Part shown: one piece after another, positions 1 through 64,000 of the stretch
Layout: the number at the start of each line of letters is the position of its first letter
Numbering within the stretch: the stretch's first letter is position 1
Assembly: GCA_052326305.1 (NCBI GenBank)
Contig: JBKQPJ010000017.1
Location: 6,475 to 70,474 of the forward strand
Direction of reading: 5' to 3'
Source of the DNA: Thermoplasmata archaeon
Lineage (GTDB): Archaea > Thermoplasmatota > Thermoplasmata > Lutacidiplasmatales > UBA184
Length of the DNA stretch: 64,000 nucleotides
Notes under the pieces: generated by a model
The model's database searches: none
Told to the model about the DNA's origin: nothing
The model's input: the letters and a program-made list of their open reading frames with translations, nothing else
Made by a program: the position numbers and the translations under genes

Positions 1-25
1 GCGTTCGAGCGGGCGATCGACACTG

Positions 26-820
26 CTACGAAGGGCTCGATGACGGTCCTCTGAGGCGGCGCAGCTCGGAGAAGCCGAGCCCCTCGGTCGGGATCTCGCG
101 GCGGCCGAGCTCGGCGCGCAGGCCCTCCACGTGGGCGTCGCCCACCACGACCGCGAGGCGGAGGAACCCGCGCGCGCGCAGCTGCGCGAGCCGCTCCGCC
201 ATGTGGGCGTTGCGCTCGTCGAGGAGCACCCGGGCGATCGTCGGGCTCGCGCGGCGCAGCTCTTCGACGATCTCCCCCGGATTCTCCACGTACTCCTCCA
301 TCTGCTCCTTCACGATCCGGGAGGGGATGAAGAGACCGGCGATCGAGCCGAGGAGCAGCGTGATCCGTTCCTTCGGCGGCATGGTCGTGAGGAGCCGGTT
401 CAGCATCGCCCGCACGGGATCGTCGATCAAGAAGAGCGGCAGGTTCCGTTCGCGCGCGATGGCGGCCGCCGTGCGCATCTCGGCGCCCGGCATCCCGCCG
501 CCGAGGTCCGCCCCGAGGCGCCGTTGCAGGACCGACCAGAGGCGGGCGAACAGCGGGATGTGGGCGGGCCGGCCCTTCGGCCCTTCGGGCGAGAAGAGCA
601 GCTGCGCCCGCTCCGCGTCGAGCTCGATCGCGATCCCGTCGAGCGGGCGGGCGGTGAGGACGAGGCGGATCGGTTCGGCCAGATCGATGACGTGCGCGGT
701 GCCGATCACGAGGACGGGCGCGCCGGTCGCTCCGCTCTCCACGGTCGACCGAGCCGGCCCGCCCTCTTCTGCCTTGTTCCCGGTCGCGGGGCCTCGACGG
801 GCCGTGCGCACAACCCCCAT
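26..820 (-). CDS. TraB/GumN-family protein (pheromone-shutdown-like); ORF extends to 937 but ATG at 820 preferred
   Basis: Translation contains the VLVIGTAHV TraB-family motif. The internal ATG at 820 avoids overlap with the divergent plus-strand gene. Confidence 0.55.
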   Translation of the reverse strand: MGVVRTARRGPATGNKAEEGGPARSTVESGATGAPVLVIGTAHVIDLAEPIRLVLTARPLDGIAIELDAERAQLLFSPEGPKGRPAHIPLFARLWSVLQRRLGADLGGGMPGAEMRTAAAIARERNLPLFLIDDPVRAMLNRLLTTMPPKERITLLLGSIAGLFIPSRIVKEQMEEYVENPGEIVEELRRASPTIARVLLDERNAHMAERLAQLRARGFLRLAVVVGDAHVEGLRAELGRREIPTEGLGFSELRRLRGPSSSPS

Positions 821-847
821 ATAGGCCGGGCGCGGTCGTCCGGCACC

Positions 848-1153
848 ATGCCGTGGGCCCTCTTTTCCATCCCGTCCGCGAAGAAGGCGGAGCTCGATGC
901 GGCCCTCGCCGACGACGTCGTCTCCCGCCAGAGCCACAAGATCCGCTCCGCGGGGGCCCTCGGGGGGCCGGCCGACCGCACGTACGTACTGATCGAAGGC
1001 TCCGCGGAGGCCGTGCGCCGCGCCGAGGGGCTCCTCGCGCCCCTGGGCGACCGTCCTCCCGCCGCCGAGGCGTCCCTGCTGTACCAGCGGTTCAAGGACG
1101 AGGAGGACGCCGCGTCCGCCGGAATGGGTCTGTTCTTCGGGGACGGCGCGTAA
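848..1153 (+). CDS. hypothetical small protein (101 aa)
   Basis: ATG at 848 lies 24 nt downstream of an ATATAG TATA-like box (819-824). GC3 is high throughout and the ORF is the C-terminal part of the track ORF 131..1153. Confidence 0.4.
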   Translation: MPWALFSIPSAKKAELDAALADDVVSRQSHKIRSAGALGGPADRTYVLIEGSAEAVRRAEGLLAPLGDRPPAAEASLLYQRFKDEEDAASAGMGLFFGDGA

Positions 1154-1156
1154 CCG

Positions 1157-1948
1157 TCACTCTGGATCGGGCGCGTGGGACGGCTCGAGGTCCTCTCCCC
1201 CCGCGAACACGCGCTGGCACGATCGGTAGAACACGTCGAGCCCCAGGCCCTCGGTCGCCGAGGCGGTGAGGAGGTCCGTGAGGGGGGACATCGTTTCGAT
1301 CGCGCGGAACAGCTCGATCGAAAGCTGCACGTCGGGGGTCGGGGCGTCCCGAGTGACGGCAGCGTAGAGCGACTCCGAGTCCTCCGACCACCCCGAGATC
1401 TCGCGGAGCTGCTCGGCATTTAGGACGTCGGACTTCGAGAGGACCTGCAGCATCGGCAGCCGGAACCGGAACTCGACCGTGGCGCTGAGCATGCGGAGCG
1501 AGACGAACCCCCCGGGGGTCCGGGCGAGGGCCGGATCGAACAGGAAGGCGAGGATCGACCGGTCGCCGCTGAGGGCATCGACGATCGCCCGCGACGCCTC
1601 CCGGAACGCGAACAGCTCGATCTGTCCCGGGGTGTCGATGAGGACGTAGTCGGTCTTCAGCTCGGTGACCGCCTGCTTGACGTCGAAGACCTTGAGCGCG
1701 ATCATGTCGGCGGCGGCGACCTGGGCTCCGTTCGGCCCGAGGCCATACTCGTCCTGCACGTCCGGTAGGCGGACCCATTCCCGGATGTCGATGTCCGGGT
1801 TCAGCGCGGGATTCTCGTTCCCCGGATCGAGGTTCACGACGGTCGCGTCGTACCCGGCGGAGCGCATCCAGTCGGCGAAGGCTCGGACGAACGTCGTCTT
1901 CCCCGCCCCGGCCGTGCCGGTGAAGTAGATCGTCCCGGGTTCCTCCAT
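1157..1948 (-). CDS. GPN-loop GTPase
   Basis: P-loop GTAGAGKTT, a GPN motif (DPGNENP), and the DTPGQIE motif typical of archaeal GPN GTPases. Confidence 0.9.
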   Translation of the reverse strand: MEEPGTIYFTGTAGAGKTTFVRAFADWMRSAGYDATVVNLDPGNENPALNPDIDIREWVRLPDVQDEYGLGPNGAQVAAADMIALKVFDVKQAVTELKTDYVLIDTPGQIELFAFREASRAIVDALSGDRSILAFLFDPALARTPGGFVSLRMLSATVEFRFRLPMLQVLSKSDVLNAEQLREISGWSEDSESLYAAVTRDAPTPDVQLSIELFRAIETMSPLTDLLTASATEGLGLDVFYRSCQRVFAGGEDLEPSHAPDPE

Positions 1949-2248
1949 CTACTTCTTCTCCGCCAGGGTCCGCACCTTGCGGACCTCCGCGGCCAGGGCG
2001 CGCAGGGCGGTCGCCTTGGACGTCCCCGCCCGCTTCGTGACCTTCACCCGTCCGCCGTAGACGAAGAAGCGACGAGGGTACTGCTTGGTGGGCTCGTCCT
2101 CGGCCTTCCACCCGAGGCGCTTCGCCGCCAGCGCGATCTCCTCCGCCGTCACGTCCGGCGTCCCTTCGGCCTCGGGGACGCGTCGTCCGTCCGTCCGCGA
2201 GAGCTTGCGATCGAGATAGGCCGGGTAGACGTAGAAGTGGTCCGGCAT
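1949..2248 (-). CDS. srp19: signal recognition particle protein SRP19
   Basis: 99-aa protein with N-terminal VYPAYLD and the basic SRP19 signature. Its stop abuts the GPN start. Confidence 0.85.
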   Translation of the reverse strand: MPDHFYVYPAYLDRKLSRTDGRRVPEAEGTPDVTAEEIALAAKRLGWKAEDEPTKQYPRRFFVYGGRVKVTKRAGTSKATALRALAAEVRKVRTLAEKK

Positions 2249-2267
2249 CGGCTCGGCCGGCGCCGGA

Positions 2268-2660
2268 TCACGCGGGCGCCGAGGGCAGCCGCACGCCGTT
2301 CAGGACGCCGTCCTGCCCCGGTCGGGACCGGACCCGGACGAGCCCGAGCTCGGTCTCGAGGATCGCGCCTTTCGTGATGATGTTGCGCTGGACGAAGTTG
2401 GGATTCGCCGGGTTCTCCCGGACGGTGACGATCCGCGCGGGCTGCATCTTCTTCGTCGCGGGATCGAAGACGTTGATCGTGTGGGCGGTGAGGATCCGGA
2501 GCTTCAGGTTCCCGCCGCGGACGCGGTATCGCTTGACGGTCCCGGTCCCGAGCGTCGCGGTCTGGAGCTCCCGCCCGATCTCGAACCGCCGCTTCTTGCG
2601 GATCGGCCGAAGGCGGCCGCCCGTTCGCTTGCGCCGGGAGCGCCCCTGCCAGATTCCCAT
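2268..2660 (-). CDS. rps8e: 30S ribosomal protein S8e
   Basis: MGIWQGRSRRKRTGGRL N-terminus and overall S8e similarity. Confidence 0.9.
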   Translation of the reverse strand: MGIWQGRSRRKRTGGRLRPIRKKRRFEIGRELQTATLGTGTVKRYRVRGGNLKLRILTAHTINVFDPATKKMQPARIVTVRENPANPNFVQRNIITKGAILETELGLVRVRSRPGQDGVLNGVRLPSAPA

Positions 2661-2846
2661 CGTAACCCCCGAGGAGCGTTCCGACCGGGGTGCCGTATTT
2701 TAGGCTTTCAGCGGGGGGCGCCGGAGGAGCGTCGGCGCCGGGGTCGGTGGACCGGGGGCTTCCGAAGGGCGTCGGAGACCCGGCGATCCGGCTTCCCCTC
2801 TACGGTCTCGCGGAGTCGGGGGCGCGGATTGGCGGACGGCCGCAGC

Positions 2847-3551
2847 ATGATAACGGCGGGGGGAGTGGCCGCCAGGGTGGGGGCGGCCGGCGACGAGACC
2901 GCGGTCGGCATCGACGAGGCCGGACGGGGGGCCTGGCTCGGTCCGCTCGTCGTCGCCGCCGTCGCCGTGCCGTTGCGGCGGATCTCCGAGGTCCCGGGAA
3001 CCGGGGCCCGCGATTCGAAGGAGCTCTCGCCGACGGCGCGCGCGGCGGCCTACGTTCGCATCGCGCAGCTCGGGACGTGCCGGTCGGTCGCGCTTCGTCC
3101 GCGAACGATCGACCGGTCCGTCGCCCGGGGCGAGCTCAACCTGCTCGAGGCGCGGGCCTTCGCCCGGCTCCTTCGCGAACTGTCGCCGCACACCGCCTAC
3201 CTCGATGCGTGCGACGCCAACGCCGAGCGGTTCGGCCGGACGGTCGCCGCGCTGGCCGGGTCGCCGGCCCGGATCATCTCGCGCCACAAGGCCGACCGCG
3301 ACTTTCCCTTGGTGGGGGCCGCGTCGATCGTCGCGAAGGTCCGGCGCGACCGGGCGATCGCGGCCCTCGCGCGGCGCCTGGGCGAGGAGATCGGGAGCGG
3401 GTACCCCTCCGACTCCCGAACGGTCGAGTACGTGCGGCGGACGGTCCCTCCGGGGGGTCCGTTCCCCGACTGGATGCGCGCGGAGTGGGCGACCACGAAA
3501 AGGGTTATCCCCGCGCGTCCCGGTCCAACGCTGGACGGGTTTCTCGGATGA
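2847..3551 (+). CDS. rnhB: ribonuclease HII
   Basis: GIDEAGRGAWLGPLVVAAV catalytic motif. ATG at 2847 is in frame inside the longer track ORF 2481..3551. Confidence 0.9.
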   Translation: MITAGGVAARVGAAGDETAVGIDEAGRGAWLGPLVVAAVAVPLRRISEVPGTGARDSKELSPTARAAAYVRIAQLGTCRSVALRPRTIDRSVARGELNLLEARAFARLLRELSPHTAYLDACDANAERFGRTVAALAGSPARIISRHKADRDFPLVGAASIVAKVRRDRAIAALARRLGEEIGSGYPSDSRTVEYVRRTVPPGGPFPDWMRAEWATTKRVIPARPGPTLDGFLG

Positions 3552-3883
3552 CGGTCGAGGAGACGCTCGCGTCGCTCGTGGAGCGGTTCAATCGGCACGC
3601 GGAGCGGACCCCGGCGATGGCCGAGGAGCTCCAGGGGATCGAGCGGACGATCCGCATCCGTATCACGGACGGCGGCACCTACGCGGTCGACCTCTCGGGA
3701 GGGCGGCTCCGGAACCTGCGGAGCGCGACCTCGGGCCGGGCCGACCTCACGATCACGACGGACGGGGCGACGTTCGACGGGCTCGTGCAGAAGGAGATCG
3801 GTCCGATGAAGGCGCTCGTCCTGCGCAAGCTCGCGATCGACGGCAGCCTCGAGGACAAGCTCCTGTTCCGCAAGCTCCTCTGA
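3548..3883 (+). CDS. SCP2 sterol-carrier-like domain protein
   Basis: 111-aa C-terminal part of track ORF 2690..3883 with an SCP2-like pattern (KALVLRKLAIDGSLEDKLLF). ATGA overlap with the rnhB stop. Confidence 0.65.
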   Translation: MTVEETLASLVERFNRHAERTPAMAEELQGIERTIRIRITDGGTYAVDLSGGRLRNLRSATSGRADLTITTDGATFDGLVQKEIGPMKALVLRKLAIDGSLEDKLLFRKLL

Positions 3884-3896
3884 CGGAGCGTCGGGA

Positions 3897-4394
3897 TCAG
3901 GGCAGGAAGACGCACGCCGCGATGCAGACCCCGTAGTGGTCCATGGGGATGGAGAGCTCCTCGGTCCGATAGTGGATCCGACGAAGCTCCACGCCGCGGA
4001 AATGCGCGATCTCCTGCATCCGCCACCTCAGGAACTCCTTGAGCGACTTCTGCGTGCCGTGCAGATGCCCTTCCGCCACGTACCCGCCCTGGCCGTCGAC
4101 GCGGAAGCCGTAGGCGATCCCGGCGCTGATCACTTCGCCTTCGCCGCCGCCGTGCCGGGCGAGGACGCAGTGCGTGATCGCCCCGCGGGCGATCTTCGTC
4201 CGGTCCGTCTGGCGGATCCCGATCGGGAGGACGGAGGAGACGCTGACCAGGTTCTGCTCCCCGATCCCCGCCTGGAGCAGCGCGAGATCGAAGGCATTGA
4301 GCTCGCTCGTCTTGTTGATCCCCTTCCCGCTCGTGACGAAGAACTTGGACGGTACGGGGAGGAGCGTCTGGGCGGGGGTCTCGGCGCGGGGCAC
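3897..4394 (-). CDS. pdaD: pyruvoyl-dependent arginine decarboxylase
   Basis: Self-cleavage SS site in VSVSSVLP and overall PdaD similarity. GTG start. Confidence 0.85.
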   Translation of the reverse strand: MPRAETPAQTLLPVPSKFFVTSGKGINKTSELNAFDLALLQAGIGEQNLVSVSSVLPIGIRQTDRTKIARGAITHCVLARHGGGEGEVISAGIAYGFRVDGQGGYVAEGHLHGTQKSLKEFLRWRMQEIAHFRGVELRRIHYRTEELSIPMDHYGVCIAACVFLP

Positions 4395-4446
4395 ACCGGG
4401 CCGGGAGGAGACCTCCCGCTTAAGGTTTGGGCGGAGCCGCGCCCCG

Positions 4447-5019
4447 TCAGACCATGATCGCGTGCCGGCCGCGCATCGACGCCTCGGTCTCGCCGCGGGT
4501 CGCGAGCAGCTCGGCGACGATCGCGTCGGTGAGCCGGAGGCTCGCCGATTCGAACAGCGTCCCGAGCGGAGCGTACCTCGGCCGGTCGGCGTCCTCGGGG
4601 AACTCGATCGTCAGGAGGAGCGTGGCCGTGTGGGCGAGCTTCGAGGAGGGGCGCGACGTGAGGACGATCAACTGGGCGCCCTCCCGGCGGACGATGTTCG
4701 CCGTCTGGATCGACGAATAGCTCTCCCCCTGGCCCGAGAGGATGAACACCGCGTCGCCGGGCCGCACGATCGGGGTGACGCTCTCCCCGATGACGTAGGC
4801 GCGCAGACCGGTCTGGACGAGGCGCATCGCGAACGCCCGGCCGATGATCCCGCTGCGTCCGGCCCCGTAGACGAACACCTGGGGCGCGGCGTGCAGGATC
4901 GCGACCGCGCGGGCGATCGCGGCCGGCTCGACGCGGACGAGCGCCTCGGTCACCCGCTCGCCGATGTACCGCTGCGCGCGGACGAAGCGGGAACCGTTAG
5001 CGGGAGCGTCGGTGGCCAC
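4447..5019 (-). CDS. SIS-domain sugar-phosphate isomerase (6-phospho-3-hexuloisomerase-like)
   Basis: SIS fold signature VFVYGAGRSG ... ILSGQGES. Confidence 0.65.
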   Translation of the reverse strand: MATDAPANGSRFVRAQRYIGERVTEALVRVEPAAIARAVAILHAAPQVFVYGAGRSGIIGRAFAMRLVQTGLRAYVIGESVTPIVRPGDAVFILSGQGESYSSIQTANIVRREGAQLIVLTSRPSSKLAHTATLLLTIEFPEDADRPRYAPLGTLFESASLRLTDAIVAELLATRGETEASMRGRHAIMV

Positions 5020-6217
5020 TGCCCCCTCCTTTCGGGGACGGGCGCCGGTGCGTGGACGAGGGCCTCGGGCGCGGGCGGGACCGGCTCGGCCGCGAGGGCC
5101 GGGACCGTGCGGGCGCGACGCGCCGGGGGGGCGGCGTCCGCCCGGGCCGGGCGGGCGTCGCGGGACGGACCGCGGGCTTGGGGGCGGGGCGGGCGGTCGG
5201 CGGCGGGTGGTGCCGCGTCCACCGTCGGGTCAGCGACCGTTCGTAGAGGAGCTTCATGTACATCGCGTCGTGCTCGAGGAGCGGCGAGCTCGAGATCACG
5301 GTGAGATCGTAGTCGCGCTCGGAGAGCAGCTCGGCGAGCGGGTCGAAGCGGACCAGGCCGCGTTTGATCGGAGTGAGGCGGAACTCCCCGGGCCCGTAGA
5401 ACTCGACCCCCGAGAAATTGAGGTAGAGCGGGCCGTCGGTCGCGCGGACGAACTCCTTCAGGATCGGGTCGAGCTCCTCGGGATCCTCGAAGCTCTTGCG
5501 CTCGCGCGCCGCGAGGTGCGGCAGGTTGAGGACCGGCACGGTCCCTTTCGCACGATGCACGAGCTCGAGGACCTCTTCCCTCGACCCGAAGACGTCCGGG
5601 TGACCGCTCGGTTCGATCGCGAGGCGCACCTTCCCCTTCGTCGACTTGTTGAGCCAGTCGGAAAGGTCCGAGACGATGTCGGTGAGCGCCTGCACCGAGT
5701 CCGCGCGCTGGCCCGGTCCGTAGAACCCGAGGTGGGTGACGGCGAGCCGGGCCCCGAGCCCCTGGGCGAGGACCCCGGTCCACTGGATCTGCCGGGTCGA
5801 CTGCTCGCGGGCGTCGTCCGAGCCGAAGAAGTCGACGTAGTACGGGGCGTGCAGGGTCAGGTCGACATCGAGCGCGCGGGCGAGGATGCGGGTCTGCTCG
5901 AGATCGGCCCAATCCTTCGCGAGGCTCCAGGTGAGGGTGGTCAGCGAGTCGCGCCGGCGCAGGGGCGCGGCGAGCGCCTCGGCGGTGGCGGGCGCCGCCG
6001 GCTTGTCCGGCGGGCCGACGCCCACGACCAGCTGCTGCACGAGCTCGCGCGGAAGCTTGCCGATCTCCTCGTCGAGCGCGGGCCGCGTGAGGTGATTAAC
6101 CTTGATGAACTGCACCTCCATCGCCGTGAGCCCGAGATGGTGGACGTCGGCGATCCCGTCCCGCAGCGTCCGGCCCTTACAGGAGAGGGGGATCCCTGCG
6201 GGTCCGAATCGAATCAC
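4997..6217 (-). CDS. xylose-isomerase-like TIM-barrel protein (AP endonuclease family 2 / sugar-phosphate isomerase-epimerase) with an R/P-rich C-terminal tail
   Basis: MIRFGPAGIP N-terminus, HAPYYVDF and IEPSGHP metal-site-like motifs. Roughly 80 aa of Arg/Pro-rich low complexity at the C-terminus. Confidence 0.6.
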   Translation of the reverse strand: MIRFGPAGIPLSCKGRTLRDGIADVHHLGLTAMEVQFIKVNHLTRPALDEEIGKLPRELVQQLVVGVGPPDKPAAPATAEALAAPLRRRDSLTTLTWSLAKDWADLEQTRILARALDVDLTLHAPYYVDFFGSDDAREQSTRQIQWTGVLAQGLGARLAVTHLGFYGPGQRADSVQALTDIVSDLSDWLNKSTKGKVRLAIEPSGHPDVFGSREEVLELVHRAKGTVPVLNLPHLAARERKSFEDPEELDPILKEFVRATDGPLYLNFSGVEFYGPGEFRLTPIKRGLVRFDPLAELLSERDYDLTVISSSPLLEHDAMYMKLLYERSLTRRWTRHHPPPTARPAPKPAVRPATPARPGRTPPPRRVAPARSRPSRPSRSRPRPRPSSTHRRPSPKGGGSGHRRSR

Positions 6218-6261
6218 GACGCACCAGGCCTCAGACAGGGAGGCGGGCCTACTCTACGAAA

Positions 6262-6903
6262 CTATATATCGGAAGCCCGGGGTGCGGGTGCTCCTCGGAC
6301 GGCGGCCTTTCCGGGTCGGAAACCGAGCCCGACGAGGTACATCTCCGAGGAGGCCTCGCGGGACGCCGGCGGCTTCGTCCGCCGGACGCGCGCGAACGTG
6401 CCGGCCATCTCCTCTTCGAGGCCGTCCAGGAGGTCCCCGTCGAACACCTTCGCCGCGAACGCGCCCCCGGGCCGCAGCACCTCGACGGCGACCCCGAGCG
6501 CGAGCCGCACGAGGTCGACCGAGCGCGCGTGGTCGGTCGCGTACGCCCCGCTGATCCGGGGCGACAGATCGGAAAGGACGAGGTCGAACCGTTCGGGGCC
6601 GAGCCGCTCCCTCAGCGTGGGATCGCCGACCCGCCCGCGGACGACCCGGACCCCTTCGATCGGCTCGATCGGGCGCACGTCGACCGCGACCACGCGGCCC
6701 CGGGGTCCGACCCGTTCCGCGGCGACGACGGACCAGCCGCCCGGGGCGGCGCCGAGGTCGAGGACGCGCCGGCCCGGTCCGAGAAGGCGATACCGCCGGT
6801 CGAGGTAATCGAGCTTGAACGCGGCTCGCGACCGGAGGCCCTGGCTCTGGGCCGCCTGGTAGAACGGATCGCGTCGGCGATCGTCCAGGAAACGTCGGCT
6901 CAT
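6262..6903 (-). CDS. rlmE: 23S rRNA (uridine-2'-O)-methyltransferase RlmE/FtsJ
   Basis: FRSRAAFKLDYLD and DLGAAPGGWS SAM-binding motifs. Confidence 0.9.
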   Translation of the reverse strand: MSRRFLDDRRRDPFYQAAQSQGLRSRAAFKLDYLDRRYRLLGPGRRVLDLGAAPGGWSVVAAERVGPRGRVVAVDVRPIEPIEGVRVVRGRVGDPTLRERLGPERFDLVLSDLSPRISGAYATDHARSVDLVRLALGVAVEVLRPGGAFAAKVFDGDLLDGLEEEMAGTFARVRRTKPPASREASSEMYLVGLGFRPGKAAVRGAPAPRASDI

Positions 6904-6952
6904 CGGTCGTTCCCGCTGGCGGAGCTAGCCCCGGCCGGGCGGGCGGGGCCGG

Positions 6953-7027
6953 TGGGGCCGTCCGAATTTGAATCGGAGTCTCTTGCACCCCAAGCAAGAA
7001 GGATGGTCCAAGCTACCCCACGGCCCC
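6953..7027 (-). tRNA. tRNA-Pro (anticodon GGG) candidate
   Basis: Hand-folded cloverleaf: a 7-bp acceptor stem GGGGCCG/CGGCCCC with U8, anticodon stem CTTGC/GCAAG with loop TTGGGGT (T33, GGG, purine 37), and a T-arm TCCGA-TTCAAAT-TCGGA. The D-arm/26 junction is one nt longer than canonical. Confidence 0.5.
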
Positions 7028-7091
7028 GTGCCGGTCGCGCGGCGACCGGGGGCGGCGAGATAATGGTTTGCCCGGGGGGCCGGGCCGCGCC

Positions 7092-7267
7092 TAGCGGACG
7101 AACCACCACGTGGCGATCCCGGCGACGGCGATGATGGCCGTGTTGAGGAGCGCGAGCCAGAAGAACCCCCAGAGGTCGGCCTTTCCCTCCGCGGGGGTCA
7201 TCTCCGGTGAAGGGGTGGAGCTGCCCGGGTGCCGGGCGTAGGGGGTGGTGTACGACTCTTCGCCCAT
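7092..7267 (-). CDS. hypothetical single-TM small protein (58 aa)
   Basis: ATG-to-TAG ORF not in the track. High GC3 and a hydrophobic C-terminal helix (LWGFFWLALLNTAIIAVAGIATWWF). Confidence 0.3.
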
Positions 7268-7321
7268 CGTCCTCCGGCACGACGGGTCCCGCGTTCTTAA
7301 TCCCTCGGTCCGTTCGCGCGC

Positions 7322-8035
7322 CTAGGCCGCGAACCACGGGAGGCGGGCGGCGGGCCCGGTCGGCCGCAGCACGAGGAGGTGGACGTTCGCCCCGGGGTCC
7401 CCGGGGGCGTAGGAGTCGCGGTGGGCGAGCTGGTAGAGCACGAACAGCGCGTCCTCGTCCGAGCGGACGTTGAGCGAGCCGAGCACGTCGATCCCGAACC
7501 GGCGGCGGATGAGGCCGAGCATCTCCTCGAAGTCGATCTGGGCCGACCCTTCGGCGGCCTGGGCGCGGCGGAACAGCCCGACCACGACGCCGGTCGCGAC
7601 CCGCAGGACGTCGCGCGGTTCGACCTTTCGAAGGTGGAAGTGCGGGGAGGCGTCGGCCCGGTCCGCCGGGGGAACGACGAGGATCGAGACGTCGTGCTCG
7701 ATCGTCGGTTCGTCGGGTCCGGCCAGTCGGGTCCAGGCCTCGTCGGCGGCGAGATCGTTCGGGGCCACGAAGATCGCCCGGCGGCGCGCGGCGGCTCCGC
7801 CGCGGCTGCCCGCCAGCCATCGGTCGATCCGCTCCGCGAGCCCGGCCCGCTCGGCCGAGGGAACGAACACGGGGTACGTCCGTCGCGGGACGCCGGCCTC
7901 CTGGACCCAGAACGAGGCGTCGGGCTCGCCCGGCTTGCGCTCGGGAGCGACCCGGGCGTAGCCCAGCCGACGGAGCACGGCCTCGGTGTCCCGGAGTCGA
8001 TCGTCGCTGCTCGGACCCGGTGTCGGAGGGGACAT
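7322..8035 (-). CDS. hypothetical protein
   Basis: Diverse composition. The internal ATG (MSPPTPG) avoids a 41-nt overlap with ctaB. No recognisable domain. Confidence 0.45.
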   Translation of the reverse strand: MSPPTPGPSSDDRLRDTEAVLRRLGYARVAPERKPGEPDASFWVQEAGVPRRTYPVFVPSAERAGLAERIDRWLAGSRGGAAARRRAIFVAPNDLAADEAWTRLAGPDEPTIEHDVSILVVPPADRADASPHFHLRKVEPRDVLRVATGVVVGLFRRAQAAEGSAQIDFEEMLGLIRRRFGIDVLGSLNVRSDEDALFVLYQLAHRDSYAPGDPGANVHLLVLRPTGPAARLPWFAA

Positions 8036-8084
8036 CGGCTCCGAAAGGCACCTCGGACCGAGATAAGCTTCGCGCGCCCCGGCC

Positions 8085-9017
8085 CTACAGGCCCGACGGT
8101 ACGCCGGCCCGGACGAGCGGGGCATTGACCAGGATCGCCGCGACCACCGCGAGCAGGTACGGCCCCGAGAAGATGAACCCGCGCCGGGCGGTCTGCCGGG
8201 AGGCGTCGGTCCACATCGGGAGGGCGAGGGCGACGAAGATCCCTCCCAGCGCGACCAGAGCGACGAGCACCGGCCAGGTGACGGCCCCCGACCAGCCGAT
8301 CAGGATCGCCGCCGGCACGAGGAGCGCGGCCGAGAGGACCACGACCTTCCCGGAGTAGGCGACATCGTCCATCCGGGGGAGCATCGGGAGGTCCGCCCTC
8401 GCGTAATCGTCCCGGAGTAGGATCGCGAGGCTCCAGAAGTGCGGCGGGGTCCAGAGGAAGACGAGCACGGCGAAGGCGATCCCTCCGGTGGTCCAGTGGC
8501 CGACCGCCGCCGCGCTCCCCGCGAGCGCCGGAGCGCTCCCCGCGAACCCCCCGATCACGATGTTCCAGCTGGAACGGCGCTTGAGCCAGGCCGTGTAGAC
8601 CACGACGTACGTCAGCCCCCCGAGCAGGATCGAGAGCCCGGTCAGCAGGTTGAGCAGGAGCGTCGCTCCGCCCACGCCGAGGGCGAGGAGGCCGAGGCCG
8701 ACCGCGAGCACCGCGGAGGCCGGCCCGTTCGCATCGGCGGCCAAGGTGCGCTCCCGGGTCCGATGCATCCGGCGGTCGACGTCGCGGTCGAGGTAGTGGT
8801 TCAGCATCGACGCCCCCGCGCTGGCCGCGGCCCCCGTGGCTACGAGGAGGGCGAGCCGGACGAGGTCGATCGAGCGGGGATCGGCCAGGACGAAGCCGCC
8901 GACGGCGACGGTGCAGATGAGCGCCGTGATCCCCGGCTTGGCGAGCGGAAAGTAGGAGGTCCACGAGGCTCGGGGGGGATCCGATGGAGGGGCCGGGGCG
9001 ATGGGAGGGGTCGACAT
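8085..9017 (-). CDS. ctaB: protoheme IX farnesyltransferase (heme O synthase)
   Basis: UbiA-family polytopic protein; start ATG verified at 9017 (MSTPPIAP...). The conserved NHYLDRDVD motif is present. Confidence 0.9.
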   Translation of the reverse strand: MSTPPIAPAPPSDPPRASWTSYFPLAKPGITALICTVAVGGFVLADPRSIDLVRLALLVATGAAASAGASMLNHYLDRDVDRRMHRTRERTLAADANGPASAVLAVGLGLLALGVGGATLLLNLLTGLSILLGGLTYVVVYTAWLKRRSSWNIVIGGFAGSAPALAGSAAAVGHWTTGGIAFAVLVFLWTPPHFWSLAILLRDDYARADLPMLPRMDDVAYSGKVVVLSAALLVPAAILIGWSGAVTWPVLVALVALGGIFVALALPMWTDASRQTARRGFIFSGPYLLAVVAAILVNAPLVRAGVPSGL

Positions 9018-9058
9018 GGAGGGGGTCCTCGCGGGGGGGCAGAGGTCGGGGGCGGCCT

Positions 9059-9631
9059 TCAGCCTTCGGGGCTCCGATCGCCGGGGCTCCCGTTCCGGAA
9101 CGGGGCCGGGGTCGCGGATCCCACCGGGGCCGCCGGGGGCAGCGACTCCTCGGAGGCGCGGCGGGCCCAGTCGATCCACCGGCGCGGCATCTCCCTCAGG
9201 TTGGAGAGGAGCACGAGGATCAGCAGGAGGCCGAACAGGACGGTCGCGAGCCCGAGGTGCGCGATGATCAGCGCCGCCTGGAGGTTGCTCTCGACGACCA
9301 GCCCGCCCAGCAGTGCCTCCGCGACGACGAGCGCGAGCGACGCGAGGCTCAGCCGGAGGAGCACCCGGCGACCCCGCTCGAACGCGAGCCCGAGGAGGGA
9401 GAGGACCAGGACCGAGACCGAGAGGACGAACGCGAAGACCCGGTGGCTCCACTCCACGGCCGCCGGGCCCTGGAAGGCGGGGAGCAGGTTCCCGTTCGGA
9501 TAGCACGTCGGCCAGTGGGGGCATCCGAGCCCGTCCCCGTTCGCCATGACGTTCCCGCCGAGCAGGATCGTGGCGTAGCAGAGCACCGCCGCGAAGAGGG
9601 CGACGATGCGGAACAGGTCGTGGCCCCGCAT
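9059..9631 (-). CDS. ctaA: heme A synthase, short (4-TM) archaeal type
   Basis: 190 aa, four predicted TM helices, a GCPHWPTC cysteine pair in the first loop, and position between coxI and ctaB. Confidence 0.7.
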   Translation of the reverse strand: MRGHDLFRIVALFAAVLCYATILLGGNVMANGDGLGCPHWPTCYPNGNLLPAFQGPAAVEWSHRVFAFVLSVSVLVLSLLGLAFERGRRVLLRLSLASLALVVAEALLGGLVVESNLQAALIIAHLGLATVLFGLLLILVLLSNLREMPRRWIDWARRASEESLPPAAPVGSATPAPFRNGSPGDRSPEG

Positions 9632-9638
9632 CGTCCCG

Positions 9639-11324
9639 TTACGGCGCCTCCGACGACGGGGCGGCGCTCGGCAGCGGGACCGGGGTCCGGGCCGGGACGG
9701 GCGCCGGCCGGGGGGTCGGTCCGGTCATCACCGAGGGAAGCGGCTCCCCCCAGGGGTCGTCCGCGGTCACCGGGGTGCCGGCGAAGTAGGAGTAGACCAT
9801 GTTGAACAGGAAGACGAGCTGGCCGATGCCGAGGATGTACGCCCCGAGCGTCGAGAGGAAATTGAGCGCCTGGAAGTTGCCGCTCCAGAGGTACGTGTAG
9901 ACGCGGCGGGGCATCCCCTCCGCGCCCAGGAGGAACATCGGGAACAAGAGCACGTTCACGCCGACGTAGGTCAGGAGGAAGTGGATCTGCCCGAGCCGCT
10001 GGCTGTACCAGCGGCGGGTGAGGATCGGGAAGTAGAAGTAGATCGCCGCGAAGATCGCCATCAGCGTCCCGCCGAGGATGATGTAGTGGAAGTGGGCCAC
10101 GACGAAGTACGTCCCGTGGTACAGGTAGTCGATCGGGATCGAGGCGAGCATCAGGCCCGAGAGCCCGCCGATGACGAAGCCGGTGATGAACGCCACGCAG
10201 AACCACATCGGCACGGCCATCCATATCCGGCCCCCCCACAGGGTGGCGATCCAGTTGAACGTCTTGACCGCGGACGGCACGGCGATCGCCATCGTCGCGA
10301 GCATGAAGACGAACCGGACGTTCGTCGCGATGCCCGTGACGAACATGTGGTGCTCCCAGACGGCGAACGAGAGGACGGCGAAGACCCCAAGGGAGATCGC
10401 CATCGCCCCGTAGCCGAAGATGTCCTTGCGCGCGAGCTTCGGGAGGATCGTGGAGACGAGCCCGAACGCGGGGAGGACCATGATGTACACCTCGGGGTGC
10501 GCGAAGAACCAGAAGACGTTCTGGTAGAGGAGCGCCCCGCCGAGCGGCGTCCCGTTGGCCGCCGCGAGCATGTGCGTGTGGAGGAGGCGGTCCGACAGGA
10601 TCATCGTGAGGCCGATCGACAGCGACGGGAGGGCGAAGATGAGGAGCACCGAGTTGATCAGCGTCGCCCAGACGAACAGCGGCATGTTCCAGTAATGCAC
10701 GCCCGGCGCGCGGTGCTTCAGGATCGTGACGAGGAAGTTGACCGCCCCGAGCATCGAGGAGATCGTGAGGATGTGCAGCCCGAGGATCCAGAGGTCGATG
10801 CCGTTCCCCGGGGCCTCGACGGAGAGAGGAACGTAGCCGGTCCACCCCGCGTTGGCGTTCGAGAGGATGAGGATGATCCCGGCCGGCGGGAGCATCCAGA
10901 AGGCGATCGCGTTGATCCGGGGGAGGGCCATCTCCCGCGATCCGATCATCGACGGGACGAGGTAGTTCCCGAAACCGGCGAGGGTCGGGATGACGAACAT
11001 GAAGACCATCAGCACCCCGTGCATCGTGAACAGCACGGAGTAGACGTTCGGCGAGATCCCGAGGGTCGTCTGCGGGTCGAGCCCCAGCCCCTGGGCGAGG
11101 CCGAGGTCGGTTCGGATCAGCGTGGCGTAGATCCCGCCGATGAAGAAGAACAGGATCCCGATCCCGATGTACATGAGGCCGATCCGCTTGTGGTCGGTCG
11201 TGAACACCCAGCGCTTCAGCACCGCGAGCAGCCACGGCCCGCGGTAGGCGAGCATCCACAGGACGAAGCCGGCGAACCCGGCGATCAACGCGACCAGCAC
11301 GACGGCCGTCGTCACCGCGCTCAT
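9639..11324 (-). CDS. coxA: heme-copper oxidase subunit I
   Basis: 561 aa, 12+ TM helices, canonical subunit-I histidine ligand motifs (WFFGHPEVY, HHMF...). GGGAGG RBS upstream. Confidence 0.95.
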
Positions 11325-11340
11325 CGGGCCCCTCCCGTCG

Positions 11341-11685
11341 TCACGTCAGCAATCCCCCGAGCACGTACGCGATCGCCGCGCCGGCCAGGACCAGGATGAG
11401 GACCTGGAGGAACCGGATCTGGGCCTGCGCGCTCACCGGCCCCGGGGGGGTGGGGACGAACCGCCGGCCGAGCGGCCAGGCGCGGTAGGTGCGGTCGACG
11501 ACGTGGAAGATCGCCGCGGCCATCAACGACATCAGCCCGATCGCGTAGCCGAACGACGTCTGGGCGCCCGGGCTGGTGAGCGGTCCGAGGCGGATCGAGT
11601 ACACCGCGAGCACCGCGATCCCGAGCAGCATCATCGCGACGACCGCCGTGTAGAGGGTCAGCGTCCGATCCCGGAGCGCCGCCAT
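11341..11685 (-). CDS. small integral membrane protein (possible oxidase-associated subunit)
   Basis: Three hydrophobic helices, located between coxI and cytochrome b. ATG at 11685. Confidence 0.45.
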
Positions 11686-11689
11686 ATCG

Positions 11690-11956
11690 CTATTCAAACA
11701 GCTCCACCCTCCTTCCGGTCGCCCCGCGGTACCGATCGACCCGGTACAGGATCCCCAGCGTGAACAGGCAGGAGAGGACCGCCGCGATCCCCCCGATCGC
11801 GACGAACAGGAGGTCCAGCGGTTCGCCGGCCGCGACCCCGAGCACGCCGTAGACGAAGGTCGCCGCCCCCGCCGAGCCGACGATCACGAACCCGGCGAGG
11901 ATCCCCCAGAGGACCCCGGTCTTCCATTGGGGCCGGTCCGCCCGGGGTTCAGTCAT
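11690..11956 (-). CDS. small integral membrane protein (2 TM)
   Basis: ATGA overlap with the cytochrome b stop; strongly hydrophobic. Confidence 0.45.
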   Translation of the reverse strand: MTEPRADRPQWKTGVLWGILAGFVIVGSAGAATFVYGVLGVAAGEPLDLLFVAIGGIAAVLSCLFTLGILYRVDRYRGATGRRVELFE

Positions 11957-13298
11957 GGGGCCTCCGCTCGGGGACGCCGGGAGGGGAGGGGGAGCCTGCG
12001 GACGGGGGGCGGTAGACCCCCTCGAACGCGTGCGGCCGGGCGGCGATCCGCCGGCGGTAGCTGCGCACGTACCTCCAGTGGAAGAGCGCGACGGCCAGCC
12101 CGTTCACGAGGAAGATCGGTCCGAGCGTTTGGGCGACGACCATCGGCGCTACCTGGACCCCGGGGGTCTCGCCCCCCCAGACGGTCATCAGGATAAGGAA
12201 GCCGAGCAGGGAGGTCGCGATCCAGATGAACAGCGGGCGGTCGCGCGGATGGGTGCGCTTCGACCGGTCGAGGAACGGCAGGAACAGCACGTACGCGATG
12301 AGGGCCGTCGTCGCGCCGACAGCGATGAGGGGCGTCACCCCCTGGAAGTCGACCAGCTTGAACACCCAGAGGAAGTACCAGTCGGGCTCGGTCACGCCGG
12401 GCGAGACGCCGAGGTTGCCGACGTACGTCGGGAGCTGCCACGGCCAGAGCGCGGCGATGCCGAAGAGGACCCCCGTGTAGAGGAGGCCCCATTTCGCCAT
12501 GTAGAACAGGATGTGCGGCATGAACGGCACGTGGCTGCGGTCGTCCTTCTCGGTGAACCGTCGCCGCTGGGCCGGGTCGGAGGTGGCCGGCGGCGCGATC
12601 CCGTGCGATTCGAACAGGGCGATGTGGGCGTAGAGGAGGGCCCCGAGCGCGATCGGGATCAGGAGCACGTGGGCGTCGAACATCCGGGAAAGGAGCCCCT
12701 GGGTGGTCCCGTCCCCCTGGACGAACGGGCCGAGCAGGGGCCCGAAGGTCGGCAGACGGAGCGCGAGCACCAGGCCGACGTTCGTCGCGTTGTAGGAGAG
12801 CTGCGTGTAGGGAAGGAGGTAGCCGGTGAACCCCATCCCGAGGGTGAAGACCATCAGGAGCGTGCCGACCATCCACGAGAACTCGCGGGGGGCCTTGTAG
12901 ACGCCGAGGTAGTAGCCCCGGAAGAAGTGGACGAACATGAGGAAGATCATCGCGTAGGCGCCGTACAGATGGGTCGAGAGCAGGAGGGCGCCCATCGGCA
13001 CCGAGTGCAGGAGGTAGTACGTCGAGCACCAGGCGGCGGGCGCCGCGGAGAGCGCTCCGACCGGTTGGCCGCAGGGGGTAAGCGTGGGCAGGGTGCTCGG
13101 CTGGTAGTAGAGGAGGAGGAGGGCCCCCGAGACGACCTGGTAGAGGAAGGCGTTCACGACGAACGCCCCGGTCCAGTACGACGGCTTGAACGTGAACTCG
13201 GGTTGGGGCCGTAGCGCCCACTTGCGCATCGCCGTGCGGTCCTCGACGAACCCCCAGAGGCGGTTGAGGGTCCGGTTGTACCATCGAGAGAACGTCAC
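11949..13298 (-). CDS. cytochrome b of a bc-type complex
   Basis: HSVPMGALLL ... HLYGAYAMIFLMFVHFFRGYYLG bis-histidine heme motifs; 449 aa. GTG start 17 nt after the Rieske stop. Confidence 0.9.
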   Translation of the reverse strand: MTFSRWYNRTLNRLWGFVEDRTAMRKWALRPQPEFTFKPSYWTGAFVVNAFLYQVVSGALLLLYYQPSTLPTLTPCGQPVGALSAAPAAWCSTYYLLHSVPMGALLLSTHLYGAYAMIFLMFVHFFRGYYLGVYKAPREFSWMVGTLLMVFTLGMGFTGYLLPYTQLSYNATNVGLVLALRLPTFGPLLGPFVQGDGTTQGLLSRMFDAHVLLIPIALGALLYAHIALFESHGIAPPATSDPAQRRRFTEKDDRSHVPFMPHILFYMAKWGLLYTGVLFGIAALWPWQLPTYVGNLGVSPGVTEPDWYFLWVFKLVDFQGVTPLIAVGATTALIAYVLFLPFLDRSKRTHPRDRPLFIWIATSLLGFLILMTVWGGETPGVQVAPMVVAQTLGPIFLVNGLAVALFHWRYVRSYRRRIAARPHAFEGVYRPPSAGSPSPPGVPERRPHD

Positions 13299-13314
13299 CG
13301 ATGAACCGCTCCTG

Positions 13315-14013
13315 CTAGAGGAAATTGCAGAGGTGGACCGGCGACTCGGTCGCCAGCTGGCTCGTGTTCCCCACTCCGTAATCGCCCTGCAGCGTGTTGA
13401 GGTGCCCGTTCACGGGCGGACCGACCACGTTCGTCGCGAAGACCTGGTTGGCCTGTGGGCCGGTGGTGTAGGGCGCGGTCAGGATGACCTGGGGCAACGG
13501 CAGGACCGCCGGTCCGGTAAGGTTCGAGGCGCGGTTCGCGACGTCGTAGGTCGAGCCATGGCAGGAGCAGTGGATGTAGAAGTTCTTCCCGCCGGGCGAG
13601 TCGTCCTGGCACGTCCCGGGGGGGTAGTACGCGATCGCCGGCGCCGGGCACCCGAGGTGCTGGCAGATCGCGCTGAACGCGACGATCGAGCCGTACGGCC
13701 CAATGCCTCCGGGAACGTAGTCCTGGACCTCGTGGAGGTTCAGGAGGAAGTTCGGCTCGTTCCGCAGCGGATAGTTGAAGAGGTACAGCTCCGAGGTCTT
13801 GCCGTTGATCCCGGTGTTCGGGTCGAGCGAGCCCTTGCCGATCGTGAGGGGGCTGCCGTCGAGGTCGAGCAGGAGGACCGTGGGGTAACTCGACAGGCCG
13901 ACCGCCGGCGGCTGCACGTACTGGAGCGCTCCGCCCACGGCCCCCCCGGCGCCGATCCCGAGCACGCCGGCCACGGCCGCGAGCTTCAGGATGTTGCGTT
14001 TCGTCTCATCCAC
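13315..14013 (-). CDS. Rieske [2Fe-2S] iron-sulfur protein (Tat substrate)
   Basis: Box I CQHLGCP and Box II CSCHGS. A KR-type twin-arginine signal (TKRNILKLAAVAG). The ORF is open to 14235, but a GTG at 14013 gives a typical length. Confidence 0.8.
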   Translation of the reverse strand: MDETKRNILKLAAVAGVLGIGAGGAVGGALQYVQPPAVGLSSYPTVLLLDLDGSPLTIGKGSLDPNTGINGKTSELYLFNYPLRNEPNFLLNLHEVQDYVPGGIGPYGSIVAFSAICQHLGCPAPAIAYYPPGTCQDDSPGGKNFYIHCSCHGSTYDVANRASNLTGPAVLPLPQVILTAPYTTGPQANQVFATNVVGPPVNGHLNTLQGDYGVGNTSQLATESPVHLCNFL

Positions 14014-14123
14014 CTCCCCGTCGGCGGCGGCGACGCGACGGACCTGGCCGATCGGCAGTTCGAGCGCCGCCTCGCGTCGGGGCGGGAACGGGCACGCGTC
14101 GGTCCCGCAGAGCTCGGGGAACG

Positions 14124-14309
14124 TCAGAGGGTCCTCCCCCGGGTGTCCGGCCGGGCGTCGTCGGCCTCCCCGGGCGGTGGGATTGTCGCCTCGCCCGGGA
14201 GCTCGGCGTTCTCGCTCCCGTAGTAGACGCCCCACGTGATGCCGATCCCCATCAGAAGGACGAGGACCTCGGTCAGCGTCACGATCTGGTCGGGGGAGAG
14301 CGCGCTCAT
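14124..14309 (-). CDS. hypothetical single-TM protein (61 aa)
   Basis: Track ORF with one hydrophobic helix, between tatA2 and Rieske. Confidence 0.3.
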   Translation of the reverse strand: MSALSPDQIVTLTEVLVLLMGIGITWGVYYGSENAELPGEATIPPPGEADDARPDTRGRTL

Positions 14310-14686
14310 CGGAACTCCTCCGTCGGCGGGACCCCGCCAGTGACCGACCAGCTGAGGATCGGCGAACCGCCGGTCCAGGGCACGCCCGGGGGCGGCGGGA
14401 GGCGGGGGAGCGCGGCCGGAGGCACCGTCACGGCCGCCGGGATGGCACTCGCGCGGGCGACCGCGGGGTCCAGTCCGAGCAGCGCGGATCGCAGGCTCGG
14501 CGCTCCATTACCGATCGGCAGGTCGGCCGCCTTCGACACCTCCGAGAGCAGGTCCTGCTTCAGCCGGATCGCGCGGCCGTACCATCGCCCCAGCGTCCGC
14601 ACCACCTGGGCGTTCTCCCGGCCGAACAGGAGGAACGCCGCGACGACCGCGATGATCATCCAGTCGATGTCGGAGAACATCCCCAT
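14306..14686 (-). CDS. tatA: Sec-independent translocase TatA/TatB-family protein
   Basis: N-terminal TM helix followed by a FGRENAQVVRTLGRWYGRAIRLKQD amphipathic helix. Confidence 0.6.
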   Translation of the reverse strand: MGMFSDIDWMIIAVVAAFLLFGRENAQVVRTLGRWYGRAIRLKQDLLSEVSKAADLPIGNGAPSLRSALLGLDPAVARASAIPAAVTVPPAALPRLPPPPGVPWTGGSPILSWSVTGGVPPTEEFR

Positions 14687-14690
14687 CAGC

Positions 14691-15524
14691 TCACCCCGCT
14701 CCCGCGGCGAGCCCCGGCTTCGCGCGGGCGTTCGAGCGGCGCTCCCAGCGGGCGGCGAAGTACGCCCCGCCGAGGTAGAGCGCCATCATCGGCGCCGCGA
14801 TCAGGAGCATCGTGATGCCCGAGTTGTCCGGGGTCACGATCATGCCGAAGATGAGGGACCCGAGGATCGCCCCCCGCCAATGCTTGCGCCAGGCCCCGGC
14901 CCGGACGACCCCGAGGCGGGTCAGGCCGTAGATGAAGACCGGCAGCTCGAAGACGACGCCGAAGGCGAGCGAGTAGAGCAGGGCGAACGTGACGAACGAC
15001 TGGACGCCGAGCACGGGGTCGAGCCCCATCGCCGCCACGTACAGGAACAGGAGCCGGAAGGTGAACGGGGTCAGGAAGAACACGCCGATCGCCGTGCCGA
15101 GGGCGAAGAGCGCCGTCGCCGGTAGGCCGATCTGGCGCAGCAGCATCCGCTCGTTCCGGCGGAGGGCGGGGACGAGGAACGCGGCGACCTCGTGGACGAT
15201 CCACGGCATTCCGAGGATGAGGGTGAGCAGGAGCCCGATCTCCATCTGGACCACGATCGAATCCGCGACCCCGACGTTCAACAGCGTGATCCCGGGCGGG
15301 AGCATCCAGGCGACCATGGCGCGGAACACCTGCGCCGTGATGTTGTAGAACGGGTTCGGCCAGGGGTAGGCGAGCGGGATCCTCCACCCGTCGACCGTGA
15401 CGTGGAACGGCACCAGCCGCACGAGGATGAGCGCGCCGAAGAGCGGGCCGAGCACCAGCGCGACGCGGACGAGCCGTCGCCGGGCCTCGGAGACGACCGC
15501 AAGGATCCGGTCGAGGTCGCCCAT
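14691..15524 (-). CDS. tatC: Sec-independent translocase TatC
   Basis: 277 aa, 6 TM helices, TatC-like loops. Confidence 0.9.
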   Translation of the reverse strand: MGDLDRILAVVSEARRRLVRVALVLGPLFGALILVRLVPFHVTVDGWRIPLAYPWPNPFYNITAQVFRAMVAWMLPPGITLLNVGVADSIVVQMEIGLLLTLILGMPWIVHEVAAFLVPALRRNERMLLRQIGLPATALFALGTAIGVFFLTPFTFRLLFLYVAAMGLDPVLGVQSFVTFALLYSLAFGVVFELPVFIYGLTRLGVVRAGAWRKHWRGAILGSLIFGMIVTPDNSGITMLLIAAPMMALYLGGAYFAARWERRSNARAKPGLAAGAG

Positions 15525-15630
15525 CGTTCCCTACCGGTCCGGTCCGAAACCCGTCAGGACGGACCGTGGCAAGACCTGTCGGTCGCCGAAACGTTCCTCC
15601 GTCTCCCATGCCGGCGTAGGACCGTCCGTC

Positions 15631-15837
15631 CTAGCGCGGTGCGGTCGACGAGGGGGCTCCGGGGGATGGTGCGGTCTGCTCGGCCTTCAGCTCGCGCTCG
15701 ACCTCGAGACGGCCCTTCTTGAACTCCCCGACGGACCGACCGAGGCTATGGGCGAGCTGGGGAATCTTGCTGGACCCATAGAATAGGATTCCAGCCACTA
15801 CGGCGATGATCAGCCAGTCGTCGATGGAGTCGAACAC
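15631..15837 (-). CDS. tatA: Sec-independent translocase TatA
   Basis: IIAVVAGILFYGSSKIPQLAHSLGRSVGEFKKG. GTG at 15837 preceded by GAGGAGA; the track ORF extends to 15909. Confidence 0.65.
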   Translation of the reverse strand: MFDSIDDWLIIAVVAGILFYGSSKIPQLAHSLGRSVGEFKKGRLEVERELKAEQTAPSPGAPSSTAPR

Positions 15838-15954
15838 CGTTCTCCTCGACCGTCTCACTCGGGAACCGCCGATATGACGTTCGTACGGTGCGACCCAACC
15901 CGTACGCACGGTCCGTATCTGGGGCGGATAAAGGGTCGATCGCGGCCGGGCATC

Positions 15955-16998
15955 TCAGGCGAGCTCGGTCAACACGGATTCGCTGCCCGACGCGACGGCC
16001 CGGTCGATCGCGAGCTCGGCGAGCAGCGAGAGGCAGGTCCCGGAGCGCTTGAGGAGGTACGACGTGGCCCGGTTCCGGCCCGAGCGGGCGCTCAGCGCCG
16101 TGGCAACGGCCGCCAGCGCCGAGCCGTTCCCGACGCGGTCACCCTGTTGGTAGACCTCGCAGGCGTGGTCGAGGGAGGGATGCATGACGGAGTCGACCAC
16201 CGCCTTGAGCTGGCCCTTGACATCGGGGATGATCTCCGCCAGTCCCGCGGCGGCGTCGATCGACAGGCGGGGCGCCTCCTCGTTCAGCGTCGCCAGCGCC
16301 TCGCCGAAGAGCGCTGCGAGCTCCTCGAGGGAATGGACCACGACCCGCCATTCGAGCAGCTGGCGGGGGTCGGGGCTGCCGATCCGTCGGGCGAGCGACC
16401 AGTCGCGGCTCGCGAGGAACAGCTGTCGCACGAGCAGGGCGAGCACCTTGTTCGCCTCCTCCTCGAGGGTCGGAAGCCGACGGCTGCGCCCCTTGCGCCG
16501 GGCGACCTCCTCCATCTCCTCGAGGAAGGCGACCAGGATCATCTTCATGCGCTGGACCAGCTGGGGAAGGCCGTACTTCGACGGGTCGATGAAGTTCTGG
16601 AGCACGACCCGGTTGGGCTCCTGCGCGACCACGGAAACGCCGAGGAGCCCCCGGGCGGCCTGGAGCAGCTCCTCGAGACGATCCGGGGCGAGCGGCACGT
16701 CGGTGCGGACCTCGATCGAGTCGTGCCCGACCCGGTAGGCGCCGACGATCAAGCGCTCGAGCAGCCCCGGCGTCTCGATCGACCGCGCCTGGACGAGGAA
16801 CGGAGTGGTGACCCCCGGGGCTCCGGGCGCCGGGGCGGGTTTCAGGTACAGCGTCCCGTCATCGTTCTGGTCGAAGACGACGAGATCCCCGGGATGGAGG
16901 TTCATCGCCTCGGCCCACGGCTTGGGGAGGGTGACCGCGATCGACGAATGGCCGGCCTTCAAGACTCTACGCTCCCGACTCGGGGTTCCCCACGCCAT
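15955..16998 (-). CDS. PhoU-family regulator with N-terminal AbrB/SpoVT domain
   Basis: N-terminus VLKAGHSSIAVTLPKPWAEAMNLHPGDLVVF (SpoVT/AbrB swapped hairpin), followed by PhoU-like helical repeats. Confidence 0.65.
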   Translation of the reverse strand: MAWGTPSRERRVLKAGHSSIAVTLPKPWAEAMNLHPGDLVVFDQNDDGTLYLKPAPAPGAPGVTTPFLVQARSIETPGLLERLIVGAYRVGHDSIEVRTDVPLAPDRLEELLQAARGLLGVSVVAQEPNRVVLQNFIDPSKYGLPQLVQRMKMILVAFLEEMEEVARRKGRSRRLPTLEEEANKVLALLVRQLFLASRDWSLARRIGSPDPRQLLEWRVVVHSLEELAALFGEALATLNEEAPRLSIDAAAGLAEIIPDVKGQLKAVVDSVMHPSLDHACEVYQQGDRVGNGSALAAVATALSARSGRNRATSYLLKRSGTCLSLLAELAIDRAVASGSESVLTELA

Positions 16999-17086
16999 CG
17001 ATCCGCTCTGAACCTACTACGGGTTCCGTAGGCTGTAGGGCGGGGGGGTCTTGAACGTTTCGTCGGCGGCGGGAGGGCGGGGCGGC

Positions 17087-17806
17087 TCAGGCGGTCGGCG
17101 GGGAAGTCGGCGGTTTGCCGGCCGGCGGAGCGCCCGGTTCGGCGTAGCCGAGCCGCTCGGGAGGCATCTCGTGCTTCGCCCCCTCCCGCCGCCCGACCAC
17201 GAACCCGGCGACGATGGCGATCACGGTCAGGGTGACGATCGTCCCGACGATGATGAAGACGGCCAGCCCCGGCCCCGGGGCCGAGGAGGAGGGGACGAGA
17301 TAGGCCGGGACGGTCGTGTTGAAGGCGATGAAGCCGTACATCCCGGCGGCGAAGTGGCCCGATTCGGTGCAGACGAACTCGTACCAGCCGGGTTTCGATG
17401 GGGCCGTGAAGCTCCGGGTGAGGGAGGATTTGGCCGCGGGGACGATGTTCGCGAGGGGCGGGAGGGCGCACGTCGAACCGGTCCCGTTGATGAATTGCTG
17501 GGGGGTATCGGTCGACGGTATCGAGACGTTCGCGCACCCTAGGATGGTGAACGTATGGATCCCGCCGTTCGTGTCGCCGTTGATGAACTTGAGCGAGATG
17601 GAGACACTCTCGGGCACCCCGTTGATCACGTTCGGGGTGAACCCGAAGGTGCTCGTCGCCGTGACGGTCACGGACGTCGAGGTGTCCACGATCTCGGACG
17701 ACGCCCGGGCCTCCCGGACGACATCGTTGCCTGCCAGTCCCGCGAAGAGGACCAGAAGGAGGATGCCTACCGCCACGGCGGTGCGTCCGGCTCGCTTCAC
17801 TCCCAT
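17087..17806 (-). CDS. membrane-anchored type-1 blue copper protein (sulfocyanin/halocyanin-like cupredoxin)
   Basis: Cu site CTESGHFAAGMYG with upstream GGIHTF His. An N-terminal signal/anchor (ATG verified at 17806) and a C-terminal TM helix; several N-x-S/T sequons. Confidence 0.8.
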   Translation of the reverse strand: MGVKRAGRTAVAVGILLLVLFAGLAGNDVVREARASSEIVDTSTSVTVTATSTFGFTPNVINGVPESVSISLKFINGDTNGGIHTFTILGCANVSIPSTDTPQQFINGTGSTCALPPLANIVPAAKSSLTRSFTAPSKPGWYEFVCTESGHFAAGMYGFIAFNTTVPAYLVPSSSAPGPGLAVFIIVGTIVTLTVIAIVAGFVVGRREGAKHEMPPERLGYAEPGAPPAGKPPTSPPTA

Positions 17807-17941
17807 CCTGTCCGGGGAGCTCCCCCGGCCGCCCCTCGCAGACCGGGTGCGGTTCAAACCCCCTCCGTACGTACCCGTTCGCCCGTATCCGGGGCCCGGG
17901 AGGGCAAAACCGTACGAACGCGGGGGATATGTAGGGCCGTA

Positions 17942-18184
17942 GTGCACGACCCCATCGTGGACGGGTCCAGAACGTCGGGGACGCGGACGATCCCCCTGGC
18001 GTTCGGCTCCTTCGGGGCGGTCGGGTCCGGGACGGCCGGTGCGACGAACCTTCAGCTCACCCAGCCCCTGCTCTGGGCGATGATCGCGATCAGCACCGCC
18101 GGAGCGATCGTGACGTTCGCCTTCCTCGTCTACGCCCTCTGGCGCTACCGGGATCCGGCGGTGCGGAGGCGACGTTATGGTTAA
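17942..18184 (+). CDS. cytochrome oxidase subunit II N-terminal fragment (TM1 + basic cytoplasmic loop); split gene or frameshift
   Basis: Hydrophobic helix LLWAMIAISTAGAIVTFAFLVYALW followed by RYRDPAVRRRRYG. It ends with a TAA that overlaps the ATG of the next ORF (ATGGTTAA). Confidence 0.45.
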   Translation: MHDPIVDGSRTSGTRTIPLAFGSFGAVGSGTAGATNLQLTQPLLWAMIAISTAGAIVTFAFLVYALWRYRDPAVRRRRYG

Positions 18185-18635
18185 CAAGCTCGAGGTCGCC
18201 TGGACCCTCACGGTCGTCGCCCTGATCACCGGGGTCGGCGTGTACTCCACGGTCCTGCTCTACAAGATCGACGCGCTCACACCGAACCCGGCCGAGTACG
18301 TCGAGGTGACCGGCCACCAGTGGTACTGGGAGTTCTGCTACTCGAACAAGACCTGCTTCAACTCGAACTACAACGCCGCCACCGGCCAGACCACCGGCGG
18401 GGCGTTATGGGCGACCCCCGGTTCGGTGATCCAGGTCAACGTCACCGGCGCCGACGTGATCCATTCGTTCAACATCCCGCAGCTCGGCATCCGGATCGAT
18501 GCGATCCCGGACCGGGTGAACACGATCGACATCCAGATCCCGAACGCTCCGGTGGGCACGGAGTACGCGATCCAGTGCACGGAGTTCTGCGGGACGTTCC
18601 ACGGCACGATGCGCTCGGAGCTCGTGCTGACGTAA
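18177..18635 (+). CDS. coxB: cytochrome oxidase subunit II (TM2 + CuA cupredoxin domain)
   Basis: GHQWYWEF aromatic motif and CuA ligands H...CTEFCGTFHGTM. Confidence 0.9.
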   Translation: MVNKLEVAWTLTVVALITGVGVYSTVLLYKIDALTPNPAEYVEVTGHQWYWEFCYSNKTCFNSNYNAATGQTTGGALWATPGSVIQVNVTGADVIHSFNIPQLGIRIDAIPDRVNTIDIQIPNAPVGTEYAIQCTEFCGTFHGTMRSELVLT

Positions 18636-18672
18636 GGCGCCCGAGCTCCCCCGGCGGAGGGGCCGGTCCGGT

Positions 18673-19746
18673 TCACGCGCCGCCGTGCTGGGAGGGAGGC
18701 GACCGGGGGAAGCGGCCGGCGAACCCCGCGACGACCAAGAACACGGCCCCGATCCCGAGGAGGATCGCGGAGCCGGCGAGCACCCACGTCTCCACGATCG
18801 CGCTGCTCGGCGGACCGCCTCCCGTGGGCACCGGGACCCCGGCGTAGAGGTACCCGAACATCCCATTCTCGAAGTGGCCGGGGACGGTGCAGACGAACTC
18901 GTAGATCCCTTTCGCGGGGATCGAGAAGTTGGCCCAACCGCTCTTCCCGGCCTCCGAGGGGATCGTGGCGTTCGCGAGCGGAGGATGGTCCTTGAGCCAG
19001 CCCACCGTCGTGATGTTCAGGTCCGGTTGCGCCACGACCGTGAACGTGTGGGCGAGACCGCCGAGATTGGTGACCTTGATGATCACGTTCGCGGGGAACT
19101 GGGCGGGCTGGGCCGAGAGGGCCGCCGGCTGGAAGGAGAAGGAGTTCGTCGCGTTGTCGGAGAGGACGAGACCGGGCGAGCTCGACGAGATGTTCAGGAA
19201 GCCCCACATGCCGGCCTGGAACTGGTACGGGACCTGCGACACGAACTCGAAGGAGTCGAGGCTCGCGGTCTTCGCGATGGAGAAGTTCGCCCATCGTTCG
19301 TGACCCGCGGGGACCGAGACGTTCGCGATCGGCGGGTAGCTGGCGAACGATTCGTTCAGATCTGCCGGAGTCCAGGATCGGTTGAGCAGGACCCCGCTCT
19401 GGCTCGACAGGGTGAAACTATGCGGGAGGAGACCGGTGTTGTTGAGGTGCACCGACACGTTGTCGCCGGGCGCCGCGCTGATCGACCTCGGGTCGAACGC
19501 CGGCCCGTCCGTCAGGACCAGGTAGATCGTCTCGTTGGCCGCCGCCGGGTGGGCGTACCCGACGGACGGGGCGAAGGAGAGGAACGGCACGCCGCGGGCC
19601 CCTCCGACCGACGCGACGACGGCCAGCACGAGCCCGGCGGCGAGCCACGGGGACGCCCGACGCACACCTCCCGCCGATCGGCCCCACGGCGTGACCTTGA
19701 CCGCCTCCCGGGAGACTCTCGACCGCCGAACCGTTGATATCGGCAC
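18673..19746 (-). CDS. two-domain cupredoxin-family surface protein, C-terminally membrane-anchored, heavily N-glycosylation-sequon-rich
   Basis: The C-terminal domain has an intact type-1 Cu site (LAHTF ... CTVPGHFENGMFGY). The N-terminal domain is cupredoxin-like but lacks the Cys/His ligands. Eleven N-x-S/T sequons and a C-terminal TM helix. Confidence 0.75.
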   Translation of the reverse strand: MPISTVRRSRVSREAVKVTPWGRSAGGVRRASPWLAAGLVLAVVASVGGARGVPFLSFAPSVGYAHPAAANETIYLVLTDGPAFDPRSISAAPGDNVSVHLNNTGLLPHSFTLSSQSGVLLNRSWTPADLNESFASYPPIANVSVPAGHERWANFSIAKTASLDSFEFVSQVPYQFQAGMWGFLNISSSSPGLVLSDNATNSFSFQPAALSAQPAQFPANVIIKVTNLGGLAHTFTVVAQPDLNITTVGWLKDHPPLANATIPSEAGKSGWANFSIPAKGIYEFVCTVPGHFENGMFGYLYAGVPVPTGGGPPSSAIVETWVLAGSAILLGIGAVFLVVAGFAGRFPRSPPSQHGGA

Positions 19747-19770
19747 TGTACGAATCGCCCCTCCCTCCCT

Positions 19771-20808
19771 TTAGCGGACGGAGAGGGGCCGGTCGGCCGC
19801 GGACGGTTCCGCCGGGCGCGTGCGGACCGCGGGGCGGGCCGATCCCGTCGCGTCGGTCTGGCGTAACGGCGGGGTGGCGGCCGTCGGTCCGGAGTAGCAG
19901 CGGCGGACGAGGTAGCTCACCTCCCCGACCATGCCGACGGTCATGACCGCGCCGAAGAGTATCCGGGAGGCGTTCTGGCCCCCGTCGGCCACGAGCCCGA
20001 CGGCGGAAACGGCCATGGCCAGGAAGAGCCCGCTGAGCGCGATCAGGAATCGCAACTCGGACGGCGACGCCCGGTGCTGCAGGAGGACCCGGGCCACGAA
20101 CAGGAACAGGCCGACCATCACCGCCGCGGCGGCGAGCCCGCCGACGAGCGGAAAGGCGGTCACCCACGGGGCCGAGACGCTCGCGAGGGCGAGGGCGGCG
20201 GACCCGGATCGCTCGACGGAGGAGAGCGGCGCCCAGAGAAGGAGCGCGATCATCACCACGGCCATCGACCAGTAGAGCCAGATCGACGAGAGGCCGAGGG
20301 CGATCGCCGTCGGGATGGAGAGCGCCCCGCTGGCCCCGCCCACGGCGAACAGGAGCCCCATCAGCACCTCGGAGCCCGTCACCGCGACCCCGAGGGTGAG
20401 CGGCCAGGTCCAGCCCCGCGTGGAGATCGTGCGGTCCTCGAAGAGGATCTGGGAGACGAACCAGAACCCGGCCGGGAACATCATCATGAAGTTGAACGAG
20501 AGCAGCACCCAGGTCCATGCCTCCGTACCGTTCTGGTCGATGAAGACGAAGAGCAGCGAGAGGAGCAGAACGCTCCCTCCCGAGAGCACCGAGAGCGCGA
20601 GGACCAGCTGGGTGAGGAGCGGTGGGGCTCGTTGGCGGGGGAGGACCTTGATCAGGACGAAGACCGTGATCGCGATCATCGCGATGGCGATGACCGCGAA
20701 CGGCAGCAGGGCCGCGCTCACGCCGACGACCGGGAACGGGACCCGCATTCGCTGAGCCCGCCGAGCTCCGGCCGTTTGATATCGTGCCGGTACCGACCCG
20801 CCTCGCAC
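19771..20808 (-). CDS. polytopic membrane protein (7-8 TM), possible oxidase accessory subunit
   Basis: Highly hydrophobic and co-directional with, and directly upstream of, the cupredoxin gene. No diagnostic motif recognised. Confidence 0.55.
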   Translation of the reverse strand: MRGGSVPARYQTAGARRAQRMRVPFPVVGVSAALLPFAVIAIAMIAITVFVLIKVLPRQRAPPLLTQLVLALSVLSGGSVLLLSLLFVFIDQNGTEAWTWVLLSFNFMMMFPAGFWFVSQILFEDRTISTRGWTWPLTLGVAVTGSEVLMGLLFAVGGASGALSIPTAIALGLSSIWLYWSMAVVMIALLLWAPLSSVERSGSAALALASVSAPWVTAFPLVGGLAAAAVMVGLFLFVARVLLQHRASPSELRFLIALSGLFLAMAVSAVGLVADGGQNASRILFGAVMTVGMVGEVSYLVRRCYSGPTAATPPLRQTDATGSARPAVRTRPAEPSAADRPLSVR

Positions 20809-20873
20809 GGCGCCGAGGTGCGGCGCGACGCGCGCGGGACGTGGCTCGGTTCGCGGGGGAGCGGCGGCGGCCC

Positions 20874-22433
20874 TCAGGCGCCGTTCGGGCCGCGAAGGGG
20901 TTTGGCCATGTGGGGGCCCCGCGAAGAGTACCCCTGGCGCCGGTAGTAATCTCGCGTGCCGACGGCGCTCATGACATAGATCTCGTCAAAGCCTCGATCC
21001 CGCGCTTCCTCCTCCGCCGCGGCGAGCAACCTCCGGCCGAAGCCCCGGTGCTGGAAGTCGCCCGGCCCGAGCGCGGGAGCGCCGACGGCGAGCTCCGGGC
21101 CGAGGACCTTGAGCTCGCGGACCACCGGGGCCCGGAGGCCCTCTTCGGTCGTCCCCGACGGGAACCGGAGCCGGAGGAACCCGGCGATGCGATCGCTCTT
21201 CGTCTCCTCGAACGCGAGGAATCGCTCCTCGCCACCGCCGGCGTCGAAGCCCGTTCGGGTCAGGGCGAACTCCTCGGCCGCGGGGGTCGTACCGCGACCG
21301 ACCTCGCGGCAGCGGAGGCACCGGCAGTGAGCGCCGTCCCGCGCGAGCCGCTCCAGGGCGAGCTGGCGAAGGTTGCTCGCGCGAACTCCCGCGGCGATCA
21401 GGCGCGCGGGGATGTCCCTCTGGATCCGGTGGATCCGGACCCACGGCGGGAGCTCCCGCTTCATCGCGGCGAGCAGCTCCGCGGCCCGCTCGACGTCGTA
21501 CGGTTCGTAGCGTCCCGCGGCCCAGTCGTCGTGGAGCGGAGTTCCGGGGAGGACGAGCGTCGGGTAGATCTTGAGGAAGTCGGGGCGGAAAGCGGGCTCG
21601 GCCCACAGTCGACGGAAATCGGCGAGGTCGCTCGTCGGGTCCATGCCCGGCAGGCCGAGCATGAGATGATAGCCGACCTTGAGGCCCCGGTCCCGGGCCT
21701 CGCGGGTCGCCCTCGCCACGTCGCCGCTCGCGTGCGCCCGCCCGACCGCCGCCAGTACGTCGTCGTGGAGGCACTCGACCCCGATCTCGACCCGGGTCAC
21801 CCCGGCCGCCAGGAGGAACGGAAGGACCCGGCCGTCGCACCAATCCGGCCGGGTCTCGACCGTGAGGCCGACGACCCGGTGGGGCCCGGTCTCGTTGCGC
21901 TCCTGAGCCTGGACGAGGGAGGGGGCGGGGGCGCCGCCGTTCAGCCCGTCGTAGACGCCGCGGAAGACCTCCTCCTGGTAGGCGCGCGGGCGCGACGGGA
22001 AGGTGCCGCCCATGACGATCACCTCGACCTTGGAGGTCGGGTGCCCGATCTCCTCCAGCGTCTCGATCCGGTGGCGGGCGATCGCCCCGGCGTCCCAGCG
22101 GAACTGCGCCCCTCGGAGCGCGGACGGCTCCTCGCCGGTGTAGCTCTGGGGGCTGCCGTGGTCGACGCCGCCCGGACAGTAGGTGCACCGGCCGTGGGGG
22201 CACCGGGCGGGAGCGGTCATGACGGCGACGATCGCGACCCCGGAGAGCGTCCGGGACGGCTTGCGGAGGACGACGCCGGCGAAGCGGCCCCGGTCCTCGG
22301 CCGAGCGTCCGCGGACCCAGTCGACGTTCGACGGGAGCGGCCCCCCGGGGATCCGGTGGGCCTCGCGCAGCTTCTCCCGGTGGAGCTCCTCCGGCGTCGG
22401 AGGGGGGACTAGCGGCGAAGCCACGGGCGGCAC
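20874..22433 (-). CDS. elp3: Elp3-like tRNA uridine carboxymethyl synthase (radical SAM + GNAT)
   Basis: Radical SAM cluster CPHGRCTYCPGG and a C-terminal GNAT acetyltransferase domain. Confidence 0.9.
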   Translation of the reverse strand: MPPVASPLVPPPTPEELHREKLREAHRIPGGPLPSNVDWVRGRSAEDRGRFAGVVLRKPSRTLSGVAIVAVMTAPARCPHGRCTYCPGGVDHGSPQSYTGEEPSALRGAQFRWDAGAIARHRIETLEEIGHPTSKVEVIVMGGTFPSRPRAYQEEVFRGVYDGLNGGAPAPSLVQAQERNETGPHRVVGLTVETRPDWCDGRVLPFLLAAGVTRVEIGVECLHDDVLAAVGRAHASGDVARATREARDRGLKVGYHLMLGLPGMDPTSDLADFRRLWAEPAFRPDFLKIYPTLVLPGTPLHDDWAAGRYEPYDVERAAELLAAMKRELPPWVRIHRIQRDIPARLIAAGVRASNLRQLALERLARDGAHCRCLRCREVGRGTTPAAEEFALTRTGFDAGGGEERFLAFEETKSDRIAGFLRLRFPSGTTEEGLRAPVVRELKVLGPELAVGAPALGPGDFQHRGFGRRLLAAAEEEARDRGFDEIYVMSAVGTRDYYRRQGYSSRGPHMAKPLRGPNGA

Positions 22434-23554
22434 TCTCCGGTGAGCACGTAGGGCACCTTCTGGAGCTCCGCGATCGACCGGGCGCCCGTCAGGAACATCG
22501 CGACCTTCAGCTCGTGAACGAGGGTCTCGAGCTCCGCCCGGGTCTCCTCGAACCCCGTGGACGCGGCCCGCAGGAGGCCGCCGGCAATCCCGGCGGCCGT
22601 CGCCCCCAGCGCGACCGCCCGCGCGACATCGAGGCCGGAGCGGACCCCACCGCTCGCGACGACGGGCAGGCCGAGCGGGGCGACCTCGAGGACGGAGATC
22701 GGCGCCGGGATGCCCCAGTCCCAGAACGTCTTGCCGACGCGGGCCTCGCGCGCGGCGCCCCGGTCGATCGCGCGGTAGTACTCGACGGCCGCGAAGGAGG
22801 TGCCGCCCGTGCCGCTCACGTCGAACGCCCGCACGCCCCGGTCCCGGAGGGATTCGCCGACCGGCCGAGAGAGCCCGGCTCCGGTTTCCTTCACCAGCAC
22901 CGGGAACTGGTGGGCGAGCTCCCCGATCCGGTCGAGGCAGCCCTTCGCCCGCCGGTCCCCTTCGGGCTGGACCATCTCCTGAAGGAAGTTGAGGTGGATC
23001 GCGAGGACGTCGGCGTGGATGAGCTCCATCGCGCGGCGGACCTCTTCGGGCCCGACGACCGGATCGCCCGGCTTCTGCCCGATGAGCTGGGGGGCCCCGA
23101 TGTTCGCGAGCTTCAGCGGAACGGCATGCCGGGCGACGCAGGAGTAGCTTTCCGGGTACTGTCCCTTCACGACGGCGGCCCGCTCGCTCCCGACGCCCAT
23201 CGCGACGCCGACCTCGGCCGCCGCGCGCGCAAGGTGGTCGTTGATCTTCGCCGCATCGGGGAACCCGCCGGTCATTCCGGTGATCAGGATGGGCGCCCGA
23301 AGGGCGTGACCCAGGAGCGAGGTCGAGGTGTCAATCTCCTCGAAATCGACCTCGGGGAGCGCCCGGTGCACCAGCTGCACGTCGTTCCAGTAGCGGTACC
23401 TTCCTTCGACGTCCCGCCCGAGGACCACCTTGACGTGCTCGGCCTTGCGGTGGCTCAGGTCGAGCCCGTCGCGATCGGGCGACCTACCCGGGCCGCGCGT
23501 GCGCCCAGCTTCCGTAGACCGACTCCCCGCGAATCGCCCGCGCGATCGCTCCAT
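22409..23554 (-). CDS. fni: isopentenyl-diphosphate delta-isomerase type 2 (FMN-dependent)
   Basis: HRKAEHVKVVL N-terminal motif and a TIM-barrel FMN-binding pattern (GGTSFAAVE...). The exact start is uncertain. Confidence 0.9.
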   Translation of the reverse strand: MERSRGRFAGSRSTEAGRTRGPGRSPDRDGLDLSHRKAEHVKVVLGRDVEGRYRYWNDVQLVHRALPEVDFEEIDTSTSLLGHALRAPILITGMTGGFPDAAKINDHLARAAAEVGVAMGVGSERAAVVKGQYPESYSCVARHAVPLKLANIGAPQLIGQKPGDPVVGPEEVRRAMELIHADVLAIHLNFLQEMVQPEGDRRAKGCLDRIGELAHQFPVLVKETGAGLSRPVGESLRDRGVRAFDVSGTGGTSFAAVEYYRAIDRGAAREARVGKTFWDWGIPAPISVLEVAPLGLPVVASGGVRSGLDVARAVALGATAAGIAGGLLRAASTGFEETRAELETLVHELKVAMFLTGARSIAELQKVPYVLTGECRPWLRR

Positions 23555-24302
23555 CGGTCAAACCGCTAATAAGTACTGCGTCCACGCCGGCGCGGGCGAT
23601 CCGGCGCATCGACTCGGCCTTGCCCTGGATCCCGCCCGTCACGTCGGCCGAGCCTCCCGCCCGGGGGAGCGAGGCGGCCAGCGCGTCGGTGATCTCGGGG
23701 AGGACCTGACGGCGGCTCCCCCGGTTCTCCTCGAGGATCCCGGGAACGTCGGTCGCGAACACGACCCGTGAGGGTCGCAGCAGGGGCACGAGCGCCTCCG
23801 CGATCGTGTCGGCGCTGAGGACCGAGAAGCCCCATTCGTCGTCCGGCACGACGTCCCCGAAGGAGACCGGCGTCGCCCCGCGGGCGAGGGCCTCCTCGAT
23901 CGGGGTTGCATCGATGGCGACGAGCGAGCCGGCCCGGTTCCGGGCGTGGGTCGCCATCGGCGTGGAGAGGGGCGCGAGCCCCGCCCGAACGAGCTCCCGA
24001 AGGAGCGCGAGGTGGAGGCGCCGGACCTCGGCAGAGACGATCGCCGCCCCGCGGGTCCTCTCGGTCGGCTTCTCCCGAGGCAACGGGGGGCGCGCGAGGC
24101 CGAAGCGCTTCGCGCCGGGGTGACCGAACGATCCGGCTCCGTGGAGGAGGACAAGGGGCACGTCCCGAACGGTGGCGAGCTCGGCGGCGACCCGGGCGAT
24201 GACCTTCGGTCGAAGCTTCTCGACCTCACGCTTCCGGGTGACGAGGCTCCCTCCGAGCTTGAGCACGACGGGCCGCCGAGGGACCTCGGCCGTCGGGGGC
24301 AT
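23484..24302 (-). CDS. ipk: isopentenyl phosphate kinase
   Basis: Amino-acid-kinase fold VLKLGGSLVT ... LLHGAGSFGH. ATG verified at 24302. Confidence 0.85.
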   Translation of the reverse strand: MPPTAEVPRRPVVLKLGGSLVTRKREVEKLRPKVIARVAAELATVRDVPLVLLHGAGSFGHPGAKRFGLARPPLPREKPTERTRGAAIVSAEVRRLHLALLRELVRAGLAPLSTPMATHARNRAGSLVAIDATPIEEALARGATPVSFGDVVPDDEWGFSVLSADTIAEALVPLLRPSRVVFATDVPGILEENRGSRRQVLPEITDALAASLPRAGGSADVTGGIQGKAESMRRIARAGVDAVLISGLTDGAIARAIRGESVYGSWAHARPG

Positions 24303-24319
24303 CGTCGGCCGCCCTCGCC

Positions 24320-24571
24320 TTACGCGTGGTCCGGCCCGGTCGCGCGCGAGAAGAGGAGGAGAGCGCCGACGACGAGGGGGACCACGCTCGCGAGGAGCAC
24401 CCACTGGAAGGTGATCAGCCAGAACGTCATCCCCGTGAGCCCGATCCCCACGAGCGCGGCGGCCCCGACGACGAGCGGTATCGAGACGGTCCCTTCGGAG
24501 TGGCCGGCGTGCGCGTCCGAGGTCGCCGTGGAACCCGCCATCTCGGGCGAACGACTGCCGTTCCCCTTCAA
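24320..24571 (-). CDS. hypothetical 2-TM small protein
   Basis: Track ORF with two hydrophobic helices. Confidence 0.3.
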   Translation of the reverse strand: MKGNGSRSPEMAGSTATSDAHAGHSEGTVSIPLVVGAAALVGIGLTGMTFWLITFQWVLLASVVPLVVGALLLFSRATGPDHA

Positions 24572-24753
24572 ATCGGTTCGCTCGGGGTCCGGGAACGGAA
24601 TTTTCGGGCCCGGCTCGTATAATTCGCGGGTTCCGGCGGCTCCGTCGCTGGCGCGTTCCCAAAGATAGATATGCGCGCCCTACCTCGCACCCCCGCTCGA
24701 GGCCCGGGCAGGTCCGTACGTTGTCTCCTTCTCCCGAGGAAAGGCCGGCAGGG
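24572..24753. promoter_or_regulatory. candidate replication-origin/ORB-containing intergenic region upstream of cdc6
   Basis: Relatively AT-richer patches (GAATTTTCGG, GTATAATTCGCGG, AAAGATAGATATG) plus a repeated CGTTCCC motif in direct and inverted orientation, adjacent to orc1/cdc6. Confidence 0.3.
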
Positions 24754-26142
24754 ATGCCCCTCCCTTCCGAGACGCTGCAGGCGAACACCCCCGCGGCCAC
24801 GCCGGTCGGCGACCGCCGCACCGCCGTGGTCTCGGCGGCCCCATCCTCCGCCCCGTCGCCCCCCACGGCGAGCTCCGCGGCCGAGTTCCTTGACGAGATC
24901 CTCCAGAGCAAGAGCGAGTTGTTCCGCGGCAGCCGCGAGGTGCTGCGCGATTCCCACATCCCGAGCCGCCTGCCGCACCGCGAGGTCCAGATCCGTCAGG
25001 TCGCGGAGATTCTGGGGCCCGCCCTTCGGGGCGACCTCCCGTCGAATCTCCTCATCTACGGGAAGATCGGCACCGGCAAGACCGCCGTCGTCGCCCAGGT
25101 GCGCCAGGACATGCAACGGCGGGCCGACTCGGCCAAGGCCGTCTCGTTCGTCACCGTCAACTGCGGGAACATCGACACGGCGTATAGCCTCCTGCAAACG
25201 ATCGGCAACACCTACGCGCGGACGGAGGCCGAGCGGATCCCGACGGGGTGGTCGCTCGACCGGGTCCAGGCGGGGATGCGCCGCCTGATGGACACGGCCG
25301 GGGTCACCATCCTGCTCGTCCTGGACGAGATCGACCGCCTCGTGGCGCGTAGCGGCGACAGCGTCCTCTACACGCTGAGCCAGCTGAACACCGAGCTCGA
25401 GACCGCCCGGCTCGTGATCGTCGGGATCTCAAACGACCTCAAGTTCACGAACCACCTGGACGCGCGGGTCCGCAGCCGGCTGAACGAGGAGAAGATCCTC
25501 TTTCCGCCGTACGATGCGGTCCAGCTGCAGGACATCCTCCGCGAACGCGCCCGCGAGGCGTTCCGCGACGGGGTGATCGACCCGGGGGTCGTCGAGCGGT
25601 GCGCCGCGTACGCCGCGCTCGAGAACGGGGATGCCCGCCGGGCGCTCGCGCTCCTCCGGCTCGCCGCGGAGATGGCCGAGCGGGACCACGCGAAGCGGAT
25701 CACCCCCGACCACGTCGTAAAGGCCAAGAACCGCCTCGAACAGGACATCATCGTCGACTGCTGCCGGACGCTCCCGCCCCACTGCAAGGTGCTCCTCTAC
25801 GCGATCCTGCAATCGTACGAGCGCCGGCGCACCGGCGTCCTGACCGGAGAGGTCTACGACAGCTACCGCCGGCTCGCGGAGCGTCTCGGGTTGCAGCCGC
25901 TCCACGCGCGGTCGATTTCCAACTACGTCTCCGAGCTGGAGACCCTCGGCCTGATCCGGGCGACGATCGTCTCGCGGGGACGCGGCGGCCGCACCCGGGA
26001 GATCATCGTCGATGTCCCGATCTCCGAGACGATGCCCGCCCTCGAGGAGGATCCGCTCCTCGCCCCGGTCGGCCGACCCCGGACCCGCGGACAGATGCTG
26101 CTCACGAACTTCGACAACCCCGGCCGCACCGGCTCCTTCTAG
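24754..26142 (+). CDS. cdc6: Orc1/Cdc6 replication initiator
   Basis: AAA+ Walker A YGKIGTGKTAV, Walker B LVLDEID, sensor and a winged-helix C-terminus. ATG verified at 24754. Confidence 0.9.
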   Translation: MPLPSETLQANTPAATPVGDRRTAVVSAAPSSAPSPPTASSAAEFLDEILQSKSELFRGSREVLRDSHIPSRLPHREVQIRQVAEILGPALRGDLPSNLLIYGKIGTGKTAVVAQVRQDMQRRADSAKAVSFVTVNCGNIDTAYSLLQTIGNTYARTEAERIPTGWSLDRVQAGMRRLMDTAGVTILLVLDEIDRLVARSGDSVLYTLSQLNTELETARLVIVGISNDLKFTNHLDARVRSRLNEEKILFPPYDAVQLQDILRERAREAFRDGVIDPGVVERCAAYAALENGDARRALALLRLAAEMAERDHAKRITPDHVVKAKNRLEQDIIVDCCRTLPPHCKVLLYAILQSYERRRTGVLTGEVYDSYRRLAERLGLQPLHARSISNYVSELETLGLIRATIVSRGRGGRTREIIVDVPISETMPALEEDPLLAPVGRPRTRGQMLLTNFDNPGRTGSF

Positions 26143-26168
26143 CGCCGCGGGCCGGCGGGGCGCCCGGG

Positions 26169-26384
26169 TCACGCCACGATCTCGGCGGTCGACGCCGTTT
26201 CGACATCGACCGCCGATTCGGCCCGCCGCCGCGCGCGTTCCCGGTGCAGCTCCCGAAGGTCGCGGTCGAGCTCCCGCATCTCGGCGGCCGCGCGGCGCAG
26301 CCGGAGGCGGGCGATCCGCTCGACCTGGGCGATCTCCCGTTCGAGCTGCTCGTCCGTGCCGCGAAACGCGCCCATGTCCGTCAC
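26169..26384 (-). CDS. hypothetical small helical/coiled-coil protein
   Basis: 71-aa R/E-rich helical ORF with a GTG start overlapping the ALDH stop. Confidence 0.3.
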   Translation of the reverse strand: MTDMGAFRGTDEQLEREIAQVERIARLRLRRAAAEMRELDRDLRELHRERARRRAESAVDVETASTAEIVA

Positions 26385-27859
26385 CCTTCGACGATCTGGG
26401 CCTTCTGCAGCTTCGACGAGAAATCGACGAAGACCGTCTTGATCTCGGTGAACTCCTCGATCGCCACGCTGCCGGCCTCGCGGCCGCCGTTGCCGGTGTT
26501 CTTGACGCCGCCGAACGGCAGCTGGACCTCCGCCCCGATCGTCGGGGCGTTGACGTACGTGATCCCGGCCTCGAGGTCGGAGATCGCGCGGAACGCCCGG
26601 CCCACGTCCCGGGTGTAGATGGACGAGGAAAGGCCGTAGTCGACGTCGTTCGCGACCCGCACCGCGTCGGCGTAGTCCGCGACCTTGAGGACGGAGAGGA
26701 CCGGCCCGAAGATCTCCTCCTTGGAGATGCGCGTCCCGTGCTTCGTCTCAAAGACCGTCGGCGCGATGAAGAAGCCGCGGTCGTAGGCGCCCCCGGTCAG
26801 CTTCTGGCCGCCCCGGCGAAGCTTGGCCTCCTTGCGGCCGATCGCGATATACTCGAGGATCTTGCGCTCCTGGTCCGCGGAGGCGACCGGGCCCATCCCC
26901 GTCTTCGGGTCGAGGGGGTCGCCGACCGAGAACCGGTCGAGGCGGGCGTCGAGCATCCCGAGGAACTCGTCGTACACCTTATCGTGGAGGATGAGGCGGC
27001 TCGTCGCGGTGCACCGCTGGCCCGACGTCCCGAAGGCGCCGAAGAGGATCCCCTCGAGGGCCAGGGGCAGGTCGGCGTCGTCCATCACGATCTGCGGGTT
27101 CTTGCCCCCGAGCTCGAGGTGGACCATCTTGAGGCCCTGCGCGCCGCGCACGTAGACGTCCCGGCCCGCGTCGACTCCCCCCGTGAACGAGACCGTCCGG
27201 ACGCGCGGGTCGCCGACGAGCGCGTTCCCGACGACCGAGCCCGCGCCGGTCACGTAGTTGAGGACCCCCGGGGGGACCCCGGCCTCCTCGTAGACCCGGA
27301 CGACCTCGGCGGCGCACCGCGCGGTGGCCGACGCCGGCTTGAAGACGATCGTGTTGCCCGTGACGAGCGCCGCGGCGATCTTCCAGTTCGGGATCGCCGT
27401 TGGGAAGTTCCACGGAGTGATGCAGGCGACGACCCCCTTGGGCTGGCGGATGGTCATGCAGAACTTCGAGCGCAGTTCCGACGGGACCGTCTCGCCGGCG
27501 AGACGGCGACCTTCGCCGGCCATGTACTCCACGAAGTCGATCGACTCCTGCACGTCGCCGAGGCCTTCCCCGATCACCTTGCCCATCTCGGTGGTCACGA
27601 TCCGGCCGAGCTCGGCCTTCCGCTCGCCCATCCGGCGCGCGGCCCGCAGCAGGATCTCTCCGCGCTTCGGCGCGGGGGTCTCCTTCCAGCCCGGGAATGC
27701 CTTGGCGGCGGAGGCGACGGCGCGGTCGACGTCGGCCACCGTCCCGGAGACGAACGAGCCGACCGGCTCGCGGGTCGCGGGGTTGATCGTCTCGAATCGT
27801 TTTGCCTTCGGCGGCGACTCCCACTGGCCATTGATGAAGAGCCCGTATTCCTGCGTCAT
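26381..27859 (-). CDS. NAD(P)-dependent aldehyde dehydrogenase
   Basis: ALDH glutamate and cysteine active-site motifs (LELGGKNP; [10 protein letters not shown]). ATG verified at 27859. Confidence 0.9.
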
Positions 27860-27991
27860 GGAGACTCCGGGGGATGCCGGCCGGCCGAATCCCCCCCGAG
27901 GGTACATAGGCGTTTGCGGGCCCCGGCGGCCACCCCCCCGCCGCTATTCCCGCACGGCAAGCTCTTTCGGACGGACCGGCTGGGGGGGACG

Positions 27992-29287
27992 TTGATCGAC
28001 ATCGACCTCCTTCGGAGAGAGCCGGCGCGGGTCGAGGCCAACCTCGCCCGGCGGCGGGATCCGGAACAGCTTCGACGGCTCGCGGAGACGATCGCGAAGG
28101 ATGCCGAGTGGCGGGCGTCGCTCCAGGAGGCCGACCGGCTCCGTCGCCGTCGCAACGAGGTCGGCCGACGGATCGCGGAGTCGAAGGCCGCCGGTGCACC
28201 GACCGCCGAGATCGAGGCCGAGGCGAAGTCGCTGCCCGACGAGCTCCGGCGGATCGAGGTGCGCGAGGCCGAGCTCTTGGCGGCCCGCGACGCGCTGCTC
28301 CGCCGGCTGCCGAACCTGCTCGACGAGTCGGTGCCGTTCGGCAAGGACGACACCGAGAACGTCGTCGTCGCGACGTGGGGGACCCCCTCCCCCGGGGGGC
28401 CGCAGCTGCGATCCCACGTCGACCTGCTCGAGGGACTCGGAATGGCGGACTTCGACCGGGCCCGGCGGGCCAGCGGGGCGGGCTTCTACTACCTGCTCGG
28501 TCCGGTCGTCCTTCTCGACCTTGCCCTCCAGCGATTCGCGCTCGACCTCCTGGTCGAACGCGGGTTCACGCCGGTCGTCCCGCCGTACATGCTGCGACGG
28601 GAACCGTACGAGGGGGTCACCGACCTCGCGGACTTCGAGAACGTGATGTACAAGGTCGACGGCGAGGACCTCTACCTGATCGCGACGAGCGAGCACCCGC
28701 TCGGGGCGATGTACCTCGGGGAGCTGCTCGAGGAGGACCGATTGCCGCTCCGGCTCGCGGGGATCAGCCCCTGCTTCCGCAAGGAGATCGGAGGGCACGG
28801 GGTCGACCAGAAGGGCGTGTTTCGGGTCCACCAGTTCCAGAAGGTCGAGCAGTTCGTCTTCTGCCGCCCCGAGGAGTCGGCCGCGATCCACGAGGAGCTG
28901 CGCGCGAACGCGGAGGAGGTCTTCCGACGCCTCGAGGTGCCGTACCGGGTGGTGAACGTCTGCACGGGGGACGTCGGCTCGGTCGCCGCGAAGAAGTACG
29001 ACATCGAAGCGTGGTTCCCGCGGCAGCAGGCATACCGCGAGGTCGTGAGCTGTTCCAACTGCACCGACTACCAGGCCCGACGCCTCGGGATCCGGGTCGG
29101 GAAGGCCGGACGACCCGGCAAGGCGGTGCCCCACACCCTCAACTCGACCGCGATCGCGACCTCCCGGGGCCTCGCCGTACTCCTCGAGCAGTACCAGCAG
29201 CCCGACGGTTCCGTGACCATCCCCTCCGTTCTGCGCCCGTACCTCGGCGGCCGCTCGTCGATCGGCCCCGGTCCGTCGAAAGGGTGA
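27992..29287 (+). CDS. serS: seryl-tRNA synthetase
   Basis: N-terminal coiled-coil arm and class-II motifs (FRKEIGGHGVDQKGVFRVHQFQKVEQF). TTG start giving (M)IDIDLLRREP. Confidence 0.85.
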   Translation: MIDIDLLRREPARVEANLARRRDPEQLRRLAETIAKDAEWRASLQEADRLRRRRNEVGRRIAESKAAGAPTAEIEAEAKSLPDELRRIEVREAELLAARDALLRRLPNLLDESVPFGKDDTENVVVATWGTPSPGGPQLRSHVDLLEGLGMADFDRARRASGAGFYYLLGPVVLLDLALQRFALDLLVERGFTPVVPPYMLRREPYEGVTDLADFENVMYKVDGEDLYLIATSEHPLGAMYLGELLEEDRLPLRLAGISPCFRKEIGGHGVDQKGVFRVHQFQKVEQFVFCRPEESAAIHEELRANAEEVFRRLEVPYRVVNVCTGDVGSVAAKKYDIEAWFPRQQAYREVVSCSNCTDYQARRLGIRVGKAGRPGKAVPHTLNSTAIATSRGLAVLLEQYQQPDGSVTIPSVLRPYLGGRSSIGPGPSKG

Positions 29288-29367
29288 CGGAACCCGCCCC
29301 GGACCACCGGCGCCGTCCCCCGAGGGGAAGCCCCTAAGCGCGGAGCCCTCTCTCCGGCCGAGGACCC

Positions 29368-31080
29368 GTGAGCCCGCAGCGAAGCCTCGACGAGTTCGCG
29401 ACGAAGGGCGAGGAGACGACCCCGTTCCCTGCGCGGAGCGGACGTTCGCACCCGGCTCCCCTGCCCGGAGTATGGCAGGTCGCCGACGGGTGGGTCCTCC
29501 ACCCGTTCCTCCGCCCCGCGGTGGTCCGGGCGCTCCCGTTCCAGATCGACATGGCCCGCATCGGGCTCTCCTCCGACCTCCTCGTCGTACTGCCGACCGG
29601 GCTGGGAAAGACGGTGATCGCGGCGCTCGTCGCCGCCGAGGTCCTCCGCCGCTCGGACGAAAAGGTGCTCGTCCTCGCGCCGACCCGTCCGCTGGTGGCG
29701 CAGCATGCCGAGTCGTTCGCCCGCTGGCTCACCCCGCGGGCGACGGCGCGGTTCACGGGGACGGTGAAGAAGCCCCTGCGAGAAGGGAAGTGGGAGACCG
29801 CGGAGCTCGTCTTCGCGACCCCCGAGCTCGTCCAGAACGACCTCGAGGCCGGCCGCTACCGGCTCGACGAGGTCGGGCTGATCGTCTTCGACGAGGGCCA
29901 CCACGCGGTCGGCAAGTACGCCTACGTCGAGATCGCCGCCCGCTACCGGGCGGACCGGCCGAAGGACGGGCGCGTGCTGGCGCTCACGGCGTCCCCCGGC
30001 GGCCGGGACGAGCGGATCGAAGAGGTGGTTCGCGTGCTCGGCGTCGACCGGATCGAGGCGCGGAGCCGGGAGGACGAGGGGGTGAAAGAGTACGTTCAGC
30101 AGGTCGACATCGACTACCGTTGGGTCGATCTCTCCCCGACCGCCGAGCGGATCCGGGAACTCCTGCAGGCCGCCACCCACACGACGGCCCGCAAGCTCCA
30201 GAAGATGGGATTCCTGAGGAAGAAGCCGATCACCTCGCTCTCGGTCAAGGACCTCATCGCCCTGCGGGCCGAGATCTTCGCCCGGCCCGGCCCCATGGTC
30301 CGACGCTTCGGACCCCTGTTCCACCAGCTCCTCCTTCTCCACCTCCACCACTCCCTCGAGCGACTCGAGACGCAGGGGATCTCGCCGTTCCTCCAGTACA
30401 CCGAGCGGGTCGGGGCTAAGGAGAAGGTCAGCCGCGGGGACGCCGCCTTCCTCAAGCTTCCCGAGGTCGTCGAGTCGCGCCGGATCGCCGAGGAGCTCCT
30501 CCGGACGACGAAGGAATCGTCGCACCCGAAGCTGGACGCCCTGGTCGACCTCGTCCGGGAGACCCTGGCCCGACCGACCGGCCACCCCCCTCGGATCCTC
30601 GTCTTCGCCCAGTACCGCGACACGATCCAGACGATCCAGACGATGCTCGAGCTCCAGGGATGGTCCGTGGGACGGTTCGTCGGCCAGGCGACGCGCGACG
30701 CGGAGGACAAGGGGATGAACCAGAAGGAGCAGGCCCGGGTGCTCGCGGGGTTCCGGGCCGGCCAGTTCCCCCTGCTCGTGGCGAGCAGCGTCGCGGAGGA
30801 GGGGCTCGACGTGCCGGATGTCGATCTCGTCGTCTTCTTCGAGTCGATCCCGAGCGAGATCCGGGCGATCCAGCGGCGCGGGCGCACCGGCCGCACCTCG
30901 CTCGGACGGGTGACGGTCCTGCTCACCCGCGCGACGCGGGATGTCCAGTACCAGGTCGCCGAGGTCCGGCGGGAAAAATCGATGCGCCGGATCGTGCGCA
31001 AGCTCTCGGCCGAGGCCCGTCGCCGGGGCCGGGAGGGGCCCCCGCCCGCCGAGGGCGCCGCGACAAAGGGGAGTCTATAA
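29368..31080 (+). CDS. hef: Hef/FANCM-like SF2 helicase (helicase domains only, no ERCC4 nuclease)
   Basis: PTGLGKT Walker A, DEGH box, SAT motif, QRRGRTGR motif VI. Confidence 0.85.
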   Translation: MSPQRSLDEFATKGEETTPFPARSGRSHPAPLPGVWQVADGWVLHPFLRPAVVRALPFQIDMARIGLSSDLLVVLPTGLGKTVIAALVAAEVLRRSDEKVLVLAPTRPLVAQHAESFARWLTPRATARFTGTVKKPLREGKWETAELVFATPELVQNDLEAGRYRLDEVGLIVFDEGHHAVGKYAYVEIAARYRADRPKDGRVLALTASPGGRDERIEEVVRVLGVDRIEARSREDEGVKEYVQQVDIDYRWVDLSPTAERIRELLQAATHTTARKLQKMGFLRKKPITSLSVKDLIALRAEIFARPGPMVRRFGPLFHQLLLLHLHHSLERLETQGISPFLQYTERVGAKEKVSRGDAAFLKLPEVVESRRIAEELLRTTKESSHPKLDALVDLVRETLARPTGHPPRILVFAQYRDTIQTIQTMLELQGWSVGRFVGQATRDAEDKGMNQKEQARVLAGFRAGQFPLLVASSVAEEGLDVPDVDLVVFFESIPSEIRAIQRRGRTGRTSLGRVTVLLTRATRDVQYQVAEVRREKSMRRIVRKLSAEARRRGREGPPPAEGAATKGSL

Positions 31081-31201
31081 ACCCTCGGTTGCGCCCGCCG
31101 CCCCAGGCCCCGGGTGACGAGGCTAAATACGGCTTTCCGGGTCGAACGCCCCGGCGATTCGGAAGGGTCCCGTGGATTGGATTCTCCAGCATCTCGGCCT
31201 G

Positions 31202-31276
31202 ATGGTGCTCACGGTCGTTTCGGCCGTGCTTACGGTCTACCTCATTTACGTAATGCTCCGCCCCGAGAGGTTCTGA
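31202..31276 (+). CDS. kdpF: potassium-transporting ATPase subunit F (24 aa)
   Basis: MVLTVVSAVLTVYLIYVMLRPERF, a single hydrophobic helix immediately upstream of kdpA. Not in the ORF track. Confidence 0.55.
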   Translation: MVLTVVSAVLTVYLIYVMLRPERF

Positions 31277-31285
31277 GCGGGGTCC

Positions 31286-32998
31286 ATGGCGTTCGAGCTC
31301 CAGTCGCTCTGGGACGTCATCGTCCTCGTAGCGATCGCGATCGCGCTCGCCCCTTGGTTCGGAAGCTACCTCGGCCGCGTCTACATGGACCTGCCGCTCT
31401 TCGGCGACCGGATCCTGACCCCAATCGAGTCGGGGATCTACCGGCTGCTGGGGACCTCCCCCCGCAAGTCGATGCGCGCGGGGGAGTACATGGTCGCCCT
31501 CCTCCTCGTCAATGCCGGGGTCGCGGCCTTCCTGTTCGTCTTCTTCTATCTCCAGGGCGGCCTGCCCGGGAACCCCTCCGGCGTCCCGGGGATGCCCTGG
31601 TCCCTCGCCGTCCATTCCGCGGCGAGCTTCACGACCAATACCAACTTCACCCACTTCACCAACGAGTCCCAGGTCTCTCTCGCCTCGCTCACCGTCGCGT
31701 GGCCCCTCGCCCTCTTCCTCTCTCCCGCCACCGGACTCGCCGCGGTCGTCGCGATGGTCCGCGGGTTCGTGCGCAAGGACGGGACGGTCGGGAACTTCTA
31801 CGTCGACATGGTCCGATCCATCTCCCGGCTCCTGCTCCCCCTCGCGATCCTGGGGGCGATCGTGATGGTGCTCCTGGGCGTCCCCGAAACGTACACCGGC
31901 GTCGTGATGGCCCACCCGATCACCGGCGGGACGCAGGCGATCTACCTCGGCCCGGTGGCCTCGTTCCAGTCGATCTCGCTGCTCGGGTCGAACGGAGGAG
32001 GGTTCTATGCCGCCAACATGGCGAGCCCCCTCGCAAACCCCTCCGCCGTATCGAACCTCTTCGGTACGTTCGTCATGATGTTGATCCCATTCTCCACCCC
32101 GTTCGCTTTCGGAGCGATCGTACGGCGGCGCGGCGAGGCGTGGCCGTACATGGGGGTCATCATCATCGTCTTCGCGATTGCCTTGGGCCTTTTCATCGCC
32201 TACCAGGCGGCCACCAACCCGCTCCTCTTGGGAGTTCACGGCCTCGGTCCCCAGGTCAACGGCTACCCCGTCGGGCAGGAGACGCGGTGGAGCCTTTCGG
32301 AAGGGTCGCTGTTCCAGGTCGTCAGCGTCTATTCGAACGTCGGGGCGAACAACATGGCGATCGGCGCGATCTCGCCGGTCGCCCAGCTCGTCCTCCTGTT
32401 CGGGATGTTCACCCAGAGCACGCCCGGGGGCGTGGGGACGGGATTCGGGACGCTGCTGCTCTTCTCGCTGATGGGGATCTTCGTCGGCGGACTGATGGTC
32501 GGACGGACCCCCGAGTACCTGGGCAAGAAGATCGGCACGAGCCACGTCCGCTGGGCCGCGCTCGCGATCTTGACGCACCCCGCCTTCATCCTGCTTCCCT
32601 TCGTCGTGGCGCTGCTCGGGGGGTACGTCGACCTCAGCGGACCTACGGTCGGTGCGACCACCCACAATTTCACGTCCGTGCTCTACGAGTTCACCTCGGA
32701 GTCGGCGAACAACGGGAGCGCGCTCTCGACCGGGGCGTTCAACGACACCACGCTCTACTTCAACCTCGCCGGAGCCTTGGTGATGCTCGCCGGGCGCTTC
32801 GTTCCGATCTGGGTGATGATCAAGATCGGTGGGCTCTTCTCGGAGCAGCCAACCCTTCCGCCGGGACCGGGCACGTTGCGCACCGCGAGCGGGACGTTCT
32901 CGCTGTACCTCACGCTCTTCCTGGTCATCACGACCGCTCTCATCTTCCTGCCCGTCATGACGCTCGGGCCGCTCTCCCAGATCCTCGGGGGTGGCTAG
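31286..32998 (+). CDS. kdpA: potassium-transporting ATPase subunit A
   Basis: 570-aa polytopic protein with KdpA selectivity-filter-like repeats. Confidence 0.95.
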   Translation: MAFELQSLWDVIVLVAIAIALAPWFGSYLGRVYMDLPLFGDRILTPIESGIYRLLGTSPRKSMRAGEYMVALLLVNAGVAAFLFVFFYLQGGLPGNPSGVPGMPWSLAVHSAASFTTNTNFTHFTNESQVSLASLTVAWPLALFLSPATGLAAVVAMVRGFVRKDGTVGNFYVDMVRSISRLLLPLAILGAIVMVLLGVPETYTGVVMAHPITGGTQAIYLGPVASFQSISLLGSNGGGFYAANMASPLANPSAVSNLFGTFVMMLIPFSTPFAFGAIVRRRGEAWPYMGVIIIVFAIALGLFIAYQAATNPLLLGVHGLGPQVNGYPVGQETRWSLSEGSLFQVVSVYSNVGANNMAIGAISPVAQLVLLFGMFTQSTPGGVGTGFGTLLLFSLMGIFVGGLMVGRTPEYLGKKIGTSHVRWAALAILTHPAFILLPFVVALLGGYVDLSGPTVGATTHNFTSVLYEFTSESANNGSALSTGAFNDTTLYFNLAGALVMLAGRFVPIWVMIKIGGLFSEQPTLPPGPGTLRTASGTFSLYLTLFLVITTALIFLPVMTLGPLSQILGGG

Positions 32999-35141
32999 AT
33001 TGGCCGCCGAGGAGCCGTTCCTCATCGAGCCGGGTGCCCAGGTCTCGGTCCGGCGCACCCCGCACACCTCCTGGCGGCGGGTGATCGCGGACTCGTTCCT
33101 GCACTTCGACCCCCGGCGGCAGATCCGCCATCCGCTGATGTTCTGCGTCTATGCCCTGCTGTTCTTCGTGGCAGCCGTGACGGTCTACCCGCGGGCGTTC
33201 CCCGACATCGCCCGTACGTACCAATCGGGCTACTACCTCGCCACGACGATCATCCTGTTCCTGACGCTCTGGTTCGCGAACCTGTCCGACTCGATCGCCG
33301 AGGCGCAGGGCCGCGCCCAGGCCGACAGCCTGCGGGAGATCCGCAGCGGGATCCGCGCGCGCCAGGTCCTTCCGGACGGGGCGGTCCGCTGGGTCGCCTC
33401 CGACATCCTCCATGTCGGCGATACGGTGGAGGTCCGCCCCGGGGAGCCGATCCCGCTCGACGGCGACGTGATCCACGGGGCCGCCCTGATCGACGAGTCG
33501 ATGATGACCGGGGAGTCGGACGCGGTCACCCGCGAGAGCGGCGGCGACAAGACGAGCGTCCTCGGGGGTACCCGGGTCCTGCAGGGAACCGTCCGCGTGC
33601 GGGTCAGCGCCGCTCGGGGCGAGTCGTTCCTCGATCGATTGATCCGGCTGGTCGAGGGGTTGGGTCGCGAGCCGACGCCGAACGAGATCGCCCTCAGCGT
33701 CCTGCTTGCGGCGTTCACGATCACCCTGTTCACCGTCTGCGTCTCGTTCGTCTTCCTCGCGGACAGTTCGGGGATCGTGACGATCGACATCGCGACGATC
33801 GTGGCCCTGTTCGTCTGCCTCATGCCGACCACGATCGGCGCCCTCCTGCCGGCCATCGGGATATCGGGCGTGAACCGGGTCGCCCGGGCGAACGTGATCG
33901 CGAAATCGGGCAAGGCGGTGGAAGCGTCCGGAGACCTCGATGTCCTCATCCTCGACAAGACCGGAACGATCACGGTGGGCAACCGCCTCGCCGTCCAGTT
34001 CATCCTCGGGCCCGGCGTGTCCGCCGACGAGCTGGTGGAAGGCGCGATGCTCTCCTCCACTCTCGACGAAACGCCGGAGGGCCGCTCGATCGTACGGCTC
34101 GCGGCCCGCCGCAACGTCCCGGTGCGACGCCTCGAGCCGGGGACGTTCAAGGTGATGCCGTTCACCGCCGAGCGAAAGATGAGCGGGCTCGTGCTGGGCG
34201 ATGGCACCGAGCTGTTCAAGGGCGCCCTCCAGGCGATGGAGTCCTACGGCGCCACCCTCGCCCCCGAGCTCCGGAGGGCGGCCGCGGAGGCCGCCGGGAG
34301 GGGGATGACCCCTCTCGCCATCTCTCGGAACAAGCGGGTCCTCGGTCTCGTCATCCTGAAGGACGTGGTGAAACCGGGGATCCGCGACCGGATCCAGGAG
34401 CTGCGGCTGATGGGGATTCACACGATCATGTGCACGGGCGATAACCGCCTCACCGCGGCGGCGATCGCCCAGGAGAGCGGGGTGGACGAGTTCGTCGCGG
34501 AAGCCAAGCCGGAGTCGAAGCTCGAGCTGATCCAGCGCGAGAAGGCGCAGGGCCGTCTGGTCGCGATGACCGGCGACGGGACGAACGACGCGCCCGCCCT
34601 CGCCCGCGCGGACGTGGGGCTCGCCATGAACAGCGGGACGAGCGCCGCGAAGGAGGCCGGCAACATGGTGGACCTCGACAACGACCCGACGAAGCTGATC
34701 CAGGTCGTCTCGATCGGCAAGCAGCTCCTGATCACCCGCGGGGCGCTGACGACCTTCTCGATCACGAACGACGTGGCGAAGTACTTCGCGATCATCCCGG
34801 CGATCTTCGTGACCGCGGGCGCGGCCGGCCTCCCCGGGGTCGCGGTCCTCAACATCCTCGGACTCTCCAACCCCTACCTCGCCGTCCTCGCCGCGCTCCT
34901 GTTCAATGCCCTGATCATCCCCCTCCTGATCCCGCTCGCCCTCGCCGGGGTGCCGTTCCGTCCCCGCACCGCGATCGACCTCCTGCGGAGGAACATGCTG
35001 ACCTACGGGCTGGGAGGGCTCGTGAGCGCGTTCGTCGGGATCTGGTTGTGCTACTACCTCCTCCTCTGGCTCACCGGGATGCCGTTCGTCCACGCGATCG
35101 GGGCGACCGTCGCCCACTTTTTGCCGCTCGGAGGGAGATGA
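32991..35141 (+). CDS. kdpB: potassium-transporting ATPase subunit B (P-type ATPase)
   Basis: DKTGTIT phosphorylation motif, TGDN, GDGTNDAPAL. GTG start overlapping the kdpA stop. Confidence 0.95.
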   Translation: MARLAAEEPFLIEPGAQVSVRRTPHTSWRRVIADSFLHFDPRRQIRHPLMFCVYALLFFVAAVTVYPRAFPDIARTYQSGYYLATTIILFLTLWFANLSDSIAEAQGRAQADSLREIRSGIRARQVLPDGAVRWVASDILHVGDTVEVRPGEPIPLDGDVIHGAALIDESMMTGESDAVTRESGGDKTSVLGGTRVLQGTVRVRVSAARGESFLDRLIRLVEGLGREPTPNEIALSVLLAAFTITLFTVCVSFVFLADSSGIVTIDIATIVALFVCLMPTTIGALLPAIGISGVNRVARANVIAKSGKAVEASGDLDVLILDKTGTITVGNRLAVQFILGPGVSADELVEGAMLSSTLDETPEGRSIVRLAARRNVPVRRLEPGTFKVMPFTAERKMSGLVLGDGTELFKGALQAMESYGATLAPELRRAAAEAAGRGMTPLAISRNKRVLGLVILKDVVKPGIRDRIQELRLMGIHTIMCTGDNRLTAAAIAQESGVDEFVAEAKPESKLELIQREKAQGRLVAMTGDGTNDAPALARADVGLAMNSGTSAAKEAGNMVDLDNDPTKLIQVVSIGKQLLITRGALTTFSITNDVAKYFAIIPAIFVTAGAAGLPGVAVLNILGLSNPYLAVLAALLFNALIIPLLIPLALAGVPFRPRTAIDLLRRNMLTYGLGGLVSAFVGIWLCYYLLLWLTGMPFVHAIGATVAHFLPLGGR

Positions 35142-35824
35142 GCGCCGGTTCCGCTCCTCGGTCCGCCGAGAACCCCTCGGCGCCCTCCTCCGCGGGCCCG
35201 TCGCATTCGCTCGGGGGCCATCTGCGCGCCACCGCGATCCTCCTCGTACTGTCGATCCTCGTCTCGGGGTTCGCCTACCCGATCGTCGTCACGGAGGTCG
35301 CGCACGTACTCGACCCGTACGCCGCGGGGGGCTCGCTCGTACGGTACCCGAACGGGGTGGTCGCGGGCTCGGAGTACGTCGCGCAGAACCTGACGAACCA
35401 TAGCCAGCCCTGGCTGTTCTGGGCGCGGCCGTCCCTCACCGATTATAACACGACGCTCGGCGCCGATACGCCGCCGGGGCCGAGCGACCCGGCCCTGCTC
35501 GCGCTGTTCAATGAGACGCTGAGCTACATGCGGCTCTACGGGAACTTCACGGTCAATGCGACCCTTCCGATCTGGCTGGTCGCCCCCTCCGGCTCGTCGA
35601 TCGATCCGGACCTCGTCCCCGAGGCCGTCCTCGTCCAGGTACCCCGGATCGCCAACAACACCAACCTTTCGGAGCTCGGGTACACCACGCTCAACGAGCG
35701 GATCCAGTTCCTCACCGGCTTCGTCAACGAGCATATCACCCAGCCGCCCCTGCCGTTCGTCGGGGTCCCGTACATCAACGTCCTGAAGCTCGACCTCGCC
35801 CTTCTTCCCTTGATCGGAAGGTGA
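35138..35824 (+). CDS. kdpC: potassium-transporting ATPase subunit C
   Basis: ATGA overlap with the kdpB stop, GGAGGGAG RBS, N-terminal TM helix. Seven N-x-S/T sequons in the soluble domain. Confidence 0.8.
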   Translation: MSAGSAPRSAENPSAPSSAGPSHSLGGHLRATAILLVLSILVSGFAYPIVVTEVAHVLDPYAAGGSLVRYPNGVVAGSEYVAQNLTNHSQPWLFWARPSLTDYNTTLGADTPPGPSDPALLALFNETLSYMRLYGNFTVNATLPIWLVAPSGSSIDPDLVPEAVLVQVPRIANNTNLSELGYTTLNERIQFLTGFVNEHITQPPLPFVGVPYINVLKLDLALLPLIGR

Positions 35825-35827
35825 CCG

Positions 35828-36634
35828 ATGTACCGCAAGATCCTCCTCCCGGTCGCCACCCCCTCCGAGGTCGAGCCGATGATCCGGTTCGCCGCGATGC
35901 TCCTCGATTCGGACGGGGAGGTCCGGATGCTCCACCTGATCCCGGCGTCGACGCTCCCCGAGGTGACGCGCGAGTGGCGGGCGTCCGTGAACCTCGTCGT
36001 CCCGGCCCACGAGGCCGGGGCGGCGCTCGACATCCGCGTCGAGCCCGAGGTCCGCTCCGCGAACGACGTCCCCACAGAGATCCTCGAGAGCGCGGATGCC
36101 CACGAGGTCGACGCGATCCTCCTCACGCTCCGGGGGGACCGGCGGAGCCGCAACCCGCTCGTCGGCCACACGGCCACCGGCATCCTCCAGCACGCCCAGA
36201 TGGACGTCCTCGTCGTCAACCGCCTCGCGCTCACTTCCGACAAGTTCCCGCGCATCCTCGTCACGACGTTCCGGCCGGAACCGACGCGCCGTGTCGTCCA
36301 GCTCGCCGAGGTCCTCTCGGTCCGCAACGGGGGGGCCCCGGTGGTCCTCCTCGCGCTCGGTCCCCGCGGACCCGGCGAGGGGGTGTCGGTCCGGGAGGAG
36401 CGCAGCGAGCGGGGCGTGCCGTTCACCCGCAAGCGCTCGATCTTCTCGGAAGCGCTCCTCGGCCGCCGCCGCCGACTCCCCGAGCTGATCCTCCAGGCCG
36501 CGGCCAAGGAGCGGTTCGGCCTCCTCGTCGTCGGCGAGGAGGACCCCGACGCCGGGGGGCCCCTGCTCACCCGACGATTCCTCGAGGAGCTGTTCCGCGC
36601 CGCCCCGTGCCCGGTGATCGCCCTGCGCAGCTAG
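35828..36634 (+). CDS. tandem universal stress protein (UspA) domain protein, KdpQ-like
   Basis: Two Usp-like alpha/beta repeats directly downstream of kdpC. Confidence 0.7.
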   Translation: MYRKILLPVATPSEVEPMIRFAAMLLDSDGEVRMLHLIPASTLPEVTREWRASVNLVVPAHEAGAALDIRVEPEVRSANDVPTEILESADAHEVDAILLTLRGDRRSRNPLVGHTATGILQHAQMDVLVVNRLALTSDKFPRILVTTFRPEPTRRVVQLAEVLSVRNGGAPVVLLALGPRGPGEGVSVREERSERGVPFTRKRSIFSEALLGRRRRLPELILQAAAKERFGLLVVGEEDPDAGGPLLTRRFLEELFRAAPCPVIALRS

Positions 36635-36641
36635 GGTCGAC

Positions 36642-37412
36642 ATGGGGGAGCTCGCGTTCGTCGGCCTCGGCCTCGACGACGAGCGGGGCCTCTCCGCGCG
36701 GGCGCTCGAGACGCTTCGCGGCGCGGCGGAGGTGTTCGCCGAGGAGTACACCGCCGTCGCGCCCCCGGGGACGCTCGACCGGATCGCGGCGCTGATCGGT
36801 CGACCGGTCCGACGCCTCGAGCGGCCGCTCGTCGAGTCGGAGGCGCCGCTCGTCGACGCGCTCGCTCGATCGGGAACGGTCGCCCTGCTCGTCGTCGGGG
36901 ACCCGTTCGCCGGGACGACGCACGTCGCGCTGCGCCTCGCGGCGGAGCGCTCCGGCCACCGGTGGCGCTACCTGCCCAACGCGAGCATCGTCACCGCCGC
37001 CCCGGGATTCCTCGGGTTCATGCCGTACCGGTTCGGGCGGATCGTCTCCCTGCCGTTCCCCGAGCCCGGCTTCGCCCCCCGCTCCCCGCTCGAACAGATC
37101 GGCTCGAACCGCTCCCGGGACCTCCACACCCTCGTGCTGCTCGACCTCCGGCCCGACGAGGGCCGGTTCCTTACCGCGAGCGAGGGGCTCGGTCTCCTCC
37201 GCGAGCGCGACCCCGACGCAAAGCTGCTCTCGGACCGGGACCCGGTCGCGGTCGCCGCCCGCGTCGGCCGGGACGACGCCGCCGGCTTCTTCGGAGCGTT
37301 CGGCCGCCTGCGCTCCGTCGACTTCGGCCCGCCGATGCACGCGCTCGTCGTGCCGGCGCCCCAGCTCCACTTCGAGGAAGCGGCGGCGCTCGCCCGGTTC
37401 CGGGTCGACTAG
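36642..37412 (+). CDS. dph5: diphthine synthase
   Basis: Tetrapyrrole-methylase fold with LAFVGLGL, LVVGDPF motifs. Confidence 0.9.
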   Translation: MGELAFVGLGLDDERGLSARALETLRGAAEVFAEEYTAVAPPGTLDRIAALIGRPVRRLERPLVESEAPLVDALARSGTVALLVVGDPFAGTTHVALRLAAERSGHRWRYLPNASIVTAAPGFLGFMPYRFGRIVSLPFPEPGFAPRSPLEQIGSNRSRDLHTLVLLDLRPDEGRFLTASEGLGLLRERDPDAKLLSDRDPVAVAARVGRDDAAGFFGAFGRLRSVDFGPPMHALVVPAPQLHFEEAAALARFRVD

Positions 37413-37774
37413 CCGCTCAGGGCGGGGGGCGAGGCGCCGGGCGGGTGGACGGCTTCCGCGAACTGCCGGATGCGGAACGGCCGCAGCAGCACGACGTCGG
37501 GTCCCTGTCCCGCGACGCCCATCACGGGCGGGGGACGGGAGGCCGGGGCGACCACGATCACGCGGAGCTTGGCGTCGATCGCCCGGGCGTCGGCGACGAG
37601 GGCCGCGGGGCTTCCTTCGGCGAGGTTGACGTCCGCGAGGAGGAGCTCCGGCCGGTGCGTGCGAAGGAGGGCCAGGGCCTGGCTCGCCCCTTCCGCTTCG
37701 CCGTCGACCCGGAAGTGGTGCAGGCGCAATAGACCCCGAAGAAGGACCCGAGTCTCCTCGTCGCCCGCCGCCAC
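37409..37774 (-). CDS. single-domain response-regulator receiver (CheY-like)
   Basis: The 121-aa translation has the receiver-domain alpha/beta pattern with an LLLADVNL phospho-acceptor region, and no output domain. Confidence 0.6.
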   Translation of the reverse strand: MAAGDEETRVLLRGLLRLHHFRVDGEAEGASQALALLRTHRPELLLADVNLAEGSPAALVADARAIDAKLRVIVVAPASRPPPVMGVAGQGPDVVLLRPFRIRQFAEAVHPPGASPPALSG

Positions 37775-37871
37775 GACGGCGGTATGCTCCGGCCCCTGGG
37801 GCGCGCTAGACGTACGTCACCATCCTTGCAGGGCGGGTACCCGGCCGCCCTGGTGGATGGATGTCAGTACC

Positions 37872-39470
37872 TCATCCCTTGTATTTTTCAACTGCTCCCG
37901 TACCGGGGACCGTCGGAGGCGGCTCCGGGGCGTCGAGGATCCCCCAATCGACGACCCCGGCGGTCTCGAGCAGACGGGCGAGCGCGGCGTGGTACCCATC
38001 GGCCGGGGCGCGCAAGAGCGCGCGCGCTTGCGGCTCGAGGGATTGACCGAACTCCCGTTCGGTCGGAGAGAACTGCCAGGCGTGGGCGCTTCCGCGGCCG
38101 AGCGCGAGGAGGAGCCCGTAGGCGAGCCCCCGCTCCTTGCCCTCCCGGGGAAGCGACTGGAGGATCGCCCGCTCCGCCCCGGCGTCGCCCCGGGTGCGGT
38201 GCTCCCGGGCGATCCGGTCGACCCACCCGGCCTCCCGGGCGAGGCGCTGGTAGCGGGGAAGGGCCTCGAGCACCTCGCGCTCCTCGTTCCGGCGCTGCGC
38301 CCGCTTCAGGATCTCGGCGACCCGGCCCGGAGCGTTCCGCGCTTCCTCGACCAGGCGGCGGGCCTCCTCCGGATCCGGGACGATCGCGCCGACGATCTCC
38401 TCGGCGTGCTCGGTCCAGAGCCGCTCGAGCGCCCGGCTCGCCGAGGGCTCGTCGACCTCGAAGTACCCCCGCTCGCCGGCGAGGACCTCCTCGAGCGCGC
38501 GCCGCTCGACCGGGGTCGCTCCGAGGGCGTCCAGGAACTCGGACCGTCGGTTCCCATAGCAGATGCCGCCGGCCACGAACGTCGGTCGGTCCGCCCGCTC
38601 GATCCGCGGCTTGAGCTCGGCGACGTACTCGTCGAGGAGCTGGCCGTCCGAGAGCCGTCCGAGCTCGTAGCGCTTCAGCAGGCTGCGGGGAAGGTCGGGC
38701 AGCCGGGCGTGGACGCACTCCTCGCCGCCCTGGCAACGGACGTTGAGGAACGCCGAGACGACGAACTCGCTCGAAGGGTCCGGCACGATCGCGCCGTCCG
38801 AGAGGCTCGACAGGAGATGCCGGTCCGCCTTCGCGCAGCGACGGCAGACCCGGAACGACCGTTCCGCCCCCGGCCATCCGACCTCGAGGAACGGCCGGGC
38901 CTCGCCGGCCGCGAGGTGCGAGCAGTCGAGCCGGTGGTGGGTGGGGTCCTCGATCAGCCGGTACGGGAGCTCGCCGACCCGCTCGGAGAGGAAGTCGGGC
39001 GGAGGCCGCGGCGAGCGGCCGGTGCACCAGAGCGTGCGCCGCGTGGCAAAGAAATGGAAGCCTTTGCGGGCCCAGTCGACGTAGCCGAGCAGCAGGCGGG
39101 TCGGGTCGTCCGACTGCTGGACCGCGACCTCCGCCTCGCGCGTGGTGCGGGCCAGGGCGACGTACGAGACCTCTCCGTCCGGGACCGAGAAGCTGACGAC
39201 CACGGGGGTCGTCGGTTCGAGCGCGAACTTGAGGAGCCCGGCGTACGCCCGGGCGATCGGGTCCCCGTGCCGCGAGAACCGCTCGATGCGGCGCTCGTCG
39301 TCGGCCGCGGCGCGGACCTCCTCGAGCTCCTCGCGCAACCGGTCGAACCGCTCCGTGGGGCAGTCCGGGGTCAGTCGGGGCAAGAGGCCATCGACCCGCT
39401 CCGAGAGCGACTTCGCGCGGGCGACGAGATCCTGTTCCCGTACTCCCGAGCCCCGACGGATTCTCGCCAC
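37872..39470 (-). CDS. hypothetical 532-aa protein with Cys pairs (possible zinc ribbon)
   Basis: Long, compositionally complex ORF with CRRC and CQGGEEC motifs and no P-loop. Directly upstream of the receiver gene. Confidence 0.5.
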   Translation of the reverse strand: MARIRRGSGVREQDLVARAKSLSERVDGLLPRLTPDCPTERFDRLREELEEVRAAADDERRIERFSRHGDPIARAYAGLLKFALEPTTPVVVSFSVPDGEVSYVALARTTREAEVAVQQSDDPTRLLLGYVDWARKGFHFFATRRTLWCTGRSPRPPPDFLSERVGELPYRLIEDPTHHRLDCSHLAAGEARPFLEVGWPGAERSFRVCRRCAKADRHLLSSLSDGAIVPDPSSEFVVSAFLNVRCQGGEECVHARLPDLPRSLLKRYELGRLSDGQLLDEYVAELKPRIERADRPTFVAGGICYGNRRSEFLDALGATPVERRALEEVLAGERGYFEVDEPSASRALERLWTEHAEEIVGAIVPDPEEARRLVEEARNAPGRVAEILKRAQRRNEEREVLEALPRYQRLAREAGWVDRIAREHRTRGDAGAERAILQSLPREGKERGLAYGLLLALGRGSAHAWQFSPTEREFGQSLEPQARALLRAPADGYHAALARLLETAGVVDWGILDAPEPPPTVPGTGAVEKYKG

Positions 39471-39531
39471 GGTCCCTTGCGTCGCGCAGAGGCGACGGGT
39501 ACATATTCCGATGGGGGGGCCGGCGCGGCCG

Positions 39532-40095
39532 TCACCGACGGCAGACGTCGAGGAAATGGCGGAAGATCTCCCGCCCGCCCTCGGTGTGCTCGACCTCGGG
39601 GTGGAACTGCACGCTCCAGATCGGCCGGACGGGGTGCGCCATCGCCTCCACCGGGCAGGATGCCGAGTGGGCGAGCACCGGCCACCCCGGCGGCGGCGTC
39701 ACGACCTGGTCGTTGTGGCTCGCCCAGACCTTGAACCGGTGCGGCAGCCCGGCGAACATCGGGTGGTCGGGGCGGTCCACGGTGAGGTCGACCGAGCCGA
39801 ACTCGGGTCCCCCCCGCGCGACGGTCCCGCCGAATCGGCGGCCGACGAACTGGTGGCCGACGCAGATCGCGAGCACCGGGACCGGGACCGAATCGATCCA
39901 GTCGTCCACCCGTCCGAGCGGGGCCGCGGAGCCCTCGAGGCTGAGGGCCCCGCCCGACAGCACGATCCCGTCGGCGTCGAGCTCGGCAAGGGGGGTGGTG
40001 TTCGCGACGATCCGGCTCTCCGCGCCGAGGTCCCGCAGCACCCGCCACTCGCGGTGGGTCCACTGGCCCCCGTTGTCGATCACCGGGATCTTCAC
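39532..40095 (-). CDS. guaAA: GMP synthase subunit A (class-I glutamine amidotransferase)
   Basis: GATase triad context LAICVGHQ ... HPE. Confidence 0.8.
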   Translation of the reverse strand: MKIPVIDNGGQWTHREWRVLRDLGAESRIVANTTPLAELDADGIVLSGGALSLEGSAAPLGRVDDWIDSVPVPVLAICVGHQFVGRRFGGTVARGGPEFGSVDLTVDRPDHPMFAGLPHRFKVWASHNDQVVTPPPGWPVLAHSASCPVEAMAHPVRPIWSVQFHPEVEHTEGGREIFRHFLDVCRR

Positions 40096-40460
40096 GACCG
40101 CTCCGGGGGACGACGCGGAGGCGGCGGGGGATCCCGAGCGTCGGGTCGGACGGCGCGGCGGATCTCCTCGACCGCCGAGCGCATATCCCGGACCTCGGAG
40201 CGCATCCGGAGCATCTCCTGCTCGTACGGCGTGAACCCGAGCGGCGTCAGCAGCCGGTGGGAGATGTAGAGGCCGATGAAGATCGCGCCGACCACGGCGA
40301 GCAGCGTGGTGAAGACGAGCGCGGTCACCAGGGCGATCGGGTCCCCTAGGGCGAGTTGGATCGGCAGGGTGAACAGGTGGGTCAGCTCGGCGACCTCGAC
40401 CCCGAGGAGGATCACGATCAGCCCTCCCCAGACGGCAAAGATCGTCCAGGACCGCCTCAC
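40092..40460 (-). CDS. hypothetical membrane protein
   Basis: Three hydrophobic helices. A GTG start is inferred to avoid overlap with the upstream gene. Confidence 0.4.
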   Translation of the reverse strand: MRRSWTIFAVWGGLIVILLGVEVAELTHLFTLPIQLALGDPIALVTALVFTTLLAVVGAIFIGLYISHRLLTPLGFTPYEQEMLRMRSEVRDMRSAVEEIRRAVRPDARDPPPPPRRPPERS

Positions 40461-41026
40461 GGCGGGCTCCCGGAGCCCCAGTCCTGGAGCAGCAGTACGA
40501 GCGGCAGGCTGCCGATCGATAGGGGGGAGGACGGCGGCGTGGCCCCGTAGCACGCCGCGCTCGACAGGTACCCGCCCGAGGTGTCGAAGGCGAGCTCGGC
40601 GGAGTAGTTCGCCGTCGAGCCGCCCTCGATGTACGTGGCCGTGGCGACGATCGCCACCGGGTTCTGTTCGGTCTCCGCGCTCACCTCGAGGACGTTCTTC
40701 TGGTCCACCGGGGCGCCGAAGGTGAGCCCCGAGCCGGGACAGACGCCGCTCCAGGCGAAGTTCGAGGCGAGCATGATCGAGATCTCGGCGTACCGCACGG
40801 TCGGCCCGACGGCATGCACGTAGAAGGTCGTGTTGTTGCTGCTCGGGAGCTGGTCGACGATCAGCTCCGCCTGCGTTTCGAACGAGCCGGCGGCGGGAGG
40901 GCCGGAGGCGAACAGGATCGGAGTGAACACGATCAGCACCAGCAGGATCGCGGTCGCCCCGACGAGCGGGATCGGGAACAGCTCCCCGCGGGGGGTGGGA
41001 AGCGGGGGCGGAGGGGCCGCGCTCAC
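40457..41026 (-). CDS. hypothetical N-terminally anchored extracellular protein
   Basis: GTG start overlapping the ubiX stop. Pro-rich segment then a TM helix, a Ser/Thr-rich ectodomain and N-x-S/T sequons. Confidence 0.45.
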   Translation of the reverse strand: MSAAPPPPLPTPRGELFPIPLVGATAILLVLIVFTPILFASGPPAAGSFETQAELIVDQLPSSNNTTFYVHAVGPTVRYAEISIMLASNFAWSGVCPGSGLTFGAPVDQKNVLEVSAETEQNPVAIVATATYIEGGSTANYSAELAFDTSGGYLSSAACYGATPPSSPLSIGSLPLVLLLQDWGSGSPP

Positions 41027-41598
41027 CGCTTCTCGGACCCCCAGGGCCGGTAGAGCCGGTGGCGGAGGCCGAACCGGTCGAGGACCTTGCCGACGAGGTA
41101 GTCGGTGACGTCGTCGATCGACCGGGGGTGGAGGTAGTACGCCGGGGCGGCGGCGAGGACGACGACGCCGAGCTCGCTGAGGGTCGTCAGGTGGCGGAGC
41201 ATCAGCGTCGGGAGCGGCGTTTCCCGCGGCACGACCACGAGGGGGCGCCGCTCCTTCAAGTGGACGTGCGCGGCCCGCGAGATCAGGGTGTCCCCGAGCC
41301 CGAGGGCGATCCGGGCGACGGTGTTGGAGGAGCACGGGACGACGACCATCCCGCGGGTCGGCTGGGTGCCGCTCGCGATCGGGGCCGCGAGCTCGTCGTC
41401 CGGGTAGACATGGCGGGCGAGCTTCGCGAGCTCCCCCTCGTCGATCCCCGCCTCTTCCTTCAGGACCTTCCGACCCCCGGCCGAGACGACGAGCGCGACG
41501 GGCACCCGGGCCCCGTGGAGCCACTCGAGCAGGCGGACCGCGATCGGGGCGCCGCTCGCGCCCGAGACCGCCACGACGATCGGAGGAGTTTCTGCCAT
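41023..41598 (-). CDS. ubiX: flavin prenyltransferase UbiX
   Basis: Flavoprotein fold with VAVSGASGA and a UbiX/Pad1 pattern. Confidence 0.9.
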   Translation of the reverse strand: MAETPPIVVAVSGASGAPIAVRLLEWLHGARVPVALVVSAGGRKVLKEEAGIDEGELAKLARHVYPDDELAAPIASGTQPTRGMVVVPCSSNTVARIALGLGDTLISRAAHVHLKERRPLVVVPRETPLPTLMLRHLTTLSELGVVVLAAAPAYYLHPRSIDDVTDYLVGKVLDRFGLRHRLYRPWGSEKR

Positions 41599-41661
41599 TT
41601 TGGTCCCCCGGGCTTAAGGGCTCGAACGACTCGACCGTTATGACGATTCGCGGGGCGAGCG

Positions 41662-42828
41662 GTGGGAGGGCATCGGGCGGCCGTCATCGGCGCGGGGCAT
41701 ACCCGGTTCGGCCCGCTCCCCGACGGTCCCCGGGCGCTCCTCCGTTCGGCCATCGAGCGGGCCGTGGAGAGCGTGGACCGCGGTCTCGAGACGACGTCGA
41801 TCGGGGCGGCCTACCTCGCCACCCTCGGGTTCGGCGGCTGGCAGATCGGGAACGCCTCCGCGCTCCTGGCCGAGGAGGCCGGCCTCCCGGGGATCCCCTC
41901 GGTGCGGGTCGAGAACGCCTGCGCCTCGGGCGGCTTCGCCCTGCACGCCGCCGTCCATGCCGTCGCCTCCGGGGCAGTGGAGCTCGCGCTCGTCGTGGGC
42001 CTCGAGAAGATGACGGACGTCTCGAACGCGAGACGCCGGTACTGGCTGGGGGTCTCGGGGGAGACCGAGTGGGAGCGCCAGGCCGGTCTGACGTTCGCCG
42101 GGGTCTACGGCCTGATCGCCTCCCGGTACCTCGCCCTCCACGCCGTCGGGCCGGAGGCGCTCGCCGAGGTCGCCGTCAAGAACCACGCGAACGGCGCGCG
42201 CAACCCGAACGCGCACTTCCAGAAGGAGATCACGCGGGAGGCGGCCCTCGCGTCCCCGCGGGTCGCCGACCCGCTCGGCCTCTACGACTGCTGTCCCGTG
42301 AGCGACGGGGCGGCGGCGGTCCTGCTGGCCGCTCCCGAGGTGGCGCGCCGGTACACCGACACCCCGGTGTACGTCGACGGGGTGGGGGCGGCCTCCGACT
42401 TCCTCGCCGTTCAGGAACGGCCCGAACCGACGCGCTTCGAAGCGACGCGCCGCGCCGGGGAGGCGGCCCTCCGGACCGCCGGCTGCGAGCGAAAGGAGCT
42501 CTCGTTCCTCGAACTTCACGACTGCTTCACGATCGCCGAGCTGCTGGCGCTCGAGGACCTCGGGTTCGCCGAGCGGGGGAGCGCCGGGGCGCTGACGCTC
42601 TCGGGCGCGACCCGGCGGGACGGTCCGCTCCCGGTGAACCCGGACGGAGGGCTGAAGGCGAAGGGCCATCCGATCGGCGCCACGGGAGTGTCGCAGGCGT
42701 ACGAGGTGTTCGTTCAGCTCCGCGGCCAGGCCGGCGCCCGCCAGGTCTCCCGACGGGATCGCGCGCTGACGCACAACGTCGGAGGAGCGGGGGCGACGGC
42801 CGCGGTCACCGTCTTCTCCGCGGGGTGA
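41662..42828 (+). CDS. archaeal-type thiolase (acetyl-CoA C-acetyltransferase)
   Basis: Catalytic Cys in VENACASGG and C-terminal GHPIGATG, NVGGAG motifs. Confidence 0.9.
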   Translation: MGGHRAAVIGAGHTRFGPLPDGPRALLRSAIERAVESVDRGLETTSIGAAYLATLGFGGWQIGNASALLAEEAGLPGIPSVRVENACASGGFALHAAVHAVASGAVELALVVGLEKMTDVSNARRRYWLGVSGETEWERQAGLTFAGVYGLIASRYLALHAVGPEALAEVAVKNHANGARNPNAHFQKEITREAALASPRVADPLGLYDCCPVSDGAAAVLLAAPEVARRYTDTPVYVDGVGAASDFLAVQERPEPTRFEATRRAGEAALRTAGCERKELSFLELHDCFTIAELLALEDLGFAERGSAGALTLSGATRRDGPLPVNPDGGLKAKGHPIGATGVSQAYEVFVQLRGQAGARQVSRRDRALTHNVGGAGATAAVTVFSAG

Positions 42829-42832
42829 ACCC

Positions 42833-43876
42833 GTGAACGGGATCGTTCGGGCGGGGGCGTACGCTCCGGCCTGGGGCTCGGGCGGGCGTCGCGTCCCCGG
42901 CCCCGACGAGGACGCCTTCACCCTCGCGGCGACCGCCGTCGAACGGGCGGTCGGTCCTTCGATCCTCCCCTCTTCGCCCGTGACGGTGGACGTCATCGGC
43001 GAGGCGGGCGAGGCGGCGTCGTGGGGTTTCGGCCCGCTCCTCGGGGTAGAGGCGCGGGTCCGCTCCCACCCCGGGGGCCCGGCGGCCCTCGGGAGCGCGC
43101 TCTCCTCCGCCCGAGCTGGCCCGGGTTCAGGGCTAGTCGTGGCCGTGGACCTGGGGAGCAGTGGAGGGCCCGATCACGACTCTCGCGGGGCCGGCGCGGT
43201 CGCGTTCTTCCTCGCGGCCGAGGCGCGGGAGGACGCCGAGTTCGGGTCGCCGCCGGCACCGCTCGGTCCTTCCGAGACGGCCGTCGACCTCGCGAGACGG
43301 TGGTTCCGTGACCGATCGGAGGCGGCCCGAGCCTCCTGGATCGGGGACTGGCGGCCGAACCACCGGCCGCTCCGGCCCTCTCCGCTCGTCCCGGGGGCGG
43401 CGCCGGCTCCTCCGAGCCCCGCGGTCTCCGAGGGAGCCTACCTGCCGCGACCGCGATATGTGGAGGGGCTGCCGAGCCGGTGGAGGTTCGCGGCCGAGCG
43501 CTGTGGGACCTGTGGCCGTATCGGCTTCCCGGTCCGTCGCCGGTGCCGGGGGTGCGGAAGAGCCGATTCGCTGGAGCTCCTCCACCTGCCGCGGGACGGC
43601 GGGAAGGTCGTCGCGCTGACCTGGATCGGGCGGGGGGGCCAGCCGACCGAGTTCGACCCTCAGGTCGAGGCGACAGGACCGTACGGGGTCGTCCTGGTCG
43701 AGCTCGCCGAGGGGATCCGCGCCACGCTGCAGTTGACCGACTGCGACCCAGGGGAAGTTCGGATCGGGGACCCGGTAGGGAGCCGCCTTCGCAGGATCTA
43801 CGCGCTCGAAGGGGAGTGGCGGTACGGGCGCAAGGCGGTCCCGATGCGGGAGACGGCCCCCCCTCCCGTGGCGTGA
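42833..43876 (+). CDS. fusion protein: degenerate HMG-CoA-synthase N-half-like domain + DUF35 (Zn-ribbon/OB-fold thiolase-HMGCS scaffold)
   Basis: N-terminal approximately 200 aa align with the HMGCS N-half (GIVRAGAYAP; PDEDAFTLAATAVERA; GAGAVAFFLAA) but contain no cysteine. The C-terminus has CGTCGRIGFPVRRRCRGCGR and an OB-fold typical of DUF35. Confidence 0.7.
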   Translation: MNGIVRAGAYAPAWGSGGRRVPGPDEDAFTLAATAVERAVGPSILPSSPVTVDVIGEAGEAASWGFGPLLGVEARVRSHPGGPAALGSALSSARAGPGSGLVVAVDLGSSGGPDHDSRGAGAVAFFLAAEAREDAEFGSPPAPLGPSETAVDLARRWFRDRSEAARASWIGDWRPNHRPLRPSPLVPGAAPAPPSPAVSEGAYLPRPRYVEGLPSRWRFAAERCGTCGRIGFPVRRRCRGCGRADSLELLHLPRDGGKVVALTWIGRGGQPTEFDPQVEATGPYGVVLVELAEGIRATLQLTDCDPGEVRIGDPVGSRLRRIYALEGEWRYGRKAVPMRETAPPPVA

Positions 43877-43890
43877 ACCGCCGATCCCTT

Positions 43891-44109
43891 CTAGCCGAAG
43901 CCGGGGAGGCTCTGACGGGAGTCCCGGGCCTCTTTCCGTTCGTACGGCTCGGCCGCGATGCCGAGGTGCGTCGCGAGCGTACGGAAGGTCGTCGCCAGCT
44001 GGTTGACCGCCCGGACGAGCTCCTGCTGTTCGGCGCGGAGCTCCGCGAGCTCTTGGCGGAGCATTCGCAGTTCGGCCTCCCAGTGTTCCTCGGTCGACGA
44101 CGCGGTCAC
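43891..44109 (-). CDS. hypothetical small coiled-coil protein
   Basis: 72-aa helical R/E/L-rich ORF. Confidence 0.3.
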   Translation of the reverse strand: MTASSTEEHWEAELRMLRQELAELRAEQQELVRAVNQLATTFRTLATHLGIAAEPYERKEARDSRQSLPGFG

Positions 44110-44168
44110 TTGATCTCCCGAGGGCCAGAAGGCGAAGATGCCTGATTAGCTTCCCGGCGGTCGGAGGG

Positions 44169-44678
44169 CTAGGTCGGAGGCCCGGTCGGGGGGTCCTTCT
44201 CCACGAACGGCGTCCAGTCCTGCTTCTCGGCCGAGAAGTCGATCCGACGCAGGTCGAGGACGAACTCCTTCAGGAGGTTCGAGGGACCGGGGCGAAGCGC
44301 GATCGTGTAGACGTAGACCCCGAAGCCCATGAAATCGAGCACCCGACGCAGGACCTCCGGGAGGTCCTCACGGGGTACGATGACGCGGATCGACGTCTCC
44401 CCCAACATGCTCGAGAACTGGTCGATGTCGAACCCGCGGTCGAGCGTGATGAGGGGGTCTCCGCCGGGGGGGGCGGAGGCACCCCGCAACGGCGGGCTCG
44501 CCCGAGAGTCGATGACGATGGGAGGGGGCGGAGGCAGGCTCTGGACCCGGGGGGGGTAGCGCTCGAGCACCGGCGACGGGTCGCGGCCCACGAACCGGGG
44601 CGCGGGAGCGCGGGCGACGGGGGCCCGGGGCTTGGGGCGTCGCTTCGCTTTCCGGGCCGGTGCGGGACGTCGGGGCAT
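44169..44678 (-). CDS. hypothetical protein with basic N-terminal tail and poly-Pro linker
   Basis: N-terminus KAKRRPKPRAP, a PPPPP run, then a compact C-terminal alpha/beta-looking domain. Confidence 0.45.
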   Translation of the reverse strand: MPRRPAPARKAKRRPKPRAPVARAPAPRFVGRDPSPVLERYPPRVQSLPPPPPIVIDSRASPPLRGASAPPGGDPLITLDRGFDIDQFSSMLGETSIRVIVPREDLPEVLRRVLDFMGFGVYVYTIALRPGPSNLLKEFVLDLRRIDFSAEKQDWTPFVEKDPPTGPPT

Positions 44679-44931
44679 CGATCGGAGGACCGAGGCGAGG
44701 ACCGCGCATAAGGTATTGGAGGGAGACGGGGAGGGCGCGGGCAGGTCCGAGCTCGAGGGGCTCTCGGAACGGCCGTCGAGGGCAAGTTGTAGCGAGTGCC
44801 ACCGTGCGAGCCCACCTCACGGGAAGCTCGTTTTGTCGCCTTCCCGACGACAGATGGGTTATGTAGCATGGGATTGCTGGCTCAGCAAGCCCGACTCGAA
44901 GGAGGAGGGCGGAACGGAGAGGAAACGACCA

Positions 44932-46641
44932 ATGCCGGCGCGAGTGATGAAGGAGTTCCAGGCCCCCCGGGGCCTTCCGCGGAAGACGGCGTCCGTCTGC
45001 CCTGAGTGCATCAAGGTGATTCCGGCGATCGTCCGGGAGAAGGACGGCCGCGTGATCATGGAAAAGACGTGCCGCGCGCACGGCTATTTCTGGGACATCA
45101 TCTCTAACGACGTCGACTTCTACCTCCGGATGGAGGTCTACGCGCACGACGGCGTCGGCTACGAGAACCCGTACTACGAGAAGTTCATCGGCTGCCCGAC
45201 GACCTGCGGAATGTGCAGCCACCACAAGTCCCACACGGGACTGGCGTTGGTGGACCTGACGAACCGCTGCAACCTGAAGTGCCCGGTCTGCTTCGCGAAC
45301 GCCAACGCCGCCGGCTACGTCTTCGAGCCGACCCGCGAGCAGATCCACTTCATGCTGAAGACGCTCCGGGAGCAGAAGCCGGTGGGCACGGTCGCCGTCC
45401 AGTTCTCGGGCGGGGAGCCGACGCTGTCGCCGCTGTTCCTCGACGCCGTGTCGATGGCCCGGGACCTGGCGTTCAAGCAGATCCAGGTCGCCACGAACGG
45501 GATCCGCGTCGCGAACGAGCCCGGCTTCGCCCAGGCGTGCCGGAACGCGGGCCTCCACACTCTGTACCTGCAGTTTGACGGGCTGGACGACGAGATCTAC
45601 CGGAAGGTCCGAGGGGTCCCGCTGTTCAAGGTGAAGCAGAAGGCGATCCAGGCCGCGCGGGAGACCCACTCCTCCCCCGCCGAGCTCGCCGCGGGCAAGC
45701 CCGACAAGCCGATCTCCGTGGTGCTCGTCCCGACCCTCGTCGGCGGGTTCAACGAGAAGGAGATCTGGCCGACCGTGAAGTTCGCGATCGACAACATCGA
45801 CGTCGTCCGCGGCGTCAACTTCCAGCCGGTCGCCCTGACCGCCCGGATCCCCGACAAGGACCGCTTCCAGATGCGGTTCACTCAGTCCGACCTGGTCCGC
45901 ATCCTCTGCACCGAGGGACCGTTCGAGAAGTCCGACTTCTTCCCCGTCCCATCGGTCGCCCCGATCTCGGAGCTCGTCTCGATCATCCACGGCGAGGAGA
46001 AGATGACCCTGACGACGCACCCGGGCTGCGGCTGCGCCACGTTCGCCTTCGTCTCGGAGGACGGCCAGAAGATCACTCCCCTGCCGCGGTTCATGGACGT
46101 CGACGGCTTCTTCGAGAACGTCGAGTCGATGATCGAGAAGTACCGGGACGCGCGGTTCTCGCGGGTCCGCACGGCGGTGGCCGGGGCCCGGCTGCTCCAC
46201 GACGTGTCGAAGTACTTCGACTTCTCGAAGGCCCCGGAGGGCCTGAACGAGAAGAACTGCGTCAAGGTGATCGCCGGGATCTTCACCGAGGGCAACAAGG
46301 AGGCGCTCGCGCAGTTCACCTGGCGGACGATGTACATCGGCAACATGCACTTCCAGGACGCCTACGACTACGATATCCAGCGCCTGATGCGCTGCGACAT
46401 CCACTACGCGGTGCCGGACGGGCGCGTCATCCCGTTCTGCTCGTACAACTCGGGCCCGATCTACCGGACGGAGGTCGAGCAGAAGTTCTCGATCCCGATC
46501 AAGGACTGGCAGCGGGCGAAGCAGCAGGCCGGCGTTCCGCTGAAGACGCTCGAGACGATGGGCGTCAACGGCGAAGTGATCGTCGACCCCGAGTACTACA
46601 AGATCCGGGCGCTCAAGGGCGCCCCGGGGATGTCGGCGTAG
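44932..46641 (+). CDS. tes: radical SAM protein, tetraether lipid synthase (Tes/GDGT-MAS)-like
   Basis: N-terminal CPEC...C..H rubredoxin-like site, a second Cys cluster CPTTCGMCSHH, the radical SAM CNLKCPVCF motif and a C-terminal HPGCGC. GGAGGAGGG RBS before the ATG at 44932. Confidence 0.7.
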   Translation: MPARVMKEFQAPRGLPRKTASVCPECIKVIPAIVREKDGRVIMEKTCRAHGYFWDIISNDVDFYLRMEVYAHDGVGYENPYYEKFIGCPTTCGMCSHHKSHTGLALVDLTNRCNLKCPVCFANANAAGYVFEPTREQIHFMLKTLREQKPVGTVAVQFSGGEPTLSPLFLDAVSMARDLAFKQIQVATNGIRVANEPGFAQACRNAGLHTLYLQFDGLDDEIYRKVRGVPLFKVKQKAIQAARETHSSPAELAAGKPDKPISVVLVPTLVGGFNEKEIWPTVKFAIDNIDVVRGVNFQPVALTARIPDKDRFQMRFTQSDLVRILCTEGPFEKSDFFPVPSVAPISELVSIIHGEEKMTLTTHPGCGCATFAFVSEDGQKITPLPRFMDVDGFFENVESMIEKYRDARFSRVRTAVAGARLLHDVSKYFDFSKAPEGLNEKNCVKVIAGIFTEGNKEALAQFTWRTMYIGNMHFQDAYDYDIQRLMRCDIHYAVPDGRVIPFCSYNSGPIYRTEVEQKFSIPIKDWQRAKQQAGVPLKTLETMGVNGEVIVDPEYYKIRALKGAPGMSA

Positions 46642-46665
46642 GGAGACCGTTCCCGCCGCGCCCAA

Positions 46666-46690
46666 CCCTTTCTTCTTCTTCCTTTACCGC
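46666..46690. terminator. pyrimidine/T-rich tract (CCCTTTCTTCTTCTTCCTTTACC) between the convergent tes-like and SWIM genes
   Basis: The only T-rich run in the region, immediately after the tes stop. This is the archaeal oligo-T terminator type. Confidence 0.4.
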
Positions 46691-46703
46691 CGGGCGGGTG
46701 TGC

Positions 46704-47138
46704 CTACTCGAACAGGGCGGCTCCCGGGCGGGAGAGCTCCCGTCCGGTGACGCGGGACGCCGCCGGGAGGTCCTTGGTCCGCCGGTCGATCTCGGGCCAG
46801 ACGGTCGGGGGCCGGGGCGGCGCTTGGGTCGAGGTCGGTGGGCCCGCGTCCGCGTGGACCGTCAGCCAGCGGATCCCGGCCTCGATGTGCTTGCAGGTCC
46901 CCAGGTCGCGGCGGGCGAAGTCCGTGCAGGTGCACAGCGCCGGGATCGGGGAAGGGAATTCGGGGAACATGACGAGGTAGGCGGTGCGGTGGATCGGGTT
47001 ACGGACCTCGAGCAGCGCGTAGGGGTCCCGGGCCTTCACGCGGACGTCCAGCGGCTCCTCGAGCGCCCGGGCCCTCCGTTCCGCCCTCGCCTCGGCGGGT
47101 ACCCGGTCAGCGCCCGGAACGCGGAGGGGTCGCCGCAC
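46704..47138 (-). CDS. SWIM zinc-finger domain protein
   Basis: CTCTDF-x8-CKH matches the SWIM CxCxnCxH signature. Confidence 0.5.
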   Translation of the reverse strand: MRRPLRVPGADRVPAEARAERRARALEEPLDVRVKARDPYALLEVRNPIHRTAYLVMFPEFPSPIPALCTCTDFARRDLGTCKHIEAGIRWLTVHADAGPPTSTQAPPRPPTVWPEIDRRTKDLPAASRVTGRELSRPGAALFE

Positions 47139-47377
47139 GTATCCCGGAACGGCCGGGCGTCATTAGGCGAACGGAGGACCCTCCCGGGCCCCGGTCGTCG
47201 GTCGCGAGGGGCGGTCCGACCGACCCCCTGGAGCGAGTTGGGTCGGGAGACGCCGGACCCGACCCCTCCCGCACCGGAGCGGCGCGGCCGACCCGTCGGG
47301 TCCGTTCCGGCGGCGGGCGATCCGCCCGTTCAGGGCGACTCCCGCGCGGTTATCTCCTCACTCGGCCACCGCCGGCC

Positions 47378-47614
47378 GTGTCCGCCCCGGCCGGCACCGC
47401 CCCGGAACCCCTCCCCCGCGCTCGGCGGCCGTCGCTCTCCAAGCGTTCCAAGATCGGCCTCGGCCTCCTATTCACCCTCCTCGGGCTCTTCCTGCTCGCG
47501 GACGAACTGCCGGTCGCTCCCGGACCGCTCGAGCACGCCCTCCCGGTCCTGGCCGCCGGGGTCGTGGGCCTCTGGGTGGGGGGCATCCTGATGGGGATCG
47601 GCAGCCGGTCCTAG
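47378..47614 (+). CDS. hypothetical 2-TM small protein
   Basis: Track ORF with hydrophobic helices; weak support. Confidence 0.25.
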   Translation: MSAPAGTAPEPLPRARRPSLSKRSKIGLGLLFTLLGLFLLADELPVAPGPLEHALPVLAAGVVGLWVGGILMGIGSRS

Positions 47615-47691
47615 GACCCCGGCGGAACGCGGCGGGCTTGGGAATCGCGGCGGCGTCGACTGGAATGTGCCGCTCCCTGCCAACAGGTTTC

Positions 47692-47697
47692 TTATAA
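47692..47697 (+). promoter_or_regulatory. TATA box (TTATAA) for the leaderless gene starting at 47719
   Basis: AT hexamer 22-27 nt upstream of the ATG. Confidence 0.45.
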
Positions 47698-47718
47698 CGA
47701 CGGTCCGTCCCGCGACCG

Positions 47719-48300
47719 ATGGAGTACGTCGTCGTCCGGGCGACCCACCCGTCCTGGCTGACCCTGCAGCTTCCGACCGAGGTGGCGACGTTGATACGGT
47801 TCGAGCCTCCGGCCGCCGGGGAGGCGCGGGATGGCGGCCGGTCGATCTCGTTCCTGGCCCGGGGCACCGGGCTCGTCCGCGTGATCGCGACCCATCCGGC
47901 GCGCGAGGCGCTGGCGATCGAGACGGTCCGCAGCCGCCTGCTCGCCACCGCCCGGCCGGGGGAGCGTCTCCTGTTCACGCTTCCGGCGTCCGTGGGCGAG
48001 CACCTCGGGCTCAAGGTGTACTCCCGGGGCCCGCGGGTGCGCGGGACCGACGACTCCCTCGTCTGGTTCGTGCCCGCGCCGGAGTACTACGAGTACCGCT
48101 CGCTCATTTCGGCCGGAAAGGCGTGGAACGGCCCGTCCGGAGGCCCGTTCGCCCACGTATATCTCGCGAAGTCCCTCGTCCCGTTCCCGAAGGAGCTCGG
48201 CGCGCTCGCCGAGCAGGAGTACCGGATCGAGCAGGACGAATGGCGCCCCGGGGTGGAGGCGCTCCATCGGATCGGACGGGGCCGGCGGACGGTGTTATAA
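47719..48300 (+). CDS. hypothetical protein (193 aa)
   Basis: A TTATAA box sits 23-28 nt upstream of the ATG (leaderless). No recognisable domain. Confidence 0.5.
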   Translation: MEYVVVRATHPSWLTLQLPTEVATLIRFEPPAAGEARDGGRSISFLARGTGLVRVIATHPAREALAIETVRSRLLATARPGERLLFTLPASVGEHLGLKVYSRGPRVRGTDDSLVWFVPAPEYYEYRSLISAGKAWNGPSGGPFAHVYLAKSLVPFPKELGALAEQEYRIEQDEWRPGVEALHRIGRGRRTVL

Positions 48301-48350
48301 CATCCCGGACCGGGCCGGTCTCGCAAACCGGTAGGTCGTTTTACGAACGT

Positions 48351-48357
48351 ATATATA
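48351..48357 (+). promoter_or_regulatory. TATA box (ATATATA) for the leaderless gene starting at 48382
   Basis: AT-rich heptamer in otherwise 70 % GC DNA, 25 nt upstream of the ATG. Confidence 0.5.
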
Positions 48358-48381
48358 GTGACCCGTGGAATAGAATTTGGC

Positions 48382-49041
48382 ATGCCGGCGTCGGGACGGC
48401 GGCCCACAAAGAGTGCTTCTTCGAGCGGCTACACCCTGCGTAATCCGGTCCCCCTCCGGAGCGCTTCCGACACCGCGCGGACGCGGGTCGGGATCCCCGA
48501 CGATGCGGTGCTCGCGAACCTCAGCGGTCCGGTCGATTTCGACTCCCTGGCGAAGGCGATCCGACGCTCCGTCGGCCACGACGGGATGCGTCCCGAGGAC
48601 GCCCGATCGATCGCCGCCCACGTGCTGAACTTCTTCGGCTTCAACGAGCGGATCATCGACAACGTCCTCGAGCCGGACGACCGCGACACGTTCTACATGC
48701 TCGAGGACACGGGGATCCTCGAGACCGAGCGGGACGAGACGACCCTCTACGACGGCCGCGAGTGGAGGATCCACTACTGGATGTTCCGCAAGGACCGGAT
48801 CTTCGAGCTGGCGCACGAGGAGAGCGCGGCGATGGCCGCCGCCGGCGAGCTCGACGTCGTCTACTCCTCCAACGCGAACCGCTCGGGAGCGTTCCGCCTG
48901 CCCCACGGCGAGGTCGGCACCGGGCTCCCGGCCCATGCCGTCTACCACGAGCTCGGGGACGAGATCTGGCTGGAACGCCGCCAGAACCCTATCCCGGCGC
49001 CCCCGGGGCCCCGGGCCCGACGCTCCCCGCTCGGCCCGTAG
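48382..49041 (+). CDS. hypothetical protein (219 aa)
   Basis: An ATATATA box at 48351-48357 lies 25 nt upstream of the ATG. No recognisable domain. Confidence 0.5.
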   Translation: MPASGRRPTKSASSSGYTLRNPVPLRSASDTARTRVGIPDDAVLANLSGPVDFDSLAKAIRRSVGHDGMRPEDARSIAAHVLNFFGFNERIIDNVLEPDDRDTFYMLEDTGILETERDETTLYDGREWRIHYWMFRKDRIFELAHEESAAMAAAGELDVVYSSNANRSGAFRLPHGEVGTGLPAHAVYHELGDEIWLERRQNPIPAPPGPRARRSPLGP

Positions 49042-49090
49042 GCGCGCCGGCGGCGAACCGTTAATCCCCCGCACCGGCTCCGCGCCGGGG

Positions 49091-49714
49091 ATGCGTCGCT
49101 TCCTGCTCCTCGCCCACCGGGTCCCGGCCCGGGGGGAGTTCACCCTGAACGACCTCGCGGGCGGAGGCGGGCGGATGGACGAGGTCGCCCGGGCGGTCTC
49201 GACCGCGTTCACGCTCTCGAACGACCTGCGCCGGGACACGGAGATGACGATCCTCTTCGCGGGAGGCCCCGCCGCCCCGCCGCGCCGGGTCGACCTGGTC
49301 GGCGCTCGCCTTCGCTACCTCAACCCCGACGAGCGGTCGACGGCCGCCCTGCTGAAGAACGCCCTCGCCCGCGCCGCGACCTACCCGCACGAGTTCGAGT
49401 CGTCCCCCGGGCTCCGGGTCGGGCCGACGGAGCCGCTGGAGGCCCTCGCCGAGTTCCTCCGGCGGCCGGGAGCGCTCTGGCTGACGGAGACCGGAACGCC
49501 GATCGCCGGGTGGCGAGGGCCCCCCGACGAGGTCGCCGCCGTCGTCTCGGACCCGTACGACCCGACCCCCGAGGAGACGGAGCGCCTCGTGTCGAGCGGG
49601 GTGCCGCGCGTCTCGGTGGGGCCCCTCGTGCTCCGGACGAGCCAGGTGATCGATGCCGTCCACCGGGAGCTCGACCTGCGCGCGCTCGGCCCGACGGCGG
49701 CTCGCCCGGGCTAG
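49091..49714 (+). CDS. trmY: tRNA (pseudouridine54-N1)-methyltransferase TrmY
   Basis: The SPOUT TrmY (MJ1640 family) pattern is seen in DLAGGGGRMDEVARAV ... LSNDLRRD. Confidence 0.8.
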   Translation: MRRFLLLAHRVPARGEFTLNDLAGGGGRMDEVARAVSTAFTLSNDLRRDTEMTILFAGGPAAPPRRVDLVGARLRYLNPDERSTAALLKNALARAATYPHEFESSPGLRVGPTEPLEALAEFLRRPGALWLTETGTPIAGWRGPPDEVAAVVSDPYDPTPEETERLVSSGVPRVSVGPLVLRTSQVIDAVHRELDLRALGPTAARPG

Positions 49715-50745
49715 CGGACGAGCGGGATCTCGTAGGATCCCCGAGCGCGCGGACCGATCGCCTCGCGGACCGTCCGCGTCCGCAGGCCGCCGACGATCGC
49801 CGTCAGCCGGACCGCGTCGCGGGGCTCGGGACCGAGCCGGGTGCCGAAGACGAGCCGTTCGGGCTCGTGGAGGTCGGCGCGGACCGCCTCGAGCACCCGG
49901 TCGAGGGTCTGCAGGGTGAGGTTGGCGCCGCCGTCGAGGTGGACGAGGACCGACGTCCGGTCCGAGAGCCGGTAGTCGAGCATCGTCCCGGAGAGCGCCT
50001 CGTGGACGAGCCGTTCGGGCTCGGAGATGTGCTGCTCGCCGATCGTGAGCGTGGAGAGGCCGGAGTCCCGCAGGTGGTTCTTGAGGCTCGCGAGGTCGAC
50101 GTTCAGCTGCGAGGGGTTCTCGACCATGTCGACCAGGCTCGCGACGAGGGAGTGCAGGTAGGCGTTCCGGACCTGGAAGACGCGGTGGATCGGGAGCGTC
50201 TCGAACCGGCGGAGCTTCTCGTTCGCCAGCGCGAGCAGGAGGCCCCCCATCCGCTCGAGCTCCTCGACCGTCTCCTCCACGTTCTTGCGCCGTCCCGGGT
50301 TCGACTCGAGCTCGACGCGGAACGGAAGGAAGATGACGGGGACCGGGAGCGTCGAGGTGCCGCGGAGGTGTCGGGAGAGGTACGGGAGGAGCGCGCTCCC
50401 CGTACCGCCCCCGAGCCCGGCGAGCAGGAAGACCATCTCGAACGGGGCGAGGCGGCCGAGGACCTCGTCCCGGCTCTCCTCGATCGCGCGGAGGACCGCG
50501 GCCCGATCGCCGCCGCTCCCCCGGCCTCGAAGCTCCCGGTGTCCGAGGAGGATCCGCTCGGTGACCCGGATCTTCGAGAGGTGGGCCTCGTCCGTGTTGA
50601 CCGCGATCGAGCGCACGCCGGGGATCCCGAGGCTCGCGATGTCCTGGGCCGCTTCGCTGCCGGCGCCGCCGAGCCCGACGATGGCGATCGGCGGGCCGGT
50701 GGAGGACGGCTTCCAGGCCTCCGGAAGCAGGTAACTGTCGTTCAT
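49711..50745 (-). CDS. divergent FtsZ/tubulin-family GTPase (CetZ/FtsZ-like, 344 aa, no C-terminal tail)
   Basis: T1 loop GLGGAGSE, T4 signature GLGGGTGSA, T7 NVDLAS. ATGA overlap with the upstream RHH gene region. Confidence 0.8.
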   Translation of the reverse strand: MNDSYLLPEAWKPSSTGPPIAIVGLGGAGSEAAQDIASLGIPGVRSIAVNTDEAHLSKIRVTERILLGHRELRGRGSGGDRAAVLRAIEESRDEVLGRLAPFEMVFLLAGLGGGTGSALLPYLSRHLRGTSTLPVPVIFLPFRVELESNPGRRKNVEETVEELERMGGLLLALANEKLRRFETLPIHRVFQVRNAYLHSLVASLVDMVENPSQLNVDLASLKNHLRDSGLSTLTIGEQHISEPERLVHEALSGTMLDYRLSDRTSVLVHLDGGANLTLQTLDRVLEAVRADLHEPERLVFGTRLGPEPRDAVRLTAIVGGLRTRTVREAIGPRARGSYEIPLVR

Positions 50746-50760
50746 CGGCCCCCCGGCCCC

Positions 50761-51126
50761 TCAGGGCGGTGGGGAGCCCTCCGCAGTGACGGCCTCGCCT
50801 TCGCGCCGGTGGGCTCGTGCGGGCGGAGAGAGCTGGTCGATGCGGCTGCGGATGTACTCCCGGACGGCAGAGCGCACGGCGTCGTCGACGCTCACCGAAT
50901 TACCCTCGCGGACGAACTCCTCCAGGCGGCTGTTGTCCTGCCGGGAGAGCTCGACGACGACCTTGCGAATGTGCTGGGGCGGCAGGTTGAGCTCGATGTA
51001 CTGCTCGAGCGCCTCCCGGATCGTGTCGGAGATCGTGGACGTCCCCTTGTGCTGCTGGATGTTCTTCAGCCCCTCGAGGAGGTCCTGCGGGATCCGCACC
51101 GTCACCCGCTCCGATGTGTCGACCAT
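50761..51126 (-). CDS. tandem ribbon-helix-helix (CopG/Arc-like) DNA-binding protein
   Basis: Two beta-strand-helix-helix units (VTVRIPQDLLEGL...; VSVDDAVRSAVREYI...). Confidence 0.7.
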   Translation of the reverse strand: MVDTSERVTVRIPQDLLEGLKNIQQHKGTSTISDTIREALEQYIELNLPPQHIRKVVVELSRQDNSRLEEFVREGNSVSVDDAVRSAVREYIRSRIDQLSPPARAHRREGEAVTAEGSPPP

Positions 51127-51129
51127 GTC

Positions 51130-51160
51130 CGTCAGACAATACCCCTAGCTTTGTCTGACG
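51130..51160. promoter_or_regulatory. perfect 10-bp inverted repeat CGTCAGACAA-N11-TTGTCTGACG, 4 nt upstream of the RHH gene start codon
   Basis: Read directly from the sequence. It is positioned between a TATA-like element (about -60) and the ATG of the RHH gene, so it is a likely operator or centromere-like site. Confidence 0.6.
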
Positions 51161-51437
51161 ATTGACATATCAGCCTTCGTGTATATGAACCCAGCTTCGG
51201 GCCCGCCGGCCCCGGACCCGGACGCTCGGGCCCGGCGCCCCCCGACGGCCGGCAGCTCCGCTCGCGGACCGAAGCGCTCGCGATCTACCTCCGGCGGGTC
51301 GAGGCGCCTCGGCGGCGCGCCGTGGGCGGGTCCTGCGGACGGGTCGCCGCGGTCCTCCGACCCGCCGCGTTCCGGGCCGTTCGTGACGGCGGGACCCGGC
51401 CCCGCGAACTTATGGACCGAGGCCGCTCGCTTCGGGA

Positions 51438-52376
51438 GTGACCGAGGAGGTCGTTCCGGTTTCCGTCGACCTCGAGGCGGCCGTCCGGCTCGGGCGCGCG
51501 GCGGTCCTCGGCCGTCCCTGGATCGGCACGCACGGGCCCGAGATCGCCGACCGGTTCGAGTCCGCTCTGCGAGCTGGGACCCGGCGAGGAGCCCTGTTCC
51601 GCCCGGGGGGCCGCTCCGCCGGGATCGCGGTCTGGGAGGTCCACGGCCCGCTCGGCGCCTCCGTCGACCTCCTCTACCTCGAGCGATCGATCGTCTCCGT
51701 CGGCGCGTATGCGCGGTTCTGGACCGGGCTACGGGAGCTCGCCGGCCCGATCGCCATGGCCCCCGGCGAGCTTCCCGGGCTCGCCGAACCCGAGGAGGAG
51801 CGCCTGATGGCCGGCCTCGGGCTCGCGCGTTTCGGCCGGAGCGAGATGGAGCTGCGCGACGGGGCCACCCTACCGGCACCGGATCTTCCGGTCGGGGGCT
51901 CGCTTCGCCGGATCGGTCCCCCGGACTTCTCCGAGCTCGCCCGTCTGCACCGGATCGCCTACCACGAGCGGTTCGACCGGTTCCTCTTCCTCGAGGACGA
52001 GGACGAGGAACGCGACGCCGAGCGAATGGTGAAGGACCTCTTCGGCGCGCGGTGGGGCGAGTTCGCCGCCGACGGGTCGTGGGGGCTCGAGATCGACGGT
52101 CGGCTCGTCGGCGCGGTGCTCAGCGTCCGTCGACCCCAGGGGACCCTCATCGCCGACGTCATGGTCGACCCGTCCCTCCAGGGCCGCGGGATCGGGCGGG
52201 CGGTGCTGCTCGCCACGATGCGCGCGCTCGCGGAGGCCGGCGCGGGATCCGTCGTCCTCAACGTGACGGAAGGCAACACCCGGGCGATCCGCCTGTACGA
52301 GAAGCTCGGGTTCGTCCGCTCGCTCGGACCGAGCCGGGACTGGTACGACCCGGCCCGGATCCCGGTGCCGCCCTAG
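51438..52376 (+). CDS. GNAT-family N-acetyltransferase with N-terminal extension
   Basis: C-terminal QGRGIGRAVL acetyl-CoA-binding motif. GTG start. Confidence 0.65.
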   Translation: MTEEVVPVSVDLEAAVRLGRAAVLGRPWIGTHGPEIADRFESALRAGTRRGALFRPGGRSAGIAVWEVHGPLGASVDLLYLERSIVSVGAYARFWTGLRELAGPIAMAPGELPGLAEPEEERLMAGLGLARFGRSEMELRDGATLPAPDLPVGGSLRRIGPPDFSELARLHRIAYHERFDRFLFLEDEDEERDAERMVKDLFGARWGEFAADGSWGLEIDGRLVGAVLSVRRPQGTLIADVMVDPSLQGRGIGRAVLLATMRALAEAGAGSVVLNVTEGNTRAIRLYEKLGFVRSLGPSRDWYDPARIPVPP

Positions 52377-52377
52377 G

Positions 52378-53718
52378 CTAGGACGCGCCCGGCTCGGCCG
52401 TCGCCGCGGGCCGGTCGGGGTGGTAGCCCAGTCGGCGGAGCTGTCCGAACGTCAGCAGCATGACGAGGCCGAGGACGCCGATCGCCGCCCCGGCGAACAG
52501 GTACGTCCCCCGGATGCCGATGGTGATCGCGAGGAGCCCGCCGAAGAACTGGCCGAGCGGGACGAACGAGATGCTCCCCAGCTCGTCCGCGGCGAAGACG
52601 CGGCCCATCCGCTCGTCGGGCACCGTCGCCTGGATCGTCGAAAGGAAGACGGTCGTGATCATCCCGGGAGCCAGCCCGTAGAGGAACAGGATCGGGAGGG
52701 CGAGCCAGATCGTGCGCACGAGGGCGAGGGCGACCAGGGCGAGACCCATCGCGAAGACGAGGGCGATCATCACGCGGCCGGCCCGCTCCTCGAACCGGAG
52801 GTGGCCGATCAGGAGGAAGCCGCACGCCGTGCCGAGCGTCGCCGCCGCGACCATCGCGCCGTAGTAGATCCCCTGGACGAGCCCGAGCCAGCTCACGACG
52901 TAGAGCGCGAGCTCGACCAGGGCGAGGGCCGTGAGGAAGTTGACGAACAGCGCGGCCACCGTGATCTCGAGGAGGTCGACCCGCTTCCAGAGGTAGGCGA
53001 ACCCCTCCCAGGCGTCGATCCAGATCGGCCGTCGGACCGCCGGTCGCTCGACGGACAGGTCGATGCCGATGAGCAGCAGCGTGACCTGGGTCGCGAAGAA
53101 CAGCCCGAACGGGATCGCGAGCGCGTACTCGCTCGGGCCGACCGTCAGCAGCACGCCGACGGCGACGGTCGCCAGGGCGCTCGAGATCGCCGCGACCGCG
53201 TAGATGAGGCCGTTCGCCCGGCCGAGGGCGCGCTGTTCCACGAGGCGGGGCACGAGGGTGTTGTACGCGGGCCGGAACAGCGTGGAGGTGGCGGCGACCG
53301 CCGCCCAGACCGGGTAGCTCAGGACGAGCCACTCGGGAAGGTAGAAGCCGCGCGGCCCGGGGAAGGGGATGCGGGCCCCGGGGCGGAGGATGAGGTCGGC
53401 GGCGAGCCCGGCCGTGGCGAGGAGCGCGCAGAGGTTCGCCCCCCGCATCAGCGCTCCGCGGTCGTAGCGGTCGGCGAACGCCCCGGAGAAGACCGCGGTG
53501 AGCAGGGTGGGGACGGTCGAGGAGAGCCCGAGGAACGCGAGGGCGAGCGCGCCGTACGTCTCCCGCTCCGCCTTCGGGTAGGCGAGCGCCACGCTGAACA
53601 GGAGGATCACCTGGACGGCGGACGGCGCGGCGAGCTGGAACGCCCCGGCCATGAGGAACGGACGAAACGAACGTTCCCGGAACAGGTCGGCGTACCGACC
53701 GGTGGCGGGCTCCGCCAT
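52378..53718 (-). CDS. MFS transporter
   Basis: 12 predicted TM helices with an MFS loop signature. Confidence 0.85.
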   Translation of the reverse strand: MAEPATGRYADLFRERSFRPFLMAGAFQLAAPSAVQVILLFSVALAYPKAERETYGALALAFLGLSSTVPTLLTAVFSGAFADRYDRGALMRGANLCALLATAGLAADLILRPGARIPFPGPRGFYLPEWLVLSYPVWAAVAATSTLFRPAYNTLVPRLVEQRALGRANGLIYAVAAISSALATVAVGVLLTVGPSEYALAIPFGLFFATQVTLLLIGIDLSVERPAVRRPIWIDAWEGFAYLWKRVDLLEITVAALFVNFLTALALVELALYVVSWLGLVQGIYYGAMVAAATLGTACGFLLIGHLRFEERAGRVMIALVFAMGLALVALALVRTIWLALPILFLYGLAPGMITTVFLSTIQATVPDERMGRVFAADELGSISFVPLGQFFGGLLAITIGIRGTYLFAGAAIGVLGLVMLLTFGQLRRLGYHPDRPAATAEPGAS

Positions 53719-53834
53719 GCGTCGGCCCGACCCTCCCCTACCGCATTAAGGGTATCGAACGCGGGGGGACCGCGGTTCGGCGCGGGCGAAACGGGCTTGT
53801 ACCGGCCGCCCGTCCGTCGACCCGGAGAGCCCCC

Positions 53835-54953
53835 GTGCGTCTCCTCTTCCAGGATCCGGTGACCGGCGTGCGCCGCGTGCGCCTCGAGACGCCGAGCGAC
53901 CTCTGGCGGATCGCCCGCCTCGTCCGTTCCGGCGACCTCGTCGGGGCGTCGACCACCCGTCGCGACCCCGAGGCGCCGATGGACGTCGCCGGGGCGGAGC
54001 GGGCCCGCCGGCGCGTCTTCCTCACCGTGCGGACGACCCAGGTCGAGTTCCATGGGTTCTCGAAGCACGTGCGGATCACCGGCCCGATCGTCGAGGGCCC
54101 GTTCGACATCGGTCGGCACCACACCCTCGACCTGACCGAGGGGGACGACGTCACCCTCGCCCGGGGGGAGCTCACGCCGGGCGAACGGGCGATTTTCGAA
54201 GAAGGCCTCGCCGGCAAGGGCGATCCGACGATCGTGGTGGCGGCGGTCGACTGGGGGGACTCCTCCCTCGTCCGGCTCCGGGGGCGGTCCGTCGAGCCGA
54301 TCGCCGACCTGCGCCGCTCGATCGCGGGAAAGCGGTACGCGGGCGGTCAGGCCGAGAAGGACCGCGCGACGTACGTCGCGGAGCTCGAGGCGCTCGTGCT
54401 CAAGGAGAGCGCCGACGCCCACGCGGTCCTCGTCGTCGGGCCCGGGTTCCTCAAGGAGGAGCTCTCCCGCCGGATCCAGGAGCACGCGCCCGAGGTGGCC
54501 CGCCGCTTGCGCGTCTACCCGACCGCCGAGTCGGGCCGGGTGGGGGTCGACGAGCTGCTCAAGTCGGGACGGGCGAGCGAGGTCCTGCGCGGCACCGTGG
54601 CCGCCGAGGAGGCGGAGTACGTCGAGCGGCTCGTCCGCGCGCTCGCCGGGGGGACCCGGGCCGCCGTCGGCCGCGAGGAGGTAGAGGAGGCGGTGGACGC
54701 GGGCGCGACGGAGACGATCCTCGTCTCGGAGGAGCTGCTGCCCGACCCCGCCGTGATCCCGATCCTCGACCGCTCCCGCGGGTCGAAGAGCCGGATCTTC
54801 GTCGTTCGGTCGGAAGGAGAGGCGGGCGCCCGGCTCGCCGCCCTGGGCGGCATCGGGGCGATCCTGCGCTACGACTGGACGAGCGGCCGGCGCCCTAGGG
54901 GATCGACTGGAGCGCCTCGCGCAGCTCCTCGAAGCGGCGCTTTAGGTCCTTGA
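53835..54953 (+). CDS. pelA: pelota/Dom34 homolog
   Basis: eRF1-like three-domain pattern with an N-terminal LETPSDLWRIARLV. GTG start. Confidence 0.85.
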   Translation: MRLLFQDPVTGVRRVRLETPSDLWRIARLVRSGDLVGASTTRRDPEAPMDVAGAERARRRVFLTVRTTQVEFHGFSKHVRITGPIVEGPFDIGRHHTLDLTEGDDVTLARGELTPGERAIFEEGLAGKGDPTIVVAAVDWGDSSLVRLRGRSVEPIADLRRSIAGKRYAGGQAEKDRATYVAELEALVLKESADAHAVLVVGPGFLKEELSRRIQEHAPEVARRLRVYPTAESGRVGVDELLKSGRASEVLRGTVAAEEAEYVERLVRALAGGTRAAVGREEVEEAVDAGATETILVSEELLPDPAVIPILDRSRGSKSRIFVVRSEGEAGARLAALGGIGAILRYDWTSGRRPRGSTGAPRAAPRSGALGP

Positions 54954-55740
54954 GCGCGTAGCGCAGCGCCTCGCGCGCGGAGAGGGAGCCGTCGGTCTCG
55001 AACCGCAGGAAGAACCGTTCCGTATCGGGGGTCACGCGCACCGAGCCGTGCTCGCAGGCGTCCTCGCAGGCCCCGCAGAGGATGCACTTCGCCTCGTCGG
55101 TGACGGAGAGCTTGCCGTTCTCGAACTCGAGGATGTTGACGGGGCACGACGCTCCCGTCCGCTTGAGGCAGGCGTCGGAGCAGCCTTCCTTGCGCGCGAT
55201 CTTCACGTGCGGGCGGGGCGTGATCCCGACCCCGTGCGCGACCTGCCACTTCGCGTGGTCGCGGGAGCTCCCGACGACCGCGGTCGCGTAGGCGAGCAGC
55301 GCCTGGCGGGCCCCCAGCCGGACGATGGGGATGTCGGGTTCGAGGATCGCGAGCGTGGGGTCGCCGAGCGGCACGACGTTCCGGGCGTAGACGGTGCACG
55401 GGCCCTTCTTGTCGATCGAGAACATCACCTGGCAGTGCGGGCAGCCGGTCCCGCCGCAGTCGCACTCGGACTTGCGCCAGAACTGTCCCGGGTCGCTCGG
55501 GATCGGAAGGAGGCCGAGCCGGAGCGCCACGCCCTCGTCAAACATGCTGGTCGACGAATCGTAATCCTTGCCCGACGTCTCGTCGCGGATCGGGCCGAGG
55601 TGGAACTCGACGTCCTCGATGGCGAGCTTCGGCACATCCGCGAGCAGGGTGCGCCGGATCGCGTTCACCTGCGAGGCGCTGGTGCCGACGAGCTCGAGCG
55701 TCGTGCTCCGCGTCTTGAGCTCGGCGATCGTGACCGGCAT
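54895..55740 (-). CDS. rpoD: DNA-directed RNA polymerase subunit D (Rpo3) with a 4Fe-4S domain
   Basis: Cys clusters CDCGGTGCPHC and CILCGACEDAC. Position in the S13-S4-S11-RpoD operon. Confidence 0.9.
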   Translation of the reverse strand: MPVTIAELKTRSTTLELVGTSASQVNAIRRTLLADVPKLAIEDVEFHLGPIRDETSGKDYDSSTSMFDEGVALRLGLLPIPSDPGQFWRKSECDCGGTGCPHCQVMFSIDKKGPCTVYARNVVPLGDPTLAILEPDIPIVRLGARQALLAYATAVVGSSRDHAKWQVAHGVGITPRPHVKIARKEGCSDACLKRTGASCPVNILEFENGKLSVTDEAKCILCGACEDACEHGSVRVTPDTERFFLRFETDGSLSAREALRYALKDLKRRFEELREALQSIP

Positions 55741-55742
55741 CG

Positions 55743-56126
55743 CTACACCCGCCGGCCGCGTCGGCCGCCCTTCGGCTTCGTGCCGTCGTGGGGGACCGGC
55801 GTGACGTCCTCGATGCGCTGGATCTTCACGCCCGCGCGCGCGAGGGCACGGATCGCGGCCTGGGCGCCGGGACCCGGCGACCTCGAACGGTTGCCGCCCG
55901 GAGCGCGGACCCGCACGTGGAGCGTGTCGTAGCCCTTCTCCTTGATCGCGGCGGCGACCTGGTCGGCGGCCTTCATCGCGGCGTACGGGCTCGATTCGTC
56001 CCGCGCCGCCTTCACGACCATCCCACCGGTCGCCTTCGCAAGCGTCTCCGCGCCGGTGATGTCGGTGACGGTGATGTGGATGTTGTTGTAGCTCGCGTAG
56101 ATGTGGGCGATGCCGATCCGCGCCAT
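55743..56126 (-). CDS. rps11: 30S ribosomal protein S11
   Basis: [18 protein letters not shown] uS11 signature. Confidence 0.95.
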
Positions 56127-56129
56127 CGC

Positions 56130-56726
56130 CTAGCCCCCCGGGGCGGCGGGAGCGGCCGCCGCCGGCTCGGCCGGCGCCGCGCGGTGCTCGAGCCGCTCCC
56201 GCAGCGCGAGGCGCATCGCGTGGTCGTCGCTGGCGAGGGGGCTCGTCGGGGTGTACGTGAGCCGCGTCTCCTCGGCCGGCGGCACGAGGTAGCCGGGACG
56301 GGTGACGCGGTGGTCACCGATCGAGAAGTGCCCGTGCACGATCCACTGGCGGGCGCCGTACGCGGTCGGCGCGAGCCCCCGGGAGAAGACGATCCACTCG
56401 AGACGTCGCTTCAGGAGGTCCTCGGTCGAGAGCGCGAGCACATCGTCGAGCGTCGGCGACCCGACCGGTAGGAGGCCGAGCCGAACGAGGCGTCCGAGGA
56501 GGCCCTCGGTCTCGCGCCGGGCCTGCTCCTCTCCGGCCCGTAACCGCGCCTGGAGATCGCGCGCCTGACCCCGGAAGCCCCGCAGGATCGACTGCGCCTT
56601 CCACAGCTCGCGCTTGTTCTTGAGGCCGTAGCGGTCGAGGAGCTTGCGCTCCTCCTCCATCCGGGTCGCTTCCCACGGATGCTTCGGGGTGTCGTAGGTC
56701 CGTCGCAGGAACTTAGGATCGCCCAT
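56130..56726 (-). CDS. rps4: 30S ribosomal protein S4
   Basis: uS4 N-terminus plus an S4 RNA-binding domain (RLEWIVFSRGLA). Confidence 0.95.
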   Translation of the reverse strand: MGDPKFLRRTYDTPKHPWEATRMEEERKLLDRYGLKNKRELWKAQSILRGFRGQARDLQARLRAGEEQARRETEGLLGRLVRLGLLPVGSPTLDDVLALSTEDLLKRRLEWIVFSRGLAPTAYGARQWIVHGHFSIGDHRVTRPGYLVPPAEETRLTYTPTSPLASDDHAMRLALRERLEHRAAPAEPAAAAPAAPGG

Positions 56727-56733
56727 CGGAGGA

Positions 56734-57495
56734 TCACGCCTTCTTGGCGGCCGGTGCCGCCGCGGGGGTGGCGGCGGGCGCCGCGGCCGGGGCCGCCCCT
56801 TCTCGGCCCGAGGATTCCTTGCCCGCCGCGGCCGCCGCTTCCCGGGCCGTCTTCTTGATCACGCCGGCGGCCATTCCCGTCCGGCCGTTCGACCGGGTGC
56901 GCTGGCCGCGGACCTTCTGTCCGCGCTCGTGCCGGACGCCCCGGTAGCTGCGGACCATCTTCATCACGTTGATATCGTCGCGGCGCCGGGTCTCGAGGTC
57001 CGGGCCGAACAGGTGAGGCGATTCCCCAAGGAACGGCTCGTTGGGGTGGTTGGTCATCCAGGGGGGAAGCTTCGTTGGCAGGGTGCCGAGGGTCGTCTCG
57101 ATCGTCTCAACGGTCGCCTCGGGCAGGTTGCCGATCAGGGTGGCCGGGTTCACGTGCGCGAGCCGGCAGGTCGCTTCCGCGATCCTCAGCCCGACGCCCC
57201 GGACCCCGGTCAGGGCGAGGCCCGCGGGCCGCGTCCCGTCGAGGTCGGAGTTGGCGACCCGCACGATGTAGCGGAAGTTGGGGTTCTCGGCGATGATCTT
57301 CGCGGTCTTGGTGGACGCCGCGGACTTGCCCTTGCCCTTTCCTTCCTTGGGCTCCTTGGCTTCCTTCGGCTTTCCGCCCTTCTCCCGCTTCGCGCCCTTC
57401 TCGGCCGGCGGTTCCGTCGCGCTTCCGCTCGCCGGCGCGGCCTTCTCTTCCGGAGCGGCCTTGGGCTCCTTCGCTTCCTTGGGCGCGACGCTCAC
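56734..57495 (-). CDS. rps13: 30S ribosomal protein S13 with K/E/P/A-rich N-terminal and Ala-rich C-terminal extensions
   Basis: Core NFRYIVRVANSDLDG...LTGVRGVGLRIAEA uS13 signature. About 65 aa of KEAKEPK-type low complexity precede it with no alternative start. Confidence 0.85.
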   Translation of the reverse strand: MSVAPKEAKEPKAAPEEKAAPASGSATEPPAEKGAKREKGGKPKEAKEPKEGKGKGKSAASTKTAKIIAENPNFRYIVRVANSDLDGTRPAGLALTGVRGVGLRIAEATCRLAHVNPATLIGNLPEATVETIETTLGTLPTKLPPWMTNHPNEPFLGESPHLFGPDLETRRRDDINVMKMVRSYRGVRHERGQKVRGQRTRSNGRTGMAAGVIKKTAREAAAAAGKESSGREGAAPAAAPAATPAAAPAAKKA

Positions 57496-58259
57496 TCCCC
57501 TGTTCGAGGTGCCTCCGGATCGCGGGACCGAGCGCGAGCGACCGCCCGCGGCCTGGCCCGACCCTTCGGAGGGAGGCCGTGGAGAGGTGTGGGCTTCTTA
57601 ACGGCTTCGGACGCCGGAACGACCGGCTCCGGGGGAGCCGTCACGTCAAGGACCCGGTAGCCCGAGCCGCGCCCGACGACCTGGACCCCGGGCCCCCAAT
57701 GGGTCCGGATCCATTCCTGGTAGAATCGGATCCCCTGGCTTCCCTTCCCGACGATCAGGAGGCGCCCTTGGGGGGCCAGATGGCGCGGGGCCGCGGCGAG
57801 CAACTCCATGACGAGCTCGCGACCGGCGCGGAACGGAGGGTTCGTGGCGATGAGGTCGAACCGCTCGTCCGCGACGGGTTCGAACAAGCGCCCGACCCGC
57901 ACCTCCGCGTTCGCGATGCGGTTGCGCCCGAGGTTCTCCGACGCGAGACGGGCCGCCCTCCGGTTCACGTCGGTGAGGACGACCGTGCCCCGGGGCGACG
58001 ACTTCGCGGCGGCGACGCCGACCGCGCCCCAGCCGCATCCGAGGTCGAGGATGCGGGCGCCGTCGACGACGCCCAGATGCTCGATGAGCAGGCCCGTTCC
58101 CGGGTCGAGCCCGTGGGAGGCGAAGACGCCGGCGTCGACCGCGAAGGAGAGGAGCTCGCCCCGGTAGAGGAACCGCAGTTCGCGCCGGGCCGAGCGGGAG
58201 CGCGGCCGTTCCGCGAAGTACTGCTCCGAGGCCGGGGCCCCCGCCTCCTCGTCGTTCAC
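57492..58259 (-). CDS. class-I SAM-dependent methyltransferase (MTS domain, NPPF motif; RsmC/RsmD/METTL5-like)
   Basis: ILDLGCGWGAVG motif I and a TNPPF motif IV. GTG start overlapping the dnaJ stop (GTGA). Confidence 0.65.
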   Translation of the reverse strand: MNDEEAGAPASEQYFAERPRSRSARRELRFLYRGELLSFAVDAGVFASHGLDPGTGLLIEHLGVVDGARILDLGCGWGAVGVAAAKSSPRGTVVLTDVNRRAARLASENLGRNRIANAEVRVGRLFEPVADERFDLIATNPPFRAGRELVMELLAAAPRHLAPQGRLLIVGKGSQGIRFYQEWIRTHWGPGVQVVGRGSGYRVLDVTAPPEPVVPASEAVKKPTPLHGLPPKGRARPRAVARARSRDPEAPRTGE

Positions 58260-59404
58260 GGGGACTTCCGGCGGAAGAACGACTCCTTCCGCGGCCCGGC
58301 GCCCGGCGCGGACGGGCCGAGCGCCTCCTTGAGGAGGTCGCGTTCTCGGGAGGAGAGAGAACGGGGTATCTCGACGTGGACGGTGACGATCTCGTCGCCG
58401 CGCGAGGAGCCGCCGGGAGGAGGGAATCCGCGTCCGCGCATGCGGAACTGGGTCTCCGGCTGGGTTCCGGCCGGGACCTTGAGGATCGCCTGCCCGTCGA
58501 CGGTCGGAACGGTCACTTCGCCCCCGAAGAGCGCGGTGGCGAGCGGGACGGTCGTTTCGACGTAGGCGTCCTCGCCCTCGCGACGTAGATGGGGCGACGG
58601 CTCGAAGACGACCTGCACGAACAGATCGCCGGCCCGGGCGCCGGAGCGCCCGGGGAGACCGTGTCCGGGGACCCGAAGCACGGCGCCGTCCTCGACCCCG
58701 GGAGGGACGCTCACCTGGATGCGTTCCACGCTCTCCTTCTGGCCGCTGCCGCTGCAGACCGGGCAGCGCTCGAGGACCCGCTTGCCGACGCCGCGACAGC
58801 GCGGACAGACGCCGATCGAGATCATCTGCGTGTACCCTCGGTTCTGCACCCGGCGCACCTGTCCCTGGCCCTGGCACTCCGGGCAGACCTCGAGCGCCGT
58901 CCCCCCCTTGGCGCCCGTGCCGCGGCAGGACGCACAGTCGGCCACCTGGGGGATCTCGAGGGTCGGGCGGGCTCCCTCGACCGCGGCGAGGAGGGGGAGA
59001 CGGACCGCCATCTCGAGGTCGCCGCCCCGCTGCCGACCCCGACCGCCGGATCCCCCGAACGCGCCTCCGAAGTTCCCAAAGAACTGGCGGAACAGCGGGT
59101 TGGATCCGAGAAGGTCCTCGAGGTCCTGGGCGTGGGTGAAGTTCTGCCACGTGAATCCGGTCGGCCCGAAATCGGACTCGACGCCCGAGAACCCGAGTTG
59201 GTCGTAGCGCCGCCGCTTCTCGTCGTTCGCCAGGACCTCGTACGCCTCCGAGAGCTCCTTGAACTTCTCCTCGGCGGCCTTCGGGTCCTCCTTCGCGACG
59301 TCGGGATGGTACTGCCGGGCGAGCCGCCGATAGGCGGTCTTGATCTCGTCGTTCGTCGAGGTCCGGGGGATCCCGAGGACCTCGTAGTAGTCGCGTTTCG
59401 CCAT
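58256..59404 (-). CDS. dnaJ: chaperone DnaJ
   Basis: J-domain with HPD, a G/F region, and four CxxCxGxG zinc-finger repeats. Confidence 0.95.
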   Translation of the reverse strand: MAKRDYYEVLGIPRTSTNDEIKTAYRRLARQYHPDVAKEDPKAAEEKFKELSEAYEVLANDEKRRRYDQLGFSGVESDFGPTGFTWQNFTHAQDLEDLLGSNPLFRQFFGNFGGAFGGSGGRGRQRGGDLEMAVRLPLLAAVEGARPTLEIPQVADCASCRGTGAKGGTALEVCPECQGQGQVRRVQNRGYTQMISIGVCPRCRGVGKRVLERCPVCSGSGQKESVERIQVSVPPGVEDGAVLRVPGHGLPGRSGARAGDLFVQVVFEPSPHLRREGEDAYVETTVPLATALFGGEVTVPTVDGQAILKVPAGTQPETQFRMRGRGFPPPGGSSRGDEIVTVHVEIPRSLSSRERDLLKEALGPSAPGAGPRKESFFRRKSP

Positions 59405-59428
59405 CGGTCGATCGGCGGAGTCGATCCC

Positions 59429-60253
59429 TCACCGTAGTCTAGGTCGTTCGCTATTTACCGATTGAGAGGCGGCGGAACGACCCGCTGCCGCGCGTACCGC
59501 GACCCGCGTGCCGACGTGCGCCCGCAGTCTCCGGGCGGCATTTCCCTCGCTGACGGCGAGCTCGAGGGTCCCGAAGCTCGAGCCGAGGGCGCCGAGCCGG
59601 CCGCGGCCGATCTCCTCGTAGCTCGTGGTCCACCGCGTCCGGAGCGTCCGTCGACCGACGGTGACGGTCAGGCGGGTCCCCCGGGGGTGGACCCATCCCG
59701 TGGGGATGTTGGTGATCAGGTTCCCAAAGTGATCGACGTGCAGGGTCTGCCCGAGCACCGCCGTACCGCGTCGGACGGCTTCCGGGACCCGATACTCGGT
59801 AGGTCGAACCCGGGACCCGATCGCGTCGGGCCGGTCCCCTTCCGCGAGACGGGCGGCGGCGGGAGCGAAGAGGTCCCGCCCGTCGAACGTCGTGCCGAGG
59901 CGAGCCGGCCCTCCGACGCGTCCGGGGTCGAGCCGGAACGCCTGCGGACGCCCGAGCGACTCCGCGAGCGGGAAGAGCACCCCATTGTCCGGCCCGACGA
60001 GCCGCGAGCCGTCGGCGCAGGAGATCGCGAGCGGGGCGCGTCGACCGCCCACTCCGGGGTCAACGATCGCGAGGTGGACGGTGCCGGCCGGGAACCCCTG
60101 GGCCATCGCGCGGAGGAGGAACGCGGCCTCGGGGACCCGGTGGGCGGGAAGCTCGTGCGTCAGCTCGACGAGGCGTCCGGGACCGATCGACCGGGCGAGG
60201 ACGGCCTTGACCTGAGCGGAGTAGGCAGCGCCGAGGTCGCTAGACAAGGTCAC
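59429..60253 (-). CDS. SAM hydroxide adenosyltransferase-family protein (DUF62, SAM hydrolase/halogenase-like)
   Basis: HVDHFGNLITNI and a DUF62 pattern. Confidence 0.7.
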   Translation of the reverse strand: MTLSSDLGAAYSAQVKAVLARSIGPGRLVELTHELPAHRVPEAAFLLRAMAQGFPAGTVHLAIVDPGVGGRRAPLAISCADGSRLVGPDNGVLFPLAESLGRPQAFRLDPGRVGGPARLGTTFDGRDLFAPAAARLAEGDRPDAIGSRVRPTEYRVPEAVRRGTAVLGQTLHVDHFGNLITNIPTGWVHPRGTRLTVTVGRRTLRTRWTTSYEEIGRGRLGALGSSFGTLELAVSEGNAARRLRAHVGTRVAVRAAAGRSAASQSVNSERPRLR

Positions 60254-60310
60254 GAGGCGCGAACGGCGGGGGAACCGGGGCGTCAGCGCCGCGGTACCGG
60301 GGCCGGCGAT

Positions 60311-60646
60311 CTACGACTTCATGATCGCGACCAGGAAGATCCCGACCGCGACGAGGGCGCCGATCACGGCCGCCACGATCACCAAGAACGCCTCCCAGAT
60401 CAGCGTCTCGAGGTGGCCGGAGTGGTTCGCGTTGAGGCTGCCGGTGTGGTAGAAGTATCCTGTCAGGAGCCCGACGACGAGGCCCGCGGCAAGGAGGCCG
60501 ACCCCGACCGTGCGGCTCTTCCCGCTCCCGAAGTACGCGGTGAAGATACCGGCGAGGATCAGGAACAGGGCGAAGACGAGGAGCAGGATCGTGAGGAATT
60601 GCCACCCACCGACGTACACCGCGGTCGTTCCCATTAGATCGAACAT
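60311..60646 (-). CDS. hypothetical 3-TM membrane protein
   Basis: Three hydrophobic helices. Confidence 0.45.
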   Translation of the reverse strand: MFDLMGTTAVYVGGWQFLTILLLVFALFLILAGIFTAYFGSGKSRTVGVGLLAAGLVVGLLTGYFYHTGSLNANHSGHLETLIWEAFLVIVAAVIGALVAVGIFLVAIMKS

Positions 60647-60655
60647 AGTCGTTCC

Positions 60656-60889
60656 TCAGAATTTGATACCCGTGAGGGTCTTCGTGTCGATCACGCCGGC
60701 GACCGACCGGATCTTGTCGACGACCAGTTGGCCGAGCGCGTTGAAGTCCTCGGCCTCGACCTTGGCGATGAGGTCGTACTCCCCGAACAACGGGTGGAGC
60801 TCGACGATCCCTTTGACGCGGAGGAGCTCGGTGTAGACTTCGTGCTCCTTGGCCGGGGCCGTGCTGATGAGGACGAATCCAATGGCCAC
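60656..60889 (-). CDS. standalone RAM/ACT-like domain protein (Lrp/AsnC C-terminal domain)
   Basis: 77 aa (GTG start), EVYTELLRVKGIVELHPLFGEYDLIAKVEAEDFNALGQLV, typical of AsnC_trans_reg domains. The rest of the track ORF is rejected. Confidence 0.5.
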   Translation of the reverse strand: MAIGFVLISTAPAKEHEVYTELLRVKGIVELHPLFGEYDLIAKVEAEDFNALGQLVVDKIRSVAGVIDTKTLTGIKF

Positions 60890-61041
60890 GCGCAACCTCG
60901 AAGGGGCGCGAGATGTGCCTTCCCTAATAAGCGTGTCGTGACGAGGGGCACCTCGGGGCCCGGTGGGCGTCCCGGGCGGGCGCCGCAGCGACTCGAATCG
61001 ACGTCCCTTAAGTCTAGAGTTCGTAGCCGCGGGTGCTCTCC

Positions 61042-62448
61042 ATGGCACTGTCGTCCCGCACCTGGCCGGCCCGTCTGGTCGCCCGGCCGTGGCTTCTCGC
61101 CTTCGTGCCCATCAATGCCGCCACGTCGGGGTTCGGGGTCGTCCTCCCCCTCTTGATCCTCATCACCCTGCACGGGACCTGGGCGGACGTCGCCGTCGCG
61201 GCCACGCTGTATAACTCGACGCTGATCCTTTCGTCGGTCGTCTGGGGGCATCTCTCCGACCGCTACCCACTCCGCCGGGTCTTCCTGATCCTGAACTACG
61301 TCGGCTTCGCCGCCCTCTACGCGCTCCTGATCCACGTGAACTCGCTGCCGACGCTCTACGTGCTCTACGGGGCGATCGGCGCGATCGCCCCGGCGGGCGC
61401 GAGCGCCTCCAACCTGCTCATCCTGGAGAAGTTCACGCCGACCGAGCGAGCGACCGCGTTCGCGTCGTTCCAGGAGGTGAGCATGATCGGCAGCCTCGTC
61501 GGCCTCCTGGCCGGCTACTTCTGGACGGAGGGGAGCGACGGGCTGCTCTCCCTGCTCGGGATCTTCGCGGTCCTCGCGCTCGCGAGCGCGATCGCGGTCG
61601 CCGTGGGGGTCTCCGAGGCGGGCCGGCGGCTGACGATCTCGCACGTGGTCGGCCATCCCGAGAGCCTCGCCTCGCGCCTGCACCCGGCCGGGCCGGCCCA
61701 CACTCCGGTCCCTTTCTTCCCCCTCCGCCCGCCGATGCGCCCCGACCCGATCGGCCGGTTCCGTCGCTGGGCCCGGACGGAGCTGCACCACGAGCTCCCG
61801 CTCATCATGCTCGCGTCGTTCCTGTTCAGCCTCTCGGCGAACCTGTTCAACATCTCCTACACGCCGTACCTCTACTCGATCGGATTCACGGCGGCGGCGA
61901 TCTTCCTCGTCAACCTCTCCAACAACTTCACGCAGACGCTCGTCTTCCCCCTCACGGGGGGCCTATCGAACCGCCTCGGCGCGGACCGGATCGTCCACCA
62001 CGCGACGTACCTGCGGGGGATCGGGTACCTCGCGACGGCCGGCCTCACGTTCGTCGCCCTCACCCATTCTTCCGCCTTCGGGGCGAACGTCGCGATCTAC
62101 GCGCTGCTCGGCGGGGCGGTGGCCGTGTACACCACGTCGAGCACGCTGATCCTCTTCCGCGGGGTCGTCGGCCGCGAGGCGGGAAGCCTTCTCGGTGTGA
62201 ACAGCGCCCTCGGCGGCGTCGCGGCGATCATCGGCGCCGGGCTCTCGGGCCTCATCGCCGTCGTCGGGAGCTACCGTCTCGTCTTCCTCGTCTCGGGCGG
62301 GATCCTGCTCGCGTCCCTGCCCCTCTGGACGGCCGCGACGATCGCGTACCGGCGCCGGAGCCCTGAGGCCGCACCCGCCCCGGACCCGGCGCGGAGCGGT
62401 CCGCCCGCGTCCGGCGTCGAACCCGTCGTCTCCACGAAAGCCCATTAA
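61042..62448 (+). CDS. MFS transporter
   Basis: 12 TM helices; ATG verified at 61042. Confidence 0.85.
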   Translation: MALSSRTWPARLVARPWLLAFVPINAATSGFGVVLPLLILITLHGTWADVAVAATLYNSTLILSSVVWGHLSDRYPLRRVFLILNYVGFAALYALLIHVNSLPTLYVLYGAIGAIAPAGASASNLLILEKFTPTERATAFASFQEVSMIGSLVGLLAGYFWTEGSDGLLSLLGIFAVLALASAIAVAVGVSEAGRRLTISHVVGHPESLASRLHPAGPAHTPVPFFPLRPPMRPDPIGRFRRWARTELHHELPLIMLASFLFSLSANLFNISYTPYLYSIGFTAAAIFLVNLSNNFTQTLVFPLTGGLSNRLGADRIVHHATYLRGIGYLATAGLTFVALTHSSAFGANVAIYALLGGAVAVYTTSSTLILFRGVVGREAGSLLGVNSALGGVAAIIGAGLSGLIAVVGSYRLVFLVSGGILLASLPLWTAATIAYRRRSPEAAPAPDPARSGPPASGVEPVVSTKAH

Positions 62449-62482
62449 CCATCGCCCGGTGCGCCGGCCCGGTCTCGGAAGG

Positions 62483-63616
62483 ATGTCGACACCCCCGGAG
62501 GTCCACGCGGGACTCGAGGACATCGTCGCGCTCTCCTCGAAGATCTGCTTCATCGACGGGAAGCAGGGTCGCCTGATCTACGAGGGGTACGACATTCGCG
62601 ACCTGGCGGCCCGCTCGACGTTCGAGGAGGTCGCGCATCTCCTGTGGTACGGCCGCCTCCCGACCGAGGCGCAGCTCGCCGAGCTGAAGGCCCACTTCGT
62701 CCACCTTCGCGTGCTCCCGGCCGCGCTCGCCGACGAGATCGACGTCTTTCCCGTCTCCGCCAACCCGATGGACATCCTGCGCACGGCCGTCAGCGCGCTC
62801 GCGCTGTTCGAGCCGGCCGAGACCCGACCCGGGGCGAGCTCGATCGGCGGGGCCCAGCGGCTCACGGCGGTCATCCCGACGATCATCGGCCAGTTCCATC
62901 GGCGGAGGACCGGTCGGTCGCCTCCCGCGCCGCGCCCGGACCTCTCGCAGGCCGCCTACCTCCTCTACTGCCTGCTCGACCGCGAACCCACGGAGCTCGA
63001 GACCCGGGTGATGGACGTGGCGCTGATCCTGCACGCCGACCACGAGCTGAACGCCTCGACGTTCGCGGCCCGGGTCACCGCGTCGACCCTGAGCGACCTC
63101 TACAGCTCGGTCACGAGCGCCATCGGCACGCTCAAGGGACCGCTCCACGGGGGGGCGAACGAACGGGTGATGGAGTTCCTGGACGAGATCCGGACCGTCG
63201 ACCGGGTCGAGGCGGCCGTGAAGGGACGCCTTGCCCGCCACGAGCGGATCATGGGGTTCGGGCACCGCGTCTACAAGGTCGAGGACCCGCGCGCGACGAT
63301 CCTGCGCGAGTGGTCGCACAAGGTCGGCGAGGCGCACGGGAACCTCCACTACTACGATCTCTTGCGCAAGGTCGAGGAGGTCGTGTTCCGCGAGAAGGGG
63401 CTCTACCCGAACGTCGACCTCTATTCCGGATCGATCCTCACGCTGATGGGGATCCCCCCGGACCTGTTCACCCCGATCTTCGCCGCGAGCCGGGTCGCCG
63501 GGTGGACCGCCCACGTGCTCGAGGAGTACCAGGACCTCCGGCTGATCCGGCCGACGGCGAAGTATATCGGCGCGACCGACCTGCCGTACGTTCCCATCGC
63601 GCAGCGACGGGCCTAG
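62483..63616 (+). CDS. gltA: citrate synthase (or 2-methylcitrate synthase)
   Basis: GFGHRVYKVEDPRA signature and catalytic His/Asp context. Confidence 0.9.
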   Translation: MSTPPEVHAGLEDIVALSSKICFIDGKQGRLIYEGYDIRDLAARSTFEEVAHLLWYGRLPTEAQLAELKAHFVHLRVLPAALADEIDVFPVSANPMDILRTAVSALALFEPAETRPGASSIGGAQRLTAVIPTIIGQFHRRRTGRSPPAPRPDLSQAAYLLYCLLDREPTELETRVMDVALILHADHELNASTFAARVTASTLSDLYSSVTSAIGTLKGPLHGGANERVMEFLDEIRTVDRVEAAVKGRLARHERIMGFGHRVYKVEDPRATILREWSHKVGEAHGNLHYYDLLRKVEEVVFREKGLYPNVDLYSGSILTLMGIPPDLFTPIFAASRVAGWTAHVLEEYQDLRLIRPTAKYIGATDLPYVPIAQRRA

Positions 63617-64000
63617 CGGCGCGGCCCCGGCCGGCGGCCGGGCGAGCGGCGCGGGCCGGCGCGGACGACGTCCATCAGCGGATACCGCAGGTCGGGCCGG
63701 TGGCGCAGGCGCGCCTCCACCCGATGCCCGCGGTGCTCGAGGGAGACCACCACGTCGAGCATCTCGGGGGTCAGGTAGCGGTACGCGAAACGGCCCCGGC
63801 CGACCGGCGGGCCCCGGCCGGGGGTCACGCGGACCCGCACCTCGCGCACGTACGGTTGCAATCGCACGGCGGCCGCGATCGCCCGGGAGAGCGCCGGGGC
63901 GGTGCGCGGATCGACCGGGATGCCGAGGTACTGGTGGAAGATCCCGCCGAGCTTGATGCCGGCCTCGAAGAGGAGGGTCTCGCGGGCGGTGAGTCGTACC
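63613..64000 (-). CDS. hypothetical protein, 3-prime part (gene continues beyond window end)
   Basis: The open frame continues without a stop to position 64000 on the minus strand. High GC3. Confidence 0.35.
   Translation of the reverse strand, partial: VRLTARETLLFEAGIKLGGIFHQYLGIPVDPRTAPALSRAIAAAVRLQPYVREVRVRVTPGRGPPVGRGRFAYRYLTPEMLDVVVSLEHRGHRVEARLRHRPDLRYPLMDVVRAGPRRSPGRRPGPRR

What the first reader, a model, noticed from the sequence alone, without database searches (positions are those of the whole stretch)
44932..46641. Tes/GDGT-MAS-like radical SAM enzyme (tetraether lipid synthase)
The Cys architecture matches the recently characterised tetraether synthase family: an N-terminal CPEC...C..H site, an auxiliary cluster CPTTCGMCSHH, the radical SAM CNLKCPVC and a C-terminal GCGC. 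It has a strong GGAGGAGGG RBS and a T-rich terminator.
Basis: partly seen in the sequence, partly recalled or inferred. Interest (0 to 1): 0.5.

Follow-up and report, generated by a model that had tools for sequence, protein, structure and literature searches.

The report
Archaeal tetraether lipid synthase (Tes) gene
This gene encodes an ordinary, well-conserved copy of the known radical SAM enzyme Tes (also called GDGT-MAS), which joins archaeal lipid tails into membrane-spanning tetraethers; it comes from an uncultured acid-soil Thermoplasmata archaeon, and the only fresh detail is a conserved palindrome in its promoter.

Summary
The ORF at 44932-46641 (+, 569 aa) is real and under strong purifying selection. 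It is a full-length orthologue of tetraether lipid synthase Tes/GDGT-MAS. It scores 574 bits against the NCBIfam Tes equivalog model (cutoff 450). It matches M. jannaschii GDGT-MAS (PDB 7TOL) at E=6e-136 and 44% identity, and its AlphaFold model superposes on 7TOM with TM 0.93. All four metal sites of the crystal structure are kept: the rubredoxin-like CX2CX20CX2H site, the N-terminal 3Cys+His cluster, the radical SAM CX3CX2C cluster, and a C-terminal cluster with three invariant Cys plus the Met439 equivalent. Only the first Cys of "GCGC" is conserved. The GGAGGAGGG lies 22 nt from the start and is not conserved, whereas GGAGAGG lies 9 nt upstream. The T-rich tract downstream of the stop is conserved. 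The host belongs to the Lutacidiplasmatales-like soil and peat lineage (~71% GC), and 80 genomes carry 92-97% identical orthologues. A palindrome, TGTCG-N9-CGACA, sits just upstream of a TATA-like box. It is present in 81 of 81 close loci and in 6 of 6 distant Tes loci (one with a mismatch). In three of those the gene immediately upstream is a divergent TrmB-family regulator, and a fourth has one 4.6 kb away. The gene itself is already known.

The parts
44932..46641 (+). tes gene: tetraether lipid synthase Tes/GDGT-MAS, 569 aa plus stop codon
   Evidence: ORF and translation. NF045702 scores 574.4 bits against a cutoff of 450. 7TOL matches at E=6e-136. AF2 model has pLDDT 84.9 and TM 0.93 to 7TOM. 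Codon position 3 differs far more than position 2 across orthologues.
44998..45081 (+). Rubredoxin-like mononuclear Fe site, C23-X2-C26-X20-C47-X2-H50 (Pfam Zn_ribbon_HMPTM, residues 16-58)
   Evidence: Same spacing as MJ0619 C9X2C12X20C33X2H36. All four residues are invariant in 117/117 homologs. PF23545 hit at E=1.8e-16.
45193..45225 (+). N-terminal auxiliary [4Fe-4S] site: C88, C92, C95 and H98
   Evidence: Aligns with MJ0619 C73/C77/C80/H83 and is invariant in 117/117 homologs. The neighbouring H97 is variable.
45268..45291 (+). Radical SAM cluster motif C113-X3-C117-X2-C120
   Evidence: Aligns with MJ0619 C98/C102/C105 and is invariant in 117/117 homologs. PF04055 covers residues 109-285.
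46027..46440 (+). C-terminal auxiliary [4Fe-4S] site: C366, M472, C488 and C503
   Evidence: M472 aligns with the labile ligand Met439 of MJ0619 (116/117). C366, C488 and C503 align with MJ0619 C338/C455/C470 and are the only invariant C-terminal cysteines. That these three cysteines are the ligands is inferred from conservation.
44834..44852 (.). Conserved palindrome TGTCG-N9-CGACA (TGTCGCCTTCCCGACGACA), a candidate operator upstream of the tes promoter
   Evidence: TGT[CA]G-N9-C[GT]ACA is present with a fixed 9-nt spacer in 81/81 close loci. It is present in 5/6 distant Tes loci, and in the sixth with one mismatch. The window has a single exact match.
44859..44865 (+). TATA-like box TTATGTA, 6 nt after the palindrome and 67 nt before the ATG
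   Evidence: TTA[TC]GTA is found in 63/81 loci, always starting 25 nt after the palindrome start. The distant loci have AT-rich TATA-like boxes in the same place. Promoter function is inferred.
44916..44922 (+). Likely Shine-Dalgarno-like element GGAGAGG, with a 9-nt spacer to the ATG
Evidence: An SD-like tetramer within -18..-4 occurs in 79/81 loci.
46664..46688 (+). Pyrimidine/T-rich tract AACCCTTTCTTCTTCTTCCTTTACC between the convergent genes; a plausible archaeal terminator
   Evidence: The core motif lies 22-29 nt after the stop in 65/81 loci. The consensus scan calls no canonical hairpin terminator.

Best explanation
The gene encodes the tetraether lipid synthase Tes (GDGT-MAS) of an uncultured, high-GC, aerobic Thermoplasmata archaeon of the Lutacidiplasmatales-like soil and peat lineage.

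By homology with MJ0619, the mechanism would run as follows. The radical SAM [4Fe-4S] cluster (C113/C117/C120) cleaves SAM to a 5'-deoxyadenosyl radical, which abstracts H from the terminal methyl carbon of a saturated phytanyl chain. The substrate radical is parked as a C-S bond on the C-terminal [4Fe-4S] cluster (C366/C488/C503, with M472 as a labile ligand). A second SAM activates a second chain, which attacks that carbon to form the C(sp3)-C(sp3) bond. Two such bonds between two archaeol-type lipids give GDGT-0, using 4 SAM. One bond within a single lipid gives macrocyclic archaeol. The rubredoxin-like Fe and the N-terminal cluster presumably relay electrons.

What is shown here is family membership, intact metal sites, fold and purifying selection. 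The chemistry, and GDGT rather than macrocyclic archaeol as the main product, are inferred.

The gene appears to be monocistronic: the upstream gene is divergent and the downstream gene convergent. It is transcribed from a TATA-like box preceded by a deeply conserved palindrome, which is probably the operator of a TrmB-family regulator encoded elsewhere in the genome (inferred).
For: - Family models: NF045702 'tetraether lipid synthase Tes' (equivalog) scores 574.4 bits against a cutoff of 450, end to end. Pfam finds Zn_ribbon_HMPTM plus Radical_SAM.
- Solved structure: 7TOL/7TOM GDGT-MAS matches at E=6.3e-136 over query 12-531, with 43.8% identity over 495 columns.
- Metal ligands: all ligand positions named in PMC9433317 are conserved with identical spacing, and are invariant in 116-117 of 117 homologs. 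Gln268, Arg275, Asn108 and Ala109 of the SAM/active-site loop network are also conserved.
- Fold: the AF2 model (pLDDT 84.9, pTM 0.89) has 7TOM as top PDB match (E=2e-57, TM 0.93 normalised to target). The next match, MoaA, reaches only TM 0.54.
- Orthologues: 80 species-representative Thermoplasmata genomes hold orthologues at 92-97% identity. Tes is the most conserved gene in the neighbourhood, at a median 93% aa against 46-83% for neighbours, and synonymous changes outnumber non-synonymous ones.
- Pathway context: a type-2 IPP isomerase is in the window (TIGR02151, 364.6 bits). A ferredoxin-GGR pair sits on another contig of the assembly that holds the L028 Tes orthologue (94% identical), not in the window's own genome.
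- Function of the family: shown by heterologous expression (PMC8941075) and in vitro with a crystal structure (PMC9433317).
Against: - No lipid or enzyme data exist for this uncultured lineage, and the Lutacidiplasmatales paper does not mention lipids.
- The family contains paralogs with poor or different output. MA_1114 gave only traces of macrocyclic archaeol, so product identity cannot be read from sequence.
- The protein has a lineage-specific insertion of about 12 aa (residues 247-258) and a C-terminal extension of about 38 aa, both absent from MJ0619 and of unknown effect.
- Ser271 of MJ0619 is Ala here, as it is in 95/117 homologs.
- The usual tes-ferredoxin-GGR linkage is absent in this lineage.
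- The cysteine ligands of the C-terminal cluster are inferred from invariance; I found no explicit residue list for them.
Confidence: 0.9

Rival explanations
1. It is a Tes-family enzyme whose physiological product is not GDGT. For example, it might make only macrocyclic archaeol, or be a low-activity paralog like MA_1114, with another enzyme or a second Tes copy elsewhere in the genome making the tetraethers.
For: In PMC8941075, MA_1114 produced only traces of macrocyclic archaeol while MA_1486 and Maeo_0574 made GDGT, and 22 of 322 methanogen genomes carry two copies. MJ0619 itself makes both products. Only 64 kb of this genome was visible.
Against: There is no second copy in the window. Each of the 80 related genomes contributes one locus, with all assembly prefixes distinct. 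The protein clears the equivalog cutoff by 124 bits. Its extreme conservation relative to its neighbours suits an essential membrane enzyme.
Confidence: 0.08
2. It is a 7,8-dihydro-6-hydroxymethylpterin dimethyltransferase (HMPTM) of methanopterin biosynthesis. This is the older assignment of MJ0619, and some databases still give it to close homologs.
For: JGI names P0001, P0009 and P0036 '7,8-dihydro-6-hydroxymethylpterin dimethyltransferase'. The Pfam N-terminal domain is still called Zn_ribbon_HMPTM.
Against: MJ0619 was re-assigned as GDGT-MAS on structural, in vitro and lipid-binding evidence (PMC9433317). Homologs make GDGT in vivo. This host is a non-methanogen whose window carries a heme-copper oxidase, cytochrome b and a Rieske protein, and nothing in the window suggests a need for methanopterin (inference).
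Confidence: 0.01
3. It belongs to a neighbouring radical SAM family: the TrsS (seleno)protein family, or a SPASM/twitch peptide or cofactor maturase.
For: TrsS (NF045646) is the third-best NCBIfam hit at 320.9 bits. Generic radical SAM core similarity extends to MoaA, PqqE and SkfB.
Against: TrsS falls below its cutoff of 490, and its best stretch covers only profile positions 2-306 of 441. The maturase and MoaA hits reach 24-60 bits against cutoffs of 131-650 and cover only the radical SAM core. Fold similarity to them is at most TM 0.56 (normalised to target), against 0.93 for GDGT-MAS.
Confidence: 0.01

Closest known systems
GDGT-MAS / Tes of Methanocaldococcus jannaschii (MJ0619; PDB 7TOL, 7TOM; Lloyd et al. 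2022, PMC9433317)
   Same: It has the same four-domain architecture and the same metal-ligand pattern: CX2CX20CX2H, CX3CX2C+H, CX3CX2C, and three Cys plus Met. Identity is 43.8% over 495 columns, at E=6e-136. The predicted fold matches at TM 0.93.
   Different: It has 14 extra N-terminal residues, an insertion of about 12 aa at 247-258 and a C-terminal extension of about 38 aa. Ser271 is Ala. MJ0619 C438 and C456 are not Cys here, and the extra Cys C368 is lineage-specific. The host is a mesophilic aerobic soil archaeon, not a hyperthermophilic methanogen.
Tes of Methanosarcina acetivorans (MA_1486) and Methanococcus aeolicus (Maeo_0574); Zeng et al. 2022, PMC8941075
   Same: It meets that paper's homolog criterion in spirit (E<1e-50, identity >30% to family members) and belongs to the same NCBIfam equivalog family. 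More distant Thermoplasmatota relatives keep the MA_1484-1486-type tes-ferredoxin-GGR cluster.
   Different: In this lineage tes is detached from ferredoxin-GGR, which lie on another contig of one related MAG's assembly.
MA_1114, the second Tes paralog of M. acetivorans
   Same: It is in the same family.
   Different: MA_1114 gave only traces of macrocyclic archaeol. Nothing here indicates which behaviour this protein has, and that is the main residual uncertainty.
TrsS radical SAM (seleno)protein (NF045646)
   Same: It shares the N-terminal zinc ribbon, the auxiliary cluster and the radical SAM core (profile positions 2-306).
   Different: The score of 320.9 is below the cutoff of 490, and the C-terminal domain does not match.
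TrmB-family operators such as the Thermococcales glycolytic motif TATCAC-N5-GTGATA (from my own knowledge, not tested here)
   Same: The tes-upstream element is a palindrome whose arms extend to 7 bp around a 5-nt centre (L082 TGTAGTT-N5-AACTACA, L085 TGTAGTG-N5-CACTACA). In three distant loci it lies between tes and a divergent TrmB-family gene.
   Different: The sequence is different, binding has not been shown, and no TrmB gene lies next to tes in this lineage.

Membership tests
Tes / GDGT-MAS (NCBIfam NF045702; PDB 7TOL) | Full-length match to the curated equivalog HMM, above its cutoff | tested here: met
   574.4 bits against a cutoff of 450; protein residues 18-522 cover profile positions 1-485 of 486.
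Tes / GDGT-MAS (NCBIfam NF045702; PDB 7TOL) | N-terminal rubredoxin-like Fe site, C-X2-C-X20-C-X2-H | tested here: met
   C23/C26/C47/H50 have the same spacing as MJ0619 C9/C12/C33/H36 and are invariant in 117/117 homologs. PF23545 hit at E=1.8e-16.
Tes / GDGT-MAS (NCBIfam NF045702; PDB 7TOL) | N-terminal auxiliary [4Fe-4S] cluster ligated by three Cys (CX3CX2C) and a conserved His | tested here: met
   C88/C92/C95/H98 align with MJ0619 C73/C77/C80/H83 and are invariant in 117/117 homologs.
Tes / GDGT-MAS (NCBIfam NF045702; PDB 7TOL) | Radical SAM CX3CX2C cluster and SAM-site residues | tested here: met
   C113/C117/C120 align with MJ0619 C98/C102/C105. N123, A124, Q298 and R305 align with MJ0619 N108, A109, Q268 and R275 and are invariant. 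MJ0619 S271 is Ala here, as in 95/117 homologs.
Tes / GDGT-MAS (NCBIfam NF045702; PDB 7TOL) | C-terminal auxiliary [4Fe-4S] cluster with three Cys and the labile Met439 | tested here: met
   M472 aligns with Met439 (116/117). C366/C488/C503 align with MJ0619 C338/C455/C470 (116-117 of 117). Which cysteines are the ligands is inferred from invariance; the text I read did not list them.
Tes / GDGT-MAS (NCBIfam NF045702; PDB 7TOL) | Four-domain fold of GDGT-MAS | tested here: met
   The AF2 model (pLDDT 84.9, pTM 0.89) matches 7TOM at E=2.3e-57, with TM 0.81 normalised to the query and 0.93 to the target. The next match is MoaA, at 0.32 and 0.54.
Tes / GDGT-MAS (NCBIfam NF045702; PDB 7TOL) | Catalyses tail-to-tail C-C coupling of phytanyl chains to give GTGT, GDGT or macrocyclic archaeol | not testable with these tools
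   This needs heterologous expression or an in vitro assay with LC-MS. There are no lipid data for the lineage.
Tes / GDGT-MAS (NCBIfam NF045702; PDB 7TOL) | Host can make the saturated archaeol substrate (isoprenoid pathway, GGR with its ferredoxin) | tested here: inconclusive
   A type-2 IPP isomerase is in the window. A ferredoxin-GGR pair is found in the assembly of one Tes-bearing related MAG (L094 with L028). I did not look for the GGGP or DGGGP synthases, and the window's own genome beyond 64 kb was not available.
TrsS radical SAM (seleno)protein (NF045646) | Score above the equivalog cutoff over the whole profile | tested here: not met
   320.9 bits against a cutoff of 490; the best stretch covers profile positions 2-306 of 441.
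SPASM/twitch radical SAM maturases (PqqE, SkfB, anSME-type and others) | C-terminal SPASM/twitch domain match and a score above the family cutoffs | tested here: not met
   These hits reach 24-47 bits against cutoffs of 265-650 and cover only residues of about 103-246. PDB sequence hits are at E of about 1e-5. Fold TM is at most 0.43 normalised to target.
Gms (GMGT synthase) | Radical SAM with two SPASM-type auxiliary clusters and no rubredoxin domain (PMC13459092) | tested here: not met
   This protein has the rubredoxin-like domain. The review notes that Gms lacks it. No Gms profile was available to score directly.

The most novel reading that the evidence does not exclude
The 19-bp palindrome TGTMG-N9-CKACA lies immediately upstream of the tes TATA box. 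It is conserved from ~71%-GC Lutacidiplasmatales-like genomes to AT-rich Methanomassiliicoccales-type genomes. It may be the operator of a dedicated TrmB-family regulator of tetraether lipid synthesis that has not been described. That regulator is encoded divergently next to tes in several lineages and at an unlinked site (fumarase-TrmB-TYW2) in this one. If so, GDGT formation in Thermoplasmatota would be under transcriptional control, and the control could be studied through a defined cis element.
Probability: 0.4. Interest if true: 0.45.

Novelty: already known. Interest (0 to 1): 0.2.

Why it matters
The gene itself matters little. It is a textbook orthologue of an enzyme characterised in 2022, and current NCBI models would name it automatically.

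Two modest points follow:
- **Source of soil GDGTs.** The gene marks the acid-soil and peat Thermoplasmata (the TMEG/Lutacidiplasmatales group) as probable producers of isoprenoid GDGTs. No paper in the searchable library links this group to GDGTs. From my own knowledge, GDGT-0-based indicators in soils and peats are usually attributed to methanogens and Thaumarchaeota, so an abundant aerobic heterotrophic source would matter for interpreting those proxies.
- **Regulation.** The deeply conserved promoter palindrome gives a concrete way to ask how archaea regulate tetraether synthesis, for which I found no described regulator.

Tried and rejected
- **Second Tes copy in the window.** tblastn found none.
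- **Canonical intrinsic terminator or sigma-70 promoter around the gene.** The scan found none in the right place; its only terminator-like hits are inside the ORF.
Rejected on spacing (22 nt) and lack of conservation (5/81).
- **orf169 (44169-44678, divergent from tes) as a cryptic TrmB.** BLASTP against the tes-adjacent TrmB of L082 gives E=4.8, and there are no Pfam or NCBIfam hits.
- **TrmB anywhere in the window or the 81 close loci.** None found.
- **Further copies of the palindrome in the window.** One exact match only. The three 1-mismatch matches are at chance level (4 matches observed in all, 4.4 expected) and lie inside coding regions.
- **Palindrome near this lineage's unlinked TrmB gene (autoregulation).** Absent.
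- **Palindrome upstream of this lineage's unlinked ferredoxin-GGR pair (regulon).** No exact match. L093 has a single 1-mismatch site at the wrong distance from the TATA box, so a regulon is not supported.
- **Rfam scan of the window.** No hits.
- **ORB-like origin repeats next to Orc1/Cdc6.** Only weak two-copy repeats.
- **Tes contig of P0018.** No DNA was returned.
Full report
**Observation.** The window holds an ORF on the + strand from the ATG at 44932 to the TAG ending at 46641, encoding 569 aa. C47-R-A-H50, C88-PTT-C92-GM-C95-S-H97-H98, C113-NLK-C117-PV-C120 and G-C366-G-C368. The ORF is clearly a gene. Its codon-position GC is 0.60/0.44/0.93 in a window of about 71% GC. Against 74 ungapped full-length orthologues, the sites that differ are 6.0%, 2.5% and 24.2% at codon positions 1, 2 and 3. 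Codons with synonymous-only changes make up 22%, against 6.7% with non-synonymous changes.

**Identity.**
- Pfam finds Radical_SAM (E=2.6e-19) and the N-terminal Zn_ribbon_HMPTM domain (E=1.8e-16).
- The NCBIfam equivalog model NF045702, 'tetraether lipid synthase Tes', matches end to end (profile 1-485 of 486) at 574.4 bits against a curated cutoff of 450.
- The related TrsS model reaches 320.9 bits against a cutoff of 490, and only over its first two thirds.
- MoaA, PqqE and the SPASM maturases match only the radical SAM core, at 24-60 bits.
- Among all PDB chains the best hit is GDGT-MAS of M. jannaschii (7TOL/7TOM), at E=6.3e-136 over query 12-531. The next hit is MoaA at E=6e-6.
- An AlphaFold2 model built on a 57-sequence alignment (pLDDT 84.9, pTM 0.89) has 7TOM as its top Foldseek hit, at E=2.3e-57 and TM 0.93 normalised to the target. 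MoaA follows at TM 0.54.

**Metal sites.** Lloyd et al. (PMC9433317) and a 2026 review (PMC13459092) define the family by four metallocofactors:
- a rubredoxin-like Fe bound by C9X2C12X20C33X2H36;
- an N-terminal [4Fe-4S] cluster bound by C73, C77, C80 and a His;
- the radical SAM CX3CX2C cluster;
- a C-terminal [4Fe-4S] cluster with three Cys and the labile Met439.

I rebuilt the 7TOL chain from the alignment and aligned it with the query and 117 full-length homologs. The query residues line up as follows:

| Site | Query residues | MJ0619 residues |
|---|---|---|
| Rubredoxin-like Fe | C23/C26/C47/H50 | C9/C12/C33/H36 (same spacing) |
| N-terminal cluster | C88/C92/C95/H98 | C73/C77/C80/H83 |
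| Radical SAM cluster | C113/C117/C120 | C98/C102/C105 |
| C-terminal cluster | M472, C366/C488/C503 | Met439, C338/C455/C470 |

All of these positions are invariant in 116-117 of the 117 homologs. C366 is a family-invariant residue, while C368 is Cys in just 14 of 117 homologs and is Thr in MJ0619. That C366, C488 and C503 are the three cysteine ligands of the C-terminal cluster is my inference: they are the only invariant C-terminal cysteines.

Compared with MJ0619 (43.8% identity), the protein has a lineage-specific insertion of about 12 aa (247-258) and a C-terminal extension of about 38 aa. Both are shared only with its closest relatives.

**Organism and conservation.** The identical protein is on NCBI MAG contig JBKQRW010000111.1. 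A scan of species-representative genomes returned 80 loci with 92-97% identical orthologues. Nearly all are labelled Thermoplasmata archaeon and come from soil, peat and permafrost MAG series, and one is Candidatus Lutacidiplasma silvani. That order is described as aerobic or facultatively anaerobic, about 69% GC, and uncultured (PMC9287336). This fits the window's ~71% GC and its heme-copper oxidase, cytochrome b and Rieske genes. The paper says nothing about lipids.

Gene order around tes is conserved across 45 loci with full flanks. The order is thiolase, DUF35-fusion, orf72, orf169, tes, orf144, orf193, DUF6015 and an FtsZ-like gene. Tes is by far the most conserved of these, at a median 93% aa identity against 46-83% for the others. 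The window has no second Tes copy.

**Mechanism.** Membership, cofactor sites and fold are shown here. The chemistry is transferred from MJ0619 and the methanogen homologs:
1. SAM is cleaved at the radical SAM cluster.
2. H is abstracted from the terminal carbon of a saturated phytanyl chain.
3. The radical is parked as a C-S bond on the C-terminal cluster.
4. A second SAM-dependent activation forms the C-C bond.

One bond takes two SAM, giving macrocyclic archaeol or GTGT. GDGT takes four SAM. The product spectrum is not predictable from sequence, because MA_1114, a paralog, made only traces of macrocyclic archaeol. This is the main rival reading, and I give it about 8%. The old 'HMPTM' assignment survives in JGI names for close homologs but has been superseded.

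**Expression signals.** GGAGAGG at 44916-44922 has a 9-nt spacer, and an SD-like tetramer at -18..-4 occurs in 79 of 81 loci. Downstream, no hairpin-type terminator is called. The tract AACCCTTTCTTCTTCTTCCTTTACC (46664-46688) has a conserved core 22-29 nt after the stop in 65 of 81 loci, which is plausible as an archaeal termination signal. The gene is flanked by a divergent gene (orf169) and a convergent gene (orf144), so it is probably monocistronic.

**A conserved promoter element.** The alignment of upstream regions shows that almost the only conserved intergenic bases are a palindrome and a TATA-like box. In the window these are TGTCGCCTTCCCGACGACA (44834-44852) and TTATGTA (44859-44865). 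The pattern TGT[CA]G-N9-C[GT]ACA occurs in 81 of 81 close loci, always with a 9-nt spacer. Where the strict TATA-like heptamer is found (63 of 81 loci), it always starts 25 nt after the palindrome start.

I then fetched six distant Tes loci, with Tes 48-65% identical and much lower GC. Five have TGTAG-N9-C[TG]ACA and the sixth has TtTAG-N9-CTACA. In each the palindrome is followed after 4-6 nt by an AT-rich TATA-like box. By my rough estimate, the chance of an 8-base-specified palindrome falling in a 160-nt region is about 0.002 per locus. The arms often extend to 7 bp with symmetric changes: TGTAGTT/AACTACA in L082 and TGTAGTG/CACTACA in L085.

In those distant loci tes is followed by ferredoxin and GGR in L083-L087, and by GGR directly in L082. 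This is the arrangement known from M. acetivorans. In L082, L084 and L086 the gene immediately upstream is a divergent TrmB-family regulator, and L087 has one 4.6 kb away. The three adjacent TrmBs are 37-47% identical to each other.

The window's lineage has neither a TrmB gene nor ferredoxin-GGR next to tes, but it keeps both elsewhere. A TrmB homolog that is 42-46% identical over its full length lies between fumarase and a TYW2-like gene. It is found on a second contig of the assembly behind L031 (a MAG that also holds a Tes orthologue) and in Sheridan-series Lutacidiplasmatales MAGs. A ferredoxin-GGR pair lies on a second contig of the assembly behind L028.

The palindrome is not found near that TrmB gene. 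It is not convincingly present upstream of ferredoxin-GGR either, so a wider regulon is not supported. No paper in the searchable library links TrmB with tetraether synthesis or GGR.

My reading is that the palindrome is a real, functionally constrained cis element of the tes promoter (about 85% confidence). It is possibly the operator of this TrmB-family regulator (about 40%). It sits just upstream of the BRE/TATA region, which would suit activation or competition with TFB. All of this is inference.

**Verdict.** The gene is an ordinary orthologue of a known enzyme, in a lineage where its presence is unsurprising but had not been discussed. Novelty is 'already known' and interest is low. The promoter palindrome is the only feature worth a further look.

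Noticed in passing
window 44834-44865; also L082-L087 upstream of tes: A palindrome TGTMG-N9-CKACA lies directly upstream of a TATA-like box in the tes promoter. It is present in 81/81 close loci and in 6/6 distant Tes loci (one with a single mismatch), despite large GC differences. I found no description of it in the searchable literature.
   Followed up: yes
L082 7189-7926, L084 7168-7923, L086 4144-4878 (all on the - strand); L088 and L091 5001-5753: A TrmB-family regulator is encoded divergently next to tes in several Thermoplasmatota. In the window's lineage a 42-46% identical homolog sits at an unlinked site, between fumarase and a TYW2-like methyltransferase, with no palindrome nearby.
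   Followed up: partly
window 44169-47138 compared with L083-L087; L093-L096: The widespread tes-ferredoxin-GGR cluster is broken in this lineage. Here tes stands alone, while ferredoxin-GGR remain paired on another contig of a related Tes-bearing MAG (L094, same assembly as L028), downstream of an ABC transporter, a flavin reductase and a pyridine-nucleotide oxidoreductase.
   Followed up: partly
window 39532-50745 compared with 45 orthologous loci: Tes is much more conserved (median 93% aa identity) than every syntenic neighbour (46-83%), including thiolase, GATase and the FtsZ-like protein. This points to unusually strong constraint on the enzyme.
   Followed up: partly
window 41023-43876: A UbiX-family flavin prenyltransferase (-) lies next to a thiolase-domain protein (+). 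After that comes a 347-aa protein whose only recognisable part is a C-terminal DUF35/ChsH2 zinc-ribbon plus OB fold. Its roughly 200-aa N-terminal half matches no family and evolves fast (found in 12/45 loci at 46% identity). No HMG-CoA synthase gene is adjacent.
   Followed up: partly
window 20874-23554: A type-2 isopentenyl-diphosphate isomerase (TIGR02151, 364.6 bits) lies next to an Elp3-type radical SAM/GNAT tRNA-modification enzyme. It is the only other isoprenoid-pathway gene recognised in the window.
   Followed up: partly
window 23555-26142: An Orc1/Cdc6 gene (24721-26142, +) lies close to the maximum of cumulative GC skew (about 20-22 kb), which hints at a replication origin. The upstream 1.1 kb has only weak two-copy repeats and no clear ORB-like array.
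   Followed up: partly
window 6951-7027 (-) and 43580-43671 (+): ARAGORN calls a tRNA-Pro(GGG) that reads as a canonical cloverleaf, yet the Rfam scans listed nothing there, even at E<=1. ARAGORN's second call, a 'tRNA-???' with a 4-base anticodon, lies inside the DUF35-fusion gene and is probably spurious.
   Followed up: partly
window 44169-44678 (-) and 46704-47138 (-): Two small conserved neighbours of tes have no family match. orf169 has a Pro/Arg-rich N-terminus. orf144 contains a CxC...CxH string (CTCTDFARRDLGTCKH) that resembles a SWIM-type zinc finger. They are present in 43/45 and 40/45 related loci.
   Followed up: partly
window 9639-14235: Heme-copper oxidase subunit I, cytochrome b and a Rieske protein indicate aerobic respiration in a host that also depends on an oxygen-sensitive enzyme with three [4Fe-4S] clusters. 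From my own knowledge the same holds for Sulfolobus and Nitrososphaeria, so this is not anomalous.
   Followed up: no
homolog table; L027: Database labels lag behind the literature. JGI names close homologs '7,8-dihydro-6-hydroxymethylpterin dimethyltransferase', and many NCBI entries say only 'radical SAM protein'. One MAG with a 95% identical Tes (DAIDCO010000004) is labelled 'bacterium'.
   Followed up: no
window 31286-35141, 59429-60253: The window also carries KdpA and KdpB potassium-transport ATPase subunits and a SAM hydroxide adenosyltransferase (SAM_HAT) homolog. Both are ordinary, and are recorded only for completeness.
   Followed up: no
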